NCBI GenBank assembly: GCA_965649825.1
Contig: OZ287695.1
Coordinates: 186,001 to 250,000 of the forward strand
Direction of reading: 5' to 3'
DNA: 64,000 nucleotides
Origin: Penicillus capitatus
Lineage: Eukaryota > Plantae > Chlorophyta
The notes under the pieces: model-generated
Database searches by the model: none
What the model was told of the DNA's origin: nothing
Seen by the model: only the letters and a program-made list of their open reading frames with translations
In this document: positions 1 to 64,000 of the stretch, in pieces
Layout of the letters: each line of letters starts with the position of its first letter
How positions within the stretch are numbered: the first letter of the stretch is position 1
Made by a program: the position numbers and the translations under genes

Positions 1-2426
1 ACTTGGAGGCACCAGCGTTGACGAGAGTCTAGATTTCGCAGTCAATCATCACAAAAGACCCATGCCTGATTACCTGTGCTATTTCTAAATGGCCGATGGA
101 CGACGCTAAGTGCAGAGGAGTATAACCATCAATGGTTTTGGCTGACACATCTGCCCGATGCTCAAGAAGTGTCTGTGGAGCACAACTGCAGCTAACTCGG
201 GACAATGGCATTATGATTCACCTTTACTAAATCCAAGTGTTCATAACGGGATGCGTGGTGCAGGGGAGTCCATCCACGATCATTCGCGGCATTGACTTTT
301 GCGCCATTGCGGAGCAAAACCTTCAGACAGAACCCTTTAGTCAGGACATCTGCATAGTCAAGAGAACCTTTGCAGCATCAAGGCGTCCTTTATTTGCTGC
401 TTCATGCAAGGGAGTCCAACCAATGTTGTCAACCGCATTCACGTTGGCTCGGTGGTTTTCACACAGAAGCTGTGCGAAGAACACACGTTGATAGGCGACT
501 TAGAAACAAAGGAATCACGAACAGGTTACCTTCACAATGTCAGCATGGTCGAATCTAGAAGCAAAGAAGACAGGTGTCCGTCTATCGACATCCACTGCTT
601 CCACCCCTGCTCCATTTGCAATGAGAACCTGATGTGTCTCATCGCATAAGAGTGCTACTGGGACAACTTAATTCCTCACTTCTGCAACTTGATGGTGGCC
701 GAAACCAGCTGCTTTGTGCAAGGACGTCGCTCGAATTGAATCTACTGAATTTACGTTGGCATTCGATTCCAACAGAAACTAAACCACAAGGCATTAAGAT
801 GGCAATGTACTCTTGCTGGTTTGGTGGAAAAGCTTGTTAGCAGCATACCCTGGTAACGTGGATTGATCCTTCTACTGCTGCCACGATCAACGGCGTCGAC
901 TGAACGGCGTTTCTGCTATCAACTTTTGCTCCGTGTCGGACGAGAACCTTCACATCAGCATCTGACAGTTTAGAGATCATAACCATGCAAAAATTCCGAA
1001 GGCTCATACATCAGCGCAATCTAACGCATCGTATCCGGCTGCCCAATGGAGAAGAGTCGAGTCCCTGCTTAGTGGATATCCTGACAGATTTGGGTCGTGG
1101 TAGACGGATTCGACATTGAGGCCCTCTAGTAGAACAGCTTCTAGAGTCACGTCGTCGTTATCTCGCAGACAACGAATTGCTTCCTAAAAGCAGATCTTAG
1201 AAATCATTACCGGCCACTAAAGATTTACGCTCAGGAGCTGCTGGTCTGTGAATTGCTTCATACGTTCACGCTCTTGTGCTAGGCGATCCCGTCGATTTTC
1301 ATTCTGCCATCACCATAAAGTAGTGGATAATGAGATGGCGAGAGATGTCATCGGGAACCTTAATAATCTTCGAAATCGTGTCCCAATGATGTCCGACGCT
1401 AGCGTAGACACTTGGATCTTGTAATCTGCACTGTTTTCCAAACGAAGTGATGCCGACGACCAGATCCAGTTCTGGCTTCCCTGCATTGATGTCACCGTTC
1501 GGCGCATTAGGAATCAACAAAGGACCACCAGAATCGCCTATTTGACACATCATTCGTGAATTCAACAGAAGGAAAGTGCATTCACGAGGAATACCGAAGC
1601 ACGTGCTCTGGGACTGATTCGGGGAATTGGCACAGATCATGTGTTTTTTTGGATGGAAGTCCAATGCTTTTGCACACGTATTGATCGGGGCGGAGACTAA
1701 GTTGTTCGCCATCTGCAGATAACGTGGTGCTTCTTTGTCTGTCGGTTTCTGCACCCCCCATCCAACAGCTGTGAACTTTTGACCCGCTCCAAAAGGGGAG
1801 ACTTGTCGAGCGAATGAAGGCAATGGGACGTCGACTTCTCCGTCAAGTTCGAGGACGGCGATATCGTTGCCATTGCGACTATTTCCCGTCCAGGAGCGGT
1901 GTGGATGTTTCTTTGCAGTTTTGAATCTCTATTCACCAAACGCGTTGCATTTCAGTCATTTCGCGACATGTGCACTCACTCGAACCAAATGGAGTCTTTG
2001 TCGGTCATTAGCGTTGCAGTGGACCTCGGGGCTTTGGTCAACCAGCTGTGAACCGTTGCAGGTAAGACAGTGTGCCGCTGTGATCAACCATCTGCGGCGA
2101 ATCACCACACCAGTGCACTCGCACACCTTATTATCCACTGTCTCCGAAGTTAATAGACAGACATAAGGAAACCGGCTCCTCGGCACATTCACTCCCTGTC
2201 CGATATAAACAATGTGACTCACGGGCGTCACGTGCCTAACATGGGCTGCCGTTACCCCTCTGATTATCGGATGGCCTTCGTTGGAAATAGAATCCGTTCC
2301 CGTCCCTGCGAAAAATGACTGTCGCCGACGAGGACGGTTCATATGGTAAAGACCTGTGTCGCCGAGAGTCGCAACCCATCCGATGGCGAAGAGAACAAGC
2401 ACAGTTTTCGCGAAAGCGTCACCCAT
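1..2426 (-). CDS. Secreted trypsin-like (S1) serine protease fused to an ankyrin-repeat array (T1); 3' end runs off the window
   Basis: The signal peptide is [22 protein letters not shown], and the spliced protein has TAAHC, DIAVL and GDSGGP. A phase-0 linker exon ([10 protein letters not shown]...LLS) leads to a 174-nt N-cap exon (1183-1010), six ankyrin exons and the start of a terminal exon TLVNAGASK (28-1). All introns are GT-AG and in frame. Confidence 0.9.
74..947 (-). repeat. Six single-repeat ankyrin exons of T1
   Basis: Exons are 947-849, 778-680, 628-530, 469-368 (102 nt), 320-222 and 172-74; the other five are 99 nt. All are phase 0, e.g. [33 protein letters not shown]. Confidence 0.92.
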
Positions 2427-2889
2427 TTAGAGAAGACGCCTGCTTGGTCGACGCAACACGGAAGAGCCGAAAGGATAACTTCAACAGTCGTATGTATGAG
2501 AAGCATGTTCGTTCAAACTTGGATGGATTATATAGTGATGCGGTTGACGAGCGCTAAAGTACCACCACCCGATATTGAGGTGACGCGCGCAACCACTGTC
2601 CTACTCGTCCAAAAAAGAACGCCGCCGGCCTATCATTTTCGCCACGGATATCTCCATCCACGAACGACACCCATCATCGCTCGACTGAGCGTAACGGTAA
2701 ACCCACAGCCACTGCTCTCCTAACCACTCCTGGAAGAAACATAACCTCTTAACACTATGTATAGCGCTCATCCACTTCTCAGCCCGTAAGTTCATGTTCA
2801 AAGTCAACGAGATTCCGTCCGCACACGCTCGAGTCGCTGCAAATGGGCGGCTGGCTTTACAATAAAGGTATGGGTACACAAAAGCCGTC

Positions 2890-5288
2890 TCATCTTCTGT
2901 ATCGCTGCCTCTTGAAATTGAAGTAGAGATGTAGAATGCCACGTTCGAACGTGCATTTAAAGCCCTTCTTGTGCGAATACTCCCATTCCTTATTCACAAT
3001 CCTGAACGCCAAATCTTCATACGGAGGCCCTGCCTTGAATTTCAGCCAGCACGTTGCGCTGTCCTTAGCATCTGGATCATTCTCAATCTCGTAATACGGC
3101 GGCGTCTTCTTATCAATCAAATCTGGATAGAAGATATTAAACTTGTACCCCTGAACCACCTTGGGCGGCGGATTGTCGTGATCGTAATGCGTCTGATTAT
3201 ATTTGTTCCACTCATATCCCGTATGCACTCTACAAAGGCGGATCATGAGTATAGGATCAATTGTATCATATGTAGCGACTGGACCTGTTGAAGTATTTTG
3301 GTTTTCTCGGCCGGTACTTCTCGTGCCACCAGTAAACGTGACTCTCGAGCTCCACTTCGCCTCCAAAAGGCAGATACCCTTCGTCTGACCCCATATAAGA
3401 GATGGCAGCGGATTTCAGTCGATGAAACGTCGCCTCATCTGAGTACCAAACCTCTCCCCTTTCAATTTTGTAAGCGCAAAAGTCATTGCTGACCTGGATC
3501 TGTCGCCAACGGTGCCTCTGTAACCATCGAACAACTGGCCGCCGGCATCTGCACACAAACCACACGTGCATTGTATGACAACGACAATAAGGAGCTTCAC
3601 TTCTTTAGCGCGTTTCTTGAATGTTTCTGAGTACTGCAGCTGAACCTGAGTCAGGACAGAAGGCAACGGATTTCCAGATCACGTGACAGAAAGATCGAGT
3701 ATTACTTGGCGTCGGAGAAGGGCTATCTGGTCGTTGTCTTCCTCTTCTGCCACCACGTCTTTTCCATCGAAGGACGCGCACGGTTCCGGCGAAGGGCATT
3801 CTTCGTGGATCTCCGTTCCTCCGCTCTCGTTGTCCGACGAGGCGCATTCGGCAACCTCTTCTACATTTCTCTTGGCATCTATGTCTTCTTGCGTGTCGCA
3901 CAGAGGCGCCACATCGTCCAAGGTCGTCTTCTGTAATGTACTCTGGATGCTGCGAATCTTCGTCTTCAGCTTCTCAAGCTTCAAATTCTCCAGGACTCTC
4001 GTCCAGTAGTCTGGGTCGATGCTGTCAGAGGTTAGTAAATCGCCGATCTCGGCCTCCAACTGCACGAGTTCTGACAGTGACTTGCCTGGACGGCGGTGAG
4101 AACAATGCAAACGCGAATAGAGTGTGTCGGCGTTCTACCTGTCAGCATGTTCTGGATTTCGTCCTCGACGTAAAACTGCCGCTCTCTGGTGAAGCCAGAA
4201 GGAAGCTGGAGGCCATCCTGCTCCTCTTTCGTCTCCTGTTTCTTGGCAAGATTCAATTCATACTCGCAGATCGACTCCATACAGGACCAATACTCCACGT
4301 GCGACGCATCCTGGCAGTCCAGGGACTGCAGACGCAATCAACGACCGTTTATACCAATGATAAGTGGCAGACAGTTTGAGCAGTACTTTAAATTCTTGGA
4401 TTTCTGTCATGAGAGCATTCAGCTCATCCACATTCATCTTCTGCAGAATCTTGTATGCCGGTTCCATCTGTCCCCAGCACAGTTCCGGCAACAACGCACG
4501 CACCAACGCATCGATAGGTCGCATCCTGTCCGATTCGATACGGATACGGGAACTGGCCAATGCCTAGATCAACCGTCCATTGTGCACGAGAACGCAGGGG
4601 CAGGTGGACGCACTTGCTGAAGGAGGAAGTCTTCTTCCTTCTCGATGGCACTGGCCGCTTCGGCAGCCAACCGTGCACGTTCAATCATACTCTGTACACA
4701 TAGCCGATCGTCAGAATGGCGGCTGTGTGCACCGATGGATCCTTGCCAGCTCCTCTTGCTGCCGGGCGCGTTCCGTTTCGCGTTCCTCTCGACTCCTCTT
4801 TGCTTTCTCGATCTCGTCCTGCCTCACATCCACTGTCAAAAGCGAAGCGCTGCCGAAGGGGCACCAGTCGTTGATGTTGACGTTCGCGTTCTGCTCTGGC
4901 GTCCAAGTCCTTGACCGAGACACCACTCGCGAGCTGCTTTTCGATCTTCTTATTCCAGATGAAGCTGAAAGACAAGCATATGCCGCTTCCGAAGCAGCAG
5001 ACAGCGTAAGAGAGCACCGTTCGTGGAGGTTCGGATCCTGAAAGCGATTGTCTGCCACTCCGTATCCCTCTGTCGCCACGTGATGCTTCTTCAGGTGCTT
5101 CACGACCTTCTTACTCTGAGCACAGCACCGAATGCCAGGTGAATGCTTCAGACGGCGACGCTCACGAGCTTCTCAACTCTCCTTTTGCGTAAGGACGCGT
5201 CATCTCTGTCCTCAGACTCCGCCGAAGGGCTGCGCCTTCGATGACGATGCGAACGGTGACGACGCGAACTCGATTCGCTCTTTGGCAT
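2890..5288 (-). CDS. CACTIN: Cactin (spliceosome-associated), multi-exon
   Basis: The C-terminal cactin domain reads GYEWNKYNQTHYDHDNPPPKVVQGYKFNIFYPDLIDK...GPPYEDLAFRIVNKEWEYSHKKGFKCTFERGILHLYFNFKRQRYRR. The N-terminus has RS-rich and FIWNKKIEK segments. The start at 5288 (MPKSESSSRRH) is inferred. Confidence 0.93.
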
Positions 5289-6591
5289 TTCGTACATCAA
5301 TGATGACGCACATCGCATACATTAAGGGACGGAGCCACATCCGAAGAAACAGACGGCCTTAATCGACGAGGATTAAAAAACACCAACAAAGCAAAAGCGA
5401 TTCGAATCCACAAAAGAATAACAAAGCAGCGACTCTGTTCGCGCTTTATAGACAGCCTGTTTTCGATAGATGCGACATATGTGACTCTCAATCACGCTGT
5501 CGTATCAACAGCTCCACCAGCCTCGTCTAAAAACCCCGTTGTCGCCAAATTATCGTTCGACGTGTCGTAGCTGTCACTGTACAGACAATAGACGCAATTG
5601 CACTCGTCCAACAAAAGAGACATGACAGCTCGTGCGTACGTACGTGCGTTTGATCCGACGTCATGTCATTTATACGTGTACGTATGCTTCCTTCACGGCG
5701 TCACTCAAATCGACGTGTTAAGTTCTCCACGGGTTCGTCTTCTAGCCTTCGCCAGACGCCATTGTCGACCGAATCGTTGCGCCATATGTGAGAGGCATTT
5801 AGAGGAACGTCGAGGCACTGGGTAACTAATTGTTACCATACTGCGTCGCGGAGAGCACCGGTCGCCAGTCACATATCATATCAGGTAATAATAGACACTC
5901 GCACTCCTTTCTCCTCGTCGAGGCAGAGCGACCAACGAGCAAACGATCGGGACATGTAAAGTTCCATAGCCGCCGAGAAACAGCAAATTCCGCGCGAAAA
6001 GATCCAGCTCTTCTGGCACGAGAAAGGAAATCACCGAGCGCTACGACTCGAAGACGCTGCTCGACACAAATCTCCACGCGGGCTTCTCCTTACGAGGCTA
6101 CGACTCGGTGCGGAGCTTCAGCCCCCTGTTCATAAACATCCACGAACCCTCTTCTGTTCATATCCTAGACGGAGGAGCCAGAGGACTGGCCGGCGGTTCA
6201 GTCGACGTCTAACGGTCGTGCAGCAGTTATTGCCCAGGACTGAAAACGGTTACACTGCGAGTTTTCCTGGCGCAACTTCCCGCGGCAAATGGATTCGCTT
6301 TTGCCGATCGCATGAAGTTCGACGGAACCTGAACCGTCCTATCCATCTGAATTCCTCCAAACTTACCAATACGGTTCGCCGGCTCGGGTATTTAAGCGGC
6401 TTCGTCCATCCTCTTCTTCATCCTCGTGCTTTGACCAATCCCGTGTGGCCACCACTCGGCACAACGTCGCACCTAAGACTCGGATTCAGGTAACGCCTGT
6501 CGATGAACCACAACACGTCTGAGATGTCTTCGCCGACGTCCCTCTCATCTTGGCCGCTCCGTTGCTGACCGTTGTGGTTTGCCACAGAGGC

Positions 6592-8024
6592 ATGACTTTC
6601 GTTGGCGTTTCTCCTCGTATCATCTGTCTGCTCTGTCTGGCTACCCTTGGCCTCGCCTTGGGTCAGACATGCAACCCTGAAGAAAACCCAACCTGTACAC
6701 AGGACGAGACCGACATCGGTGATCCATCCCATGGCCTCCGTCGCATCCCGTGTAACGCCCATGCTGTTGTCTAGGCGATGCGTACAACTCCGGGCAAGGA
6801 AGCAGGAAACTGCTCCAAGCGTCCAGGGGCACCGTCGCAGCGTCCCAGTCGCTCGTTCCCGTCCTCAACAACCGACGGTCGCTGCTCGAGGCCATGTGTT
6901 CGGAGACGGATAACAGCCCTGATGCGGTAAGGCGACGGACGCCTTGTGTGGTCTGGCCTCTAAATGTGGGACGCGTTTCAGGTTGTTCAATGCACCAATG
7001 CGGTGCGGTCCAGTCCACGTTCCTTTAACTACCCATGCGGGAGTATCAATATGAACGGCGGATTGGGACCACTGTCGATGAACGAAGACCTCATGGTAGC
7101 CGCAGAAAAGCATTCGAAAGACAATGCCAATATCGGCGACCTGACACACAAAGGCTCAGACGGTTCTTGGGCCAGCACCAGGTAACGCATCATCACCAGG
7201 CATTCCACCTGGCGGCAAAACGCGTCTGACACTGCTGTGGTGCAAACAGAGTGAAGCGTGCGGGTTATGCTGCTGGAATGGTGCGCGAGAACATTGCCTA
7301 CGGCTATATGTCCGCCAGATCCGTCGTGTTTGGTTGGATGTGCTCTTCTGGCCATCGCAAGAACATCATGAGCTGTGACACCGCCGATATCGGTGTCGGT
7401 CTTGCTCAAGGATACAACGGGCGTTACTACCACACTCAGGTCTTTGCCTGTCCCCAGGGACAGCAATGCACTTGCAGTGGCGGTGGCGGCTCAGAAGAGG
7501 AAGAAGAAGAAGAGAAACCCGTTGCCAGTCCAGTAGAGGGAGGCGGTCACCAACCGACACCCTACAAAGAACACCCTTACGATCCCTACCAGCAGGTCCC
7601 TTACCAAGAATACCCTTACGACCCCTACCAGCAGATCCCTTACAAGAAGACACACAAGAAGAAGCCACACGGTGGGGTCTACTACTACGATTACCCTCTC
7701 TACCAGGGACACGGAAGCGGACCCTCGCACTCTGGCAGCGGGCCCTCGCACTCTGGAAGCGGATCTACGCACTCCGGAGAAGAGGAAGAGGAGAAAGCCA
7801 CAGCGTCGCCGATGTTCCAAGATCCGCACATGATGTACGGTGAGGGACAAGGCGGACACGGAGGTCCAGTCGGAGATCCGTACGGCACGAAACCGGCCAA
7901 GTACAAAGGTGGTCCATACATTCACATGAGTGGTGGACACCCGATGTCTGAAGCCGGCTATTATGTCTCAATGTCTACGTTGCCGGGCCATGGCGCACCC
8001 AGTGGACATACTGAAGACGATTGA
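6592..8024 (+). CDS. Secreted CAP/SCP (PR-1/YkwD-like) domain protein with a Glu-, Tyr/Pro- and His/Gly/Ser-rich tail
   Basis: The signal peptide is MTFVGVSPRIICLLCLATLGLALG. CAP motifs are AAEKHSKD, LTHKGSDGS, ENIAYG and GWMCSSGHRKNIM. Three introns were spliced by hand. Confidence 0.85.
7560..7775 (+). repeat. In-frame tandem repeats in the CAP protein tail
   Basis: A 39-nt unit (PYKEHPYDPYQQV / PYQEYPYDPYQQI / PYKK) spans 7560-7649. A 21-nt unit (GSGPSHS x2, GSGSTHS) spans 7713-7775. Confidence 0.85.
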
Positions 8025-8477
8025 GAACAGAAGAAATAGACAGCTGTGATCCAATTCGGACAAAATTCGAGATCAGCTGAATAATCCTCTCATTCTTTGT
8101 GTATAAGCCCCTCTATCTCGATTTTGCTTTTTTCCGTCCAATTTGTCACAGAAGCAAGGATAAAGTTGCTCATGAAAGCAGTGCACTACAGAATTTGATT
8201 TTATTTTCGAAACAGACGGAAAAATTTATTGATGATGATTGACACGTCGCACACAGGGTCGATTCCACGGTGACACATATACTAGCAGCATTTTTCTTTG
8301 CAATCTCCCCGTTTGCATAACTGGAGGAATTGAATGTGTTTTGATAAACGGACAAGAGTATCGTCGCTGCTCTTGTAATAAAAGGCCTGGTCGCCATAGT
8401 GACAATAAGGATTATTATCTCATGTCAAGTGTAAGGCACGTTTGACCGCAACATCTGTCCCATCACTCTATACTGCG

Positions 8478-9526
8478 ATGCTGCGACCGCGTATCCTTGT
8501 CTCAAACGATGACGGTATCCGAGCTCCGGGTCTCCAGTCCTTAGTGCGGGAGCTCCACGCCTGTGGCCACTACGACGTTCGCGTTGGGGCGCCCGAAACC
8601 GAACGCTCTGGCTCCTCGCACGCCGTCACCTCAAGCGTCCAGGCGACGCGTTACTCAGACGGCACGGCAGTCGGTCTGCCGTCGGATATCGTCTGCTATG
8701 CAGCGAGCGGGTACCCAACCGACGCTGTCCGCCTCGCTTTTCAGTCGGGTAGATACCCTCTGCTCCATCATATGGGTGGTCCCCATGTCATCTCGCCTAG
8801 ATATCTTTGGACATGAGTGGGTGCCAGATGTGGTGGTCTCGGGGATGAACCGAGGACTCAATGCAGGCCGCGGCACGTTGATATCGGGTACCGTCGCCGC
8901 CGCACGGGAAGGAATTTTTCAGGGTGCCAAAGCGCTGGCCGTCTCGATGCATTCCTTCTCCTCTCGTATGCAAGATCCGAAGGACTACACACGTGCCGCT
9001 CGCGATCTCCTGCCGATTCTCCACTGGTTTGTCGCCGAACAGAAATGGCCATCGGGCGTCATCCTCAACGTCAACATCCCATACGAGAACAACCCAGGCA
9101 AGATCTCTCGATGGATGGGCGTCTGAGGGGTGGGCTCGAATGCAGGGGCGGTATCTGCTTGTTTGAAAGTCGTGCCACAAGGGCAGTCGATGCTACGGTA
9201 CCAATCGTCGACGTCACAGGCAGTCGTTCCGGCACAGAAGACGCAGGGCGAGACGAGGATGTATAAATTCCGTTGGCACGTGGCCGTCGATCCGCACGCC
9301 ACTCCCGAAAACGATGACCTCATTGCTGTCCTGAATAAGTAAGGGCCTGCTGTGCCACTGTGCCGTCTGCCTGTCTTCTCACTCCTTTTCCTCTAGTTGT
9401 GTGACGCTGACGCCTATTCCAGCCGTCGGTCCAGGCGATGATGTGACAGCTGCAATGAAGTTGCTGTACAGTTGGGCAGTCACACATCGGCATCCGTGTC
9501 TCCAATGGAGTCCATTGCCCAACTGA
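8478..9526 (+). CDS. surE: SurE-family 5'/3'-nucleotidase/phosphatase
   Basis: Motifs are RILVSNDDGIRAPGL, APETERSGSSHA, DVVVSGMNRGLNAG, SGTVAAARE, LNVNIP and CVTLTP. Three introns, one of them GC-AG (9098-9145). Confidence 0.9.
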
Positions 9527-9566
9527 TTTGATGTGACGGTTACATTCTTTGGTGGGCGTTGGGGGT

Positions 9567-10376
9567 TTATGAATCGAACTGCTGACGCAGTAACATTTCT
9601 TCTTCGGATTTCCATGTCGAATGCGAACTCTGCCCCTTTTCGCGTTTTGCCTTCTCCTTGTCTCGCTGCAATCGCGTCTTTCTTGGCAGCATCGCCCCGC
9701 CTCCCTTTGTCAGAAATGCATCGACTGGCATCGCTTTCGACGATTCCTTCTCCGATTTCTCCTGTCCCAAGACGCCCGTCACATCATCTCTCGCCATCGA
9801 ACAGTCCTGTACTTTGGCAGTTGGAGGAGGGAGTGTCGGATCTCTGGGCGTCTCGTATGTCAGAGCTTTGGCAGTGACGACAGTCGGGCATCTGAAACAG
9901 AGCGAAGGCATATCCGGAGCGAGGAGATAGGCTACAAAGCGTACAGCTTCTTCTCAGCTTCTTCATTGGCGGCGACGAGTTTTCGTTTGCGTGGCTTCAC
10001 GACGTGGACAGGACGAATGGCCTCCGGGTCCAAGAAAGCAGGAGGTCCCTCCACCTATTCGCGCATCGTCGCAGTAAAGGAGGACGCTCTGTCCCTATGC
10101 AGCTCTAGCTACCTCTTCGAAAGCGTCAAGGGCCGAGAGCATCGGCGGCGGTCCTTCTTTCTCGTCTGCTGTTACCGACGGTCCTTCCGCTTCGCTCTCC
10201 TCCTCAGACGACGACGCTTCCGAGCTCGAGGAAGACACGTCTCCGGCGCCCGTTGTCGTCGCATCTGTATCAGAGACGGTCGAGTTGACGGCTGATGGGG
10301 GAGTTGGCGCGGACCGAAGAAACTTGTCGTTGTGTTTTTGGTCGTCATTTCGCCAAGACAAACGCAGTCCTGTCAT
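9567..10376 (-). CDS. Uncharacterised protein resembling the plant C1orf52/DUF4660-like family
   Basis: An acidic Ser/Glu run is followed by LSALDAFEEVEGPPAFL and the C-terminus KREKGQSSHSTWKSEEEMLLRQQFDS. The family is recalled from motif memory and the start codon is uncertain. Confidence 0.55.
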
Positions 10377-10383
10377 CCAAACC

Positions 10384-11662
10384 ATGCTTCGTGGCGTGCA
10401 GAATGGCAACGCGCGACTGGGACACCGGCTCCTGTCTCTTCGCTGTGCTCGCAGCCCTTCACGTCACCTCCAGACTCGACCATCCGCTCCTCTCCTCCCA
10501 CTTATGCACAAATCGCCCATAACCGGATCCCGCTTCGAGGCAAAGTACACGCACACTCTCTAGATACGCCGCCAGCAGTTACAGAAATGCGAGCTGCGGA
10601 CAGGCGGCGGCCGTTTTTCGTCAGGGCCCAGGATCAAGACTTACAAACGAAGCAAGATGAGAAGAATGCTGATGCGGGTAAACCCGAAAAGGACTCGCCG
10701 GACACAGAGAAGGCACTTCGCATTCCCTACTCGACGTGGTCATTTGGCGGACTGCTGGCATGGGCGGCCTTTGTTGGTAGGGATGTCTCTCCCCACGCCC
10801 AGCAAATGTCACTGTTCTCTTAGCTTACTCGTTAACGCTGTCTCCCAATCAGACCCCATCGCGGGATCTCTATTTCTTGGACAAAATGCTCAACACGGCG
10901 CCGGCAGATGGATTTCATATCAACACGGTGTTCTCTTCCATCTTTCTCCTCTTTGGTCTCATACCGGCGATCTACGCTGCTCTCATCATCCCATCGGGCA
11001 GGAGCAAGAACAAGGTTGGTTTGGGCAAAGGGGATCCTCCTTTGGCATCCGTCTGTTTAGATTCCGGCGTGGCCGTTTCTGATCGGCATGGTGGTTCTGG
11101 GAAACTTGGCCTTCTTACCTTACGCCGCTCTCTGGCAACCCGATCCATCCGTCAAGGCGCCGCCCACGAGACAAGACCTCGTTTGAGTGCCCACATCCCA
11201 AATCTCCTTTTCTGAGACAGACTGGACAGGAAGGATGGACGCGTGCCGGGCTACGGTTGACGGAATCGGCCCTCTTGCCGTTTGTGCTTCTGGCTGTTAC
11301 CACATGGTATGTACTGAAGATGGTGACCTGTGGTGGGGAGGAATGGAGTGCTTTCGTTCAGTACTTTAACGAAAGTCGTCTCGTGCACAACTCCACCGTC
11401 GACTTCATCTCTCTGACAGTTCTCCTGCCTTTCTGGATGAGCAACGACGCCAATGTCCGGCAATGGCCTGCCAAGTACCCACCCCTTCATCGCATCCATC
11501 ACCCACTCACACCACTTGCACCCAGAGACCAACTCCTGACCATCCTCTCCTGTCTTCCGTTAGTCGGGCCATGTACGCGCCATCCGTCATCGAAGTGGCA
11601 TTCTTGAATTGATGGTGTGTCTAGTGGTGTATCTGATCTTGAGACCGAAAGCGGGGAGATGA
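10384..11662 (+). CDS. Plastid-targeted multi-pass membrane protein (conserved plant/cyanobacterial family, DUF2834-like)
   Basis: A transit-peptide-like N-terminus precedes hydrophobic segments FSSIFLLFGLIPAIYAALIIPSGRS, YFNESRLVHNSTVDF, FWMSNDANVR and a final spliced GPLVYLILRP. Confidence 0.7.
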
Positions 11663-11727
11663 CATCGGACATAAGGAGGGATTCTTTGAACAGGAGGTCG
11701 TCTGTCTTGCAGCCAAACAACGAGACA

Positions 11728-12357
11728 TCAGTTCTCTTTGAGTGTTGGACTGGACACCATTTTTGAGAACTTCTTTCGAAATTCTGGACTCACTAACAAA
11801 CCAGGCCACAGTACCGAAAGCTTCAGTCGCTGATCCTCCCGAAAGGACGACTGTCCAAACGCCCTAAACAGACGCCACACGTCACATCATCTCACTCTTT
11901 CTCACTCTTTATCATACTGATTGAATCGGAACGTCAAGATGGAGTAGATCGCACCGAACAGCAACAACAGCACTGTCCACCATCCACTGCCTCCGTACGG
12001 CACAAGACTACTGCTGGCAACATTCGGCTGCGTCCAGGGATCGCCACCAATCGTCACACTTTCATAGTAATAGTATGAGCTGCCTTTTCGCCCTTCCATC
12101 TTCTCCATACGCATGCCGCGCGCGTCAGAGGCGCGGTCGAATTCCTGCTGAATCTCGGCCGTCAACTCATTGAACTGTTCTTCGTGATAACGCTGTAAAC
12201 GCGAGAAGGAGTCGAAGGCGCGATCCATTTCGCGCTCCATTTCGTCAAACTCCGTCCACGACGAAGCGCGAAGGGGTCGCGGACATCTCTGCCGTCGCGG
12301 TCGTGTCGCGCGTCGCGTTGTCCAGAGACGACTTCGCAAGACCACTGCATGTGCCAT
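11728..12357 (-). CDS. Uncharacterised plastid-targeted membrane protein
   Basis: The Arg-rich transit-like N-terminus is followed by a helical EMEREMDRAF segment, SYYYYESVTI and a TM segment. One intron leads to an exon ending LWPGLLVSPEFRKKF...KEN-stop. Confidence 0.65.
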
Positions 12358-12609
12358 GTCCGCTGAATAGGACCGGTGCGCGTACCGAGGTGTCGGACAC
12401 GACGTTCTCGAAGGTTCTTCGCTCCGTCCTTTTACCCGTCCCTGTCTCGAACTTCACACCAACGCTTTCATAAACAACAACGATTCATTCGTCAGGCCAG
12501 GCAGGCACACGGAGATAACCTATTGACCTACCGACCAATATCGTCGAGAATTTCTGCGAACCCGTGACCAGACCGACGGACGTTGCGTGACAAACGGCGC
12601 GTAGTAAAG

Positions 12610-14517
12610 ATGGCCACTGCCGTCACAGAAAGACAAAGGAGAGGGCCAAATGCCGAAAACACGCTGAAGCCTTTGGCCGTTTCCAGTCTGACGACACAGC
12701 ACCTCGACGATATCAATCTTTTGCTGACCGTCGAGCAGGAAGCGCACAACAGAGTCACGCAACGCAAAATTCAAGTCCTCGCGGAAGAGACGGTCCGCGA
12801 TTTAAAAATTCACCTGCGCAAAAAGGAAGTCTTCACCAATCAGCACTGCCTTGTTTTTGGCCATCGAGAACTCCTCGAAGATGAGACCATTGGCCACGTA
12901 CGTACACACACCCATACCTAACCTATCTGTCACATCGTATGCCTGTTTGCTGTTCAGATAGCGGCGGAAGCGGGTGGCGGAAATTACTTACAGGTTTTGG
13001 CGAAGCTCTCAGATATCGGACGTCTTGAAGTGACGACAGACAAACAGAAGCGCACCCTGAAGAACGATCCTATCTCTTCTGTGCCGTCGCGCTGCGATCC
13101 GATGATATCGTCGATAGTGCCTTCTTCTCCTCTGCTCCTCCGCGGTCGAGTGATGGAGACAGGCAAAGAAATCTTGACAGCAATGTGTGCTGGATCGGAT
13201 AAACCGTCGCCGGCATCCGAATCGCTTCCTGGTGATCCGGTCGTCCATCTCGTGATTCGCAAGTCTTCGAAAGTGCACTGGCATCATCTGAAAGAGGGAT
13301 TCGATTTGCGCATCACCGCCGACGCTACGGTTGATGACGTGAAACAGAGATTGGCCGAAGTGGCCGAAGGCTTTGAGGCGAAAGATCACGCCGTGGTCAA
13401 GGCGGGGCATACGTTACAGCCTGGCATGTCGCTGTCGGAACTGGGCGTCGAGAAAGGCGATGTGTTGGAGATTGTCGAAGTGCCTCTGTGTCTCGAAGAG
13501 TATCGAGATCCGATGTCGCCGACGCGGATGAGTCCACGAGTGGAGATGCCGGAGGAGTGGCAAAAAGCAAAGGACGCTTTGGCACAGGGTATATTGCCCA
13601 AGCTGACGTCTCAAGGGACGGGTGGGTCTTATTTCATTTCAGCTATGGAGGGGAAGAATCTGGCCGTCTTTAAGCCAGAAGATGAGGAGCCCCGTGCACC
13701 GAATAATCCAAAAGGACATCGCCCGTCCTTTGCCGGCGATGGACTGCGCAAGGGAGTGCGTCCGGGAGAGGGGGCAACACGAGAAGTGATTGCGTTCACG
13801 TTAGATCACGAGCATTTCTCTGGAGTGCCGCCAACGACGATGGCATCGTTGAGCAGCAACCCCAGTCATGCTTCGCATCGAAAGGTCGGCAGCTTCCAAC
13901 AGTTTGTACAGCACGATGTCGATTGCGAAGAGATGGGTCCGTCCAACTTCCCCGTCCACGAAGTGCATAAAATCTGTGTGCTCGATATCCGTCTCGGCAA
14001 CACAGACCGCAACGCTGGCAATATTCTGGCCAGCAAGAAACAGGGAGAATGGATTTTGACGCCCATTGATCATGGCTACTGTCTCCCCGACAGTTTCGAA
14101 GACATTACTTTCGAGTGGATGTACTGGCCACAAGCAAAAGTGCCGTTCCGTCCGGAGACGCAGGCATACATCGCCGGTCTCGATGCGGAAGAGGATTTGG
14201 CATTGCTGGAGCGTTCGGGATTGTATCTTCGCCCCGACTGCGTTCGAGTCTTTCGCGTCTGCACGATGTTGTTGAAGAAATCGCTGTCCCGTGGAATGAC
14301 ACCTTACGATCTGGGATGCATGATGTGCCGCCAAGCACTATCGATGTCTCCATTGGAGAAGCTCCATAAAGGCGCCATGAAGCTGACACTTGGTCAAATG
14401 TATGGAGGCAGCTTTACGAGTGGCTCAGGGCACTTGGAAATGGACGAGGAGCTCTATCTCAAAACGATGAGCGATGTGATTGATCAATACTTAGATGAAA
14501 CAGCTGATGTACCGTAA
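12610..14517 (+). CDS. PI4KG: Type II phosphatidylinositol 4-kinase gamma with N-terminal ubiquitin-like domains
   Basis: Two Ubl-like segments precede GTGGSYF, AVFKPEDEEP, GEGATREV, KVGSFQQFV, VLDIRLGNTDRNAGNIL, PIDHGYCLP and FEWMYWPQA. Confidence 0.93.
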
Positions 14518-15075
14518 TAACTGCCAGACGAGACGGCCATGCCGTTCAGTTTGTTCGTTTTTTGAGTTCATCTGCCGCTTGTACGCTAGAAATTTCATGT
14601 TGCACGTGGTTTAAATCAACATATATGCATTTGAGTGTTTGTTTGTTCCTGTGTTTGCTTGCTTGCTTGTTCGGTTCGACACGATTGCATTCTTTCATTT
14701 TTCGTCACGAGATTATGATGACACGAATCAAGAAACGGCGCGCGCACCGATGCTTCACACGACGTCGTTCGAGTTTGTCCAGCACGACTGGAGTACTGTT
14801 CATATTGCTGCTGTCCGAACTGTAGACGATTTCGTATGTAAGCCGAGCACTTTATCATCGAGAGTGCCTCTCACTGTGCTCGAGGTACAACCAACCCATC
14901 CCCCTCCACCAGTACTGCCTCCCCCTCTTAGAAACGGCATCTATGACTCAATACACGATCGAACTGAATAAACAATGGCATGGAATAAATAACGAGTTCT
15001 ATGTACGACGTTCTTGTTTGGTAGATTGGGTACCACCACACAACAAATGTAAGCAGAGATTTGTATTGAAGACAT

Positions 15076-18000
15076 TTATGGCGTGACTGCTCCACAGCGC
15101 TCGTACTCGGTATCTTTGAGCGACGCTTCGCGCTTTGGACTATCAGAGGCTACGTTCCTTTGAGCAAAGGCATTCGCAGTTCGGCCAGGAGCCGTTCGAG
15201 TTGTCGCATTTTGTCGGCGGACTGAAGGCGATCGCGATCCAACGACTGCAGCAGCCGCTTCATATCCGATTCCAACTCACGGACGCGATGCGCCGACGTT
15301 TCTTTCTCTTTCTTCATCCTCGCGGCAATCTCCAGCGCCTTCTGTTTTTGCATGACCTCAATCTGAGAGCCAGTATCCGGTCTTCGCCCTTTACGCTACA
15401 AGGACAGCAGCGGTACCTGCAGCGTTTCGCGAAGCTTGGCCAGTTGCGACTCGAGATCGGTCTGTGCTGTCTGGCATCGCTCTTCTGCACTCAGCGCCGC
15501 CGTCAACCGCGTCAAGGCATCGTCCTTTTCGCGTTCCACCTTTTGAATTCTCTCTTCGTATGCCGTCTGCAACATTTCGTCAGGCAAAGGACGTCACTAT
15601 CAACGAATAGCGATCGATACTCACTCGATACGTATGTATCTGTTCCTCTATGTCGCGAATGGCGTGCGTTTTCTCTTCGTATTCAGATTGCTTTTGCGCC
15701 AGGCGTTTTTGCAACATCTTTGTCGTTTCCTTCTCTTCCTCGACTGCCATCTCCAGCGACGTCCGAACGCACGTCAGCTCCTCGCTGTCCATGAAAACAA
15801 GACGAACTCAGATGCACGTGCCACAGCCAGCTATGGCGCACTTGTGTTTTTCGGTCTCTCTGACCGACCTGTTTTGCAACTCGGTCGCTTCCGTTTCGGC
15901 ATCGTCCAGACGTCGTTGCAGATCCGACGCTTCTCTCTGAGCCTCGGCAATATCTTCTCTCAACTCTGCAATCGTCTCGTGCGCACTGGCGACCATCGTT
16001 TCTTTCACCTGCGCCGTCGAAAAGGGGATAGAGTGGAGGGTGTGGTTCCGACTCGCCTTGACGGCATCGGCGAGGGACACTTTATCTTTGTGCAGACCGT
16101 CGGACAGAGCGACCAGATCTCGATTCTTGTTCCGCACGCGTTGCAGCTCGTGTCGCAAGCAACGCACGCTCTTCTCCATTTCGAACGCCAATTCGCTTTT
16201 CTCTCTTTCAAAGGCCTTCCACTCTTCTTCCTTTTCCTTCAGCCGCCTCTCCGCTCTCTCCAATCGAATTCTGAAATCCTCCGCTTTCTCCGCGGACGCT
16301 TTCAACGACGCGATCTACAACCAGTCAACCGTCGCACCGTGAACGCATATCGCCAAACAGCACGCCTCTTACCTCTGCCTCCAAGGTGTTGAGTTTGGCC
16401 ACGCTCGAGGCATCGATCTGCGCAGAGAGGCTCGATACTTCGGTCTTCAACGACTGCAGTGCACGTGATCTACGTCGTTTCGGCGCAAAGCCTTGCTTGA
16501 ATCGTTTGCTTCTGTGTCTGCAGCACCGTCTGCATCTCTCTCATAACATCCTCCTGTTGTCTGCTTCGCTGCACAGCACCGTGGACAGCGATCTGCAGCT
16601 CGTGCGCTTTGCTCTCTTCGTCCTTAAGTCTCTTCCTCAGATCCACGTTCGCCTTCTCGCCGTCCTGAACAAAGTACTGCGTTCTTGTTGTCAAGGACAC
16701 AGGGGTGTCTACCGTCAGTGCCGCCTTCCATTTGCATTCGACAGCTGCAAACGTCTTCCTCAGACGCGTGGTCTCTTGTCGAAGCCTCTCGTCGACTGAT
16801 TCCTTTCCCTTCGCCTCTCCCTCTGTGTACGCACCCTTCACTGCCGTCTCGACGTTCTCCTCGTGTGCCTTCTCCAGGCGAACGCGTTCCTGAGGGATCC
16901 AAGGTTCTGGGCAGGTCATCATCTCGTCCGTGCTCACATGCCTTCCGGTGCGTCTCTCTTTCGCAATCGCGCTCCCGTTTTTCTGCCTCCAGTTTTTCTC
17001 GGAGTTCGTTCTCGGAGTCCTGGAGACGTTTTAAGCGTTCGGAGCAGTGTTCCAGTTCAGCCTCATACTCCTTCACCTACACCATCTTCCAGATTCCTGC
17101 AGATGGCGCGGTGTCTGCTGATGACCTTGGAGCTAAGGACGCTTGCGTTTTCCGCGGTCTCTCGTTTGACATCTGCCAATTCTGTCGATGCTGTTGACAG
17201 CGACGTCTCCAGTTCCTCAACCCTCTTTGTCTCCTTGGCAAGACGATCCTGTGTCTCCATAACTGGATGCAGTGCAGTGCAGGATCCACATACGTTTGTC
17301 GCTGTCAGCTGATGTGACATATCAGCGAGCTCAGCGGCATGTCGTTTTCGAGTATCTTCCACGTCACATCGCCGGAGCCGTCGCTCTTCTTCCAGTGCAG
17401 TCTTCGCTTCGTCCAAACGCCGAACGACATCTGCGTTTACGGACTTCTGCCTGAAAGAGATCGATTCCCCATTGGAGAGAGTGAGGAGACTGAATGGGTC
17501 ATTTGGAAGCACCCACCGTTCGAGTTCGCCGTGGGTCTTCTTTGCCAGTTCCTTTAGCGTCTGGATGACGTCCTCAGCTTCCGTCATCTTCTTTTGATAG
17601 TTCTTGACAGTGGTCTCGTGGATCTCTTGTCGCTTCCTACACACAGCATTGATCTTTGCGATGATGTGACAGCTGTGCAAGAAAGCGTACATCCATTCGC
17701 TTGCGGCGTGTTCTTTCTGCCGCTTCAGTCTTTCAGCGGAACGTTCCTTCAGATCGCGAACTTTGCAGAGAAACTCGCTTTCCACCTTCATTTGCTTCTT
17801 TTCTTTAGAAATCAGCTCCGCTGCACCGCACTCAAAAGTGAAGCCCTTTCAAACGTCACTTCAAAATTCCTGTGACCTTTGAGCAGCTCCATCTGGTGGG
17901 TCAGTTGAGTGATATCCGCCTTCAGCTGCTCCACTTCTCGCGTCGGAATGTCGGCATCGACGCCAATGGAGCGTGTGTGGACAACGATGCCGTCGTCTTC

Positions 18001-19000
18001 TGTCCAAACGCATTTGTGCGCCCATTCCACATCGCAAGAGACACAGACGTCTCGCCTTTCTCCTCTGCCCGCCTCTGTCTGCACCCCACGCGTCATACGC
18101 AAAACGTCGTCCGTCACTGGCGCCATTGCTGGATAGCCGACAGCAACCGAGAGAGACGGTCGAGGCAGAACAGCAACTCTTTCCTGATCCGTCGCCTGTG
18201 ACTGCACCGAGCACGAGGTTGCGTCAAAGGAAGGGACGCTCGCAGAACGGTGGATGCTGGAGATCTGCCTCTGGTCCTTCTGCTCTTTGTCGAAAGCGAC
18301 GGCCGTCTCGTTTGCCAACGGCTTTGGCTCGCTCCGAGCAATACTTGCATCTACATCTGTGCTCTCCTCGTCGTGTCTTAATATCTCCAGAGCGGACAGT
18401 CCTTGCAGTTCAGGCGAGGCCATGTTCAACAGGACAGGATTCCTGCGTATGTCGAGATGCGTCAGCGGCCCTCCTTTCAGCGCATTTAGGCCACGCAAGT
18501 GTGTGAGAGCGTTGTGCGCTAGCATCAGTGTCTTCAGACGTGGCAAACGCGGCAATCCCTCACACGTCTTCAGTCCATTGCTCGACAGATTCAGCGCCGT
18601 CAGCTTCGCGAGAAGTGGAAAGCCGTGAAGTTGCGTGATGCGGTTCGCTGAGAGATTCAGGTCGGTAAGCGCATGGAGCTCTCGTAATCCTTCGAAGGAG
18701 GCTATTGCGTTGGAGTGGAGATTCAATGTCGTCAACGCATCGCAGCGAAAATGGCCTGTGACGTCTTTGACGCAACGAACGCCCTTTCCGACATGCGACA
18801 GCCTCTTAACGTTCTCTCTCTTTCGCGGAAAAGGCATCGCGCCGTACAGGTGCAGCGAGACGCGTCGAGCGCTCTACTAACAAACGCTTTCGTGATGGGG
18901 TGACAAGACGTTGCCGATCACCGTCCAATGAGATTTGAACATCAAGGTACGCATCTCCATCTTCAGTCCGTTCCTGTAGCAGAAGAAAAGTCGTCATGCG
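15076..19000 (-). CDS. LRR plus long coiled-coil centriolar protein, LRRCC1/VFL1-like; termini approximate
   Basis: N-terminal LRRs (LNLHSNAI, LNLSANRI, LNLSSNGL, LMLAHNAL, LDIRRNP) are followed by about 3 kb of multi-exon coiled-coil sequence. Confidence 0.7.
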
Positions 19001-19413
19001 CGCCGCCGCCGAAATGCCGACAAGATGGAGACATCCAGGCGACTCAAGAGCGTTCAATGGCGGCAATCGGAAGAGTCTCCACAGACGGAAGGGATAGAAC
19101 GGCATCCGTGGGGGTGGGCGATACGCGATGACGTCGCCGAAAACAGGATGCGTTTTCAAAGCCGAATTGTACGGCACTGGTGTAACACTGACTCGTTGTC
19201 CACCATCGTTTATTCGATACAGATCACAGACAGATCCTGTTCAAATCTCCGTCTCAGTATAGAAAGATGGATGCATTCCACCACGGAAGGGAAAAAGAAA
19301 AAAACCAGGGCCGCTGTTCGGCACAAACACACACAGAAGACGCACACACATAAAAGAAAAAAACAATTTTTTCCAAGGGCAAAAATGCATGTTTGATGTG
19401 ACGGATCGCTGTA

Positions 19414-22091
19414 TCATTCATACACGAATACATCAGATGTTGGCCAAAACGATTCCTTTCTGAAAACGAATCCTGTCGTGCCTTTGCTATTCATGCGGCA
19501 CATCTTATCGATGATCTTGGCCGTCGTGTTCGGACCACAGTAGAAGACGCCCACCATCGGTTCACACGGAAAATCGGTTTTGACCCTTTCGAACAAGGCG
19601 TTCCAGTCCACGCGTCCAAAGCGTGTCATCATACGCGACATCCTGTCAGATCTCGATGCCTCGCTGCTCTCATACTGTGCCAGACAGAGCAGCATCGTTC
19701 GGATGTCGTTGGCGCCTTCGATCCCCTCGACGTGGATCTGGATATCGAGCACGAGATCTTCATCTCGATGCAGGATCTCCTCCAGTGTGCATTGAAACCA
19801 CGATGCCTCGCCTCGCGATTTCACCGTCCAATAGACGTAAACCTTTGCAACGCGGGTAGGCATCACGTATGGATTGCAGTAGCCACATCTGCGACAGGCA
19901 CAACGCTTGAGGGTGTCCAACTGTTTCTTCACGACTGAGAGAAAAGGAGCGATGCCGATGCCGGAGCCGATGAGGACGATGACTCGGTGGGCGGCATAGT
20001 CCTGAGCGGGAGAGCCAAATGGACCGTGTATACAGACAGACACATCGAACACCTTATCGTCCATCGTCTGTCCACGGGACCATCGCGATGAGATGGAACG
20101 CGAACTGTCGACGGGCGAATCCTTCTCCGTGCGATTCTTGGCCAACTCGTATAACGCTGTTGTCCAGTCGCCTGCCTTGCGCACGAGAACACCGAGATCT
20201 GTCTCATTAGGACAAGAGGCCAGCATGAACGGATGCCACTCGAAGCGAGAGATCTCGGGGCAACGGATGTAGATGAACTGACCAGGCGTGAATGAAAATC
20301 CCTTGGGACGGCGAAAGCAAAGACGGACGATCTCGCTGCCGATGAACTGAGCATCGACGACCTGTTGACTGTCTGTGCCGTGCTTAGCTCGGACGATGCG
20401 TTCCAGGACATAGATCAAGAGTGGAACGGACACCCAGAGCCAGAAGTCACTGCGTTCCTGCTCGCTGCGATCGTCCGGAAGATTTGGGAGGGGGTGGATG
20501 AGAAGCATCATGTAGAACACGATCAGCAGATGATGCGAATACCAGAAGTTGTTAAAGTCGTTTAGACATCGTCCCATGGCCCCCAGGCATCCTGATCGAT
20601 GACTTACATCGTTTGAGGCACGGAACATCGAGAGCTTCTTTGGGTAATCGAAAGCAAACAATGCGACCAATGTGTAGATCGTGATGAGCACGACGCCAGT
20701 GATCGATGCAGGAGTCATCAGAATGTCCTTCAGTTGCGGTTGCTGTTCTCCGTCGCAGAAGACACTCGGCGTTTCTCCATTGGCCGATAGCCAGATCTTC
20801 ATCTCGTCGTGTGTGACTCCCGTCACGTCACTCCCGTCACGGTCTTGGGGAAAGGCATAGCACCAGGCCTCTCTATACTTTGGGTCTTGAAAGCGGAAGA
20901 TGTGAATGATGTGACAGATGGTGTGTATCCAAGACAGCATGAACCCCGCTCGCCCGAGATACCTAACCCACAAAAGATCACACAGTTATCGACTGAAGGA
21001 CGAGGGAGGGACTTGTGGAGTTCAATGGCGTCGTCGAAGGGGAAGAGATGCTTCAGAATCGTGTCTCTCAATGTCGTCATGAGATTCCTCGAGACGGGCA
21101 GGAGAATGAGCATAAAGGTTGCCTTCATTGCTTCTGCACAGCCCTTTGCCACTGGAAACGTCCAGCCAAAGAGTCTGCGTCTGCGCGCCTCTCTGCATTC
21201 TTTCGGATCGTGTTCGGCCATGGCGGCGCTTAAAACCATGTAACGCGCCTCCTCAACTGTCATGCCAACCTGTCCAGTCTCTTCAGCGATGCGGAGGAGG
21301 TCCTGACGGGAGTATCCACTCAAAGGATCCGGCAGATCCATCTCCACGTCGTCACAGCTGCCCGCGCATTTAAAGAACATGTAGGCGAAGAGGTTGACAT
21401 GCAAGAGCAGGAGGAAGGTGCATATGAATGTCCATTGCGGATGGTTAACGATCCAGGAGACGGCCTTGCGCATCCACCTGAATCTCTTCCTCATTGGCGA
21501 TCGAGTCAACACCGACTCCTTTGCTCCGAGACGACCGAACGTCCAATCTTGCGAGAGGCTGGGGTATGTTTGCAATACCGTACGGAATGTTCGGTAGTGG
21601 ATGGCTGACGAGGCGCTGTCTGCTTCAAACAGCTCGAGCAAGGTGGCCACATAATATGTCCTCTCTACTTCGGTCATCTGTCGGCCTCCCTCTTCAGTCG
21701 TGGCCGAGAGAAGCGTCTCGAGGTCTGCCTTGGTGATGGCGCCGTCGCCGTCCACGTCGAAGATGCTAAAGAGAAATCGCATGCGCTCGTCTTCATCGTT
21801 GTCATGCGAGGAGCGAAGTTTGCGGTCTGCATTGACGTAGTCGTCGAGTGTAACTTCTCCAGCACTGTTACTGTCCAACACATCGAAGACCTTGCGTGCG
21901 AGCAATACATTTTCGACACCAGTGAGCCGCACGAATTCTGGAAAGGTCGCCTTGTCTCTGCCATTCGTCTCTTGAAGAAATGCGACGGTTACTGGTTCAA
22001 GGTCACACGAAGCATCGCGGCGTTGTCTGAGATCTAGTTGAATAGACATTGGATAGCGGAGGCACCAAGGCCTTGAGTGATGTTGATGCAC
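19414..22091 (-). CDS. RBOH: EF-hand NADPH oxidase (RBOH/NOX5-like)
   Basis: Two EF-hands (DSNSAGEVTLDDY, DVDGDGAITKADL), ferric-reductase TM segments with heme His residues, the FAD motif FEWHPF, and NADPH motifs GSGIGIAPF, VGVFYCGP and FRKESF. One 50-nt intron near 20.96-21.01 kb joins the two long ORFs. Confidence 0.95.
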
Positions 22092-22976
22092 AGGGGAGAG
22101 GAAACGCCACGCGTCACCGACCGATGCAAGAGGCAGTTAGACGGGAGAACAGAAGCAACGCGGACGTTCGATCACCATCATCACTCAATTAGTTCATTTC
22201 AAACAATCTCTTTCCCTGTTCTTTATTTCGCGAGAATCTATCATCAAGTTGCTCAAACTGCGATGGCTGATACATGAACTGAGAATTCATGAGTGGAAGA
22301 GTTGTTGCACACTCGAGAAGTTTGAACTGTTCAGAGGGATGTTGGAATTGCGTGTGTGTGCGGAGTAACCTCGATGTACATCTTAGAGAGCGCATATCTC
22401 TGCAGCCATGTTGCATGTCTGTCTGTAGTGTTCTCAAATGTATGCTCGTTTTTGTCCGAGTCGGTATTTGCGCCTTATCTAGGTTTTTTTACATCTTCAT
22501 ATCGCATTTCATCATTCCTTCAATCTTTATCAGAGACAGTGCCTGGCTACTTCAATCTGGATTTCACTCCGCGTATGCAGATATGGCCTCTGCGATAATG
22601 AAGGGGTCGTGTCTATGGATTCCGTAAACTCGGCGCTCGCATCCGCAGCTAGGCTACGTCTCGCAGAGAACGGTTAACCGAAGCTTGTCTTCCTGCCGAA
22701 TGCGACGGGATTTTCCATCTATTCGACAAAATAGACGTGATTCGGCAGAACATGGCTGGCCGTCGCTAGGCGATATGCGGTGACTGGCACCCGTGCTGTA
22801 TGTCTCCTTCGATTCCAAACGCCGATCTTTGCTTTGGTGACGTGTTCGCGGACTTCGACCTACATCCGCCCCCAGGTCGCGCAAAGGTTTTTGCCTTACC
22901 TTGTGTATACTGTGACAAAGCAGATGTTCGCACATTGTTCTGAAGCGCTCCTCTTACTCCTGCAGAGTTTCGCAGA

Positions 22977-23700
22977 ATGATCAAGAAACCTACCAAAGTG
23001 CTTCTCCTGCTTCTAGCTCACATGGTGTATCCCTTTCTCAGTGACACAAGTATCCCGTCTACCAGCAAAGCACGAACGATGTGTTCTCCCTATTAGGTTT
23101 AGAAACGGATCCTGACTCGAAAAGAAGCGTTTCGAACATAAGAGGGGTAACGCCATCAACGTCAGCCAAAATACTTTTGGATGTGATTTCGATCATGTGT
23201 GTTGTGCAGGATGACGATGTACCTGAGCATCGTTTTCATACGTATGTGATGTCTTCACTCCTGACAGAGTTCAGATAGTCTTGAATCAAAGCTGGAGAAA
23301 AGGTTCTGTACTGGAATGTGTGTTTGGAACGACTGGATGATCACGGCGGCACATTGCGCCGATATGAAGATGGTGAACAGCCCGTTGGCAGAACCTCCAC
23401 AGCTTTGTGCGGTTTGACCGAAATCGCTAAGAGTGACACTATTGATGAGGTGAATGCCTTTGAGCAATGAATGGTACATGATCGAGAAATTCTGTCGACA
23501 GGGTGTGTCTACAGCAACCATCTATGTTCATCAATTTTGCACGGGGAGATACATCAAGGTCATGGCAGTCCGCCCATCAAGCTTGACACAGCTTTCGGTC
23601 TTGAAATCCTTAAATGTGCCACTAAGGTCGGCGAACTAGTCGTAGACCAAGTGTTTGCTGTTTGCTGTCGGACGGGGACGTACGTCACAGTCATGATAAG
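22977..23700 (+). pseudogene. Truncated trypsin-like protease pseudogene
   Basis: The signal-like MIKKPTKVLLLLLAHMVYPFLSDT and the intron positions match the paralogues, followed by SNIRG, FCTG, WMITAAHC and FAVGRGR. It has in-frame stops (~23276), a frameshift after TAAHC and no GDSGG exon. Confidence 0.8.
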
Positions 23701-23883
23701 AATGCGTTCTCCCAAAAGTCTGTCAAATCAGTCGCCGTCAATAACATTTCACGCGGATTAAAATATCCGAATCATCCATTCTCCAGTGTGAAGTTTTCCG
23801 TGAACTTTGCGAAACGGCAAGCAGTTTTGCCCGTTCCGTCAAACTAGAAGCGAAGACGTTTACTGTGCGCTCTACATTCAAAC

Positions 23884-26800
23884 ATGCAAGTTCGAGCTCC
23901 AGACGAAGGGCCCAGTAGTGGAGGGCCTTCCGCACCGACAGTTGGCGACGGCGGTCAATCCATGACCCCGCAAGCGGCTGCTGCGGAACGTCAAGACCCA
24001 AAGGTCCTGCGTGCTGTCGCGAAGAAGTACGCCATCGACAGCACAAAAACGCTTGTCGAGGCCTACAACGCGGCGACGGATAACGAACGCGCCGTCTTGC
24101 TTGGATGGTTGCTCAGATACGACAGACGCAACAAAGAATGTCTGAGCGGCGAATCTGTTCTCGACTATGCAGAATTGGCCAGAATTACGCCCAGTTCCAT
24201 ACGAGATAAAGGCGTCCTGAAGAACTTGGTCTGTTCGCTCTGTTCGTGTGTTCATCCGGGAAAATTTCTCGAAGAGAACGTGGCAGCTGCCCTTTTCAAA
24301 GCGCTTGTACACGTCGATCCTTCCGTATCCGGCGGAGTTGCGCAGCTATTAGTCATGGCAAGGAAGCTCTTGAGCAGCCTCTCTCCAGAACCGAGGCTCA
24401 CAAGAGACAACTTTGCAGAGCATGAAGCGACATTTCTTGCTCTCCTTCAGACTCTTTTGCTGCTTTCAGAAATCAGTCAGAACGGCGTCTACGAAAAAGA
24501 GAAGCAAGAACTTCGTCAAGCCGTTGTTGAAAAAGAGAGAGCGATGGAGCTCTCATGCAAGTACTACCCAGTGAGTTTCCATTTCAAGACTCTGCGACAA
24601 GCAGTGGAACGCCTCGGAACCAAAGATACGTCTTCGCGTCATGCACATGCAATGCAAAATGTCGGTTGCGTATTGTGCGGATTTCTGTATCTTTTTCACT
24701 GTGTCGGAAATCTAGCAAGATGCGACATCGATCCTGAGGCTCTTCAAGATGCGTACATAAAGGCTCGAGTTGCCATTGCCAACATAGCGGTCTGGAGGAA
24801 ACCGTGGTTTGACACGTTCAAGAACTTGATGATAGCTAGACAAGAGGCATCAAAGGACGAGATAAAGCTTGAACTTTTTGAAACCAATTTCAGTGCTGCA
24901 ATTGAGCTCCAAGAGAATACGAAAGATAAAGAAGACTCAAAGGCGTTGAGATACGGAATCGTTCGAGAGTTGGGCACACTCGCAATTGATGGTCTGTCAG
25001 AAAACGCCCGAAACGCAGCCACGAAGAAGCTGGTGGATCTAGCAACACAGCAGATTGTCGACGAAGGATGGACTAGTGATAGCCATGTTCTAATCGCTCT
25101 CTTGGATGTCATGTGTGAGTTGCATGGTATCGACCAACACAACGAAGACGTCAAGAATGCGCTCCTCGTCTTACACCAGTTTTGCGAGGGTTCTGCCAAG
25201 AAAGCATCAGAGGAATGGATGGACGGAAACAGTATCGAAAACAAGCTTCAAGAACGAAACCCGCAAAGAGCTGCCGTAGAACACGAGAATTTGTGCATCA
25301 AGATCGGAAGAGACGTGGGGTACATTCCTCTCGCTATCATGAACTCGAAGGGAGGAGAGTTGAAGAAAAGATACATGCGCGAAGATTTCGCGAAAGTAAT
25401 ACACAAGAAAGCACATACTAGTCGACGAAGGTGCCTTGTTTTGTAGGTGACGTCCTTGTTCGAAGAAGGATCCTCCAAGCACGTCAAGGATATGAAGCAT
25501 CATGTTGTCATATCTGAAGAAATCATTGAAGAGAGAAGAATCGAAACAAAGGAAGGAACAGAGAGAAGGTCCTCAAACCGTAGAAAGGATCAAGCAGACG
25601 AATACTACGAAAAGAAAACAAGAGTCACAAAACCCATTGCTCTGGACGACCTGTTTAAGCGAAGATCTCTCAAACCCGGAGATCCGGAAAGCGAAGTTCG
25701 AAGGGTGCTTCTCTACGGTAACCCCGGCTCCGGTAAGACGTGCATCACGAAAGTCGTCGCGCACAAATGGGCCTTGGGGGAAACGGCACAGGTCTTCAAA
25801 GCAGTTTACGTGGTGCCGGTGAGAGTTCTCAATGGTGCTGAGTTCGGAGGACAAAGATTCACAAGACTTGAAGGGGTAATCTTGCAAACATGCTTCGGCG
25901 GGGGTCAGCTTGCCTTTGAGTACGATGACCTGATATCCCAAGTCGAAGATGACCTGGATGATCCTTCAACGCTGCTCATGCTTGACGGACTGGACGAGGC
26001 AAATGACCACGCGAGAGAACTGATTTCCACCGTATGGAAGCGCTCATGCAAAGTTCTGTTGCTGTCTCGTCCGTACAACATGAGAAACGTAGAGACACGC
26101 GTCGACATCCAAGTTGAGTGTCTCGGATTCAACGACGAGCAATTACGAGACTACATAACAAGCGAACTGTCCGAGGACGAGGCTCCGAAACTCATTCACT
26201 CTCTCGAAAACGCAACAGCCATGTGGGAGATGGCACACATACCGGTGACGGCACACATTCTGTGTTCCTTGTCGAAGGAACGCGGTGGCGCGATCGCAGA
26301 AGAAGGGAAAAGAGTGAGCACGTTTTAAATTTACAACGACATGGCGAACTACGTCTGGAAAAGATTCGAAAATAGGCCAATGGCAAACAACTTACAGAAA
26401 AGGGAACTCTTTAGAGATCTGGAGAAGATCGCCTTCGAATCGCTTCGGAAAGGACTGATTCTCATCCACGAAAGATTTGTCATGCAACACGCAACGTCGA
26501 AGAATGCGGCTCGGACTTTCAAAGAGAGTGGACTCCTCTTGCTCGTGTTGGAGGGCCAAGAATATCAGTTTCCTCATTTGACCTTTCACGAATATTTCGC
26601 CGGAAGATACATCGCGAGAATCTTGAAGCAAAGTAGATTGGACGAGAAGACGAGAGTGCTCGATTTCATTCGCCGGGGAAAGTACGATGAGAAGCATAAC
26701 CTCACGCTGACGTTCGCAATGCATGCATTCGCGGAAGGTCGAAGCAAGCAAGCGTTAGAAGAGTTGCTTTCGATAATGGACGAAAAACCCGTCGAGGTCC

Positions 26801-28164
26801 TCGGCATACGACACATTTTTCTCAGAATGCGAGTTCTTGAGGCTACGTTAGAAGAGGCAGAAGCGGAGGAGGAGATAGAGGTTATAGCAAAAGACGAACA
26901 GGCAATCGAGATCGCCGAAAAAGCTCGTCAAATACTTGAGAGCACAATCGACCATGTTCTAATCCGCGAAATTATGGTCAAGGAGATCCAACAACTGCCC
27001 TGCATTCTGAAAGAATTCTCTAAACTTCTCGATGAGACCGTTAACGGAATAATGTACATGCTCGCATGTTCGCAACACTTAGAATGGAAGGAAATGGCGA
27101 AGATCACGGATATTTTGAAGCTCGCGAAGCACTCTCCGAAGCACAGTCATAAAGTGATCAGATTCATCTTGCAACTAGCCAAACACGTCGATAGTTGGTG
27201 CGACAAAGACGAATGCATCAGAAGGTTCAAGTGGGTCGCAGCATATGTGTCACATAACGCCGAAAAACTTTTGCCGACGATAACAAAAGGGTGTGGCGAC
27301 GAAAACCAGCGCGTGAATGAAGCAGCGAAAGAAGCCATCCCTCAAATTGTCGCGGCGGCTCCGCATTTCGCCAAACAACTTTTGCCGGAAATGACGAAGA
27401 AGTGCGACGACGAAGACTGGTTTGTGTGTGTAGCAGCGATAGAAGTCATCGGCCGAATTGTCGCGGCGGCTCCGCATTTCGCCAAAGAACTTTTGCCGGT
27501 GATGGTGAAGAAGTGCGAGGACGAAGACGAGTTCTTGCGTCTTTTAGCGATAGAAGCCATCGGCCAAATTGTCGCGGAGGCTCCGCATTTCACCAAAGAA
27601 CTCTTGCCGGTGATGACGAAGAAGTGCGACGACGATCACAACAGCGTGCGTGCGACGGCGATGGAAGTCGTCGACAAGATTGTCGCGGCGTCTCCGCATT
27701 TCGCAAAAGAACTCTTTCCGGTGATGATAAAGAGGTGCGACGACGAAGACTGGAGCATACGTGAAGCAGCGATAGAAGCCATCGGCCAAATTGTCGCGGT
27801 GGATCCGCAGCACGCCGGAGAGCTCATGCCGACGATGGCTACGGGGTGCGACGACGAAGACGACGAGGTGCGCTATGCCGCAAGAAGGGCACTTGAGCGT
27901 GTAAGCGCCGAAGAAGCCATTTCTTCGGTAATATCGTCTCCTTCTAATAACAAGGGCGGGTTTTTATTCTTCTTCGTGCAAAACTCATTCACGTTAGATC
28001 CCCCTGCAAAATCTAAAACGGTTCCCTTTATCTTGCACACAACTTCTTCACAAACGATTGGAAAATGGGACAAGGAAGCTATCGATGTGTTTATCGAGAA
28101 GTTGAGACAAGAATGCGATGAAGAGTTTCCCGGGCTTCTAGAGAACATTGGTATCAAAGAATAG
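23884..28164 (+). CDS. NLR-like STAND protein: helical N-terminal domain, NACHT NTPase and HEAT repeats; interrupted by an in-frame TAA at 26326-26328
   Basis: Walker A is GNPGSGKT and Walker B is LLMLDGLDE, followed by LLLSRP, IPVTAHILC and QFPHLTFHEYFAG. It has six 37-aa HEAT repeats and one 51-nt intron (25396-25446). Confidence 0.88.
27226..27891 (+). repeat. Six tandem 111-nt HEAT repeats
   Basis: The consensus is IGQIVAAAPHFAKELLPVMxKKCDDEDxxVRxxAIEA, with a DNA-level period of 111 nt (e.g. 27343 vs 27454). Confidence 0.92.
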
Positions 28165-29141
28165 GTTAGAAGCACATGTTATTTTGTGCGTTCACGGGTG
28201 TCTCTCGCGAACGATTCTACATGTCGCTTATTTTAGTCACTTTGTCAGAGTCTTCTATGATAGAAGCAGCAGTTGCCTATTCTCTCCATGCCAAGGTGTT
28301 GAAGAAGCATAAAACATCTATTCCACTTACCTCTCTCTATATCTGTCTTCAAGTTGAAATGGACGTTATGCTTGAAGTGTCGTATCATGGGCTCGATGTT
28401 CTTTCAAAAGTCCGGACGTTTAAAGAACCGCTCATTGTTTTAGACGAAATAAAGTTTCGAAAGCATAATTCTTGAATCTGTCTGTTTAGGTTGCGCTTTG
28501 CTCGGCCAGATGGAAAACGTATTCTTCTTTGACGAGTGTGCGAATTTCTACAGATTCGTGTCTTCGCACAAACTGTCATTTGCTCTGCATGTTCACGAAA
28601 ACCATTAAGGATTATCGATTGTGGGGATTAGCCGCATGTTGCGCACAGTTTGAAAGATCGAGTCACGCCGCGTTCGCGTCGTCTCGCGATCGAATTCTAT
28701 TCGAACGCTAACGGAATCCGACGTGACGTGTCGATGAGCCACAGAGAATAGATCGTCGAAAAGATTTGGTTTGCATCACTTGAACAGACCGAACGAAGTT
28801 CACTTATTCAATCTACGTTTCGTGTTCATTCGCGGCTTACAGGAACGAACGGGCTCTGCACGTCAAGGAACCTACCCGACCTGAGCAGGTTTGCGCGCAC
28901 AAGTTTGAACATAGTCGGTCTTATGTGGACATACGCCTCTGTTTGCCTTTTCGTCAGCAGAGGGTATCTGAACACGCACACTTCCGTTTCTACGCCACAT
29001 TCGCGGCTTCGGATCTGCGACGGTTCTCGCCTGAAAAGCCCCTGCTCCGAGCTGCCTTTCTGAAGTCACCCGCCCTGCGACAGTCCGAAGGTCACCATTG
29101 GCATCCTTCCAAAGGACTGCTGAGCGCATGACGTGTATAGA

Positions 29142-30506
29142 ATGGGAGGCAGATTGGCGAGCGTGATTCTCTTGATCCTCTCACTCTTCTGGCGCCCAGC
29201 ATTCAGTGACACAGGTATCTGTATGGCAGATAGCGTTTTCTGGCTAACAATATGTCTCCCTTACAGGGTCTGCCGGGAAATCGGACGGGCCGGACCAGTA
29301 TGCGAACATTCGCAGAGTAAGATGGCCGTGTTCTGCGGATTCTGCATGCTGAGGTATATCTTGTCTGCATGGACAGGGAGTGACTGTCAGCGGAGAACGC
29401 TTTCCGTACGTGTGCTACGTGTCCGTCACCAAACGAACCTTCAGTCCTCCTGTTTCTTCGGGGCATTACTGTGCTGGAGTGCTGTACCGCAGAAAATGGG
29501 TGATCACCGTGGCGCACTGCGTCTACGAGGTCGATGGAATCGTCGTCAAGCCCACACCGACTGTCTACTGCGGCTTCAACGACCGTTACAGAAAGTACAC
29601 AGCCCAAGTGAGCACTGATACGCGTGGAAGCGGACTGAGGTCGGCGGTTCTTGGTGGCAGTCTGCCAATGCGAAGAGAACACATCTGCACGATTCTTGGA
29701 CGGGAGACAGGCTTGACGGCTACGACATTGCCGTGGTCGAGCTGGAGAAAGAGATAGATCTCGACGGGCCCGAGGTCGCCGAACGGGACGTCGAGTTCAA
29801 CGACGATCAGAAGTTCGCGACGGTTGCATGGGGAAGAGTCTCGGACACCAAGAGGGCTCGCTATCTGCAGATGGCCGACAATCTCGTCTACGTCTCGCCG
29901 GAAGAGTGCAGAGAGCACTACGACGATCTCTCCACAGAGTCGCCTTGGATGTGCGCAAAATCGGCAGATCAGGAGCAGGACAGCTGTCGCGGTCGAACAC
30001 GCAGATCCGATTCCTTGTGCGGATGCAAACCCCCGCGTTGGTCGTTGCAGGTGACTGTGGAGGTCCACTGCTGATTCCTCACATGCCAGGGGGCGTCATC
30101 AAAGCGGGAGATCCGAAACGTGACTGGGTCGTCGGCATCAAAACCTACGGGATCATAGAATGCGACGGGAAGAATCCGGACGTCTACACCAGAATCGCTC
30201 CCTTTTGGGGCTGGATTTCGGGCATCATCGAAAAGGTGACGCATCTGACCCTCCAAATGACTCCGCGCTCGATGCCGTTCTTTCATGCAGGATGAATCTT
30301 CTGCGAAGGAGAGGCATGGAACGTCAGGACGTGAGGACGCACTTCCGCAGACTGTCGAAGACGGCGTGTTCTTCACTGTAAGTCGCCGGCAAGATGAGTG
30401 AGCTGTTTATACAAGAGGCGCGTGTGGTTAGGAAACAGTCAAGTCCGCGGAGAGAGATGATGGAACGAGATCGGATGTGGTTCGTGCGGACGGTTCGCAT
30501 TTCTAG
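29142..30506 (+). CDS. Secreted trypsin-fold protein T2 with catalytic Ser replaced by Cys (GDCGGP)
   Basis: The signal peptide is MGGRLASVILLILSLFWRPAFS, with TVAHC, DGYDIAVVEL and spliced QDSCRG-DCGGP (TGT at 30056-30058). A short acidic tail ends at TAG 30504-30506. Confidence 0.88.
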
Positions 30507-32264
30507 GACACTGGTCAGCATGGCGCAAAGAGGATCGCTTAGATCACACAGGCTGCCATGCTTTAGTATGATCTCTACTGACTGCTTCCGGGCGACAGTA
30601 GACTATTCAATGAGTCGTCTTTTCTGTTTTGGATTCGCTTCAATGGCTGTGAGAGTGACCATCGGAGTTGCGGTGTCAGCCTCTGTTTTTCAAGAAGGGA
30701 TTCTCAGTATCGTCTGAGTGCTGTATTGGTGGTTTTTCAGACGAACGATTTTATTATTTGTTCGCTCTATCTGATAACAGAGGTTCTAATGTCTTCCCTC
30801 AGCATTGAGAACATTGGCCAGGCGATGCCGATCAAATCCGTTTGAGACCCAGACGGGAGAGATCGAATGCGACAATACATGCCAATCATTACCGACTATG
30901 AATGGAAGGGTAGGAGATAAAGTCAAGAGCGCTACAGTCGACGTGCTTGCCGCTCTATGAGTCATGTCGTGGTCGCCAACAATGTAAGCGATTGGAGCAC
31001 TTCTTCGTTGTTTCTGGCCGAACAACTTTAATCACTTCGGTACACTGTTGTGGCGATCATAGGCAGTCGCGAAGATGTGACATAAGGCGATATGACGGCT
31101 GTCACTCCTTCACAGCGGACATCATGTAACAAAGGTGGGAAGGCGCTCTATAAGAGAAAGTTTTGCCAGGAGCAGTTAATTTAAAGTTCATGGTGCGAAA
31201 CAAAAAACAGATCTATTTGTAATTACCCGGAAGAGTGTAGCCTTTTGCAGTTTCAACTGTGGTTCGCTTATGAATGCAATTCGTGTCTGGTATTGTTGCT
31301 CCAAGCATGTTTTTTGTGAAAAAATATTAAGGCGTTAGCGGGGATGTTTCGATACGATAACGGGACGCGGCGAGTTTTCGGATACAAAAATGTTACGTGA
31401 CGGATGCTGCAGAGCCACTTGAGCCGGAGCTTCGGTCAGAAGAAGTCTAGAGCACAAAGGATCACGTAGGTACGGAGTAAAACCAACGGCAGAACCAATT
31501 GAGCTTCTCTGGTTATTCATCATTTCTTAGAGAAATTCCGCTCGAGGCTGTGGAAGGTTTCCTGGTATAATCCCGTCGCGATAACTTAAAGATCCTTCAG
31601 TCGTTAACGAAGAAAACGATGTTGCTCTAAAAGAGCATCGAACACGCGAATTCAGACTATTTGTAATATACTGAGATAGGTGATTTGATCATAGCTACCG
31701 CAAAAACCGTAACCATCCCATTTTCTGTCGTGCGGAGAAGCGTGTTCCTTTTGCAAATACGAGCGGAGAAACTTTGAATCTGACGGGATACAAATTCGTG
31801 AAAGCTGCATTTCGATAACAAGAACTTACCAACGACAGAAACTCTGTTTCCCTAACGCCACCCGATATTCGAACGAAGTTCCTCGTTCCTTAACACCAAA
31901 GGCGGATCGCAATCGTAAGCGTATGATGCTGACACAGTATCGACAGAATGAAACCATTTATCTCGTTTAGTTTTGTGACGCTAGTTTAAAAATTGCCCGG
32001 AATTGTTTCTGCGAGCCACTTGATCGTGGAGAAATCGGACATACAAACTCAGACGCACTTCTCTGAGAGAATTTGCTATTACCAGCCTTTGCACCTTCCA
32101 CACCAGTCCGACGCGCACGCTTCGTTCGGTGCCTTGTCGACAAAAACGCATTCGACCGGATGCACCGTTTGGAAGGTCGCGGTTCCACGTCGATACTTTA
32201 AAGAAAGCCCAAAGCCTAACCAACGTCTGCACGGCGTTATCTGAAGCTCACGAAGGTCACTGCG

Positions 32265-33509
32265 ATGTCTCACAGAATGCGAAGGACACTAGCAAGAGCG
32301 ACGCTGGTGATCTTTACAGTCTTACGGTTCACGATCCTCGCAAGCGCAGTTCAGCGTAAGATCTCACTCAGTGGACGGCAAAGACAACGCTTCGTGCAGG
32401 AATGGAAACTGTTTCTGAGTCGACGGACCAGATCCCGAACATAGGCGGCGTAAAGCGACCGACGATAGACGAACCCCTGCGGTTACGATATGTATTGTGT
32501 GTTGCGCAGGGCGACGATGCGCCGCCGAACCGTTTTCCTTACGTGTGCTATCTGTCCATTGCGAGAGAGACTCCAGATGATCCCGCATCCGATCCCAAGA
32601 GAACATACTGCACCGGAATTCTGTTTCTGAAGGAATGGGCGATCACGGCGGCGCACTGCGTCGATATGGAGACAGATGAAAAGCCGGTCGGGAGAACCCC
32701 CACAGTCTGGTGTAACTTGCCCGAACGCAGTAAACGGCACGAGATACAAGTTAGGATTCATGGGCTGGAGTGGAGCGCATCGACCTGCGGCATTCTGTCT
32801 GCAGGGTGTGAGCACAGCAGCCATATACTTACACGAAAAATGGAGTGGGGATAGCCACGATGGCTATGACATCGCCGTGCTGAAGCTCGATGAGGCTTTC
32901 GATCTTCCAGTGCCCACTTTTGTTCACGAGACTCGCCATTTCGACGAGAGGCGAGAGTTTACTGCCGTCGGCTGGGGACGGGACTCGAACGACAGAAAGC
33001 CATCGCGCCTGCAGATGGCAAATAGCTTGAGGTATCTGTCGAACGATGTGTGTGGCAAACGACTCCATTTCGAAGACAGTCTCCCCATCATCTGCGAGCA
33101 ATCGCCACATCATGCTCAGGACAGCTGCAAAGGTTGTTTACTCCATGAGCGTGTCTTCATCGAGAGAAGCGTTTCGCTGTTTTGGCAGGGGACTCTGGAA
33201 GTCCATTGCTCATTCCTGATAAGGCAAAAGGAAGAATGAGCTTAGGAAACCCAGAACACGATGTCATCGTTGGCATTAAGTCGTTTGGAAAGAAGAGCTG
33301 CGACGGCAAAGGTCCAGATGCTTATGCAAGCGTCGGTCCTGTTTGGGATTGGATTATAGATACCGTCCACGAGGTTCGACATTCGATGATCCTTCATGAC
33401 ACTGTCCTCTCATTGCGATGCCTTGGTTCAGAAACAAACTCCCGCAAGGACGAACGGGGAGAGTTTTCCACCAGAGGACAGCGAAGACCTTACCAGAGTC
33501 CGAAAGTAG
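32265..33509 (+). CDS. Secreted trypsin-like serine protease T3
   Basis: A hydrophobic N-terminus is followed by PNIGGG, RFPYVC, TAAHC, DGYDIAVLKL and QDSCKG-DSGSP. Intron positions are shared with the paralogues. Confidence 0.88.
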
Positions 33510-34924
33510 AACACTCTTCATCTTACGATGCAAACAAGAAGAAGAGTGAGACTTGAAGAGAAGCCTGGTCCAGGGGTGATTTACTCCAGGGGGGTTAAAG
33601 TCAATGATGTGAGAAGGGACAAAGCAGCAGTGTTTGTAAACAACTTGCACAGCCGTTGAGCTGACGACCAGAATCGGGACAACAGAGACGTCTTTGGCAT
33701 CCGACCCATGACGTGATAGTGACGCAGAATTCGCTGGTTTCGATGTGCAAAGCGAGGAAGGATATCAAGCGCGGAAGGTTGGGAAGCACAACGTGCTATC
33801 GATTACCGACCACAAAACTGAAGATAAGCCTTTCAGTGGGCATATGCAGTTAGTTGACACTCCGTTGACTTCCTGTTATTCATATCGCATAGCCATAAGA
33901 CCATTTGATTGAAATAAACTCTCAGTGTGTCGATGGACCCTCAGGTCATGACCGTTTCTCAGCGAATCGGGGCTCGTCCTCCATGAAAGAGATCGCCGCA
34001 GATAGACGATGTGCCAATTCCTGTGGACAGACAGCTGAAGCAGAAGAATCTACACGTCCAGGAGCGAGGCGACAACTCTTTCCATCCTATCAAGACGAAG
34101 GGCGACTGCCCAAACGTTAACTCCGATAGCGCGAGAGGATGACACCGAAAAGCGTTCGAAAGTGCTACTTCTCGTGACAGCTCGGCAATCGATTAGCGCT
34201 CGTGTATCCGACGAGACAGATAATCATAGTTTTAGAGTTTCATTGCGTGTTATGCTTTCAATGTGTTTCGTACAGAGGAACACGCTTGCATCACTCGAAA
34301 GGATAGAAGAGAAAAGGGCCGACCAACACAACTTGTCACCACCGCTTACTCGCTCTTTCTGTCGAAACAAGTTGTACCAGCTTACGTCACGCAGTAGACA
34401 GACTAAAAAACAGTGTTTTTCTTTCCGCGCACTTAACAGCAGTAATGGACGCCGACTTTCAAAACTCCAACTCTTAACATCGCTGAGCGCGACTTCCGTT
34501 TTGCCGTCTCTTGCGCGGTAGCTTTTGGAGCTGCCATCTTTCCCGTAAGGAGCTTATCGTGTGCTCCTGTCCATTTCTCATCGACTCCAAATTATTAAGC
34601 CCAGGGATGACACATCAATTTGACAGGACGCCGATTCGTGGAGTCTATCTCTCTCACACCGACATTCGACTCATTCAGAAACACAATAGAAAGTTACTCG
34701 AAATCTACTGCGATGCGGAACCTACGAGCTGTGCGAAATAAATACATAAAAGCGATTTGATTTCGCAAGTGCACACGCAGTTCGTTATTTCTTGACTGCT
34801 TTAAACGCCAACGATTTCAACGCTCACTCTTTTGTTTTAAACGCTTAACGGCACACTCTACGCGACCGCCGGTCCTCCGCAAGGAAACCTTTGTTTCGAA
34901 ACGTCTTACACAAAAGAAAACGAA

Positions 34925-37900
34925 ATGGATTCTCCCCATAGAAGTTGTCGCAGCCGACTGGTGTCGAGGAAAACGAACAACGGAATTGTCAAAGCGATAC
35001 TCCTCGTCTTTACCGTCACGTGGCCTACGGCTTACGCCGGTGTCGGTTTTCGCTTAGGCGGCACAGGTAACATCTTCTTCTTCGAAGATAGCGCTGACGG
35101 TGACGCTCAGAGAGAGGGAAAACGTCTCCCAAAAACTATCGCCCAAACATTCTAGCGGCACGTGCCCGACTCGACATCAAATCCTCCTGATTGACGTGTA
35201 CTGACTGCGCTGTCCAGGGAATGGATGTGACCGAAGGAAGATTTCCTTACGTGTGTGATTTGACTTATCTGACAGCTGATGAAGAATACGTCTGTACTGG
35301 AATTCTGTTTCGTCAGAGGTGGGTGATTACGGCCGCACATTGCGTCGAACCAGACGGAGAACAGCCCATCGGACAAACCCCTACCGTACGATGCGGCTTC
35401 AGCGACCTCTCCGAACAAGACTTGGCACCAGTAAGCGTTCATCCGTCGTGAGCGTGTCAAGACGCCAAAATGGCACCTGTTTCAGACACGAAGCACCGTA
35501 TCGACTTTTGCACACGAATCGCGTTTGCAGAATATGCACCATGACTATGACATAGCCGTGCTCGAACTGGACGATCCCATCAACCTTGCCGAGCCTATCT
35601 TAGCCCGTCAAGATTACGACTTCGACACGAGTCAAAACTTCACAGCTGTCGGCCGGGGAAAAACGGAAACTGGCCAATATCCGAATATCTTGCAGATGGC
35701 GACTGGAATGTCTTATATGGCGCCGACGAAATGCAGCAAACGTCTGGAATATGAAATCAAGGATGGAATGCTTTGTGCTAAGTCACTGGACCGTAAGCAG
35801 GGAATTTGTGACGGTCAGTCAGCGCCTCATCCGTCTTCTTCTCTCTAAACATACTGGTGGACCTTTTAGGAGATTCTGGAGGTCCCTTGCTTATTCCGGA
35901 CAGCACGAATGGCAATATGAGCAATGGAAATCCAAGACGAGATCGAATCGTCGGCATCGCCTCGTTTACTCGGGGAGTATGCTCGGGTAAGAATCCAACT
36001 GCTTACACGAGCATCGGGTACTTTTTGCCCTGGATTACGGCCGTCATCGATCAGGTTGTCAGCTCGAATGGTCATGACATCTGTTTTCCGAAACGTACGT
36101 GTTCGCGTCGCAGAATGTCTATCCGAGCAGTGCACGCAAACGAAGTCTCGATCAAGAAGAGCAAAGCGCGACAAACGTCTATGACAGGACGCAGATCGAG
36201 GTGAGGCATGCGTATCCAAAACCGGACGAAAAACAAGACGCTTCTGTCACCGAAGGATGCTATCACTCTCATAATAGAAGACGACGACGTGGGACTGAAG
36301 AAAGTCCTTAAAAAGGGTCTCTATGTCGACGCTGTCTATCACAACGCCGAGCTGTCAGGGTATCCGATGGGGCCAGAGTCAACACTGATCCACTGGACGG
36401 CGGCATACGATGCGAAGAAATGTGCAAAGGTGTGTCGCAAAACAACGACCGTCGCCGTTGGAAGCGCTTCCCATAATTGAGCTGTCTTGTTATATCGCGA
36501 ACCTTCCTCGCACTCTGCTATGTTCTTCTCAGGTTCTTGTAAAACACGGCGCGGGAGTGGACCGCGTGACCGCTGACGGAATAACGCCCCTGCACGTCGC
36601 AGCTTTTTTCGGATCTGTTTCCGTGGCAAAGGTTGGTACAACCATTGAAGAAATAATAAAGAATTCCTTTGCCGACAAGATTATGAGGGAATGCCTTTGT
36701 TAGGTCCTTATTGAGTTCGAGGCTAGCGTCAATGCAGCAGACGCGATTGGGGCAACTCCACTGCATACAGCAGTAGAGTACGGCAACGACAGTGTGGTCA
36801 AGGTATCGATGACGCCTTGCTTCAGACCTCCGCCTCACTACAAAGACGTGAAGGTGCTCGTTGAAAATGGAGCTGACGTCGACGCCGTTGACGACGGCAA
36901 GTGGACGGCGTTGCATCATGCTGTGTACTACGACCGCCTCGAGATCGCGCAGGTCGGTATTGGCCATTGGCGGGCGCCCTGCCTGCGCTGCGTACATCTC
37001 CGACACTTCTTCCATAGATGCTTGTCGACAGCGGTGCAGACATTGCTGCGCGAACGAATCAACGCTGGACTGCGGCGCATGTGGCCTCGCGATATGGACG
37101 TACTGACATCACGAGGGTGATCCTTTGTTCGCTTTTGGTTTCTTGATTACGAAAGTCATCCGACAGGTTCTACTCGACAAAGGTGCCGACGTCAAAGCCG
37201 TGACAGAGTCTGGACGGACGCCTCTGCATCTCGCGTCGTTCGGTGGGCATCTTAACACAGCAAAGGTGCATCTACAATGCGCGTAGCCCATCTCTGGTTG
37301 CAGTGGTGAATTCGACAGGTGTTGTTAAAGAACGGTGCAGAGGTGAACGTTGCTGACGCCATTGGACGGACGCCACTTCACGAAGCAGCACGTAGCGGTC
37401 ATTTTGCAACCGCTGAGGTCGCCGTCTTTCTCTTTCGCTTTGTGGAGTTCGTCTGTGTTTAGATCTTGGTGCGTGAAGGGGCAGATATCGACCGAGTCGA
37501 CAACGAATTATGGACGGCTCTGCTTTTTGCATCCCGTTACGGAAACGTCAAGATCGTCGAGGTCTCCTTTGCCACTTTTTGTGACTGTGAATGATCAGAT
37601 GACGACAACAGATGCTGATACGTAAGGGGGCAGACGTTGATGTCATACGGACAGATGGATCTACTGCGCTTTGCATGGCATCAATTTTCGGATACAGCGA
37701 AATTGTGAACGTAATACTTGCTTCGTCTTATTTTTGTGTTACGAGGATCATTCAACAGGCCTTAGTAGAAGAGGGTGCTGCCGTCGATGTTGTTCTAAAA
37801 AACAGCGGCACCCCACTCCACTTTGCATCATTTAACGGACACCTGGAGATAGCGAAGGTGATCGACGTTGTGCTCTTTCTTCTCCGGCAGTAGAACGCAT

Positions 37901-39969
37901 CTGTCGACAGGTTCTCATCGCTGGAGGCGCGAATGTCGACGCCAAAGTCTTTGACGAATGGACGTCACTTCATTTGGCGTCGCGTTATGGACATCTTGAA
38001 ATCGTGAAGGTGAAGAAGATTCGCTTTCGCTTTCTCCTCCGTAGACACCATTCTACTGCAGGAATTGCTTGCCGAGGGTGTCGATGTCGACGTCTTGACG
38101 GACAAGGAGTGGACACCACTTGTACTGGCGGCTTCCTCTGGACATTACAAAATAGTGAAGGCAAGTATAATCTCTCCACTAGGACTCGCCGATCAACCAT
38201 ACACTTGCTAGGCTCTTTTGAAGAGTGGCGCAGACCCTGATATCGCAGATGACTATGGATGGACTGCACTGCATTACGCCGCACGTGAAGGATACTTCGA
38301 GATCGCAAAGGTTACCCGTGTCTTTCGAGCCTTTTGGAAAACGTGGCTTCGTTGACAGATACTACTCGCCAAGGGAGCGGATGTTGACGCTATAACGATC
38401 CTAAGTTGGACACCACTTCATGTCGCATCGTCATACGGACATTTGGCAATCGTGAAGGTCGTTTGACTGCTTCCCAATTCCTACCTCTACTGAAGCTTCC
38501 TGGCAGATACTAGTTGCAGCGGGAGTAGATGTCAATGTTGGAACATACCTTCGAAAGTCGCCGCTACATTTAGCGTCAGAATCCGGACACTTCGAGATCG
38601 CGCAGGCACGTCCAGTTTCCTTGCGCCCTCGCTGAGATTGTTTCGTAGTTTCTGTTGGAAAATGAGGCGAACCCGAATGCTGCCAACCAGTTTGGATGGA
38701 CTCCTCTTCATAGTGCTGTAGAAAATGGCCGTGCAGAGATCGTCGCGGTAAATCATCGACCTCCGACTTCCTGTCTCAGTAGAGGATTGCTGTCAGATTA
38801 TGATTGCTGCGGGAGCAGATGTTAACGCAACAACGGGAGATGGGCGGAGTCCGCTCCTTAGGGCTTCAGAAGAAGGAGATTCTGAGACTGCACGGGTAGA
38901 CAATTTTCTCTTCTGTCTGCCCTGATCGAGGTCATTCTTCAGATTCTTTTGGATAACGGCGCTGACGTAAATGCCTATGACTCAGAGGGAGAGACTTCAC
39001 TCCACAAAGCGGGAACACGTGAAGATTTTGACCTTGCAGAGGTCTGCCTGCGTCTGTCTCTACTCGTGCTATCCAGAACAGTTTCTTGACAGCTTCTGAT
39101 CGAAAGAGGAGCGGATGTCGACGCCAAGGATGACGATGGCTGGACTCCACTTCTTATAGCATCGGATTATGGATATTTCAAGATCGCAAAGGTAAGACAG
39201 GGCGTCACCCGGTTGGTTAACCTAGGAGATCGTTCGACAGGCTTTGTTGGACAATGGGGCGGATGTAAATTTGGCAATGAGAGGTTTCACTCCGTTGTAT
39301 TTTGCATCAATCGAAAATGCCGACATTGTGGAGGTGGGTTGGTCTTTGAGATCATGCACGTTTCAGCGATTACGGATATTCTTAACAGCTTCTGTTGAAC
39401 AATGGTGCGGACGTAAATGCCACGGACAGATACAAACGGACAGCACTTCATGAAGCAGCACAGAGTGGAGAGGTTGAAATCGTAGAGGTCATCTTTCGAC
39501 GTTTTAGCTTTCGGCAGCAGAAATGCGAAGATGTAGGTTTTGATAAGCAAAGGAGCAGAGATCGATGCTACTACGGAAGAGAATTATACACCTCTCTTTC
39601 TGGCGTCGCAAAGTGGATACTGCGATACTGTGAAAGTCGGCCTCTCATTTTCCTTTCTGTACCATGTCCACTGTTTTTTGCAGGTTTTGATCGACCACGG
39701 TGCGGATGTCTGTGCTGTCGATAGCTTCAAGCGGACAGCTTTGCACCACGCGGTTTCCCGTAATTATCTCGATGTTGCGCAGGCAAAGAAACTGTTGTTT
39801 CTGATGCACGACTATTGATCACCTGCGACCTTAGGTCCTTGTTGCTGCCGGGGCGTCCAAGTCTCGCAAGAACAAGGAAGGGAAAACACCTCTAGATGTC
39901 ATCCCTTTTGCGTGTCACGGTTGTTCGAAACCAAAACTAGCAGCTCTGAAGAAACTCCTGACAGTTTGA
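34925..39969 (+). CDS. Trypsin-like serine protease fused to 22 single-exon ankyrin repeats (T4)
   Basis: The N-terminal hydrophobic segment precedes TAAHC, DYDIAVL and GDSGGP. A linker exon leads to a 174-nt N-cap exon (36256-36429), 22 ankyrin exons (36533-39782) and a terminal exon (39835-39969) starting VLVAAGASK. The frame is continuous when spliced. Confidence 0.92.
36533..39782 (+). repeat. 22 single-repeat ankyrin exons of T4
   Basis: Exon starts are 36533, 36704, 36854, 37018, 37167, 37319, 37463, 37612, 37759, 37911, 38062, 38212, 38359, 38507, 38649, 38797, 38943, 39093, 39241 (93 nt), 39389, 39537 and 39684. The other 21 are 99 nt and all are phase 0. Confidence 0.93.
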
Positions 39970-39999
39970 TTTCTCTTTCCTCCTAAATGAAGTGCAGAC

Positions 40000-42290
40000 A
40001 AAAGTTACTCTGACCTACACCCAGCTGTTTCTTTAACACCCCTACCTCCGATCCAATCTTGTGTCGTCTTCGAACGTGGTCCCGGATCCAGGATACCGAA
40101 GTTCATCCCTCAAGAACGGGCTCCTTAAATCGGCAGCAGGGGATGTGAATGACTGATCACCTCTCTCATCCTCTGAGCAAAGGAAGGCTACGGATCTGTA
40201 TCGTCCCTCGTCTTTCCTTATAGCTCAGCTGCAGGCACAAAGAACGAGTGGTGTATCTGTGCTCATTTGAAGCCTATGTGTTGATGTGACATCTATAGGG
40301 GTAGAATCTGCGCTTCTTCACTTGTGGAAATCAAAGAGGGGCCCAGCATCATCATCTGCAAACTGTGGTGGATGATGACACGCATCCAATCTTGCGTTAA
40401 CACTGTCCAGAAAAGCACGGATATCTAAAAGTGAAGTTAAAGTCGAGTGCTTTTCAAGTTAGAAGAATCCATCAAGTTAGATTGTATGGACTCCTGCGCA
40501 AACGCCGATGGGTCGCCTTTCTCTTTGACGGACTCGTTCTTCATTCCTCCTCCGCTACCTGCCACTCATACAAGACGCGTTGAAGGTCTCATCCGTTCGA
40601 TGTTGAGGAGTAAAGGGTGCGCGGGGACTCAAGACAGAGAACTACGTACCGGTAAGGGTGTCTAGTCGCAAAGCGATGTTTGCGGCCATCGGGGGGTCGA
40701 ACGTGCTTTGATGTGACGTCGTCGATCCTTCACCTCACTTTGGTTCGATCTACCTACAGTACGACACGGATATCACACTTTTGCCTAATAGGTGGCGCAC
40801 ATTATCTTGCTGCGCATCCAGGGCATCATGCGGTCCAGAAAATGGACCGGCGTCAGCATGAGAGTCCGCCTAACCATCAGACATTGCTCCGCCAAACCGA
40901 GACTCTCTTCCAAAGGAGGATCAGTCTCTTTTCCCCGGATCCTGACAGACCATTTCGTTGCAGCTGATCGCATGAGGATGGAGCAGTTCGTTCACATTGA
41001 GTGATCCTCGTCTTCGCATCGATTAAACGTCCGTGAACAACTGTCCAAGATTGATTGACCAGGCACACTCATCCAGGTGCTTCTGAAGAGAGCTGTCGAT
41101 GTCAACATGCGATGCAGCGATGGAAAAATGCAGAATGCTCAAAAAGAAAGGCACCATTGAGGAATTGATGGACTTGGAAGAGTGAGAAAATGTGATCGTC
41201 GTCCATCGATATCTGCTGGCTCCTGGATGAGGTTTTCACCTCTTGGATGCGCTGCAGCGAGAGATCAATCGATCCGGCATTGCGATGTGTCCGGTATCTC
41301 TCTTGATACTTCCTGGCAGCTTCCTACGGTCACACTTCCCTAATGACGCGGATCGAGCCATGCTGTCAGCAAAGCTAACAGCCGAATGTCCAAAATGGAA
41401 CCTCGTACGTGCTTCGACCACTCCAATCGCTCTTCTGTCATCAATCAGATGCGGCCGGATTCAGTCGAGAGACACCCAGCCGTTGTTCAGAAACTACAAA
41501 GAGAAACTGTGCAATCATCAGCACCTGCTGTGTGCGTGGAAAGGCTTCAGGAAAATTGAAAGCGTTGCCGGTTCTCTCTCTTTGTGATGACTTCCATCCG
41601 TCACTTTACATCCCAGCTCTATTAGCTACGAAATGTCACCATAATCGTAAATTTCAGTTGATGGGATCGGTGGAAATGGGTCATGGCGGTCGAATGCGAT
41701 GCAATTTGCATGAAACGATAATCATATCGCTATTTTCGCGAAACGACGTTGCTGCTGTTGCGTCGATGCAGCAGACGTCGAAACTCGTGTGGTTCGTATG
41801 CGAACCATTCGGCGGAGCAGAGCGAAGAGGAGCACATTAAGGAACATCGTGTTTCTGCTAATGTCGATGGCCGCTGATCATTTCCGGCGAACCGTCGAGT
41901 GCATTGTCGCTGTGGAGTTCGGATAAAAACTGAGCATCTGACAGAGTGGCCTATCTCAGAACAGCTTCAGTGACGGCAGCACTGTTTGAACGGAATTGGG
42001 TCCTTCGACACTTCTCATTGGCATCAAATGCTATACGGCCGATTGTGAAGCCCGGTGGACTAAAGCATGGAGGGAGGCCTGGGAAATCAGTTTCGCAGAG
42101 TACTGTGCTGTAATCGTGGATCGTGACCCCACTCCCAGTGGTGGAAGGATGTGTTTGGCTTGCCGAGAGATAGCGTTGTTGAACTAATGCAGCTGATCCG
42201 GAGACAATCAAGATTTGTCCCGTCGATGGGTCTATGAGCAGAAGTCCTGTCGACTGAGGAATGGATTCTTCGGTGGGATACTCGACATGA
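40000..42290 (-). pseudogene. Possible decayed, intron-containing gene of unknown family
   Basis: Several GT...AG blocks of about 50-75 nt separate protein-like stretches (e.g. AATKWSVRIRGKETDPPLEESLGLAEQCLM, YKSHVEYPTEESIPQSTGLLLIDP). Stops interrupt them and no family was recognised. Confidence 0.3.
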
Positions 42291-42300
42291 GATTTGTATA

Positions 42301-42937
42301 CATCTGCCGACGCTGGCGAAGGGGTGCGTCGACGAATACAATGGTGTGCGTGCAGAGCGATAAAGGCGATCGGTCGCATTGTTTCAGCTGTGCCGCAATA
42401 CGCCGACGATTATCTGCCGACGCTGGCGAAGGGGTACGTCGACGGACACGAAGACGTGCGCTATGCTGCAAGAAAAATTTTGGAAAGTGTAAAACCTAGA
42501 GAGACTATTCCCTCGGCAATATCATTTACATCCACTAATAAAAGAAGATCTTTATTCTTCTTCATGCAAAACTCATACACGTAAGGTCTCCCTACAAAAT
42601 CTAAAACGCTTCCCTTTATCTTGCATACAACTTCTTCACAAGCGATTGGAAAATGGGACAAGGAAGCTATCGATGTGTTTATCGAGAAGTTGAGACAAGA
42701 GTGTTGATATACGTGAAAGCGGGCGCAAAAGTAGAAAGTAGTCTTTTTTACAGAATGCGAGAGTTTTTTGCAAAACACCGTTTTAGACTACGCAGCATGA
42801 CGTCATGATGCCATCATGCTTCTTGTAATGATGCGACTGGTTCTTTTTCCTTTCTTCTTCCCACTTCATCGTCAGGTCCACGACAGTGTGATGAGGAGTT
42901 TCCCGGGCTTCTAGAGAACATTGGTATCAAAGAATAG
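42301..42937 (+). pseudogene. 5'-truncated relic of a NACHT-HEAT paralogue (last ~1.5 HEAT repeats and C-terminus)
   Basis: It has a 111-nt repeat (42301 vs 42412) and a 3' end nearly identical to 27980-28164. It carries a frameshift, a premature TAA and an insertion. Confidence 0.88.
42705..42885. mobile_element. 181-bp solo-LTR-like insertion
   Basis: It is absent from the paralogous site at about 28113, has TG...CA termini and is flanked by a direct repeat GTGT (42701-42704, 42886-42889). Confidence 0.75.
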
Positions 42938-42946
42938 GTTGGAAGC

Positions 42947-43152
42947 TGACGGGTACGCGAGAACGGTTCTGGCCCTACGGACCGGACAGACTGTCCGCTT
43001 CCTGACGTGACAGGAGTCCGCGTGGGCCAGGGGTATTTATGTGACAGGCCGCACCATGCTGTAGTCTTTGCATCGACTCAGCACCGTCTCTTCCGACTTC
43101 GTGTACGCGTCGGCGCGTTCGCGTCGCGCCAGTTGTCTGCGTATCCCCGACA
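42947..43152. mobile_element. 206-bp solo-LTR-like insertion
   Basis: It is absent from the paralogous site at about 28169 and has TG...CA termini and a 5-bp TSD GAAGC (42942-42946, 43153-43157). It also has imperfect terminal inverted repeats and an internal TATTTAT at 43034. Confidence 0.85.
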
Positions 43153-44119
43153 GAAGCACATGTTATTTTGTTCGTTTACGAGTATTCGATTGCAAACGAT
43201 TCTACATGTCGATTGTCTGAGCTATTCTTCCAAACTCTTCCACAAGGAAGCGTTAGTTGCCTATTCTCTCACTGTTTATTTTTGAAGGACCGTAAAACGC
43301 GTGTTCTACTCCTCTCTTTCTCAAATTTCAAGTCAAAGTGGACGTTGTGCTTGGTGTGTCGTATCATGGGCTCGATGTTCTTTCAAAGGTCCGTACGTTT
43401 AAAGAACCGCTCATTGTTTGAGACGAAATAAAGTTTCGAAAGTATAATTCTTGAATCTGTCTGTTTAGGTTGCGCTTTGCTCGGCCGGATGGAAAACGTA
43501 TTTTTCTTTGACGAGTGTGCGAATTTTTACAGATTCGTGTCTTCGCACAAAATGTCATTTGCTCTGCATGTTCACGAAAACCATTAAGGATTATCGATTG
43601 TGGGGATTAGTCGCATGTTGCGCACAGTTTGAAAGATCGAGTCACTCCGCGTTCGCGTCGTCTCGCGATCGAATTCTATTCGAACGCTAACGGAATCCGA
43701 CGTGACGTGTCGATGAGCCACAGAGAATAGATCGTCGAAAAGATTTGGTTTGCATCACTTGAACAGACCGAACGAAGTTCACTTATTCAATCTACGTTTC
43801 GTGTTCATTCGCGGCTTACAGGAACGAACGGGCTCTGCACGTCAAGGAACCTACCCGACCAGAGCAGGTTTGCGCGCACAAGTTTGAACATAGTCAGTCT
43901 TATGTGGACATACGTCGCTGTTTGCCTGTTCGTCAGTGAAAGGTATCTGAACACGAAGACTTCCGTTTCTACACCGCGTTCGCGGATTCCGATCTGCGAC
44001 GGTTCTCGCCCGAAAGCCCCTACTCCGAGCTGCTTTACCGAGGACACCCGCCCTGCGACAGTCCGAAGGTCAGCATCGGCATCCTTCCGGAGGACTGCTG
44101 AGCGTGTGACGTGTACAGA

Positions 44120-45528
44120 ATGGGAGGCAGATTGGCGAGCGTGATTCTTTTGATCCTCTCACTCTTCTGGCGCCCAGCATTCAGTGACACAGGTATCTGT
44201 ATGGCAGATAGCGTTTTCTGGCTAACAATATGTCTTCCCTACAGGGTCTGCTGTGAAATCGGACGGGCCGGACCAGTATGCGAACATTCGCAGAGTAAGA
44301 TAGATGACCGTGTTCTGCGGATTCTGCATGCTGAGGTATATCTTGTCTGCATGGACAGGGAGTGACTGTCAGCGGAGAACGCTTTCCGTACGTGTGCTAC
44401 GTGTCCGTCACCAAACGAACCTTCAGTCCTCCCGTTTCTTCGGGGCATTACTGTGCTGGAGTGCTGTACCGCAGAAAATGGGTGATCACCGTGGCGCACT
44501 GCGTCTACGAGGTCGATGGAATCGTCGTCAAGCCCACACCGACTGTCTACTGCGGCTTCAACGACCGTTACAGAAAGTACACAGCCCAAGTGAGCACTGA
44601 TGCGCGTGGAAGCGGACTGAGATCGGCGGTTCTGGTGGCAGTCTGCCAATGCGAAGAGAACACATCTGCACGATTCTTGGACGGGAGACAGGCTTGACGG
44701 CTACGACATTGCCGTGGTCGAGCTGGAGAAAGAGATAGATCTCGACGGGCCCGAGGTCGCCGATCGGGACGTCGAGTTCAACGACGATCAGAAGTTCGCG
44801 ACGGTTGCATGGGGAAGAGTCTCGGACACCAAGAGGGCTCGCTATCTGCAGATGGCCGACAATCTCGTCTACGTCTCGCCGGAAGAGTGCAGAGAGCACT
44901 ACGACGATCTCTCCACAGAGTCGCCTTGGATCTGCGCAAAATCGGCAGATCAGGAACAGGACAGCTGTCGCGGTCGAACACGCAGATCCGATTCCTTGTG
45001 CGGATGAAAACCTGTGTTGGTCGTTGCAGGTGACTGTGGAGGTCCACTGCTGATTCCTCACATGCCAGAGGGCGTCATCAAAGCGGGAGATCCGAAACGT
45101 GACTGGGTCGTCGGCATCAAAACCTACGGGATCATAGAATGTGACGGGAAGAATCCGGACGTCTACACCAGAATCGCTCCCTTTTGGGGCTGGATTTCGG
45201 GCATCATCGAAAAGGTGACGAATCTGAACCGCCACACGCCTCCGCGCTGGATGCGGTTCTTCGTTGCAGGATAAAGCTTCTACGAAGGAGAGGCGGGGAA
45301 CGACAGGACGTGAGGACGCACTTCCGCAGACTGCCGAAGACGGCGCGTTCTTCACTGTAAGTCGCCGGCAGGATGAGTGAGCTGTTTGTGCAAGAGGCGT
45401 GTGATCAGGAAACAGTCAAGTCCGCGGAGAGAGACGACGGCATAAAACCGGAAGCAGCTCGTACGAGTGGTTCGCATTTCGAGGATACTAGTCAGCATGG
45501 CCCAGAGAGGATCGTGGAGATTGCATAG
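44120..45528 (+). CDS. Secreted trypsin-fold protein T5 (near-identical duplicate of T2) with GDCGGP
   Basis: The exon structure matches T2, with TGT at 45035-45037. The tail is 15 aa longer than that of T2. Confidence 0.88.
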
Positions 45529-46371
45529 TCAGACATGCTTTGTTACGATCCCTGCCGATTGCTTTCGGACGGCAGTCGATTCTTCGATGCATCGCCTTTT
45601 TCTGTTTTGGATTCGCTTCAGTGGCTCTAAGAGTGGCCATCAGAGTTGCGGTGTCGGTCTCTGCTTTTCAAGAGAGGGTTCTCAGTGTCGTCTGAGTGCT
45701 GTCTTGGTGGTTTTTCAGACGAACGATTTTATTATTTGTTCGCTCTATCTGAGAACGGAGGTTCTAATGTCTTCCCTCGGCATTGAGAACATTGGCCAGG
45801 CGATGCAGATCAAATCCGTTTGAGACCCAGACGGGAGAGATCGAGTGCGACAATACATGCCAATCATTACCGACTATGAATGGAAGGGTAGGAGATAAAG
45901 TCATGTGAGTTGCAGTCGACGCGCTCTCAGCTCTATAAATCATATGGCAGACGCCAACATAATGATCGATTGAAACACTTCTTCGTTGTTTCTGGCCTGA
46001 CAACTTCAACATCTTCCGTACACTGTTGCTACAGTCGCAGGCACCGTTACAGAGATATAACGTAGGGCGTTGTGACAGCTGTCACTCATTAGCAGCGGGG
46101 AAGAGTGTGTAACACAATAGGAGATCGAGTGCCATGTAACAGCAAGTCTTTGTGAACAACTGTCTGATCCCAATACGACCATGATGCTACTAATAGAAAC
46201 TGAACGGGTGATTGTAACCATTTATCGTTGCTGCGTTCCTGACCTTAAGCTTGCTTGTGCGTCACAGCACGTTATTTGGAAAGTCGCGGTTCAACAGCAA
46301 TTCCTCGAAGAAAGCCGAGAACGAACGAACGTTTGCGTAACATCGTTCTAAAGGACACGAAGGTCACTGCG

Positions 46372-47611
46372 ATGTCGCCTAGAATGCAAAGAAGAGTAGC
46401 AAATGCGATGCTCGGTGTCGTTTCGACCATATGGCTCACGATGCTCGCAGAAGCAGTTCAAAGTAAGACCTCACTCAGTCGACGACAAAGACGAACGTTT
46501 GCTGCAGGAATGAACACCTTTTCTGAGTTGACGGACAAGATCTCGAACATCGGCGGCGTATAGCAACACAGACAGCACAAACCCCTGCGGTTACGATTTA
46601 TCGTGTATGTTGCGCAGGGTGAAGATGCGCCGCCGAACCGTTTTCCTTACGTGTGCTATCTGTCCATTGTGAGAGAGACTTCAGATCATCCCGCATCCAA
46701 TCCCAAGAAAACATACTGCACCGGAGTTCTGTTTCAGAAGGAATGGGTGATCACAGCGGCGCATTGCGTCGAAATGAAGGCAGATCAAAAGCCAGTCGGG
46801 AGAACCCCCACAGTCTGGTGTGACTTGACCGAACGCAGCAAGCGGCACGAGATACAAGTGAGGATTCGTGGGCGGGAGTGGAGAGCATCGACCTGAGGCA
46901 TTCTGTCTGCAGGGTGTGAGCACAGCAGACACACACATACACGAACAATGGAGTGGGGATAGCCACGATGGTTATGACATCGCCGTTCTGAAGCTCGATG
47001 AGGCTTTCGATCTTCCAGTGCCCACTTTTGTTCACGAGACTCGCCATTTCGATGCGAGGCAAGAGTTTACTGCTGTCGGCTGGGGACGGGACTTGAACGA
47101 CAGAAAGGCATCGCGCCTGCAGATGGCAAATAGCTTGAGGTATCTGGCGGATGATAAATGTCGACAAAACTTCAGTTTGCCAGACGATCATTCCACTATC
47201 TGCGCGGACTCGCCGAATAAAACTCAGGACTCCTGCAGCGGTAGTCCACTCCATTCGTGTGCCTTTTTCGAGAAAAGTACTCCGTTGGTTTGGCAGGTGA
47301 CTCTGGAGGTCCATTGCTCATTCCTGATAAGGATGACAAAGGAGAAATAAGCTCAGGGAATCCGGAAGAAGATGTTATCGTCGGAATTAAGTCATTCGGA
47401 AAGAAGAAGTGCAACGGGCGTAATCCAGATGTTTATGCAAATATCGGCCTATTTTGGAACTGGATCACGAAAATCGTCGACGACGTTCGACATTCGATCG
47501 ATCGTGACAATACCCTCTAAATGTCCTTCGTTGTTTTAGGACCAAACTCCCACAACAGAGAATGGAGAGAGTCCTCCACAAGAGGACAGCAACAATCTTA
47601 ACAGCGTCTAA
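46372..47611 (+). CDS. Secreted trypsin-like serine protease T6 (paralogue of T3)
   Basis: A hydrophobic N-terminus is followed by SNIGGG, TAAHC, DGYDIAVLKL and QDSCSG-DSGGP. Confidence 0.88.
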
Positions 47612-48360
47612 AAATGGAACACTCTTCATTGCATGTTACAAACAAGAAGAGTGAGATGTGGAGACAACACAAGTCCTGGGGTGATGATTTACTCCAGGGG
47701 GGTTATTATTATTATTTGAGAAACGGCAAGGCAGCTATGTTTGTAAGTAGCTGACAGAGACAGTCCATTGACGACGACCAGATTGATGCTATCGACAACC
47801 GATCTGTGACGTGACGTTTACAGCTTCCATTCGCGTGCAGCCGAAAAGCTCACAGCAAAGCATCGCATCTTTCCAACTCTCGCACTTGTCGCTCTGGAAA
47901 CAGTTTCACGATTAACTGCGCTAGAGGCAACCCGAAGTCCTCGCCGTCATAAGGCGATCGCGCCTGCGTCCTCAATCAAACCTTTTGTCGTCGTTTTTTT
48001 TTTTCAAACGCGTTCGACTGCGCAGCTGTATGTGATGCAAACCGAGTTTTTATGACAAGTAAATGCCGTAAGAATGGCCTTGCCTGGTGATCTACAATAG
48101 TTTGAGGTTGAAGAACGTTGATGTGTAGGAACAATGATATTCACCAGACAACAGTACTAGGCATCACCAGCTTCACGGCTACTTTTCATTGTTGTTCTCT
48201 CACTCGAGAGACCTCGAGTCATGTTTTTCTGAACGAGAGCTCACAAGCGTGCACTTTGGCGCGAGCGAGGAGCCAACGGCTTCGACAGGGACGTTCGGCA
48301 GTGAAGTACGACAAACGCAACAACGGTGCGCGCACTGACGACCCTGAACTCGCCGCGTCC

Positions 48361-50060
48361 ATGCGCCTGTTATACGAACGCCCTTTTCGCCTGATCTCCA
48401 ACGCTGCACTAACGACAACGATTACGAATGACAATTGGGCCCGAGTGCCGATGAAACGCAAAACCCCTTCGGCAGCAGTCGATGCTTCGACGACGGAGTC
48501 CGGTCGCATAGCCCGGGTCCGTCCCGAACGGTACGTCACTCTTCTCACTCTTAACGAAGTGACAGGCATCCGTGTGACTACAGATACGAACAACAGTTGC
48601 AAGAGAAGGTCGCTAAAGTACAGGAGCTCTTTGCCGATCTCGACATCCCACAGATGGAGATCTTTCGCTCGCCTCCCTCACACTCCCGCCTCAGGTGCGG
48701 CACCGTCGTCCTGCATCACGCATGTCTCGATCAAAGAGTGGCGAAGATGCGAGTTCCGCGTCTTTCACGACGGCGAGGAGTCGTACTACGTAATGTTCGA
48801 GTCCGACGGCGACTCACCCACGCCCAAGATGACGCGAATGGACACCTTTCCCGTGGCCTCGGTGCTCATCAACGAGCTCATGCAGGCGCTGCTCGAGCAC
48901 GTGCATCGCTCTCCCATCCTGCGCCGCCGTCTCTACACAGCAGCCTTTCACACGACGCTGAGTGGTTCGGCCATGGAACGTCGCCCTTCGTCGAGTGCCG
49001 CCTCCGACAGTCATTGTGTGTCGACAGATCACACTGGTCTATCACAAAGCGGTGGACGAAGTGTGGAAGGAAGCTGCCGAGAAGCTCTCGTCCGACTTGG
49101 CCCGCGAATGCCCTGCCTGCCGCGCTGATCGCGTGCAGATCATCGGTCTCGCTCTTCTCCTCCTTCAGCCACCCCGCAAATCGCATCCGTTGCAGGACGC
49201 AGTCGTAAAAGGAAGATCGTCGTCGGCGAGGACTTCGTCACCGAGAGATTCACGGTCCACGACCAGACCTACTCCTACAAGCAGGTACAACCATCGTCAA
49301 TGGCGGCGCGCGGGGGAAGGGGATGGGTGGTGTGTAGGTGGAAGGGTGTTTTTCGCAGCCGAACGGCGAGGTGTGCCAGCACATGTTGTCGTGGGCGCAA
49401 CGCGTCTGCGCTCCGCCCGAGGGCACGGCACCGACGGAGGACCTTCTGGAGCTTTACTGCGGCAACGGCAACTTCACCGTTCCTCTAGCGCGTAACTTCC
49501 GCAGCGTCATCGCCACGGAAGTCTCCCGAGCGGCCGTCGAAGCCGGACACCACAATCTGGCCGCCAACAACGTGCACAACGTCCTGCTGGTCCGTGTCGA
49601 CCCACTGCGTCCACTGGCCTCCCCTCGAGTGGCGGCTCTAGGCGCGGATGTCGAGTGCCGAGTTCGTGGAGAAGTGGAGATCGGGACACCTGGGCCGTAG
49701 GCTGCAGAAGCGTCACGCTTCGGACTTCCATCTCTCGACGCTCTTCGTCGATCCGCCCCGCGCCGGGCTCGACGACGCGACGCTGGAGGTGCGGTCGCAT
49801 CGGCTTCGGCATTTCAGCGAGTCCTGAATCTGCTGTAGTTATTGAAGACGTTTGACAAAGTTCTTTATATCTCATGCAATCCGGCAAGTCTCTCTACCAA
49901 TATCCGTGCGTGTTTGGGCACACATTGCATCCACCATTTTGCGCTATTTGACCAATTTCCTTATACTGGACATGTCGAGTGTGGGATCTATTTGATTAGA
50001 AAAAAATCACCACATCATCATAAAAAGCACTCCCCTTCGCTTATTGTGCCAGTCGAGTGA
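48361..50060 (+). CDS. trmA: tRNA (uracil-5-)-methyltransferase, bacterial TrmA type
   Basis: Motifs are RCEFRVFHDG, FPVASVLINELM, FSQPNGEV, LLELYCGNGNF, LFVDPPRAGLD, LYISCNPASL and FDQFPYTGHVECG. The start is 48361 or 48451. Confidence 0.9.
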
Positions 50061-50205
50061 ACGGACCTCATCTAGAAAAGAGATTGCTGACAGAGGTGTG
50101 GATGGATGATGTTAAAAGAGAATGCTGATCACTGAGTCGGGGTCAATGTCACAGTTGAGTCAGAAAAAGACAAACAAACAAAGAGAGAGAAAAAAGAGAA
50201 TAATA

Positions 50206-53200
50206 TCACACAAATAACGATGCATCGAGATTGAGGCTCTCCTGTCGCTGGATCAAGAATCTTGCGATGACTTGTACGTAAGATCCTGTATCTTTGCCAA
50301 TCACGATGGCAATGTGTGAAGAGTGAGAGGCGGCGCAAGACAACAGAACATTTCGGCAGCATCGCTGACAGTGGTCTGTCCACGAAAGAATAGGGCACTC
50401 CTCATCCTCTGGTATGAGCACTTCGAATAACAAACCGTTGGCACGCAGCGTTGAATTCCGTATCAACAGTAGATCGTCTTTGGGAGACGATGCGAGACGC
50501 ACGAAGACGACGTGTGTGATGCGATGCTCTGCAAGGGACCAAGGATCCTTGGCAGAGGCGAAACGCAGGAGACACACGTTGGCCGAAAGGGGGAGGTGAT
50601 CGCGACGGATCTCGAGATCGTCTTGCCAGGGAACGGGCGACATCTCGTGCGTTAAGCTTGGATGGTGGGCGGACGATCGGGCGTGCCCTTCCGGCGCGGC
50701 AAAGAGCATCCTGCCAGTCTCGGGAAGGGCATGCGTGGAGAGCAAGTGATCCACCCACTCGGCCACGGCCTTTAGCGGCGCTCGCATCGAGGGATTCCGC
50801 ACCAGCAGATAACTCAGACAGATCCAGGCGGCTTCTCGCACTTCTGCTGGAATCTTGTTCACTTTGATCGGATCGACCAGGGTCCTGGACGTCGTGGTGA
50901 GGCGCGTGTGGAACTCGCTGTAGTCCGAGTCGTCGAAGAGGAGCTCTCCGGTGAGGAGCTCGTAGAAGAGGCAGCCGAGGGACCAGGCATCGGACGGCAC
51001 GCCGGGAGTCATCCGTCTTCCGGCGCTGCCCGAGACCAGCATCTCTGGACTCATGAACGCCTGGGTGCCTCGGGAACGCTGGAGCCCCTCGGAGACGCGC
51101 TCTGCAAACATCGCCTCGCCAAAATCGCCCAGAATCAAACGGAACGGCAGTTCGGCGCCGTCGCTCCACTCGTATAGACTGGACACCCCGTCCAGAGGCT
51201 CCAGCAGAATATTGCTGCACTTGAGGTCGAAGTGCACGATGCCGGACGCGTGCAGCGCATCGACCGTTCTCAGTATCTCCGCAAAGATCCTGAACAGCAT
51301 CCGGGCGCCACGTTTCAGACCTCCCGTCACTTGCTCTCTCCACGTCATCAGGTCCATCCTGTACAGCTTCATAACGATGTAGAGGTTGTCCTCTGACGTC
51401 CCCACATCGTACAGCCTCACTGTCTGAGGCAGAGACTGGACCCGCTGCAGGACGGCGAGCTCCATAAAGAGGTCTTTCAGCGATCGCATGCCGTAGAGGT
51501 CTTTGGGCAGATCGATGACTTTGACGCAGCAGAGAGACGGCCCGCCGGTCACGGGACAAGCGCACTCGTGGATGGACGAGAAGACACCTCGAGCGATTCT
51601 CCTGGATGAGGGGTAGTGCTGTTCGTCGAAAAGCGACTTCGTCATCATCTTGAGCAGGAGATAGGTCTGAGGAAGGTGGTGCTGTATGGACCAGTCCTTT
51701 AGCATCATGACGACGTCTCTGGGGACGTAGTGGAAATGTCTGTGCAGTCCGATGGCGATCATACGCGTCAAGGGCCGTTCTTTGGCTTCGTTGGAATAGT
51801 CCGCCGAGAGGAAACGCAAGAACGTCTTAAGAATGGCGGCATGGATGGCGGCTTCGTTCAGAACGCGATCGCATGCACTGAGCTTGAACCTTGAGAGAAG
51901 AGACGTCATCGACTCCGACGCGACGTCATCGGACCGAACGCCCGATTGCTTTCCGTTCAGAATCCACTCCAGTTCGGCCTCCTTGGCGTCTGTACTGTAG
52001 GAACCGGCATAGACTGTCTCTGCCGTGCCAGATGCGTCATCGCCCGATTCGCTTTCGGGACTGTTCCCCTCTGCGTGCTCCTGAGAGAAGAGGACGATGT
52101 TGGGCAGCGGATGCTGCATCGACAGATGGTCTGTGGATGGAGAGCTTGTCTCGTTGCCGACCGCAACGAGATCGCCCACCAAGTGCCGCATGGCAAGCGA
52201 GACCCTGGAGTGTCGCCTGTCGAAGGAGTGCATCCTATGGAACGCTGCGGTATCTGGGGATATGGACTGCAGCTGATGCGCCGATGACGTTATCTCGTCC
52301 ACAGCGGAAGCGGAGTGCGCCCGTTTGTCGAGCGTGATCGTGATCCGCTTCAGCGATGGCTTCCCGGCAGAGTAGTTTCCTGAACTCATTTCGATGGAGC
52401 TCTCCATATCCGCCGATTCTCTGGAGTGGTCACTCGTGAGGCAGTGATGAAAGTAGGTCCTGCGTTCTTCATTGGACGGCAGCTGAAGCGACGGGACGTC
52501 GTCGTGAACCGAACGCGAAGGCTCGTGACCATAGAGCTCCGAACGCATGATATCGACATCACTAGGCGGCATCCAACTGGCACCCGTTCCAGAATCTTGA
52601 TTGGGTATTGGGGTCCCCTGTCTGAGGACATCTGGAGGCGAGAATGCGCCAGACTGATCCGAAATCTGCGAGAGTGGACGGACGGCATACTCCGAACTGT
52701 AGACCGTCGATGCCACGCTGCGTCGGCCCTGTTGCCACTCCCGTACGAGATTGAGTGATCCGAGATTGAGCGTCGGGATGATGAGGCTCTGCGAAGACGG
52801 CGCCGCGGCGTTCTCTTGTATCTCGGCGTCCTGCCCGGATCGAACCTCCCCGAGCTTCGGCGGCGATTCTGATGCGCGGCGTAGATCGACAGGGAAGCTG
52901 CTGATCTCGGGATCCTGTTGCTTGGCCTTCTGCATCGAGGTGCCCTGGGAATCACGACTGTCCGATTCCGAACTGCGCTCCTCTGCTGCGATCTCTGTAT
53001 TACGATAGCGGACGATACGCGTTTTGCTGGATCCAGGTTTCGACGCCTGCCAATCTTCCAAGGTGATCGAACTGAGCGGGACCGTCCTGTCCGTCAGGTT
53101 ACCGTCGCTGCTCCCCCCAGGCCCTTCGATTGGCTCCAACCAGCCAAGCGTCGCGAGCAGTCCATCCAAGAAGGACTGGACCATTGAGATGGAGGCGTCG

Positions 53201-55225
53201 GTGACGTGACCGCACACGACGGTTACGACATCGAGCGCCGCCACCATCCATTCCGTCTCACTCTGATGTCCAGCACGATTGAGCGCATCCCTCAGCCACC
53301 TCAACAGCTTCAGAAAGATATCGATACGATCGTAGAGTAGACAGTGAGGACTGTCGAGATAGACAGACATGAATTTGAGATTGGCCAGTGCGTGAGGCAC
53401 GGACGTTGTATGGATCTGATAGGGATCAATCATCTCCTGCATAAATTGCTCCTCCAGTTCCGTCAGTACTGCTTGAGATGGGTCTCTTCGTTGTTCCCAT
53501 CGACAGACGGACGCCAGCGCAGTCAACAGTTTCCAGCATTGAAGGGTCCATAGACTACCCTCTTCTTCGCACATTCGATCCATCTCCTGGCGCTCGAATA
53601 TCCACTCCAAAGCGCGAAAAATATTCCCGACGAGATTGGTCTGGACAAAGTGCTTTAGGAGATCCAGCGGAAACGGCCTGGATCGTGTCAGAAGGGACTC
53701 CAGCAGATCATAGGCAGCTAAACACACAGGCATCTTGCATCCAGATTCAATTTCGCTCGAGGCCAGTGGCCATTGAACGGCGAGAAAACAACGTTTCAAA
53801 TGCGTGGCGGTGAGATCTGATAGAATAGAAGTGGGCGTCGATGTCACGAGATCTGTCAGCAGCGAGAATCCGGTAGACATGAGCGGATGTTGCCCTTGGT
53901 TCTTGCACATTGTCTCCAGGACCTGTCGTACGAAACTGTCCACCACTTTGAGTTCGATGTCGGACTTGTAAGCATGAAAATGAGGAACGTTAGAAAAGGA
54001 GGCTTGAATCGGATGATGGTACATATGCTCGTGGACATTGGCCAGAACGAGGCGCACGACAAAAAACCAACCGCTCTCCTGGTCTTGATCCGATCGGGGA
54101 TGCCGATCCGATCGCTCTTGGTAGTACTCCATGATGCCGCGATCCACAAAGGCCAATAGCAGAGTGGTCAGATGTCCGTTGCGAAATTGGGCGCCGTGGT
54201 TGTTGAGAGGTGAGAGGAGGAGAAGATTTTTGAGGATGGAGATTTGAGCGAGCGGATGTTCGGGTGGATGCCGACGCACGGGCAGAGGAGGGATTCTCCA
54301 GGCTACGGTTGCCACTTCCGGCAAACGCAGCTGCTCGTTTATGATATAGACTGGTGGAACTTGGAGATGCTGAGGCTCCGAGAGCACCCCTTCGCTATCA
54401 TCTATGTCACACATTTGACGATAACCGTCGGAAGGATCAAAAGAATCAGCTTACCGAACGAGATCGTTCTTCTCGGGCTCGATGAACTCGAGACCAATAG
54501 CAGTCGAGCAAAGGTCTGTGCCAGGTCAAACTGCTCAATCGCGACTTTTCTGAAGGTGAGGTCGTCGATGAGGTGAGAGAGCAGGACCAAAACGGAGCGG
54601 CATTGCAATCCGTACTGCTGCAGCGCTCGGCAGACGTAGAGGATCAATGCTTTGGATGCCATCTGTTTCTCATACAGCATCAGCGCCTTGCAGACCTTTC
54701 TGATATGATGAAACAGTCCATGGGTATGGTTCTTTGTGGGGTCCAGCAATAACGCCAGAAGCCGTGGCACCAAACCAAACTGTATCCACAGCGCCGCCGC
54801 CGGATTCGATGTCCTGTACATACAGACACTCGGACTGAAGCTGCGGGGAAGGTGGCGGCGGGGTTGCCTGGTTCTGAGAGTGGATTGACGACTCATGCTC
54901 GACACTATGAGCTGCAGTCCCTGGATATTCTCGGGAGTCTCGACCGAATCGTCCAGTTTTCTTAGAGTCGACAGAAGGAACTGTTCCTTACGGGGAGCCA
55001 GATATCGTTGTCCTGTATCGCGTTGCAAGGTTGCCTCTAAGATGCACACGGCATCGGACAGTTCACTAATGTTGACACCTTTCGCCGTCAAACAATGGCT
55101 GCCATCTCACACTTTGGTCAGTCACACATTGTGCTTGGAGTGAGAGGCAGGGAGGATTACCACGAAGAGGAGGGCTGGTCGTAGATGAGCTGAAGCGAAG
55201 CGTCTTTTACATTTAAATCGATCAT
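50206..55225 (-). CDS. Large Ser/Thr protein kinase with a helical N-terminal region and a degenerate DSP-like C-terminal domain
   Basis: A 1402-aa open exon contains IARGVF, VKV, HFDLKCSNILL, GDFGEA, GTQAFMSPE and SDAWSLGCLFYELLTG. Upstream exons and the start codon are tentative. Confidence 0.8.
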
Positions 55226-55269
55226 CGCCGTTGTTTGATCCGAACACACAAACTCAACACCCTGTCACA

Positions 55270-56126
55270 TCACATCTCACTCTTTCTCTCGAGAACGCAC
55301 ACGTACTTGATCGGTGCTGTGGATGGTGACAGCATTGAGATTCGGAACGTGGACTGTATCAACCACACAAAGAGTGAGATAGCAGGCAAAAGAGTGAGGG
55401 ATTGACGCTTGGGGTTGTGTAATGCAGAGTTCCATGTAAGATCAATTGTCAGCTTCTTCAATTGAGGAATCAAATAAGAGATCACTTTTTCAATCAAACG
55501 AAAATGCCTTGGAGAAACTTCGCCATAACACATGGTGGTATCCTAACCGCACATCACACTTTTCACACACATCAAAAGAGTGAGAAGCTGTCACATCATT
55601 TGCAGAGGGTCGATTTCGTCTACGACACGTCCAATTCTCTAGCGAAATCGCAATGTACTTATGAATCCATCGATCGAACAATCTGTCACTCTTTATCATA
55701 CAGGAAGCTGCGGAGAAGCTGTCCGGTGTCACTTGTATGAGAGATACAGTGAGGGCTGATTTGATTGCAGCAATGCCCACAAGACAGTCGTCGAATGCGT
55801 GTACTGAACGCACAATCGCCTCAGGCACCGCGTCGACTCTTCGCGTCCAGTACTTTAAGATCTTCCTGGCTGTGCAGCACGAGGATTCGTTTGGAGCGCC
55901 GTGGCGATGATGGATGACTCGGTTTCCAGAATTGCTTCTCGCTAAGCATCGCCTGTCCAACGCGTGGGCGTTCCGTTCGCTGTGCATGGCCAAAGAGTCC
56001 TTGGTAATGCATCGTCTCTAAGAAAAGGGCACGGCCACACGATGGAGGATACAGCCGAACGTCGATGTCGGTTGCCAATCGATGCACTAAATGACGAGCA
56101 TTAAGCGCATCTAATCCGACGGACAT
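55270..56126 (-). CDS. Possible uncharacterised multi-exon gene
   Basis: An ATG at 56126 opens MSVGLDALNARHLVHRLATDID, followed by a good 43-nt GT-AG intron and in-frame continuation, with further intron-like blocks. No family was recognised. Confidence 0.4.
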
Positions 56127-57055
56127 GTTGGCACGAGCCACTTACACGCACACCCTACCACACCTCACCTCGGCGCCGCGGGCGGCTCTTCCCAAACGTC
56201 GTCTTTTGGGCGTGTTGCGTGTGGAGTCGGTGGAGGGCGGAGAGAAGAGAGCCGTACGACGCGGCGATACCGAAGCGGCGTATTTGACAGACGTCGATGG
56301 CGGATTCAGTCTGACCCAAGTGTCGTTCGGCACGATTTTGTCGCCGATCGGCGTGGGGCTGATGGTCTTCGGCTTCTGTGCCTATTTCGATTTCATTCCA
56401 GGTCGCCGAGATGCTCTCCGCATGATTTCGCAATGATGTGACAGGTGGAGATGTCTCGCCCCTCTTGCTGATCTATGGATTTCCGCTGTCTCTCCTCGGC
56501 TTTGCCCTTAAGTACGCCGAGCTCGAGCCAGTGACCTGCCAGACGACACAGGCGGCCCTGGACCTGCGCCCGACGCAGATGACAGACATCCAACAGCAAG
56601 TCCGCGAAGATACCACGCGTTACAGGTACCCCAAAAAGAGTGAGATCTTGATGAGTGGTGTGAATTGTGTGAGGTATGGGGATGAGCAGCATCTGGAGGA
56701 AGCCCTGGATCGGATCTTTCGTTTCGGCCGCTCCGGAGCGATCCCCCGTCGACTCTGCCCCGTTCTCAAGGGTCTGCGCGAAGAGACGCGATTGGTCGAT
56801 GGCACCGAAGGGCCGCTCTACACACTGGTGCTCGAATTCGAGACCAGTCTGAGCCAGGAGCAATGGGAGAGTGTTCTGCCCAAGTTCCAGAGCTTCTTCG
56901 GTCCAGGCATCCTGGCAGAGCTTACTATGCGCGACACCGGCGCCGACATCGATCTCATCGCTGATGGGACAGGCGCCGGAAAGACAGATACCGAACGCAG
57001 AGACGTGCTGCCGCCGCTGCTTCCCGGTCTGGCCCCCAGAAGACAACAGGAATAA
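56125..57055 (+). CDS. APE1: Thylakoid protein APE1 (slr0575/DUF2854 family)
   Basis: A transit peptide is followed by LLIYGFPLSLLGFALKYAELEP, VREDTTRYRYGDEQHLEEAL, YTLVLEF and KFQSFFGPG. Confidence 0.92.
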
Positions 57056-57108
57056 GAGAAGCGACTTCTATACACGGCACAGTGATCTCTGCGATCACAC
57101 GCGCTCTT

Positions 57109-59287
57109 CTACAGCATCAGTCTGCGTTGTGGTTCTTTGGACTGAATTTTGTTTTCGAACAGATCTTCCCGCACCATCTTCTCCACGTCCGCCACCTCAT
57201 ACTTTAGATACTTCTCCGGATTCTTCGTAAAGTTTGCGTTCTTGAAGGTATCGTAGAAGAGCTCGTAAGCAGGGATCACACGCTGCACGACGCGTTCCCG
57301 TACGATGCTCTTCAGATCTGGATCGGGCACGATCCATTCCATCTGTGTGGCGTGGATCTCTTCGATCGCGTTATTGAACACCTTGAAGCGTTCCTTGATG
57401 GCCGACTTGCGACGCTGGAAATTATTTTGTGTGACGTCGTCGGCTTCGGTATCCAGCCCCCGGATCAGCGGCTCCCACGTGATGACGTGGTACTGCTCGG
57501 CGTAGTCCTGTACGATCGTCTTCTGTCGATCGACCCATGGCTGGCCCAAGAGCTCCAACGCCTTGCTCTGCTCGACGGACGTCACGATAAAATTGACGTT
57601 GTTCATCATGAAGAGATGCGCCAGGGCCTTGGACTTGTATCCCCTCGACTTCGCCTCCAGATTGTCCTGCATCGCAGACGTCGTGCGAGGCGGCGGTAGG
57701 GAAGCGTCGAGACAGACCTGCAGGATCATGAGAATACGGACCATACTGCTCGACATATGGTTTCCGATCTGAAACTGAGAGGACTCTGCCGATGCGGCGA
57801 CGGAACTGCCGTACAACACTTTCATGAAGTTGGCGTGCTTGAAGAGGCGCTTGAAGAAAGTGAGCGTGCTTGCCGTCAACGGGTGCACTGTTCCGTCCTG
57901 CACCTCTTTCTTGCTCGAGTCTTCCTTTACCGAATTCTGAAACGCATCGAACAGCACACCGGAGGCATCTGTCACATCACATTCAGATGACGGTTAGAAG
58001 GTGTGATACTGTCGTGTGACCTTCGATCTCTTTCAGGAGATCTGTCAGATCATGATGCTGCGACCAGCATGGGGTGTCGGAGACGACGCCTTCCAGAGCA
58101 TTCAGTACCTACACCTGTCACATCATGACTACGCCGCCGCCAGAAGGTCGGATGACAGACGTGCTCCAGTGCTTGGTGCATGTCGAGGAGGGCGAAGAGT
58201 TTCTGCGGCTTGTGGCTCGTTTTGAGGATGTCTCGGCCGAAGGAGGCCACACGTAACAGGACTTCGTTGACCACTCGAGAGAAGACACTGTCTGTGGCAG
58301 ATTCGGAGAAGATGCGACGGACGAGGGATTTTTCGGCGCTCAGGACAACCACCAGTGCCGAAACCATTTCGATCCATCTCTTGATCTTCTCCTCCAGCTG
58401 TTCCAAACTCATCATCTGCAGTTCCGCATAGGCGGCTGTCTGTAGACCCATTTCGGATAACATCTTCTGCATGGCCTGACCACGCAGATCGCTGTAGACT
58501 TTGATGGCACGCTGATGTGCCCCTTTCAACATCGCTTTGGACAAAACCTGCCGTCCGTGCGTCACAGATAACGCGAGCAAGCGGATGGCGTGCCTGGAGA
58601 CGAGGGATGTACGCTACGGAGACCACTTCCAACTCGCCCTTCTCGACGCCTTCGGCCAGCATCTCACGGGAGAGAATCTGCCGTGGGCGATCGCCGGGTG
58701 GTATAAGTGAGAAGACGGGCGGGGTCACACTTTTGAGCCATTGGTAAGAGTGAGAGCGTAATCTGATTCGCAGGCGTTCATAGCATCGTTCCAGAGTTTC
58801 TCCGAATGATGAATGGCTTCTTTGACACTGTTCAGCATTTGATTGGACCACAGTACCGAATTCGCCGCTGCACAGATCTCACACTTTGATTTCTGATCCA
58901 TTGAGTGAGAAACAGCACCTTCCAGTTCATCGATGGCCGCGAGAAAGGCTTCCATGTTCTGTCCAGGGCCTCCTTGTATGGTGCTCTACACTGGACGACG
59001 GTTAGCCTGTGAGCTAAAGTACTGCAGCTGGCGGCGACCTGGAGGCGGCGTGACATGTCTAGGCTTGTCGCTATCTGGTCACAGCGCTCCCGTGCCTGAC
59101 GGATGTTGCGCGAGGCTGTCGTCAGTGTTCGTGCGCGTTCGCGTATGGGCGCCGTTTTGCTCGAATAGACGCCGAGCGTCGTGGCGCAGTCGGAAAGAAT
59201 CTTGGCGGCGTCAGAAGTGATACGTCCTCCGCATTCCAGCGCTTCCTCGAGCTCGCGCATCCGAACGGCCAGTTTTTCAGACGACAT
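57109..59287 (-). CDS. EXO70: Exocyst subunit Exo70
   Basis: Motifs are GTVHPLTASTL, ALAHLFMMNNVNFIV, IKERFKVFNNAIEEIHATQMEWIVPDPDL and KNPEKYLKY, with an N-terminal coiled coil. Confidence 0.92.
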
Positions 59288-59408
59288 CGCGTCGGGTTGC
59301 GTCAGTGCGCCGGCGCGACATCCCCAAGGCAGAGCACGATGACGTGACGTGTCTTGCGTCTCGGACGGATTGCACGAAGCTGTGGTGGTGAGATGGGGCC
59401 TTCCTGTT

Positions 59409-61320
59409 ATGGACACGACGTCCATGGCGTCAACATTCAAGTACTGCCATTCTTCCTTTGACAACCTCCTGTATTCGAGGCTGCCTGTTCAGAACCTGCG
59501 CTCATTGGATGCCTCGCGGCCTAAGGGGTTACCCGGTGGGTTCCGCACCGAAAACGACTGGAAACAGGAGGTGCGTCGTAGAGTACTACCCTCAGCAGTG
59601 GGTGAACTCGATGTCTAGGTACACGAGGCGATGGTCGTGGCTGAAAACGAGAAAGTGATGTCGAAGAGTCTGCGCGATGCCAGTCGACGCCTCGAAGTCC
59701 GTCGCCGTGTCTGTCGCCGATGCATCGAACGAACCGTGTGGTGGTCGCTAGGCGGATCTCAAGATCAAAGTGCAGACGGAAGAGCAACTCGTCGAAAATG
59801 CGCTGCGTCATCGTATCGCCAAGACATCGGAGCTTAAGGCGCCGCCGGCCGCCACCCTATCCCGCATCCGTGATGTGACAGGTGTGTCGTGTGTAGGGCC
59901 TCGTCGAGAAGGCGATGGATAATACGGATAGTGAGCGGCAGAGTCTCGAAGTGAGTTTGAAGAAACTGCAGGATCGCGCTCGGAATATTCGAAAGAAGAT
60001 GGACATCACAGACGGCCGCGTTCAGGTTCAATAGGAGTGAGATGTGTGAGAGGGTGAGCGTTGATGTGACGGCAGTGTCGCTATGATCGACCCGCGCGGG
60101 AAATGGTGAACGATGCCGTGCAGCTGCAGCTGAAGAAACAACGCCTGATGCTGCAAAGCTACTTGGCCGGGATAGAGACACGGGCGAAAACGGCGAGCAC
60201 CAATATCCAACGCCTGGAGCAGATGCGCCACGTCCTGCAGAAGGACTTCAATGCAAAGGTGGGCGCAAAGAGGTCATAGGCAAAAGAGTGAGAGATCGGG
60301 ATGACTGCTGCAGGCCAAAGCGCTGGATATCGATCAGCAGGCGCTGCAAGGAGAGGTGCCGCAGAAAGCGGGTTGGGATCAGAGCGAGTTTGCCTCAGCC
60401 ACCGCCGCCGTTCAGCCGCATCAGTGGAGCAGGTCGGTTCGAAAGAGACACCCAGAAAAGTGTGACCATCGATGGCACCCAGGAAAACGGAATCTGCGAT
60501 CAAAGAAGCCAATCGCCTGGCACGCGAGACCGAACACTTCCGGCAGGAGTCGATCAAAATGCTGCGCGAGAATGAAGAGAAACGCAAAGAGGTAGCCGCC
60601 ATCGCTCTCCCCATCGTTACCTCGTGACCTTGGCGTTGGGCTCAGTTTGCCGCATCGCTGAATCGGACGATGCTTGAGAAGCTCAACGAGACAGAAGGGA
60701 TCAAACAGCACATCGAGTGCAAATTAGATGAAGTGCTCAAAGAGATCGAAGAGGCTAAACATCGGAAGATAGCTCTCGAGCAGGCCCTTCGCGACAAGAA
60801 GTGTGCCCACATGCGTCGAGCGAGGCTGATGTGACAGGCGTCGTACAGGCAGCCGATGGAGCTCGCCGCACAGCGGCTGTCGTGGCGAACGCGACGTCCC
60901 AGTCACGAATGCGTCAACGACGAAGCGCACCGTGCGTTGGTCGGCGAGCTGCAGCACATAACGTCCGTCACCGCATCGCTAAAGTCCAAAATCGCCGCCG
61001 TCGATCGTCGCATCCGACAGCTAGAAACCCAACGCGATGGATTGAAGGATAACATTCAAGACAAAGAACGCAGTTGGAAAGTGTGACCTCGACAGGATCT
61101 CACTCTTTTGCCCAGCACGTATGCAGGTTGACGAGACATGTGTGATGCTGGACGGACGTGTTGCCCTTGCCCATCCGCCTATGAGTGTCTGGAGCTCTGC
61201 TAGCTCGGTGCGATCGGTGGGATCCCGTCGATCGAATCTTTCTCGTGCCTCATCGGCATCGGCACAAAAGCGAGTCGCGTTTTGAATGCCGTCGAGTCAA
61301 GATGCCGTCGGTGCGTATAG
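59409..61320 (+). CDS. Tektin-like flagellar coiled-coil protein; 3' end approximate
   Basis: A multi-exon coiled coil contains the tektin-like signature RTRRPSHECVNDEAHRALVGE. Confidence 0.7.
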
Positions 61321-61480
61321 GTCAGAGATTTTGGGTCGGATCTCTCGATTGGAGGATGAGGTTGCGACGGCCCGAACGGAGAGAATTGCGCTGGAAGAGA
61401 AATTGGCCGATCTGACATCGACGTGAAAAAGGTGCGATGGAGATGGTTGTCGTGCGAAACGGGTTTCTTTGTTGAACGCT

Positions 61481-62904
61481 TTATTTTGTGCGATTTCGCA
61501 AATGTTCGAACGAACGTATGGTCCTCTGTGCCGCTTCGTCCATCGATACCTGCACAAACATTCCGCCACCCCGTGCGCGCGAGCTGCATTGGATGTCACT
61601 TGGGGTCGGTAGCCCAATTGCTCGACAGATTTTTTCGAATTGAACGCCCGGTGCCTCGTCAAGAGCTTCAGCCGACTCATGGAAAGATCGGAAGAGATTT
61701 TGATAAAGGGCTTCGTCAGCGGGAGGACCAGAAACTGAAAAATGAAGATTAGGAGGAACATAAACCAGTACGGCAGTCTACACACGGACACGCCAATTCA
61801 ACAGCCGGCGAGACACAGAAGGGCGCCGCACTTGATGTGCGGTCTCTCGTAGCCGAGTCCTTCCAGCAGATCTCCCGTAAACTGCCAGAACTTTTTGGGC
61901 TCCTGGACACGCACATGAGCAGGGAGTGAGTGATGTGACAGGGAGACGGCCGTGCTTGGTTCGTGATGAAGTAGGCTTGGCCGGCGATGGGCGAAGCGAG
62001 TGTGAGTTTTTCGGCAGCCAGCAGATGCGCTTGGACGACATTGCCCACATAGGTGAAGTCATAGATGTTCTCGCCGCTTCCAATCATGTACTGCACGACA
62101 GCTGTCCACTGAGAGACCACCATCGACGTGTCCAGCCCTCACTTTCATTTTCCCCTGCTTGGCACGTTTGACCAACGTTGGTAGCAGCAAAGCATCTCCC
62201 TCGCCGAAGATCGCGCTCGGTCTCAGAGCGCAGGTGGCTAGATGACCTCCACGACCGTTGGCAGCCAACACCATCTGCTCTCCAATTGCCTGCATCTCAC
62301 ACTCCATCTTCAATTGATCCGTTTGATCTGCAGATGAGTGGCGGCGGTACTTTGGTGGACGTGTAGTGGTCGATGGGGGGAGAGGCATAGCCTAGCTCTT
62401 CCTCGCTCTTGTCGAGGACGTCTGTTCCGTCGAAGGCGACCGATGCGCTGGAAGTGTAGATCAGTTTCTCCACCTGCTGCTGCACGCAGGCATCGATGAC
62501 GTACTGCGTCCCGTCAATGTTCACACGTCGCATCAGATCCTCACTCAATGCATTCTCAGACGTCGGTGCCGCCGTGGCCACGTGAAACACGAGCTTGACA
62601 CCTGACAGGGGCGCATTCGTGATAAGGAGCGGCAGAGTCGAGGCATCCAGCACCTTTGATGCCATTGGCCGCTTGCTCTGGCTGTGTCAGATCGCCCCGC
62701 ACAAACGTCACATCATCTGGTAATGGATCACTCTGTTGTGGAGGATTGAGATCGAAGACAGTCACATCATAGCGTCCACTATCGACCAGCTCTTTCACCA
62801 AACGTCTCCCCACGAAGCCACATCCACCTATCGACTGTCAGCAGAGGGCAATGTCGAGGAGCGAGAGAGTGACCTGTTACAAGGCACTTAGTTTTGGCCG
62901 CCAT
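61481..62904 (-). CDS. NSDHL: 3-beta-hydroxysteroid dehydrogenase / C4-decarboxylase (NSDHL/ERG26 family)
   Basis: The spliced N-terminus is MAAKTKCLVTG-GCGFVG, followed by VNIDGT, YTSSASV, YTSTK, LRPSAIFGEGD, DFTYVGNVVQAH and GQAYFITN. Confidence 0.92.
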
Positions 62905-63232
62905 TCTGAGCCTCTGCCTGCTTCTGTGCTCTTTGACGCCGCGCGAGTTCTTTGTATTCGCGGAATTTCTTCCCCGAGACCTGCTTCGCCTCAGGGGGAT
63001 ACGTGACGTAGGGCCTCTGTGATATAGAGGTCAACACAAGCAGGATTCTCCTGCGATGGCTTACGCTCTTGACGATCCAATCCAGAGCTTCAGGCGACGA
63101 GACCAGAACCAAAGCAGAGATCGGGAGTGTCACGTATAACGCGAACTTGAACGCCTAGGAACACGACAATCGCCCGCGACAGAGAAGAGTCGACGGCATC
63201 CATACTTCCAGCGCAAAACCAGTGCGAGCCAT
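62888..63232 (-). CDS. PET100: PET100-like cytochrome c oxidase assembly factor (81 aa)
   Basis: Exons 63232-63206, 63154-63065 and 63016-62888 give MARTGFALEAFKFALYVTLPI...SRPYVTYPPE..., matching the remembered plant Pet100 motif LExxKFxxYVxxP...YVxYPPE. Confidence 0.82.
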
Positions 63233-63558
63233 GCGTTTGGATGCCGATGCATCAATGGACACATTAAAATGGCTTCTGACAGCGACAGGTGCATGACAGC
63301 CATATCGACATGCTGGCAATGATACGACGACGCGCGGAAAACGGATGCACCCTGTTCGATACATTAGCCTACGGTTGTTCTCTTCATACATCACTCTTTC
63401 AGCTGTTCGACTGGGCAATGAATGTTGCCTCGAAGCACGGTTTGCATCTCATGTGTGTAAGTCCGTTCAAACGCGTCGTACCACGTCGATAAAACCTTAC
63501 GAGGGCAGCGCGCCATCCATTTGAGCTTTTCTGCCGTTCGATTATCCGTTGCGATAAG

Positions 63559-64000
63559 ATGAGATACGCATGGTTCACCGCGCTGCTCTCGCTCTTCCTG
63601 ACAGCGCGCACGTGCACCGGCAGTTGGAGTAAGGCCATTACATCGGTGAACTTTTCGAAGACGGCGGATGCGCTGTGTATCCTAGATGCGGTCTGGCGCA
63701 ATACATCCGACGGCCGTCCACACCGAGACGTTCAGGTGTATCCCGCAGCCGTTTCTAAATGCCGATCCTTCATGCTCGGCCTGTTGTCACACAGGAATTC
63801 GAAACAGGCTTTCTGAATTCCCTTCTTCCTGACGTGCTCGACAAGATCGAGCGTGACCGAGTGGAATCTGCCGGTAATGCGATGACACCGAACATCGTGG
63901 TATGCACATTGCGTTCCAAAACGAAGCTTTTCAGAAATATGTGGTGGTAGGGAGGACACAAGGCCCCTGTTGGAAGATTCCCTTACATGTGTAGCATACG
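63559..64000 (+). CDS. 5' part of another secreted trypsin-like protease (T7), truncated by the window
   Basis: The signal peptide is MRYAWFTALLSLFLTARTCTG. After two introns the sequence reads MTPNIV-GGHKAPVGRFPYMCSIR. Confidence 0.8.

Follow-up and report, generated by a model that had tools for sequence, protein, structure and literature searches.

This locus raises the question of whether an ankyrin array can form part of a secreted serine protease in a green alga. Ankyrin repeats, one of the most widespread protein-binding folds, are overwhelmingly cytosolic. A preliminary description placed a signal peptide, an intact S1 protease, a linker and an ankyrin array in one spliced frame at the start of a 64,000-nucleotide stretch of Penicillus capitatus DNA (assembly GCA_965649825.1, contig OZ287695.1, positions 186,001 to 250,000; hereafter, the window, in whose numbering all coordinates are given). 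We re-built the gene models by hand, examined the products with Pfam, motif alignment, AlphaFold2 and Foldseek, and compared them with paralogues on the same contig and with homologues in other algae.

The gene in question (gene 1) lies at 1-2426 on the minus strand and, in our spliced model, forms a single open frame over 12 exons (2426-1980, 1928-1595, 1537-1359, 1303-1229, 1183-1010, 947-849, 778-680, 628-530, 469-368, 320-222, 172-74 and 28-1) that encodes a signal peptide, a protease, a linker and eight ankyrin repeats. Here and elsewhere in the window, introns were placed by hand at GT/GC-AG sites in the genomic sequence and were checked against the paralogues; an automatic longest-open-path model gave wrong exons. 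The window edge truncates the gene, whose last exon continues for 107 nt to a TAG at 12531-12533 of the flanking sequence, so that the product has 646 residues with this extension and 611 in the model without it. The hand-built models, Pfam and motif alignment bear out the single-frame architecture originally described, and the protease-linker-ankyrin junction proposed at 1361-1183 agrees with our exon ends (1359, 1303-1229 and 1183). At the N-terminus, residues 1-22 (2361-2426, minus strand) resemble a signal peptide; the Kyte-Doolittle 19-residue mean reaches its maximum, 1.81, here and only here. AlphaFold2 predicts a helix for residues 2-21, followed by a disordered pro-region (22-73).

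The protease domain spans residues 76-320 (1359-2201, minus strand, with introns at 1979-1929 and 1594-1538). It matches Trypsin (PF00089) at 104.3 bits (E 1.1e-29), far above the cut-off of 20.6 bits. The catalytic codons, for His119 (2072-2070), Asp171 (1865-1863) and Ser263 (1532-1530), sit in canonical TAAHC, DIAVLEL and GDSGGP motifs, and Gly193 and Asp194 are present; the backbone NH of Gly193 is part of the oxyanion hole. The six S1A disulfide cysteines (pairs 42-58, 168-182 and 191-220) each have a counterpart in an alignment with activated protein C, and 10-16 family members keep them with little or no variation, the bonds themselves being predicted. An AlphaFold2 model of residues 1-416 (mean pLDDT 78.1, with most 10-residue blocks of the domain at 77-96) has the chymotrypsin double-barrel fold, and Foldseek aligns it with solved S1A structures, including enteropeptidase, elastase and chymase, at TM 0.82-0.87 normalised to the target and E of about 1e-16. 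Judged from these features, the domain is an active-looking, chymotrypsin-fold S1A serine protease. Two features vary across the family. Residue 189, in the S1 pocket, is D, S, G, A, T or Q depending on the member. The residues expected at the activation site in the window's paralogues (GVTV, GTTV, GMDV, IGQG) are not the canonical I/V-x-G-G: gene 1 has Y|IGQG, and in the remaining local paralogues G-x-x-V falls at the edge of an exon, the upstream exon of gene 2 being ambiguous, whereas Bryopsis members carry canonical sites (R|VVGG, R|IAGG, R|IVGG). Activation may therefore work differently in the window's proteins.

Downstream of the protease, a charged linker exon of 25 residues (1229-1303, minus strand, phase 0-0) falls within one long predicted helix (residues 308-335; mean pLDDT of 10-residue blocks 83-92). 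It is followed by an ankyrin N-cap exon (1010-1183) for a long-looped, atypical first repeat, which is kept in gene 1's paralogues and in Caulerpa proteins, and then by six repeats between 947 and 74, one per exon and all in phase 0. The last exon, of which 28-1 lies in the window, begins a C-cap repeat and Cys-containing tail that ends in GKTPLQVVCSSSDSNCSDRTRTDLQQLLT at the stop codon outside the window. Pfam finds Ank (PF00023) at E 3.5e-52 in gene 1 and at E 5e-190 in the second fusion gene described below, with tandem units of about 33 residues bearing the TPLH...GADVN signature of PF00023 and PF12796. We extracted 43 regular units, whose consensus is xLLxxGADVDAxxxxGxTPLHxAxxxGxLxIAK.

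This second gene (gene 2) lies on the opposite strand (34925-39969, plus strand; 29 exons, about 1157 residues) and encodes a signal peptide, an S1A protease (35218-36054), a linker exon (36114-36200), 24 ankyrin repeats (36256-39969) and a Cys tail. Its protease scores 115.6 bits against PF00089 (E 3.9e-33), and its triad (H101/D153/S243; codons 35338-35340, 35549-35551 and 35875-35877) is intact. The placement of its first intron is ambiguous, with five alternatives, all in frame and none preferable. Nearby are two plus-strand genes for a signal peptide and S1 protease only: paralogue A (29142-30401; 326 residues, 103.7 bits), in which Cys takes the place of the catalytic Ser (GDCGGP), and paralogue B (32265-33509; 319 residues, GDSGSP, 106.1 bits), whose first intron is placed provisionally. 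With two further genes just beyond the window, these bring the tandem cluster to at least six S1 genes, three of which (gene 1, gene 2 and a flanking gene outside the window) carry the ankyrin fusion. The local paralogues have diverged to about 40-45% protein identity, too far for dN/dS analysis. A TGTAA poly(A) signal, the green-algal form, follows only two of the five stop codons and is therefore uninformative. The preliminary description was right that the architecture recurs at 34925-39969 in the opposite orientation, but not that it does so independently. Gene 1 and gene 2 agree in where their introns fall and in intron phase, both have the N-cap exon and the Cys tail, and their repeats are collinear; on this comparison they are paralogues descended from one fusion event. 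Repeats 1-8 of two paralogues correspond in order, at 48-67% identity against a background of 38-41%, and predicted binding-surface positions are 48% identical between paralogous repeats against 14% background. High variability at surface positions is shared by ankyrin repeats in general and does not point specifically to recognition.

The same architecture, including the Cys tail, was found in at least nine proteins of Bryopsis sp. KO-2023 (BSKO_04609, 04685, 04697, 04699, 04714, 04781, 04794, 04812 and 05102), four of Ostreobium quekettii (CAD7703444, CAD7703549, CAD7699406 and CAD7695175) and three of Caulerpa lentillifera (g4815, g5122 and g8885), all from independent gene predictions. We define this Trypsin-Ank family by a signal peptide, an S1A domain with RFPY, LQMA and LLIP-loop motifs, an ankyrin array, and a tail of the form [TS]P.D.[IV]C...C....L..LL; gene 1, gene 2 and the flanking gene have all of these features, in common with at least 16 named proteins of these three algae. 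The homologues keep the order signal peptide, pro-region, S1A domain, connector, ankyrin repeats and Cys tail, and share with the window's proteins family-specific protease motifs, among them an inserted loop and VGIxSFG; in Bryopsis, too, the genes are clustered on one contig. They differ from the window's proteins in several respects. Their protease domains are only 29-36% identical to those in the window, the connectors of Bryopsis and Ostreobium members are Pro/Ser-rich whereas those in the window are charged, and their arrays are shorter (about 3-12 repeats versus up to 24). Bryopsis genes also encode several repeats per exon, while the window genes encode one. One Ostreobium member contains a weak PAN-like Cys-rich insert. 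Uninterrupted full-length open reading frames are present in 2.0-2.7 kb Logan and JGI contigs, on which no poly(A) tails were found, so that they are not proven transcripts. The genomic copies in Bryopsis, Ostreobium and Caulerpa are intron-rich. All named matches to the architecture are bryopsidalean, and as far as our searches reach the family is so far confined to the Bryopsidales. We found no description of it in the literature searched.

Two explanations would deny that such a secreted fusion exists. One is that a protease gene and an adjacent ankyrin gene only seem to be joined, since the models were built from splice sites and the linker exons are weakly conserved among the paralogues. 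However, the linker exon stays open, in phase 0 and 75-87 nt long in three paralogues, between introns of 45-59 nt, and because real intergenic spacers in this cluster measure 1.2-1.9 kb, the junction leaves no room for a 3'UTR, a spacer and a promoter. The ankyrin part lacks a start codon and a signal of its own, the protease-only paralogues end inside or directly after the exon equivalent to the linker, and both domains occur together in the annotated proteins of three genomes and in the uninterrupted contig reading frames; we regard an artefactual join as extremely improbable. The other explanation is that the hydrophobic segment at the N-terminus does not function as an ER signal and that protease and array reside in the cytosol or an organelle. 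The usual location of ankyrin repeats speaks for it, as does the short hydrophobic core of gene 1 with the Arg-rich RPRRR that follows. Against it, signal-like N-termini occur in all six local paralogues and in every complete homologue read, with classical n/h/c layouts and small residues at -3/-1 in paralogues and orthologues (AYA|G, AFS|D, TAA|R, ACQ|D). The six S1A cysteines are kept, the Cys-containing tail is conserved throughout the family, the Pro/Ser-rich connectors of the orthologues are typical of algal extracellular glycoproteins, and about 40% of Ostreobium S1 genes have products for which secretion is predicted (10.1101/2020.07.21.211367). We thus consider a lack of export very unlikely. 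Beyond the N-terminus, the local paralogues and complete homologues have no membrane span (Kyte-Doolittle 19-residue mean below 1.62), so the array must share the protease's predicted extracytosolic compartment, as first proposed. At the level of sequence features, on which the case for secretion rests, the signal peptide, the disulfide cysteines, the repeats that are nearly free of Cys (0.33% of 3928 residues) and the lack of a further membrane segment together place the array outside the cytosol.

The earlier account set the protein against animal immune cascades, a frame that does not suit a host that is a bryopsidalean green alga, and neither gene 1 nor gene 2 has a clip, CUB, LDLa, EGF or lectin module by Pfam at E up to 0.001. 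The likeness to animal cascade S1A proteases (clip-domain proteases, C1r/C1s/MASP and coagulation factors) is that of a secreted zymogen with a non-catalytic protein-binding module and diversified paralogues. In those proteases the modules are N-terminal and disulfide-rich (clip, CUB, EGF, kringle, apple, Gla), whereas the algal module is a C-terminal ankyrin solenoid. HtrA/DegP (S1C) also combines a chymotrypsin-fold protease outside the cytosol with a C-terminal protein-binding module for substrate capture or regulation, but it belongs to another S1 subfamily, is oligomeric, uses PDZ domains, has neither the zymogen nor the disulfide pattern, and shows no sequence relationship to the window's proteins beyond the fold. 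Ankyrin arrays that leave the producing cell are familiar from bacterial Ank effectors and spider latrotoxins, and the secreted ankyrin-repeat effectors of the oomycete ANK family (PMC11139960) offer a precedent for export. Such effectors have no protease domain and act in or on the cells of another organism, whereas the window's proteins have one, and for their host, a photosynthetic alga, no target organism is known. We rejected the idea that the DNA came from a pathogen such as an oomycete, since the window's PI4K-gamma gene matches proteins of Caulerpa (66% and 63%), Bryopsis (53%) and Ostreobium (49%), and the contig's other genes are likewise closest to proteins of these three algae. The protease domain and these bryopsidalean-like neighbours also set the proteins apart from the pathogen effectors.

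We think it moderately probable that these genes form a bryopsidalean multigene family of secretory-pathway S1A proteases, with the ankyrin solenoid serving as a protein-binding exosite or anchor. By sequence, members comprise an N-terminal signal peptide, a poorly conserved pro-region and an intact-triad protease with three canonical disulfide pairs, to which some add a connector, a solenoid of 8-24 repeats and, at the end, the Cys-containing tail. The entire polypeptide would enter the ER lumen and proceed to the cell exterior, the wall or the vacuole; removal of the pro-region would activate the enzyme, and the solenoid would keep the protease on a particular partner or deliver substrates to it. 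As the S1-pocket residue and the repeat number vary among paralogues, both cleavage and binding would be expected to differ. The original reading of a recognition-plus-effector protein is plausible; for the array as a putative recognition module, the one indirect pointer is the conservation of predicted binding-surface positions between paralogous repeats.

Other roles for the array within a secreted protease deserve weight as well. The proteins could be external digestive or nutrient-scavenging enzymes whose array only tethers them to the wall or multimerises them, with no specific target. The Ostreobium genome paper reports 159-189 S1/trypsin-domain genes, read as serving external protein degradation (10.1101/2020.07.21.211367); that gene set, of the same superfamily and lineage, includes the Ostreobium fusion proteins, although the word "ankyrin" does not occur in the paper and the fusion is not mentioned there. 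Peptidases are one of the duplicated gene classes that a 2025 preprint names for Caulerpa and Ostreobium, and the cluster described here holds protease-only paralogues. Yet free-living Bryopsis and Caulerpa, which are not carbonate borers, carry the fusion too, and wall-polysaccharide binding is not an established ankyrin activity. Repeats have retained their individual identity, with conservation of surface residues between paralogues, which argues for a defined protein ligand, and we rate a purely digestive role as unlikely, if worth keeping in view. Alternatively, the array might act on its own protease as an intramolecular inhibitor, folding aid or scaffold that is released or rearranged on activation. 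The gene 1 connector, as a long rigid predicted helix continuous with the C-terminal helix of the protease, would fix the geometry between the two domains, and the atypical activation-site residues fit such a scheme. A single fixed contact is nevertheless hard to reconcile with repeat numbers from 3-4 to 24 and connectors from a charged helix to long Pro-rich spacers, and protease-only paralogues exist; we hold this to be improbable.

The family could serve the giant, wall-bounded single cell in responding to wounds or in defence, but this tie is speculative, with lineage restriction and tandem expansion as its only grounds. Injury of a giant siphonous cell mixes vacuole, cytoplasm and seawater. 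In a bolder and doubtful extension, the solenoid would be a true extracytosolic recognition module and the family a proteolytic system of giant coenocytic algae triggered by damage or intruders. The protease would be stored in the vacuole, the wall or outside the cell and would meet the proteins bound by its ankyrin array only on a breach; these could be cytoplasmic, microbial or grazer proteins, with different ones covered by paralogues of varied S1 pockets and arrays. If true, such a system would parallel, by convergence, the clotting and immune protease cascades of animals with another binding fold as its basis, and would be a rare use of the ankyrin fold.

The one-repeat-per-exon, all-phase-0 structure of the window genes shows how ankyrin arrays can expand and contract. 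An expanded and conserved family that combines a signal peptide and an ankyrin array on an active-looking S1 protease would show the ankyrin fold serving as an extracytosolic binding module. Siphonous green algae are single giant cells that rely on sealing wounds quickly and on defending themselves in the absence of cell boundaries. For these processes, the Trypsin-Ank proteins are candidates beside the lectins studied to date.

The window holds eukaryotic DNA with short GT/GC-AG introns. In a hand-built spliced model from this genomic DNA, the fusion gene at its start (gene 1; 1-2426, minus strand) opens with an ATG at 2426 and continues in one frame across 12 exons. Its product starts with a hydrophobic stretch of 22 residues, and a pro-region some 50 residues long leads into the trypsin-family domain (Pfam Trypsin, 1.1e-29). 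A charged exon of 25 residues (1303-1229) comes between this domain and the ankyrin part (Pfam Ank, 3.5e-52), which has an atypical first repeat of 58 residues (1183-1010) and six regular repeats that match phase-0 exons of 99 or 102 nt one to one. The last exon is cut at the window edge after its start; the contig's flanking DNA (L002) completes it, ending in a 44-residue stretch and a stop, for a full protein of 646 residues. The preliminary description had placed protease, linker and ankyrin array in a single frame, and this open frame, with its two Pfam matches and short junction introns, bears that out; the junction coordinates it gave agree with the exon ends of our model.

Alignment to solved S1A proteases puts His119, Asp171 and Ser263 of gene 1 in TAAHC, DIAVLEL and GDSGGP motifs, and places all cysteines of the 42-58, 168-182 and 191-220 disulfides. 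Across local paralogues and database relatives, His57 and Asp102 are invariant, six cysteines are invariant or nearly so, and Ser195 is retained in every member compared except one (paralogue A). Judged from sequence, the gene 1 protease looks catalytically competent. An AlphaFold2 model of residues 1-416 (mean pLDDT 78.1) fits enteropeptidase, elastase, chymase and kallikrein structures at TM values of 0.82-0.87 (target-normalised); within its protease domain most 10-residue blocks average 77-96, and three loops dip to 54-69. The model also shows a helical N-terminal segment, disorder over residues 22-73 and one long helix (308-335) that takes in the charged "linker" and extends the C-terminal helix of the protease. 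The S1-pocket residue 189 is Asp, Ser or Gly in local members and Ala, Thr, Gln or Asp in relatives.

The second fusion gene (gene 2; 34925-39969, plus strand) follows the same plan in 29 exons: the trypsin domain (Pfam 3.9e-33) and linker exon lead to an N-cap exon, after which come 22 regular repeats, a C-cap and a tail with 29 residues at its end; its first intron has five frame-preserving placements, none of them preferred. Between the two fusion genes are paralogue A (29142-30401) and paralogue B (32265-33509), both of which pair a signal segment with a protease domain and lack an ankyrin part. In paralogue A, the exon at 30051-30235 reads GDCGGP, with Cys (TGT) replacing the catalytic Ser195 and with His57 and Asp102 present; this copy could use a thiol nucleophile, or it could be an inactive pseudo-protease. 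L002 adds two genes immediately beyond the window edge: a further protease gene, represented by its start, and a third fusion gene (942 aa, 17 repeats, same tail as genes 1 and 2). The second intron of this fusion gene model (13989-14019) is just 31 nt, versus 43-103 nt in all others, and its N-terminal exons are provisional.

All cluster members have intron positions and phases in common, including an intron before the HxxW segment, a phase 1 intron inside the Gly193 codon and one after the C-terminal helix, and they share the linker exon. Repeats 1-8 are collinear between the 17- and 24-repeat genes (48-67% identity against a background of 38-41%). Because of these shared introns and collinear repeats, we regard the cluster copies, on sequence grounds, as tandem paralogues of one ancestral fusion; the recurrence at 34925-39969, previously taken as independent, is thus a product of the same event. 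One ankyrin repeat corresponds to exactly one 99-nt exon with phase-0 ends at the same repeat position (36256-39969; 1-1183; L002 15085-17790), a layout that would permit repeats to be gained or lost with the frame intact. By contrast, the Bryopsis gene BSKO_04781 has about 3.5 repeats and the tail in one exon.

The protease-ankyrin joins in this organism are modelled from genomic DNA, and several arguments support a single gene over two adjacent ones. Junction introns measure 45-59 nt, versus 1.2-1.9 kb between neighbouring cluster genes; 55 of the 60 modelled introns would disrupt the frame if retained; an open phase-0 linker exon is kept in three paralogues; and the protease-only paralogues end within or just past the equivalent exon. 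The same fusion appears among the independently predicted genes of Bryopsis sp. KO-2023, Ostreobium quekettii and Caulerpa lentillifera. Moreover, three short contigs, L003 (2574 nt), L004 (2705 nt) and L006 (2526 nt), carry uninterrupted full-length fusion ORFs. These are probably transcripts, since genomic copies elsewhere are intron-rich (one Bryopsis gene takes 9082 nt for 560 residues, and Ostreobium models extend over 8-10 kb); no poly(A) tail was seen on L003 or L004.

Among the 60 modelled introns, all with AG acceptors, 55 donors are GT and five GC (8%), the latter mostly in AG|GCA context (~38161, 38606 and 39783 in the window; ~15030 and 15938 in L002). GC donors usually make up about 1% in eukaryotes, well below this share. 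In the Bryopsis genomic region L005 (3001-12082; Bryopsis sp. BSYQ01000004.1), BSKO_04781 exons turn up at two places about 5.2 kb from each other: aa 54-125 at 3478-3693 and again at 8653-8865, and aa 311-340 at 4906-4995 and again at 10078-10167. The annotated gene may thus cover a tandem pair of near-identical copies.

A PI4K-gamma ORF of the window is also listed for ENA metagenome contig ERZ25074695:ctg339180_25x_l (121,767 nt). The named relatives most similar to it come from Caulerpa lentillifera (66% and 63%), then from Bryopsis sp. (53%) and from Ostreobium (49%), followed by more distant matches in other green algae and land plants. By these relatives the host is a siphonous green alga of the Bryopsidales, nearer Caulerpa than Bryopsis or Ostreobium on this single marker, and the animal-immunity frame of the preliminary description does not apply. 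An initial search found both domains in three Bryopsis and one Ostreobium proteins at about 30% identity, all other matches being generic trypsins. With a protease-domain profile, protease-only members appeared in Bryopsis, Ostreobium and Caulerpa, after which scores fell to generic animal and bacterial trypsins; of these members, the two from Caulerpa stop within the N-cap repeat, their models being probably truncated. Searched exhaustively with HMMER, 1.84 billion representatives added about 18 clusters with protease, ankyrin and tail. Every named one is bryopsidalean, with nine genes from Bryopsis (which share a single 7.4-Mb contig), four from Ostreobium and three from Caulerpa. All named fusion members end in a common signature, roughly [TS]P.D.[IV]C, 2-10 residues, C, then L..LL, often with four cysteines in Bryopsis and Ostreobium. 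This range was drawn from sequence and profile similarity, and independent Trypsin+Ank fusions may exist in unrelated lineages.

Every local paralogue and every complete homologue starts with a signal-like segment (e.g., ...TWPTAYA|G, ...RPAFS|D, ...STQTAA|R, ...LQVACQ|D). Past residue 40 we found no membrane span, no 19-residue Kyte-Doolittle window mean reaching the typical span level; therefore the ankyrin array would have to accompany the protease into the ER lumen. Disulfide cysteines are kept in the protease and a Cys pair or quartet in the tail, while the repeats are nearly Cys-free (0.33% over 3928 residues of database members); the 15 regular repeats of the L002 gene (495 aa) have none, its sole Cys before the tail pair being in the N-cap. 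Low repeat Cys is only suggestive of an extracytosolic location, as four unrelated ankyrin proteins range from 0.15% to 3.6%. Connectors of Bryopsis and Ostreobium members are Pro/Ser/Thr-rich, resembling algal extracellular glycoproteins; in one Ostreobium member a Cys-rich insert shows weak PAN-like similarity (E 0.0018, short of the Pfam threshold). About 40% of the 159-189 Ostreobium S1 genes are predicted to encode secreted products (10.1101/2020.07.21.211367). Together these features make an extracytosolic array likely, whether in medium, wall or vacuole.

Public databases label family proteins as hypothetical or as "Peptidase S1 domain-containing". In the genome papers on Bryopsis and Halimeda, the words trypsin, protease, peptidase and ankyrin do not occur; the Ostreobium paper gives counts of S1 domains and does not refer to ankyrin (10.1101/2020.07.21.211367). 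In a bryopsidalean phylogenomics preprint of 2025, peptidases figure only among the duplicated classes. Pathogen effectors, e.g., in oomycetes (PMC11139960), provide known cases of ankyrin proteins that are exported, but these lack a protease domain, unlike the algal fusions.

Several neighbouring genes were also recorded. Three long ORFs in a row (23884-28164, plus strand), which lie upstream of the protease paralogues at a distance of about 1 kb, form an NLR-like STAND protein in which HEAT repeats take the place of LRRs: an N-terminal region with no annotation is followed by a NACHT NTPase (Pfam 1.5e-13, above threshold) and the HEAT repeats. An NADPH oxidase-like gene (19414-22091, minus strand) has ferric reductase, FAD and NAD domains and, judged by eye only, a possible EF-hand-like region upstream; the Halimeda genome paper includes the Rboh class among wound-related families. 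At 7251-8024 (plus strand) a CAP/PR-1-like protein is encoded, its repetitive tail rich in Gly, Pro and Tyr. Linkage of these last two genes to the protease cluster may be coincidence.

As in ankyrin repeats generally, variability among the repeats is highest at the canonical binding-surface positions. Between collinear repeats 1-8 of two paralogues, however, surface positions are 48% identical versus 14% in non-collinear pairs (framework positions, 62% versus 46%), and the shared surfaces are rich in aromatic residues and Arg (WHYY, NQW.RY, EW.RY). These predicted surfaces suggest a defined protein ligand kept since duplication. Members differ in repeat number (8, 17, 24), distal repeats and residue 189. 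External digestion, proposed as the role of the Ostreobium S1 expansion (10.1101/2020.07.21.211367), is one possible function; wound response or defence would also fit, the family being restricted to giant coenocytes, tandemly expanded and diversified. Given the surface conservation and these differences between members, the mechanism with the best support is that of a secretory protease in which the ankyrin solenoid would serve as exosite or anchor, with family members differing in cutting and binding specificity. We rate the family as a putative S1A protease with an unprecedented accessory module, in what would be an unusual compartment for that module.

What the first reader, a model, noticed from the sequence alone, without database searches (positions are those of the whole stretch)
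29142..30506. Trypsin-fold proteins with a His-Asp-Cys triad (GDCGGP), kept in two copies
T2 (TGT 30056-30058) and T5 (TGT 45035-45037) retain the signal peptide, His (TVAHC), Asp (DIAV), S1 Asp189 and intact splice sites, but the nucleophile codon is Cys. Established: GxCGG is the motif of viral 3C-type chymotrypsin-fold cysteine proteases, while engineered S195C trypsin is almost inactive. Inference: a cellular secreted cysteine trypsin, a redox-switchable enzyme, or a pseudoprotease decoy or cofactor in a cascade.
Basis: partly seen in the sequence, partly recalled or inferred. Interest (0 to 1): 0.75.

Follow-up and report, generated by a model that had tools for sequence, protein, structure and literature searches.

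The report
Green-alga trypsin homologues with catalytic cysteine
Two neighbouring genes of a siphonous-type green alga encode secreted trypsin-family proteins in which the catalytic serine is replaced by cysteine; a second lineage keeps the change under purifying selection, so the protein is either a natural "thiol-trypsin" or a conserved inactive protease look-alike.

Summary
T2 (29142-~30400) and T5 (44120-~45380) are intact spliced genes. They have five GT..AG introns and encode a signal peptide plus an S1A/trypsin domain (Pfam 1.6e-29; AF2 domain pLDDT >90; best PDB folds enteropeptidase, factor XIa, kallikrein). His57, Asp102, Gly193, Asp194 and Asp189 are kept. TGT (Cys) sits exactly at the Ser195 column.

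All five Ser paralogues in the window use TCT, so one C>G change made the Cys. It is the ninth, unpaired cysteine.

The window comes from an unnamed green alga whose closest named relatives are Caulerpa and Bryopsis. S1 proteases are known to be expanded in that group.

The Cys is not private. A collinear locus in a second ENA assembly (about 80% DNA identity, dS 0.43) keeps TGT, every splice site and the whole active site. dN/dS there is 0.14 (CI 0.08-0.23), lower than for the adjacent Ser genes (0.20 and 0.375).

T2 and T5 are part of an older ~15-kb duplication whose gene core was homogenised by gene conversion.

The protein is an S1A member, not a relative of viral 3C proteases. No comparable intact S1 gene with GDCGGP was found elsewhere.

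Activity and expression are untested. I put an active Cys-nucleophile protease at about 0.42 and a pseudoprotease at about 0.38.

The parts
29142..29214 (+). T2 exon 1: start codon and signal-peptide-like N-terminus (MGGRLASVILLILSLFWRPAFSDT)
   Evidence: It is homologous to the first exon of paralogue T0 and conserved in L001/L002.
29267..29316 (+). T2 exon 2: propeptide ending ...QYAN|IRR. Ile in IRRG aligns with Ile16 of IVGG.
   Evidence: The pre/pro region evolves fast (dN/dS 0.5-0.9).
29377..29607 (+). T2 exon 3: N-terminal barrel with Cys42, TVAHC (His57 codon 29515-17, Cys58). Ala56 is replaced by Val and Gly43 by Ala.
29661..29991 (+). T2 exon 4: Asp102 (29724-26, YDIAV), AWG (Gly140 replaced by Ala), Cys168/Cys182, Asp189 (29979-81), Cys191.
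30051..30235 (+). T2 exon 5: G193-D194-C195 (TGT 30056-58), family-specific LLIP...G.P..D..VGI loop, Thr214-Tyr215-Gly216, Cys220, Asp226, C-terminal helix.
30291..30401 (+). T2 exon 6: acidic, poorly conserved C-terminal tail. TGA at 30399-401 if unspliced; a possible GTAAGT donor at 30378. The 3' end is unresolved.
   Evidence: (10-20% divergence). AF2 pLDDT is about 50 here.
44120..45380 (+). T5, the second Cys copy. Exons: 44120-44192, 44245-44294, 44359-44589, 44642-44972, 45030-45214, 45270-45380. Cys codon 45035-37, His 44497-99, Asp102 44705-07, Asp189 44960-62.
   Evidence: It differs from T2 by 4 amino acids over exons 1-5.
27768..33700 (.). First copy of the ~15-kb-spaced segmental duplication. 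It carries T2 and the Ser paralogue T3 (32501-33355, GDSGSP).
   Evidence: Identity to the second copy is a mosaic of 70-100%.
42356..47800 (.). Second copy of the duplication. It carries T5 and the Ser paralogue T6 (46609-47481, GDSGGP).
35215..36066 (+). T4, a Ser paralogue (GDSGGP, TCT). Used as a selection control.
1359..2426 (-). T0, a Ser paralogue on the minus strand (GDSGGP, TCT). Its signal-peptide exon is homologous to that of T2.

Best explanation
Shown: T2 and T5 are real, intact genes maintained by selection. They belong to the S1A (trypsin) family that is expanded in bryopsidalean-type green algae. Inside a lineage-specific tandem array, one paralogue changed its nucleophile codon from TCT (Ser) to TGT (Cys). 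This happened before two sampled lineages split. The gene was later duplicated with its neighbour, and the two cores were homogenised by gene conversion. Inferred mechanism: the product enters the secretory pathway and loses its signal peptide and a short propeptide, so that Ile16 (IRRG) can pair with Asp194. It then acts through its active site as a Cys-His-Asp thiol protease or acyl-enzyme former that prefers basic P1 residues (Asp189, plus Asp226). Conservative changes at four otherwise near-invariant sites (Gly43Ala, Ala56Val, Gly140Ala, Ser214Thr; 43, 56 and 214 adjoin catalytic residues) may re-tune the site for the larger sulfur. Catalysis itself is not shown.
For: Gene and fold: Pfam Trypsin 103.7 bits. 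The AF2 domain has pLDDT >90, and Foldseek TM-scores to solved S1A proteases are 0.8-0.86. Cys aligns to Ser195. Origin: all five Ser paralogues use TCT, and an NJ tree puts T2 inside the local T0/T3/T4/T6 clade. Conservation: the collinear locus L001/L002 from another assembly keeps TGT, all splice sites, His57, Asp102, Gly193, Asp194, Asp189 and all disulfide cysteines. Selection: dN/dS is 0.146 over 247 codons at dS 0.43, against 0.20 (T3) and 0.375 (T4) for the adjacent Ser genes. The bootstrap CI is 0.08-0.23, with 0 of 500 replicates at or above 1. Free thiol: there are 9 cysteines against 8 in the Ser paralogues, so Cys195 has no partner. Co-substitutions at 100%/95%-conserved columns are retained in both lineages. 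Chemistry: the chymotrypsin fold can run on a Cys nucleophile, as in viral 3C proteases (established knowledge).
Against: Engineered S195C trypsin and thiol-subtilisin are nearly inactive on ordinary substrates (PMC6642262, citing Higaki 1989 and Wilke 1991). Every characterised natural S1 member lacking Ser195 that I know of is non-catalytic. Non-Ser residues (G, T, A, R, F, D) occur at this column in roughly 10% of related domains. Cys is also one of only six single-step missense outcomes from TCT, so it could be an arbitrary inactivating change. The four co-substitutions could equally be drift of catalysis-specific residues after loss of activity. Only two lineages are available. There are no expression, protein or activity data. 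A free thiol beside two disulfides in an oxidising compartment may not stay reduced.
Confidence: 0.42

Rival explanations
1. Conserved pseudoprotease. The Cys is simply an inactivating replacement. The protein keeps its fold and substrate-binding cleft and works by binding, for example as a decoy for inhibitors, as a cofactor or regulator of the active Ser paralogue encoded next to it (T3/T6, co-duplicated with it), or as a ligand-binding protein like insect serine-protease homologues or oomycete glucanase-inhibitor proteins.
For: Thiol-trypsin is essentially inactive (PMC6642262). Nucleophile replacements are common in this family (GDGGGP, GDTGGP, GDAGGP and others among the top 150 hits; G and D). 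Four further near-invariant sites (three adjoining catalytic residues) have changed, as expected once catalysis is dispensable. Purifying selection is equally expected for a binding protein. The Cys gene is always followed by a T3-type Ser gene, in both duplicates and in L001/L002.
Against: His57, Asp102, Gly193, Asp194 and Ile16 are all retained along a long branch (about 60% divergence from paralogues) and in both lineages. dN/dS is lower than in the catalytically canonical neighbours. The replacement is the one residue that can still act as a nucleophile.
Confidence: 0.38
2. Redox-gated or disulfide-trapping protein. The unpaired Cys195 forms reversible mixed disulfides, with glutathione, a partner protein or a substrate cysteine. 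This would make the protein an oxidation-sensitive switch or a covalent trap, possibly linked to the oxidative wound response of a coenocytic alga.
For: Cys195 is the only unpaired cysteine in a secreted, disulfide-rich domain. An EF-hand NADPH-oxidase-like gene lies in the same window, which is circumstantial only.
Against: There is no direct evidence. Retention of the whole charge-relay and oxyanion apparatus is not required for a pure redox role.
Confidence: 0.12
3. Decaying or unexpressed duplicate genes (neutral evolution), or an assembly or sequencing artefact.
For: No transcript evidence could be obtained. T1 (23265-23608) shows that trypsin pseudogenes do exist in this array. The C-terminal tail and the 3' end are poorly conserved.
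Against: The reading frame and all ten splice sites are intact in five copies. dN/dS is 0.14, with 0 of 500 bootstraps at or above 1. TGT is present in two haplotigs of one assembly and two contigs of another.
Confidence: 0.04

Closest known systems
S1A trypsin/chymotrypsin-family serine proteases (Pfam PF00089; best solved matches plasma kallikrein, factor XIa, kallikrein-6, enteropeptidase light chain, chymase)
   Same: Same fold, the same order His57-Asp102-residue 195, the GD-x-GGP oxyanion motif, Asp189 in the S1 pocket, three canonical disulfides, the I-x-x-G N-terminus with Asp194, and a secretory signal.
   Different: The nucleophile is Cys, not Ser. There are also Val56, Thr214, Ala43, Ala140 and Asp226, and a family-specific 10-residue insertion after GDCGGPLLIP.
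Expanded S1 peptidase family of Bryopsidales (Ostreobium 189 S1 / 159 trypsin-domain genes, Caulerpa lentillifera 57; Bryopsis sp. KO-2023 GMH36861/GMH36881)
   Same: These are the closest named homologues (35-40% identity). They share the RFPY..C motif, an extra disulfide, the LLIP/GxP..D..VGI loop, tandem multi-copy organisation, and frequent signal peptides.
   Different: All retrieved members of those species have Ser (or G/D) at the nucleophile. No Cys-type orthologue was found in them.
Engineered thiol-trypsin (rat trypsin S195C; Higaki, Evnin & Craik 1989; Wilke et al. 1991) and thiol-subtilisin
   Same: The identical chemical change, O to S at residue 195 in an otherwise intact trypsin active site.
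   Different: Those are laboratory constructs with about 10^5-fold loss on amides (figure from memory). This one is natural, conserved under purifying selection and accompanied by four further active-site-shell substitutions.
Viral 3C/3C-like chymotrypsin-fold cysteine proteases (MEROPS clan PA, families C3, C4, C30, C37 and others)
   Same: The same clan-level fold and a GxCGG nucleophile motif with a His general base.
   Different: There is no specific relationship. Best viral fold matches are S1-type Ser proteases of large DNA viruses (E 1e-16 to 1e-12), while RNA-virus polyprotein proteases score only E about 1e-7 to 1e-6 with TM 0.36-0.43. T2 is a spliced cellular gene with disulfides, a signal peptide and zymogen-type features, all absent from 3C enzymes.
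Serine-protease homologues / pseudoproteases (insect clip-domain SPHs, haptoglobin, azurocidin, HGF, oomycete GIPs)
   Same: S1 fold with the catalytic Ser replaced, often secreted, under selection, and acting with active paralogues.
   Different: Those carry non-nucleophilic residues (Gly, Ala, Tyr and others) and often lose His57 too. Here the replacement is a potential nucleophile and the rest of the triad is intact.
Plasmodium SERA proteins (papain fold with Ser in place of the catalytic Cys); named from memory as the mirror-image case
   Same: A natural swap of the nucleophile atom within a conserved protease fold, in a multi-copy tandem family.
   Different: Opposite direction (Cys to Ser), a different fold and a different organism.

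Membership tests
S1A trypsin family (PF00089) | Profile match above the curated threshold | tested here: met
   Pfam Trypsin E 1.6e-29, 103.7 bits against a cut-off of 20.6, covering residues 41-284. 430 PDB S1 chains match at E<1e-3.
S1A trypsin family (PF00089) | Double beta-barrel chymotrypsin fold | tested here: met
   AF2 mean pLDDT 82.9, with the domain mostly >90. Foldseek against PDB: top 50 all S1A, target-normalised TM 0.75-0.86.
S1A trypsin family (PF00089) | His57 and Asp102 in their conserved motifs | tested here: met
   TVAHC and YDIAV fall in invariant or 95% columns of the 44-sequence alignment.
S1A trypsin family (PF00089) | Ser195 nucleophile in GDSGGP | tested here: not met
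   GDCGGP, with TGT at 30056-58 and 45035-37. It is a homologue of the family, but not a serine peptidase by chemistry.
S1A trypsin family (PF00089) | Canonical disulfides 42-58, 168-182, 191-220 | tested here: met
   All six cysteines sit in invariant or 98% columns. Bond formation itself was not tested.
S1A trypsin family (PF00089) | Zymogen activation: new Ile16 N-terminus pairing with Asp194 | tested here: inconclusive
   The I-R-R-G aligns with [IV]-x-x-G of relatives and Asp194 is present. P1 is Asn (YAN|IRRG, and YSN|IRKG in the other lineage). Cleavage is not testable here.
Viral 3C/3CL cysteine proteases (clan PA(C)) | GxCGG nucleophile motif | tested here: met
   GDCGG is present. 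It is explained by a one-base change from GDSGG.
Viral 3C/3CL cysteine proteases (clan PA(C)) | Closest sequence and structure relatives are 3C-type enzymes | tested here: not met
   PDB and BFVD searches rank S1A enzymes first. Polyprotein 3C-like hits score only E about 1e-7 to 1e-6 with TM about 0.4.
Viral 3C/3CL cysteine proteases (clan PA(C)) | Encoded within a viral polyprotein | tested here: not met
   A six-exon cellular gene in a tandem array of paralogues, flanked by algal genes.
Serine-protease homologues (pseudoproteases) | One or more catalytic-triad residues replaced | tested here: met
   Ser195 is replaced by Cys.
Serine-protease homologues (pseudoproteases) | No peptidase activity | not testable with these tools
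   This requires recombinant or native protein assays.
Bryopsidales-type expanded S1 family | Closest named relatives and shared family-specific motifs | tested here: met
   Best named single-domain hits are Bryopsis sp. KO-2023 and Caulerpa lentillifera. They share the RFPYxC and GD.GGPLLIP...GxPxxDxxVGI features. The window's PI4K gene is 61% identical to Caulerpa, 51% to Bryopsis and 45% to Ostreobium.

The most novel reading that the evidence does not exclude
T2/T5 encode a naturally evolved, catalytically competent cysteine-nucleophile member of the cellular S1A trypsin family. As far as I know, this would be the first PA-clan cysteine peptidase of cellular origin that is nested inside a serine-protease family. 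The accompanying Ala43, Val56, Ala140 and Thr214 substitutions would be nature's solution to the 'thiol-trypsin is dead' problem. It would also be a living example of the Cys (TGY) state, one of only two residues (with Thr) reachable in one base change from both the TCN and the AGY serine codon sets, as postulated in Brenner's 1988 'tale of two serines' argument (cited from memory).
Probability: 0.35. Interest if true: 0.8.

Novelty: new variant of a known kind. Interest (0 to 1): 0.6.

Why it matters
Ser-to-Cys exchange in serine hydrolases is a textbook example of a 'conservative' change that kills activity. Natural chymotrypsin-fold cysteine proteases are known only from viruses. A cellular S1A gene that has carried Cys195 through substantial divergence (dS about 0.43) under stronger constraint than its Ser neighbours gives a concrete, testable natural experiment.

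If it is active, it shows which second-shell changes make a thiol work in a trypsin scaffold. That is useful for enzyme design and for understanding how nucleophiles switch in evolution.

If it is inactive, it adds a conserved pseudoprotease, paired with an active neighbour, to the poorly understood S1 expansion of siphonous green algae. Those proteases have been linked to extracellular protein degradation.

Tried and rejected
1. Word-indexed homologue search with full-length T2 returned only a frog protease. A 77-aa active-site query returned only the window's own ORF. These searches say little about other GDCGGP proteins.

3. JGI metagenomes: the search for related loci with the Cys-type alignment found no relative. 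The DNA pattern for D[S/T]CxGDCGGP gave 6 hits, about the chance number by my estimate, and none was an S1 gene.

4. GTDB genomes, same pattern: three Nannocystis hits are an unrelated Cys-rich protein. One Actinomycetota MAG carries a true trypsin gene with DTCQGDCGGP, but it is flanked by two frameshifts, so it is not usable evidence.

5. Literature: 'GDCGGP' occurs in 0 papers. I found no description of a natural S195C S1 member.

6. Rejected readings:
- Viral or 3C origin.
- Sequencing error: five independent copies carry TGT.
- Pseudogene or neutral evolution.
- Cys195 as half of a new disulfide: the cysteine count is odd and no new partner Cys exists.
- Recent duplication as the reason for T2/T5 identity: the mosaic of 70-100% identity and the 20% divergence of intron 5 point to gene conversion.

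7. Rfam found nothing in the window.

Full report
WHAT IS THERE

The window is eukaryotic DNA of about 50% GC with short GT..AG introns. A six-frame motif scan found a dispersed array of trypsin-like genes:
- T0, on the minus strand at 2426-1359
- T1, a degraded fragment at 23265-23608
- T2, at 29142-~30400
- T3, at 32501-33355
- T4, at 35215-36066
- T5, at 44120-~45380
- T6, at 46609-47481
- the start of another gene at the window's end, 63954-63992

T2 and T5 read GDCGGP. T0, T3, T4 and T6 read GDSGGP or GDSGSP, and all use the Ser codon TCT. The Cys codon is therefore one C>G change away.

GENE MODEL

T2 splices cleanly as 29142-29214 / 29267-29316 / 29377-29607 / 29661-29991 / 30051-30235 / 30291-... 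Every intron is GT..AG, and T5 has the same structure.

The product has these features:
- a signal-peptide-like N-terminus (judged by inspection only)
- a short propeptide
- a complete Pfam Trypsin domain (E 1.6e-29)
- an acidic tail

PDB sequence search aligns DSCRGDCGGPL onto DACKGDSGGPL of plasma kallikrein. A 44-sequence family alignment puts T2's His, Asp and Cys in the His57, Asp102 and Ser195 columns.

An AlphaFold2 model has pLDDT above 90 over most of the domain. It matches solved S1A proteases (enteropeptidase, factor XIa, kallikrein, chymase) with target TM-scores of 0.8-0.86. In the viral structure library the best matches are S1-type serine proteases of large DNA viruses. RNA-virus 3C-like proteases appear only at E about 1e-7 to 1e-6 and TM about 0.4. 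The protein is therefore a cellular S1A member. Its GxCGG motif resembles that of 3C proteases only because GDSGG became GDCGG.

ACTIVE-SITE DETAILS

These residues are retained: His57, Asp102, Gly193, Asp194, Asp189, Gly216, the I-x-x-G N-terminal motif (YAN|IRRG), and the cysteines of disulfides 42-58, 168-182 and 191-220, plus a family-specific pair. T2 has nine cysteines where the Ser paralogues have eight, so Cys195 is unpaired.

Besides S195C, T2 departs from columns that are 86-100% conserved in the other 43 sequences at four sites:
- Gly43 to Ala
- Ala56 to Val (hence TVAHC)
- Gly140 to Ala (AWG)
- Ser214 to Thr

Three of the four sites adjoin catalytic residues in the sequence (43 next to Cys42, 56 next to His57, 214 the usual partner of Asp102). 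That all four lie in the first or second shell of the catalytic centre is from my knowledge of the fold, because the model coordinates could not be inspected. Every one of these changes adds bulk. Residue 226 is Asp, as in several paralogues.

ORGANISM AND FAMILY

An exhaustive HMMER search gave 12,688 hits. The closest named single-domain relatives are proteins of Bryopsis sp. KO-2023 and Caulerpa lentillifera, at 35-40% identity.

A single-exon PI4-kinase gene in the window is 61% identical to Caulerpa, 51% to Bryopsis and 45% to Ostreobium. The source is therefore an unnamed green alga related to the siphonous Bryopsidales. It was probably sampled as ENA assembly ERZ25074695, contig ctg339180_25x.

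S1 peptidases are known to be strongly expanded in this group: Ostreobium has 189 S1 genes, 159 with a trypsin domain, and Caulerpa has 57 (bioRxiv 10.1101/2020.07.21.211367). An NJ tree places T2 inside a clade formed by the window's own paralogues. The Cys lineage therefore arose from a Ser ancestor within a local tandem expansion.

IS THE CYS PRIVATE, AND IS THE GENE NEUTRAL?

Neither is the case.

The search returned ORF fragments of the same gene from other contigs. P0013 is exon 5 of T5, on a 613-kb contig of the same assembly. That contig is 98.7% identical to the window, so it is a second haplotype.

P0012 and P0152 come from two contigs (L001, L002) of a different assembly, ERZ26696514. 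L001 and L002 are collinear with window 23.7-40.2 kb at 79-81% identity, intergenic DNA included. The gene order is the same: NACHT-HEAT gene, Cys-trypsin, T3-type, T4-type.

Their Cys-trypsin keeps TGT, every splice site, the triad, Asp189, all cysteines and the four co-substitutions.

| Gene compared between the two lineages | dN/dS | Other values |
|---|---|---|
| Cys gene (T2) | 0.146 | dN 0.063, dS 0.43, 247 codons |
| T3 (adjacent Ser gene) | 0.20 | |
| T4 (adjacent Ser gene) | 0.375 | |
| Cys gene, mature domain, bootstrap | 0.14 | CI 0.08-0.23; 0 of 500 replicates at or above 1 |

dS is similar across the three genes (0.37-0.44), which supports orthology. I cannot exclude that the two loci are ancient duplicates present in both organisms. 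Either way, the Cys has survived dS of about 0.43 of independent evolution under purifying selection.

T2 VERSUS T5

The two genes lie in a duplication with about 15 kb spacing that also carries T3 and T6. Identity along the block is a mosaic of 70-100%.

| Region (T2 vs T5) | Divergence |
|---|---|
| Exons 1-5 | 1% |
| Introns 1-4 | 3.6% |
| Intron 5 | 20% |
| Exon 6 | 10% |
| Immediate gene flanks | 7-12% |

These figures come; other parts of the duplicated block are down to about 70% identical. This pattern is the signature of gene conversion over the gene core in an older duplication. 'Two copies' is therefore not two independent retentions of the Cys.

HOW UNUSUAL IS IT?

Among the best 150 relatives, which carry more than 300 S1 domains, the nucleophile motif is GDSGGP 225 times. 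Non-nucleophilic variants (G, T, A, R, F and others) are not rare. GDCGGP occurs only in this gene.

The other searches added little:
- A DNA-pattern scan for D[S/T]CxGDCGGP found only chance matches in JGI metagenomes.
- In GTDB genomes the same pattern found one bacterial trypsin gene, in an Actinomycetota MAG, whose Cys-bearing segment is flanked by two frameshifts.
- 'GDCGGP' occurs in no paper of the library.
- I found no report of a natural S195C S1 member.

MECHANISM

Sequence alone cannot decide between an active thiol enzyme and a pseudoprotease.

For activity:
- The full charge-relay, oxyanion and activation apparatus is retained along a long branch and in both lineages.
- Constraint is tighter than in the Ser neighbours.
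- The replacement is the one residue that can still act as a nucleophile.
- Conservative substitutions around the active site could accommodate sulfur.

Against activity:
- Thiol-trypsin and thiol-subtilisin are essentially inactive (PMC6642262).
- Natural S1 members without Ser195 are, as far as I know, non-catalytic.
- Cys is one of only six single-step outcomes from TCT, so it could be an arbitrary inactivating change.
- The co-substitutions could be drift after loss of catalysis.

| Reading | Estimated probability |
|---|---|
| Cys-nucleophile protease or acyl-enzyme former | about 0.42 |
| Binding-only pseudoprotease, possibly partnered with the always-adjacent T3-type enzyme | about 0.38 |
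| Redox or disulfide role | about 0.12 |
| Non-functional | about 0.04 |

LIMITS

- There is no expression evidence.
- The 3' end of the gene is unresolved. There is a GTAAGT at 30378, a TGA at 30399 and a non-conserved tail.
- The signal peptide and the activation site are inferred by eye and by alignment.
- Only two lineages were available.
- The model coordinates could not be inspected for geometry.

Noticed in passing
window 23884-28164 (+); L001 2183-7820; L002 1329-7163: A large NACHT + HEAT-repeat (STAND/NLR-like) gene sits directly upstream of T2. It includes a 111-nt tandem repeat array at 27253-27918. In the window it is split into three ORFs, by stops or introns near 25446 and 26328-26341. 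Between L001 and L002 this gene is only 71-89% identical, while everything downstream is 98.6% identical. That hypervariability is reminiscent of immune receptors.
   Followed up: partly
window 23265-23608 (+): T1 is a degraded trypsin-gene fragment. WMITAAHC is kept, but there are in-frame stops and the Asp102 motif is lost. It lies just upstream of the NACHT-HEAT gene and is a pseudogene remnant of a T3-type paralogue.
   Followed up: partly
window 27768-33700 vs 42356-47800: A segmental duplication with about 15 kb spacing carries a Cys-type plus Ser-type gene pair. Identity is a mosaic of 70-100%, indicating repeated gene-conversion patches. T3 and T6 are 89-95% identical in their 5' half and 72-80% identical in their 3' half.
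   Followed up: partly
window ~30712-30762 (and 45690-45740; L001/L002 ~11340-11390): A ~50-nt block downstream of the Cys gene (TCGTCTG.GTGCTGT.TTGGTGGTTTTTCAGACGAACGATT) is almost identical in all four copies across both lineages, although the surrounding DNA is 20-30% diverged. Just upstream, a hydrophobic stretch (FCFGFASMAVRVTIGVAVSASVF) is open in one frame. This could be a 3'-UTR element or an unrecognised exon. There is no Rfam match.
   Followed up: partly
L015 2489-2517 (-), contig CAVUDJ010000021.1 (uncultured Actinomycetota MAG): A bacterial trypsin gene (VVGG..., LTAAHC, DWALIKL) has the nucleophile motif DTCQGDCGGPMF (TGC). The segment is flanked by two frameshifts, so it is either a pseudogene or a long-read assembly error.
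   Followed up: partly
proteins P0018, P0019, P0023 (Caulerpa lentillifera, JGI metagenome); L001/L002 16890-17159; L003 2599-2880: Several relatives fuse the trypsin domain to C-terminal ankyrin repeats and lack an obvious signal peptide. Ankyrin-repeat ORFs also lie about 1.5 kb downstream of the T4-type gene here. Part of this algal S1 family may therefore be intracellular.
   Followed up: no
window 19414-22091 (-): EF-hand pair plus ferric-reductase/FAD/NAD domains, that is, an NADPH-oxidase (NOX5/Rboh-like) gene, split over two long ORFs.
   Followed up: no
window 12997-14517 (+), 48118-49128 (+), 50206-54414 (-), 17812-18837 (-): Other genes in the window are a ubiquitin-like + PI3/PI4-kinase gene (plant PI4K-gamma type), a tRNA (uracil-5)-methyltransferase, a 1402-aa protein kinase in a single ORF, and an LRR protein.
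   Followed up: partly
window 63954-63992 (+): The start of another trypsin-like exon (GHKAPVGRFPYMC) runs off the end of the window, so the array extends further.
   Followed up: no
L001 vs L002, exon 6 and flanks of the Cys gene: The two contigs of the second assembly show the same mosaic as T2 and T5: exons 1-5 are 0.8% diverged, while exon 6 and the flanks are 7-10% diverged. It is unclear whether they are haplotypes or two converted paralogues.
   Followed up: no

What the first reader, a model, noticed from the sequence alone, without database searches (positions are those of the whole stretch)
36256..39969. Modular one-exon-one-ankyrin cassette array: a natural DARPin-like library on a protease (22 vs 6 repeats)
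Both fusion genes share a homologous 174-nt N-cap exon (DAITLII...[16 protein letters not shown] vs EAIRCLR...[16 protein letters not shown]) and a C-cap exon starting xLVxAGASK. Between them T4 has 22 and T1 has 6 symmetric phase-0 exons of one repeat each (99 nt, with single 93- and 102-nt variants), separated by 43-72 nt introns. Any exon can be skipped, duplicated or swapped without frameshift. Established: brown-algal ROCO-LRR and NB-ARC-TPR genes diversify by shuffling single-repeat exons, and animal ankyrin genes also have 99-nt exons, so the layout alone does not prove active diversification. Inference: a combinatorial variable-recognition system coupled to an extracellular protease in a green alga.
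Basis: partly seen in the sequence, partly recalled or inferred. Interest (0 to 1): 0.9.

Follow-up and report, generated by a model that had tools for sequence, protein, structure and literature searches.

The report
Secreted trypsin fused to ankyrin array
A gene for a secreted trypsin-like protease carries a 24-unit ankyrin domain with one 99-base exon per repeat, but the array is old and identical in number and order across four related genomes, so it is a fixed scaffold and not a shuffling library.

Summary
T4 (34925-39969, +) encodes a signal peptide, an S1/trypsin domain with an intact His-Asp-Ser triad, a linker, a 174-nt N-cap exon, 22 single-repeat phase-0 ankyrin exons (21 of 99 nt, one of 93 nt) and a C-cap exon. 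T1 (2426-1, -) has the same plan with 6 repeats, one of them 102 nt.

The interpretation as an active combinatorial library is not supported. The repeats are only about 50% identical at the DNA level (maximum 69%). There are no relic or orphan exons. Four T4 copies were compared: the window, its alternative haplotype, and two haplotypes of a sister species (dS about 0.4). All have exactly 22 exons in the same order, the same intron positions and the same three GC-AG introns. The T1 orthologue keeps 6 repeats, including the 102-nt one. dN/dS is 0.3-0.4, and 0.63 at binding-surface positions.

The gene belongs to a lineage-specific family of signal-peptide proteins with capped ankyrin arrays. 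Paralogues have 2, 5, 6, 15 and 22 repeats, and most carry a trypsin domain.

Isoform diversity by exon skipping remains untested. "Green alga" is plausible but unproven.

The parts
34925..35041 (+). T4 exon 1: start codon and a signal-peptide-like N-terminus ([39 protein letters not shown]). The donor choice is uncertain.
   Evidence: Gene model. The exon is 77% identical and gap-free in the sister species. The signal-peptide reading is by inspection only.
35218..36054 (+). T4 trypsin (S1) domain in three exons: 35218-35430, 35486-35813 and 35870-36054. It has the motifs TAAHC, DIAVL and GDSGGP.
   Evidence: Pfam Trypsin E 1.5e-33. Model. Exon lengths are conserved in L003. omega is 0.36.
36114..36200 (+). 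T4 linker exon (29 aa).
   Evidence: omega is 0.77 against the sister species.
36256..36429 (+). T4 N-cap exon (174 nt, 58 aa), the family signature ...STLLHWxAxxDAxxCAK.
   Evidence: omega is 0.06-0.10. A profile of the two N-caps finds 26 proteins (E<=0.001), 21 of them short ORF/contig products with a full-length N-cap match.
36533..39782 (+). T4 array of 22 single-repeat phase-0 ankyrin exons (R1 36533-36631 to R22 39684-39782). 21 are 99 nt; R19 (39241-39333) is 93 nt. Introns are 43-72 nt. GC donors follow R11, R14 and R22.
   Evidence: table; Pfam. One-to-one orthologues are present in L007, L008 and L010.
39835..39969 (+). T4 C-cap exon (VLVAAGASK...[10 protein letters not shown]...LLTV, then stop) with two conserved cysteines.
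1359..2426 (-). T1 signal-peptide exon (2426-2256) and trypsin exons (2195-1980, 1928-1595, 1537-1359).
   Evidence: Reading, tblastn, ORFs.
1010..1303 (-). T1 linker exon (1303-1229) and N-cap exon (1183-1010, 174 nt).
74..947 (-). T1 array of 6 single-repeat ankyrin exons: 947-849, 778-680, 628-530, 469-368 (102 nt), 320-222 and 172-74.
   Evidence: The orthologue in L006 has the same 6 repeats, including the 102-nt one.
1..28 (-). Start of the T1 C-cap exon (TLVNAGASK), cut by the window edge.
   Evidence: The full C-cap is seen in the orthologue at L006 7210-7338.

Best explanation
T4 and T1 belong to a lineage-specific gene family. Each encodes a secretory-pathway S1 (trypsin-fold) serine protease joined by a short linker to a capped ankyrin solenoid. 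The solenoid has a specialised N-cap, n internal repeats and a C-cap with a cysteine pair.

The arrays grew long ago by tandem duplication of an exon-plus-intron unit of about 150 nt. That is why every repeat sits in its own phase-0 99-nt exon, with the boundary at the same point of the repeat (...EIVK|VLL...), and why this gene is far more intron-dense than its neighbours.

Since then the arrays have been inherited as fixed-length, position-specific scaffolds under purifying selection. Each repeat has its own conserved identity.

Inferred, not shown: the solenoid (24 units in T4) is a long protein-binding platform that tethers or aims the protease at particular partners. Paralogues of different length (2 to 22 repeats) would serve different partners.
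For: Architecture:
- Pfam finds Trypsin plus Ank, and the triad motifs are present.
- The same plan is seen in T1, T7 with 2 repeats, T8 with 15 repeats and T9.
- P0094 has 5 repeats and lies on an mRNA-like 1.6-kb contig.

Old age of the repeats:
- Mean exon-to-exon nucleotide identity is 49.5% and the maximum is 68.7%. Neighbouring repeats are no more alike than distant ones.
- Tandem Repeats Finder sees no array.

Stability:
- The sister species (two haplotypes) and the alternative haplotype of the window's own species each have an N-cap, 22 exons that best match R1-R22 in order, and a C-cap.
- Intron lengths are nearly the same and the same three GC donors are kept.
- The T1 orthologue has 6 repeats, including the 102-nt one.

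Selection:
- omega is 0.38 over 19 orthologous repeats, 0.63 at the six DARPin-randomised positions and 0.31 elsewhere.
- omega is 0.36 for the trypsin domain and 0.10 for the N-cap.

Other:
- Neighbouring genes are long, nearly intron-less ORFs.
- The closest solved structures are the 24-repeat ankyrin-R/B domain and NOMPC.
Against: - No transcript of T4 or T1 was seen, so constitutive inclusion of all 22 exons is assumed.
- Secretion rests on inspection of N-terminal hydrophobic segments and conserved cysteines. No predictor or experiment was used.
- The 5' exon junction of T4 is uncertain, and the classical IVGG activation N-terminus is not evident.
- No binding partner or substrate is known.
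- The family sits next to NACHT-HEAT (NLR-like) genes. In the window's species the two T4 alleles differ by dS about 0.32 from the promoter to R7 but are nearly identical from R8 on. This pattern is compatible with an immune-type locus.
Confidence: 0.8

Rival explanations
1. One reading: the symmetric single-repeat exons form a cassette library. They are skipped, duplicated or swapped, either somatically, by alternative splicing or over short evolutionary time. This would give a repertoire of recognition surfaces on a secreted protease, as proposed for brown-algal ROCO-LRR genes.
For: - All repeat exons are phase 0 and multiples of 3.
- Paralogues differ in repeat number: 2, 5, 6, 15 and 22.
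- omega is higher at binding-surface positions, 0.63 against 0.31.
- The family lies next to NACHT-HEAT genes at two loci.
- The two alleles are a mosaic. They show deep divergence, a 144-nt identity tract across intron 2 and R3, and a breakpoint before R8.
Against: - Number and order are identical in four T4 copies and two T1 copies.
- There are no recent duplicates; the maximum nucleotide identity between exons is 69%.
- There are no orphan, inverted or inactivated exons. The 43-72-nt introns could not hold any.
- Paralogue T8 is collinear with T4.
- omega is below 1 everywhere.
- The identity tract does not follow exon borders and stays at the same array position, so it is ordinary allelic conversion.
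Confidence: 0.07
2. The ankyrin solenoid has a mainly geometric or mechanical role as a spacer, spring or superhelical turn of defined length, as argued for the 29 repeats of NOMPC. On this view the repeat count itself is what selection keeps.
For: - The count is strictly conserved at 22 internal repeats plus 2 caps in four copies.
- The best structural relatives are the 24-repeat ankyrin domain and NOMPC.
- The literature notes very low indel rates where ankyrin arrays act mechanically (PMC5100051).
Against: - Each repeat keeps its own position-specific sequence under purifying selection, surface positions included (omega 0.63). This points to specific contacts and not to length alone.
- Paralogues with 2 to 15 repeats exist.
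Confidence: 0.1
3. The array is not a real expressed gene, for example a decaying pseudogene or a gene-model artefact.
For: No transcript evidence exists for T4 itself. The 5' junction is uncertain.
Against: - The reading frame is intact through 29 exons.
- All splice sites are conserved across a dS of about 0.4.
- Repeat-exon length differences from the sister species are all in-frame, in R11, R14 and R19; over the first five repeats indels fall only in introns.
- omega is 0.3-0.4.
- A family member appears as a contiguous, mRNA-like contig.
Confidence: 0.03

Closest known systems
Ectocarpus ROCO-LRR and NB-ARC-TPR genes (Zambounis et al. 2012, PMC3341825)
   Same: Each repeat has its own symmetric exon. 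The family is multigene with different repeat numbers. It occurs in an alga. The locus context looks immune-like.
   Different: Those genes show non-coding and inverted relic exons inside introns. Recent duplicates are almost identical except for a recombined repeat domain, and selection is diversifying. None of these was found here. The better analogue is the LRR-kinase class in the same paper, which has one repeat per exon but no sign of shuffling.
Animal ankyrin-R/B/G 24-repeat membrane-binding domain, and NOMPC
   Same: These are the best sequence matches among solved structures (4RLV E 3e-151, 7TW3, 5VKQ). They are long solenoids of about 24 units with a conserved repeat number. From my own knowledge, not checked here, many repeats in the vertebrate ANK genes also lie in single 99-nt exons.
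   Different: There is no spectrin-binding, death or channel domain. Here the array follows a signal peptide and a trypsin domain and has its own N-cap and a cysteine-bearing C-cap. Common descent of the array as a whole has not been shown.
DARPins (designed ankyrin repeat proteins)
   Same: The layout is N-cap, n internal repeats, C-cap. Variability among repeats and between orthologues peaks at the positions that DARPin libraries randomise.
   Different: That variability pattern is generic to natural ankyrin repeats. Here each position in the array has a fixed, inherited sequence. Nothing indicates that a library is generated.
Ostreobium quekettii kinase-trypsin protein (P0079)
   Same: It is the best named relative of the protease domain, at about 31% identity over about 240 aa. 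It shares the family-typical loop GGPLL..P.G....GNPE.D.VVGI.SFG.
   Different: It has no ankyrin array. Its trypsin domains are joined to protein kinase domains. The identity is low.

Membership tests
Ankyrin repeat (Pfam PF00023 / PF12796) | Tandem 33-residue repeats with the TPLH / helix-turn-helix consensus | tested here: met
   Ank E 3.1e-190 in 20 stretches; Ank_2 E 1.8e-175. The consensus of the T4 repeats is [33 protein letters not shown].
Peptidase S1 (trypsin/chymotrypsin fold) | Trypsin domain profile match | tested here: met
   PF00089 E 1.5e-33, residues 39-275.
Peptidase S1 (trypsin/chymotrypsin fold) | Catalytic His-Asp-Ser triad | tested here: met
   TAAHC, DYDIAVL and GDSGGP are present in T4. 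T2 and T5 have GDCGGP instead.
Peptidase S1 (trypsin/chymotrypsin fold) | Zymogen activation that creates an Ile/Val-x-Gly-Gly N-terminus | tested here: inconclusive
   No IVGG-like motif in the T4 model. T1 has ...PIIRGGVNV. The 5' junction is uncertain.
Exon-shuffled repeat receptors (Ectocarpus ROCO-LRR type) | One repeat per symmetric exon | tested here: met
Exon-shuffled repeat receptors (Ectocarpus ROCO-LRR type) | Relic, inactivated or inverted repeat exons within or near the array | tested here: not met
   tblastn finds ankyrin exons only in the coding arrays of T1 and T4 and their relatives. Introns are 43-72 nt.
Exon-shuffled repeat receptors (Ectocarpus ROCO-LRR type) | Repeat number and order differ between close relatives; the repeat domain is recombined | tested here: not met
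   22 repeats in the same order in the window, L010, L007 and L008. 6 repeats in T1 and in L006. T8 is collinear with T4.
Exon-shuffled repeat receptors (Ectocarpus ROCO-LRR type) | Diversifying selection on the repeats | tested here: not met
   omega is 0.38 overall and 0.63 at surface positions. Between alleles it is 0.29.
Exon-shuffled repeat receptors (Ectocarpus ROCO-LRR type) | Alternative inclusion of repeat exons in transcripts | not testable with these tools
   No RNA data for this organism were available.
Canonical ankyrins (ANK1/2/3) | 24 ankyrin repeats followed by ZU5-UPA spectrin-binding and death domains | tested here: not met
   Only Trypsin and Ank families were found. The protein ends at the C-cap.

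The most novel reading that the evidence does not exclude
The fixed genomic array is still used combinatorially at the RNA level. Regulated skipping of the symmetric 99-nt exons would yield protease isoforms with different ankyrin surfaces. These would act with the adjacent NACHT-HEAT (NLR-like) genes and the deeply diverged alleles as part of an algal immune or self/non-self system.
Probability: 0.07. Interest if true: 0.8.

Novelty: new variant of a known kind. Interest (0 to 1): 0.4.

Why it matters
One repeat per exon is a known way for repeat proteins to grow. This locus adds a clean non-animal example in which the history can be read. The ankyrin array is intron-dense in an otherwise intron-poor neighbourhood. 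It was built by duplication of an exon-plus-intron unit and then frozen for a long time.

The domain combination appears undescribed: a signal peptide, a trypsin domain and a capped ankyrin solenoid with a cysteine-bearing C-cap. My searches of the protein collection and of the literature found nothing comparable. It suggests ankyrin solenoids working in the secretory pathway or outside the cell.

The case also shows that frame-neutral, repeat-sized exons alone do not indicate active diversification.

Tried and rejected
- Tandem Repeats Finder on 36200-40000 found no array. The repeats are too diverged.
- Protein search with the spliced trypsin plus N-cap found no relative above 28% identity.
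- A chimeric query of flanking ORFs returned only NACHT-HEAT paralogues and one Ostreobium protein.
- An exact look-up of the 1402-aa kinase ORF found nothing.
It worked through cluster look-ups.
- A single-sequence AlphaFold model of P0094 was unusable (mean pLDDT 38). No structural claim is made from it.
- A donor was sought for the cluster of changes in R13 between the two sister-species haplotypes. No match of 14 nt or more was found in the loci held.
- T1 against T4 repeat collinearity is not significant (7% of shuffles reach it), although R1-R3 best-match R1-R3 at the DNA level.
- Literature searches for trypsin-ankyrin fusions in algae, for 99-bp ankyrin exons and for the sample accessions found nothing usable.
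- The organism could not be named.
Full report
**The observation**

Reading 35500-40800 and enumerating AG...GT-flanked open segments gives the T4 ankyrin region.
- N-cap exon: 36256-36429, 174 nt.
- 22 consecutive phase-0 exons, each encoding one ankyrin repeat. 21 are 99 nt; R19 (39241-39333) is 93 nt.
- C-cap exon: 39835-39969, starting VLVAAGASK and ending in a stop.
- Introns between the repeat exons are 43-72 nt. The N-cap to R1 intron is 103 nt.
- Three donors are GC (after R11, R14, R22).

Upstream exons encode a signal-peptide-like N-terminus, an S1 protease domain with TAAHC, DIAVL and GDSGGP, and a 29-aa linker. The assembled 1136-aa protein scores Pfam Ank E 3e-190 in 20 stretches and Trypsin E 1.5e-33.

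T1 lies on the minus strand at the window start.
- N-cap 1183-1010, 174 nt, 52% identical to the T4 N-cap.
- Six repeat exons, one of them 102 nt.
- A C-cap starting TLVNAGASK that is cut by the window edge.

20 of the 23 T4 introns cannot be read through in frame.

**Context in the window**

The window holds six trypsin genes. Only T1 and T4 carry ankyrin exons. No orphan ankyrin exon exists on either strand.

T2/T3 and T5/T6 are a segmental duplication that includes the tail of a NACHT-HEAT (NLR-like) gene. Neighbouring genes are long, almost intron-less ORFs: a 1402-aa kinase, an EF-hand NADPH oxidase and the NACHT-HEAT gene. One intron per 99 nt is therefore exceptional locally. The simplest explanation is that the duplicated unit was exon plus intron.

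**Age of the repeats**

In-register comparison of the 28 exons gives the following.
- Mean nucleotide identity within T4 is 49.5%, with a maximum of 68.7% (R10/R18).
- Adjacent and non-adjacent repeats are equally similar (50.5% against 49.4%).
- T4 against T1 is about as similar (48.7%).
- T1 R1, R2 and R3 best-match T4 R1, R2 and R3.

Tandem Repeats Finder finds no array. Nothing here was duplicated recently.

**Relatives**

A neighbouring NADPH oxidase ORF led to two ENA long-read metagenome assemblies.
- Window 26208-41193 is 100% identical to ERZ25074695 ctg339180.
- A second contig of that sample, ctg340412, is the alternative haplotype. It is 97.5% identical over window 14.9-27.2 kb.
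- ERZ26696514 holds a sister species at about 80% nucleotide identity and dS about 0.4. Two haplotypes of it were recovered, 98.9% identical to each other.

**Orthologues and alleles keep the array**

Both sister-species haplotypes (L007, L008) have an N-cap, exactly 22 repeat exons and a C-cap. The exons best-match R1 to R22 in order at 56-91% amino-acid identity.

Splice sites, intron lengths and the same three GC donors are conserved. The only length changes are in-frame within exons: R11 is 102 nt, R14 is 105 nt and R19 is 96 nt. Exons are more conserved than introns, 81% against 76%.

The T1 orthologue (L006) has an N-cap, six one-to-one repeats including the 102-nt R4, and a full C-cap. 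The alternative haplotype of the window's own species (L010) also has 22 repeats in order.

**Selection**

Nei-Gojobori estimates against the sister species:

| Region | omega |
|---|---|
| 19 equal-length repeats | 0.38 |
| Six DARPin-randomised positions | 0.63 |
| Remaining repeat positions | 0.31 |
| Trypsin domain | 0.36 |
| N-cap | 0.10 |

Surface positions are relaxed but not positively selected. Replacement frequency follows within-array entropy (Spearman 0.82). This is the generic pattern for ankyrin repeats.

**The family**

| Member | Where | Internal repeats |
|---|---|---|
| T7 | L004; signal peptide and trypsin domain; next to another NACHT-HEAT gene | 2 |
| P0094 | 1576-nt mRNA-like contig; signal peptide and a non-trypsin N-terminal region | 5 |
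| T1 | window | 6 |
| T8 | L006 | 15 |
| T4 | window | 22 |
| T9 | L006; runs off the locus | at least 5 |

T8 is collinear with T4 over roughly its first 12 repeats. The collinear score is 494 against 302 +/- 29 for shuffled order, and none of 2000 shuffles reaches it.

A profile of the two window N-caps against 1.84 billion proteins finds 26 proteins. Most are short ORFs around N-cap exons from metagenomes.

Every C-cap seen has at least two conserved cysteines. The N-cap has an invariant cysteine in the three aligned copies. All four complete N-termini look like signal peptides by inspection. This fits a secretory location but does not prove it.

**An unexpected allelic mosaic**

The two T4 alleles of the window's species were compared.
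- From upstream of the gene through R7 they differ by 6-30% per segment. dS is about 0.32, nearly as much as to the sister species. omega is 0.29-0.42.
- From R8 to the C-cap they are almost identical.
- Inside the diverged part, a 144-nt tract (36795-36938: the end of R2, intron 2 and most of R3) has no mismatch.

These are ordinary allelic recombination or conversion tracts. They do not follow exon borders and they leave number and order unchanged.

The diverged block continues upstream through T3, and T2 is missing from the other haplotype. The HEAT repeats of the NLR-like gene fall to 65-70% identity. The region may hold old polymorphism. This is the only feature that leans towards an immune-type locus.

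**Comparison with known systems**

The Ectocarpus paper defines exon shuffling by three signs: relic or inverted exons in introns, recent duplicates that differ only in a recombined repeat domain, and diversifying selection. It also describes LRR-kinases with one repeat per exon and no such signs (PMC3341825). T4 and T1 match the second class.

By sequence, the nearest solved structures are the 24-repeat ankyrin-R/B domain, NOMPC and DARPins. A conserved ankyrin repeat number is known where array length matters (PMC5100051). The link between introns and repeat growth was treated by Street, Rose and Barrick in 2006. I saw that paper only as a citation.

**Organism**

No close protein relatives carry a name. 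The best named relative of the protease is an Ostreobium quekettii protein at about 31% identity with a shared loop motif. A type II PI4-kinase with a ubiquitin-like domain in the window looks plant-like from my own knowledge. "Green alga" is plausible but not shown.

**Verdict**

This is a real and tidy one-exon-one-repeat ankyrin array on a probably secreted trypsin-like protease, in a new lineage-specific family. Only isoform diversity remains open.

Noticed in passing
window ~29400-30240 (T2) and ~44400-45220 (T5): These two trypsin paralogues read GDCGGP where the catalytic serine motif GDSGGP is expected. The nucleophile serine is replaced by cysteine.
   Followed up: no
window ~27300-33700 and ~42300-47800: A segmental duplication (78-92% identity) covers the tail of the NACHT-HEAT gene plus two trypsin genes. 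The second copy keeps only a HEAT-tail fragment (42294-42584). The sister species lacks the duplication (L007: T4 is followed by methyltransferase ORFs and then the kinase).
   Followed up: partly
window 23884-28164; L004 8432-13810; L001 1-4001: NACHT-HEAT (NLR-like) genes, each preceded by a 513-520-aa ORF, lie next to trypsin or trypsin-ankyrin genes at two loci. Twelve paralogues were found on large contigs. The two haplotypes drop from 97.5% to 65-70% identity in the HEAT repeats.
   Followed up: partly
window 34500-37610 against L010 6860-9990: The two T4 alleles of the same species differ by dS about 0.32 from the promoter through repeat R7. They are nearly identical from R8 on. One 144-nt mismatch-free tract lies at 36795-36938. 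This is an allelic mosaic, perhaps old polymorphism.
   Followed up: yes
L010 240-4900 against window 28200-32400: The alternative haplotype has no T2 trypsin gene between the NLR-like gene and T3. This is a presence/absence polymorphism.
   Followed up: partly
L007 11396-11413 against L008 11393-11410: Repeat R13 of the sister-species T4 carries 10 nucleotide changes within 18 nt between the two haplotypes (VLASRHG against LVAIDNG). No donor sequence was found in the loci held.
   Followed up: partly
window 38161, 38606 and 39783 (donors after R11, R14, R22): Three GC-AG introns out of 23 in the array. All three are conserved as GC in the sister species.
   Followed up: yes
L009 84-1337 (Logan SRR31076174): A 1576-nt contig carries one uninterrupted 417-aa ORF: a signal peptide, a 180-aa non-trypsin region, an N-cap, 5 ankyrin repeats and a C-cap. 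It looks like a spliced mRNA of a family member without the protease.
   Followed up: partly
window 19414-22091 (-) and 12997-14517 (+): An EF-hand NADPH oxidase and a type II PI4-kinase lie beside the NLR-like and trypsin cluster. The kinase has a weak ubiquitin-like domain hit in the sister species.
   Followed up: no

Follow-up and report, generated by a model that had tools for sequence, protein, structure and literature searches.

An overlapping PET100/3-beta-HSD gene pair in a seemingly Bryopsidales-like alga, a probable ortholog of a conserved chlorophyte bicistronic unit

Are two genes that share part of their coding sequence translated from one mRNA or from two? The question arises on the minus strand of a 64,000-nucleotide stretch of algal DNA (the window, by which we mean the whole stretch that was analysed), where a gene for a small protein of the Pet100 family runs into one for a 3-beta-HSD enzyme (HSD). 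The original prediction read the pair as a bicistronic unit in which HSD is reached by leaky scanning. It had placed the HSD ATG 17 nt inside PET100 and in another frame, and all of these coordinates were confirmed on the minus strand. The gene models and their junction are as follows.

63232-62888, minus strand: PET100 gene model, three exons, 81 aa, ORF of 246 nt
63206..63232, minus strand: PET100 exon 1, ATG at 63232, encodes MARTGFALE
63155..63205, minus strand: PET100 intron 1, 51 nt, GT..AG
63065..63154, minus strand: PET100 exon 2, carries the transmembrane segment AFKFALYVTLPISALVLVSSPEALDWIVKS
63017..63064, minus strand: PET100 intron 2, 48 nt
62888..63016, minus strand: PET100 exon 3, ends with the stop TAA at 62890-62888
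62888..62904, minus strand: stretch shared by the end of PET100 and the beginning of HSD, 17 nt, in different frames
62904 (ATG) to 61481 (stop), minus strand: HSD gene model, eight exons, 351 aa, ORF of 1056 nt
62874..62904, minus strand: HSD exon 1, encodes MAAKTKCLVTG
62828..62873, minus strand: HSD intron 1, 46 nt, donor 15 nt past the PET100 stop
62827-62654, 62601-62351 and 62289-62143, minus strand: HSD exons 2-4
62090-61956, 61902-61832, 61777-61600 and 61549-61481, minus strand: HSD exons 5-8
between these exons, minus strand: HSD introns 2-7, of 52, 61, 52, 53 (GC donor), 54 and 50 nt

PET100 is a widely conserved mitochondrial assembly factor of cytochrome c oxidase (complex IV). 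The product of the upstream ORF (ORF 1) matches the Pfam family Pet100 (PF09803) with 44.1 bits against a cut-off of 24 (E = 2.6e-11); the match covers profile positions 3-71 of 73, and the blocks FKFALYV..P and YV.YPPE are present in the alignment. The protein is small, with an N-terminal transmembrane segment and a conserved Y-x-x-YPPE region, the features that define the family, and its function as PET100 is predicted from these. Its last ~10 codons (QAEAQNGGQN) form a lineage-specific tail that reaches into HSD. [quoted passage not shown] The NAD(P) motif reads TGGCGFVG, and Y148 and K152 of YxxxK are invariant across 44 sequences. The best match in the searched protein collections is 70% identical, the best Chlamydomonas match is CHLRE_12g518650 (Cre12.g518650), and several homologs are named sterol-4alpha-carboxylate 3-dehydrogenase in their source records. 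Judged by its sequence, HSD is a predicted sterol-4-alpha-carboxylate 3-dehydrogenase of the ERG26/NSDHL type. A plus-strand ORF ending at 61426 was rejected as the convergent neighbour, as Pfam Tektin matches put the end of that gene near 61086, and scans of the window for Rfam families, tRNAs and tandem repeats returned nothing relevant at the PET100/HSD locus.

The same pair is listed as a bicistronic locus by Dueñas et al. 2025 (PNAS, PMC11892635). In A. protothecoides, UTEX250_A12.36865 (Pet100, 201 nt) and UTEX250_A12.36860 (3-beta-HSD, 1074 nt) were found by Iso-Seq on exclusively bicistronic transcripts with a 5' UTR of 15 nt, an inter-ORF distance of 22 nt and no AUG before ORF 2; the predicted locations are mitochondria for PET100 and the ER for HSD (PMC11892635). 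The C. reinhardtii pair Cre12.g518645/Cre12.g518650 is classed as 'obligatory polycistronic' (Gallaher et al. 2021, PMC7896298; Dueñas et al. 2025, PMC11892635), with 476 and 170 Ribo-seq reads, an inter-ORF distance of 97 nt and no AUG in ORF 1 plus the inter-ORF region. It is the one ortholog for which translation of both ORFs is documented. Eight more species have the pair according to Iso-Seq, PacBio, EST or colinearity evidence (PMC11892635); the transcript types support it in Dunaliella, C. zofingiensis, C. sorokiniana and Volvox, and five more genomes are colinear. The split between Chlamydomonas and Auxenochlorella lies ~700 million years back (cited by Dueñas et al., PMC11892635). Both the mechanism and the PET100/HSD pair itself were described before (Dueñas et al. 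2025, PMC11892635); the novelty that the original prediction implied therefore falls away, and the mechanism as such matters little here.

Comparison with these systems places the window locus among them. It resembles the A. protothecoides pair in the gene families and their order, in its short ORF 1 (246 vs 201 nt), in an ORF 2 of ~1.05 kb and in the absence of any AUG from the ORF 1 start to the ORF 2 start, but has a 17-nt overlap where A. protothecoides has a 22-nt spacer. A. protothecoides is a trebouxiophyte, whereas the alga of the window, known here from genomic DNA alone, seems to be a Bryopsidales-like ulvophyte and thus to belong to a class outside the published bicistron work. With C. 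reinhardtii it shares a PET100-like mitochondrial ORF 1 whose first intron follows '..LE', and the lack of AUGs; unlike the window, C. reinhardtii has 97 nt between the ORFs, an ORF 1 of 312 nt and an HSD without introns (eight exons in the window). The C. reinhardtii ORF 1 is too diverged for a Pfam Pet100 match in a search that used a called ORF there. That called ORF (L084, 2635-2904), which had no Pfam match, was rejected as ORF 1; the true Chlamydomonas ORF 1, with three exons, was rebuilt by hand, and its length agrees with the published 312 nt. Orthology to UTEX250_A12.36865/36860 is supported by the matching Pfam families and by PET100 intron positions common to Bryopsis and Chlamydomonas: the position of intron 1 after '..LE' is common to the window, Bryopsis and Chlamydomonas, and that of intron 2 is identical in the window and Bryopsis.

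The original prediction had proposed conservation in other chlorophytes as a check, and the pair was indeed recovered from the Bryopsis genome and from RNA contigs of several green algae. The Bryopsis genome carries a PET100 gene, unannotated, with both intron positions as in the window (introns at the locus of 167 and 349 nt); 51 nt separate its end from the HSD ATG, and the 261 spliced nt contain no ATG. Spliced RNA contigs from several green algae join the PET100 coding sequence to HSD, and both ORFs were found on the assembled contigs L003, L086, L001, L089-L092, L093-L097, L098-L102 and L103-L107. Two of these are complete from ATG to ATG, with 384 nt in L095 and 472 nt in L099 and no ATG in either. 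The 5' 110 nt of L001 were rejected as an odd PET100 N-terminus, as they are a haem-peroxidase fragment (Pfam An_peroxidase, E = 4e-6); since L001 is chimeric at its 5' end, only its 3' PET100 part was used. A scan of metagenome contigs with the HSD alignment yielded mostly bacterial or distant relatives (22-46% identity); in the one informative contig, L004, 14 nt separate PET100 exons from HSD downstream of them. For one relative, two of the five RNA contigs (L098 and L102) run in by way of PET100 intron 1, without the exon that carries the PET100 AUG, so HSD-only or unspliced RNAs exist at least as minor species.

We regard the window locus, with a probability of about 0.75, as an ortholog of the conserved chlorophyte PET100/3-beta-HSD bicistronic unit, in which HSD would be translated by leaky scanning. 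One mRNA probably makes both proteins; for the alga of the window, we infer the single transcript and leaky scanning. The core of the original prediction is thus well supported, though indirectly, through orthology to the published pair; its polyadenylation switch, its implied novelty and the idea of a Kozak pattern conserved at the locus lack support.

The most readily visible mark of the unit is the stretch between the two start codons.

62905..63229, minus strand: ATG-free tract, 226 spliced nt after the PET100 ATG, in any frame

From the PET100 ATG to the HSD ATG the spliced sequence measures 229 nt and holds no further ATG, and the only genomic ATGs between the two starts, at 63203 and 63199, both lie in PET100 intron 1. 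Local composition predicts 3.1 ATGs for such a tract, the ATG density of the whole strand 3.9 and that of the HSD CDS 4.5; the earlier figure of about 3.6 was thus a fair one, and the 229 nt without ATG are confirmed. The Poisson probability of finding none is ~0.02-0.05 for the tract of the window. Segments of equal length are free of ATG in ~1.5% of cases on the minus strand and in 0 of 829 inside the HSD CDS, and 14% of dinucleotide-preserving shuffles of a 227-nt version of the tract had no ATG. Taken alone, the tract is therefore unusual only to a modest degree. Pooled over six loci, 0 ATGs were observed against ~19 expected, and the depletion signal is strong only once the orthologs are added; all complete loci examined retain the tract, including those in which it measures 384-472 nt.

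The start-codon contexts are less uniform. In the window, PET100 starts at AAACGC-ATG-G (C at -3) and HSD at CTCAGA-ATG-G (A at -3); compared directly with each other, the two differ at -3 and have G at +4 in common. The bases at position -3 agree with the weak-then-strong contexts of the original prediction, but the PET100 ATG is better described as sub-optimal than as very weak, because G at +4 is kept at both starts. Bryopsis has the same pattern (C, then A, at -3). The pattern is not kept throughout the orthologous loci: Chlamydomonas is reversed at -3, with A for ORF 1 and C for ORF 2, and in the relatives represented by L095 and L099 the base at -3 of ORF 1 is a purine.

In the proposed mechanism, one capped mRNA would start shortly upstream of 63232 and end past 61481. 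Some scanning 43S complexes would begin translation at the first AUG, sub-optimal with its C at -3, and give the 81-aa mitochondrial PET100; the remaining ones would pass through 226 AUG-free nt to the second AUG, which has A at -3 and G at +4, and initiation at this well-placed codon would yield the ER sterol enzyme HSD. Because ORF 1 ends 17 nt downstream of the second AUG, a ribosome that terminates on PET100 would already have left this AUG behind, and the geometry favours leaky scanning over termination-reinitiation. A fusion protein made by readthrough was rejected, HSD being in the +1 frame relative to PET100; overlap and frame together exclude readthrough and disfavour reinitiation. 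The size relation also resembles that of known cases, with ORFs of 246 and 1056 nt and an inter-ORF distance of -17 nt on the same strand, next to published medians of 291-357 nt for ORF 1 and 1.1-1.2 kb for ORF 2 (Gallaher 2021; Dueñas 2025). In A. protothecoides bicistrons, in vivo mutations of the Kozak sequence, of start codons and by added AUGs had the outcomes that leaky scanning predicts: a stronger ORF 1 Kozak sequence lowered ORF 2 output and a weaker one raised it. The added-AUG experiment is also compatible with reinitiation, as its source remarks.

Upstream of PET100 lies a further set of start codons that bears on this scheme.

63294, 63264 and 63252, minus strand: three upstream ATGs in one common frame

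They lie 62, 32 and 20 nt before the PET100 ATG, and a uORF starting from them, if transcribed, continues past the PET100 ATG as far as a stop in exon 2. Scanning would be caught at these ATGs in any transcript with a 5' UTR of 20 nt or more, which suggests either a 5' UTR below that length or an additional uORF layer.

Two other accounts of HSD translation were weighed against leaky scanning from a shared mRNA. The pair could consist of two independent, overlapping monocistronic units in a compact genome, with an HSD TSS inside PET100 or just downstream of its ATG, PET100 mRNA polyadenylated in HSD exon 1 or intron 1, and PET100 exons doubling as the HSD 5' UTR and so giving rise to the ATG-free tract. 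Compactness is evident, with all nine introns of both genes at 46-61 nt and only 326 nt from the PET100 ATG to a divergent ORF at 63559. A separate promoter has no room, however, and the arrangement is kept in non-compact genomes as well (Bryopsis, with introns of 167 and 349 nt, and Chlamydomonas). A TGTAA after the PET100 stop and the relative's two contigs without the PET100 AUG exon agree with separate units, as does the report that 87 or more other Chlamydomonas loci produce both mono- and polycistronic transcripts (Gallaher et al., PMC7896298). Against these stand the spliced RNA contigs of several species, in which the PET100 coding sequence is joined to HSD, and orthologous loci that are exclusively bicistronic by Iso-Seq; at exclusively bicistronic loci the downstream genes are almost without the H3K4me3 TSS mark. 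We consider independent units unlikely, at about one chance in ten.

Less probable still is that HSD is reached by reinitiation, whether after PET100, with the 40S subunit moving back 17 nt, or after a short overlapping uORF. The ATG-free tract is equally compatible with this, and the three upstream ATGs in one frame would supply a uORF that ends in exon 2, after which the next AUG is the HSD start. Yet the PET100 ORF is 246 nt long and ends downstream of the HSD AUG, the 5' UTR of the A. protothecoides ortholog measures 15 nt, and the uORFs of Chlamydomonas and L099 end before the PET100 AUG, so that an overlapping uORF is not conserved. The A. protothecoides Kozak changes also move ORF 2 output in the direction opposite to that predicted by reinitiation.

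The original prediction further proposed that a chlorophyte poly(A) signal chooses between mono- and bicistronic output.

62877..62881, minus strand: TGTAA pentamer, inside the HSD codons CTT GTA ACA (Leu-Val-Thr)

The pentamer begins 7 nt past the PET100 stop (62887-62881) and is followed after 4 nt (62877-62874) by the HSD intron 1 donor. Cleavage near 62860, within HSD intron 1, would then compete with splicing of the 46-nt intron and leave either a PET100-only or a bicistronic mRNA. It is the sole TGTAA on the minus strand between 60800 and 63400, and UGUAA lies ~17 nt before the cleavage sites of 50-70% of mRNAs in the late-branching classes of chlorophytes, among them the ulvophytes Ulva and Acetabularia. 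The pentamer is, however, a by-product of the conserved L-V-T codons (codon choice alone gives it an estimated chance of ~1 in 24), and it is absent at the corresponding position in L001, L003, Bryopsis and Chlamydomonas. Nor does it give any sign of marking gene ends in the window: TGTAA ranks 16th of 30 same-composition pentamers, shows no enrichment after long-ORF ends (22% of TGTAA sites fall in the 150 nt behind such an end, vs 12-36% for same-composition pentamers, in what is a noisy test), and was not found after the HSD stop or the convergent tektin stop. Among the ORF 1 genes of published exclusive bicistrons, UGUAA is at or below chance, and 0.1% of reads are poly(A)-adjacent. The proposed switch thus finds no backing in the relatives examined or in the window, and we consider it very improbable. 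The same small likelihood attaches to the wider idea that the ulvophyte lineage remodelled the ancestral bicistron into a switchable unit from the overlap, the UGUAA and the 46-nt intron. If the switch were true, the balance between PET100, a respiratory-chain assembly factor, and the sterol enzyme HSD would depend on the competition of polyadenylation with splicing, and an overlapping uORF, if the three upstream ATGs do open one, could act as a further layer of control.

With leaky scanning on a shared mRNA as the preferred reading, the junction itself is the distinctive feature of the window, the sole locus with overlapping ORFs in the comparison set. Five published loci have an inter-ORF size of 0, and CDC26/TTM3 (A. 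protothecoides UTEX250_A12.38655/38650) likewise combines a short ORF 1 with a stop at or beyond the ORF 2 start; such touching or overlapping bicistrons involve other genes, and the published table records them as 0, with overlap lengths not readable from it. The 17-nt overlap may lie at the long end of the range for such bicistrons. Conserved peptide-coding uORFs offer a further parallel, being short upstream ORFs on the same mRNA with translation shared out via start-codon context, and the inter-ORF spacing of algal bicistrons is statistically like uORF-to-ORF spacing; unlike these, ORF 1 of the window encodes an independently functioning conserved protein, PET100, and not a regulatory peptide.

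The PET100/3-beta-HSD bicistron extends to ulvophytes (Bryopsis and the Bryopsidales-like alga of the window), and since the published cases are from Chlorophyceae and Trebouxiophyceae, each of the three core chlorophyte classes has it. On this view, a complex IV assembly factor of the mitochondria and a sterol enzyme of the ER have long shared one mRNA. That PET100 is unannotated in the Bryopsis assembly indicates that annotation pipelines miss the first ORF, and the ATG-free tract provides a clear sequence-only marker by which such units can be found in unannotated genomes. The inter-ORF spacer, finally, can shrink to a 17-nt overlap, an arrangement that is hard to reconcile with reinitiation and therefore serves as natural evidence for leaky scanning.

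The overlapping genes, a putative mitochondrial cytochrome c oxidase assembly factor (PET100, ORF 1) and a 3-beta-HSD/sterol-4-alpha-carboxylate dehydrogenase (HSD, ORF 2), were modelled as follows.

63232-63206, 63154-63065 and 63016-62888, minus strand: PET100, three exons from ATG1 (63232), introns of 51 and 48 nt
62890-62888, minus strand: PET100 stop codon TAA, 14 nt downstream of the HSD ATG (ATG2, 62904)
62904 to the stop at 61481, minus strand: HSD, eight exons, 351-aa product
62873-62828, minus strand: HSD intron 1, 46 nt

The 81-aa PET100 product matched Pfam Pet100 with 44.1 bits (E=2.6e-11, cut-off 24) and the HSD product matched Pfam 3Beta_HSD with 253 bits (E=3.5e-75). Removal of HSD intron 1 restores the motif CLVTGGCGFVG, which, like the HSD N-terminus and the YxxxK pair (Y148, K152), is conserved across 44 aligned green-algal homologs, several of which are named sterol-4-alpha-carboxylate 3-dehydrogenase in their source. 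Re-reading of the minus strand reproduced the coordinates, start-codon contexts and TGTAA position of the original prediction and bore out its placement of the HSD start inside the PET100 ORF in another frame, with an overlap of 17 nt and HSD in the +1 frame relative to PET100. HSD intron 5 (61903-61955, minus strand) has a GC donor (CAA/GCACGG ... CCAG/GAG) and is a GC-AG intron, since the ITNQ/EPKKFW junction, conserved in all homologs, is obtainable only with that boundary. The nine introns of both genes (61481-63232, minus strand) measure 46, 48, 50, 51, 52, 52, 53, 54, and 61 nt, a narrow size range indicative of a compact genome whose introns are minimal. Elsewhere in the window, a tandem array (27297-27861, period 111 nt, 5.1 copies, 77% matches) may be a coding repeat, as its period is a multiple of 3.

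By sequence comparison, the locus is an ortholog of a published PET100/HSD bicistron. In A. protothecoides, UTEX250_A12.36865 (InterPro 'Protein Pet100', predicted mitochondrial, ORF 1 of 201 nt) is paired with UTEX250_A12.36860 (3-beta-hydroxysteroid dehydrogenase/isomerase, predicted ER, ORF 2 of 1074 nt) in a list of loci from Iso-Seq transcripts in which both ORFs were seen only together (Dueñas et al. 2025, PMC11892635). This locus has a 5' UTR of 15 nt, an inter-ORF distance of 22 nt and no AUG ahead of ORF 2, and the accompanying conservation table records PacBio support for the pair in Chlorella sorokiniana, colinear pairs in Prototheca cutis, Chlorella vulgaris, Nannochloris desiccata, and Coccomyxa, and a tie to Chlamydomonas Cre12.g518650, with ORF 2 orthology marked uncertain (PMC11892635). 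Cre12.g518645/Cre12.g518650 is itself a high-confidence 'obligatory polycistronic transcript' (ORF 1 312 nt, ORF 2 1206 nt, inter-ORF 97 nt, 476 and 170 Ribo-seq reads) with no AUG in either ORF 1 or the spacer, and is supported by ESTs in Volvox and by Iso-Seq in Dunaliella and Chromochloris (PMC11892635). CHLRE_12g518650 was the top Chlamydomonas match for the window HSD, and ORF 1 reconstructed from the Chlamydomonas genome was exactly 312 nt long, with a PET100-like product whose first intron is positioned as in the window PET100 (..LE / xFKF..).

Among named species, those with the HSD closest to that of the window are siphonous ulvophytes, namely Caulerpa lentillifera (66%), Bryopsis sp. 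(58%), and Ostreobium quekettii (57%), so the window probably derives from an alga of Bryopsidales type. Bryopsis sp. KO-2023 (BSYQ01000010.1) carries a complete three-exon PET100 at 3224-3949, directly upstream of HSD, that is missing from the assembly's called genes, the annotation having overlooked ORF 1 of the bicistron. Both of its introns are positioned as in the window PET100 but are longer (167 and 349 nt versus 51 and 48 nt), and its stop lies 51 nt ahead of the HSD ATG, with zero ATG in 261 spliced nt. PET100 exons on a metagenome contig (L004) end 14 nt upstream of HSD. In assembled, intron-less RNA contigs of HSD orthologs, the PET100 ORF lies on the HSD molecule itself. The pair, whose conservation in other chlorophytes was a check on the original prediction, was found in published loci, the Bryopsis genome, and RNA contigs.

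RNA contigs carrying both ORFs
L001: inter-ORF 3 nt; 5' part most likely chimeric
L086: inter-ORF 30 nt
L089-L092: inter-ORF 87 nt; spacer with two ATGs
L093-L097: inter-ORF 183 nt; L095 complete, 384 nt from ATG1 to ATG2, zero ATG
L098-L102: inter-ORF 268 nt; L099 complete, 472 nt, zero ATG
L103-L107: Chlamydomonas-type ORF 1; one internal ATG and one in the spacer
L003: both ORFs on one contig

In the metatranscriptome contig L001, positions 1-110 are part of a haem-peroxidase coding sequence (Pfam An_peroxidase E=4e-6) fused in frame to mid-PET100, a junction that is most likely an assembly chimera. At L003:72-81 (JGI Ga0255580_1021662) the PET100 frame reads CTG GCC versus ATG GC(T/G) in orthologs, with an in-frame stop three codons upstream and zero ATG in the 281 nt ahead of the HSD start; PET100 of this species may start at CUG, which would be an extreme case of a weak ORF 1 start, or the CTG could be a sequencing or assembly error. 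PET100 intron 1 sequence replaces exon 1 in L098 and L102 (two of the five contigs of that species), leaving no AUG exon; these two could derive from pre-mRNA or from a minor internal start. Isoforms also differ between L089 and its conspecific contigs L090 and L091, in which the transmembrane exon of PET100 is absent, and the opening 22 nt of L099 are non-biological Illumina adapter.

Inter-ORF distances in relatives range from +3 to +268 nt (+22 nt in A. protothecoides, +97 nt in Chlamydomonas) versus -17 nt in the window, the sole overlap, which in the alignment arises from a non-conserved C-terminal PET100 extension of ~10 residues.

The predicted ATG-free tract was confirmed: in the 229 spliced nt that begin with ATG1 and end just before ATG2, no further ATG occurs, whereas local composition predicts 3.1, the ATG density of the strand 3.9, and that of the HSD CDS (1056 nt, 21 ATG) 4.5. 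Equal-length windows are ATG-free in about 1.5% of cases on the minus strand and in 0 of 829 within the HSD CDS, and zero ATG occurred in 14% of dinucleotide-preserving shuffles of a tract version 2 nt short. Taken alone, the tract is suggestive, and a non-chance origin is not compelling. Pooled over the window, Bryopsis, Chlamydomonas, L003, L086, and L001, 0 ATG were observed versus about 19 expected (Poisson about 5e-9), so that the depletion is a conserved and selected property of the PET100/HSD locus. The weak context proposed for ATG1 held in part: C is present at -3, but G is kept at +4, making it only moderately weak. In Bryopsis, too, the -3 base is C for ATG1 and A for ATG2; across orthologs the weak-then-strong pattern is not conserved. 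Upstream of ATG1, at distances of 20, 32, and 62 nt, three ATGs (63252-63294, minus strand), all in the HSD frame, open an ORF of 24-38 codons that passes over the PET100 start and ends in exon 2, a uORF if transcribed. Either the 5' UTR is shorter than 20 nt, as in the A. protothecoides ortholog, or there is an extra control layer; the uORFs of the Chlamydomonas and L099 orthologs terminate before ATG1.

We put at roughly three in four the probability that both proteins are made from a single mRNA on which HSD is reached via leaky scanning, the mechanism originally predicted and judged right from the published ortholog, the mutant results in A. protothecoides, and the overlap geometry. Ribosomes scanning past ATG1 would reach ATG2 on the same mRNA, and a ribosome ending ORF 1 would already be beyond the ORF 2 AUG, a geometry that favours leaky scanning. 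The locus shares the anatomy of the A. protothecoides bicistrons. There, ORF 2 output rose when the start codon of ORF 1 was removed or its context weakened, and fell when that context was strengthened or an extra AUG was placed between the ORFs, matching the prediction of leaky scanning and not of IRES or reinitiation.

The further proposal that a TGTAA switch between polyadenylation and splicing decides mono- or bicistronic output is not unreasonable, since the late-branching chlorophyte classes, the ulvophytes Ulva and Acetabularia among them, ordinarily use UGUAA as their poly(A) signal (cleavage ~17 nt later). We nevertheless regard it as very improbable. The pentamer derives from the codons CTT GTA ACA for a conserved L-V-T, is missing at that position in L001, L003, Bryopsis, and Chlamydomonas, and with 72 copies ranks only 16 of 30 among same-composition pentamers in the window, where no enrichment after long-ORF ends was found. 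In exclusive bicistrons, moreover, upstream genes have UGUAA at or below chance and 0.1% poly(A)-adjacent reads; the same study notes at least 87 further Chlamydomonas loci whose output is mixed (Gallaher et al. 2021, PMC7896298). A tektin (flagellar protein) gene at ~60103-61086 (plus strand) converges on HSD, with Pfam Tektin matches on three ORF pieces reaching profile position 369/383 at 61086. No TGTAA was found between the two stop codons, which are ~395 nt apart, nor downstream of HSD as far as at least 60800, nor beyond the tektin stop as far as at least 62000. The stop codon of HSD shares bases with an AATAAA (ACAAAATAAAG).

Earlier publications already describe this type of system, its mechanism and this very gene pair. 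New here are an additional member from the ulvophytes, a class unsampled in the published bicistron surveys (PMC11892635, PMC7896298), and the contraction of the spacer to a 17-nt overlap.
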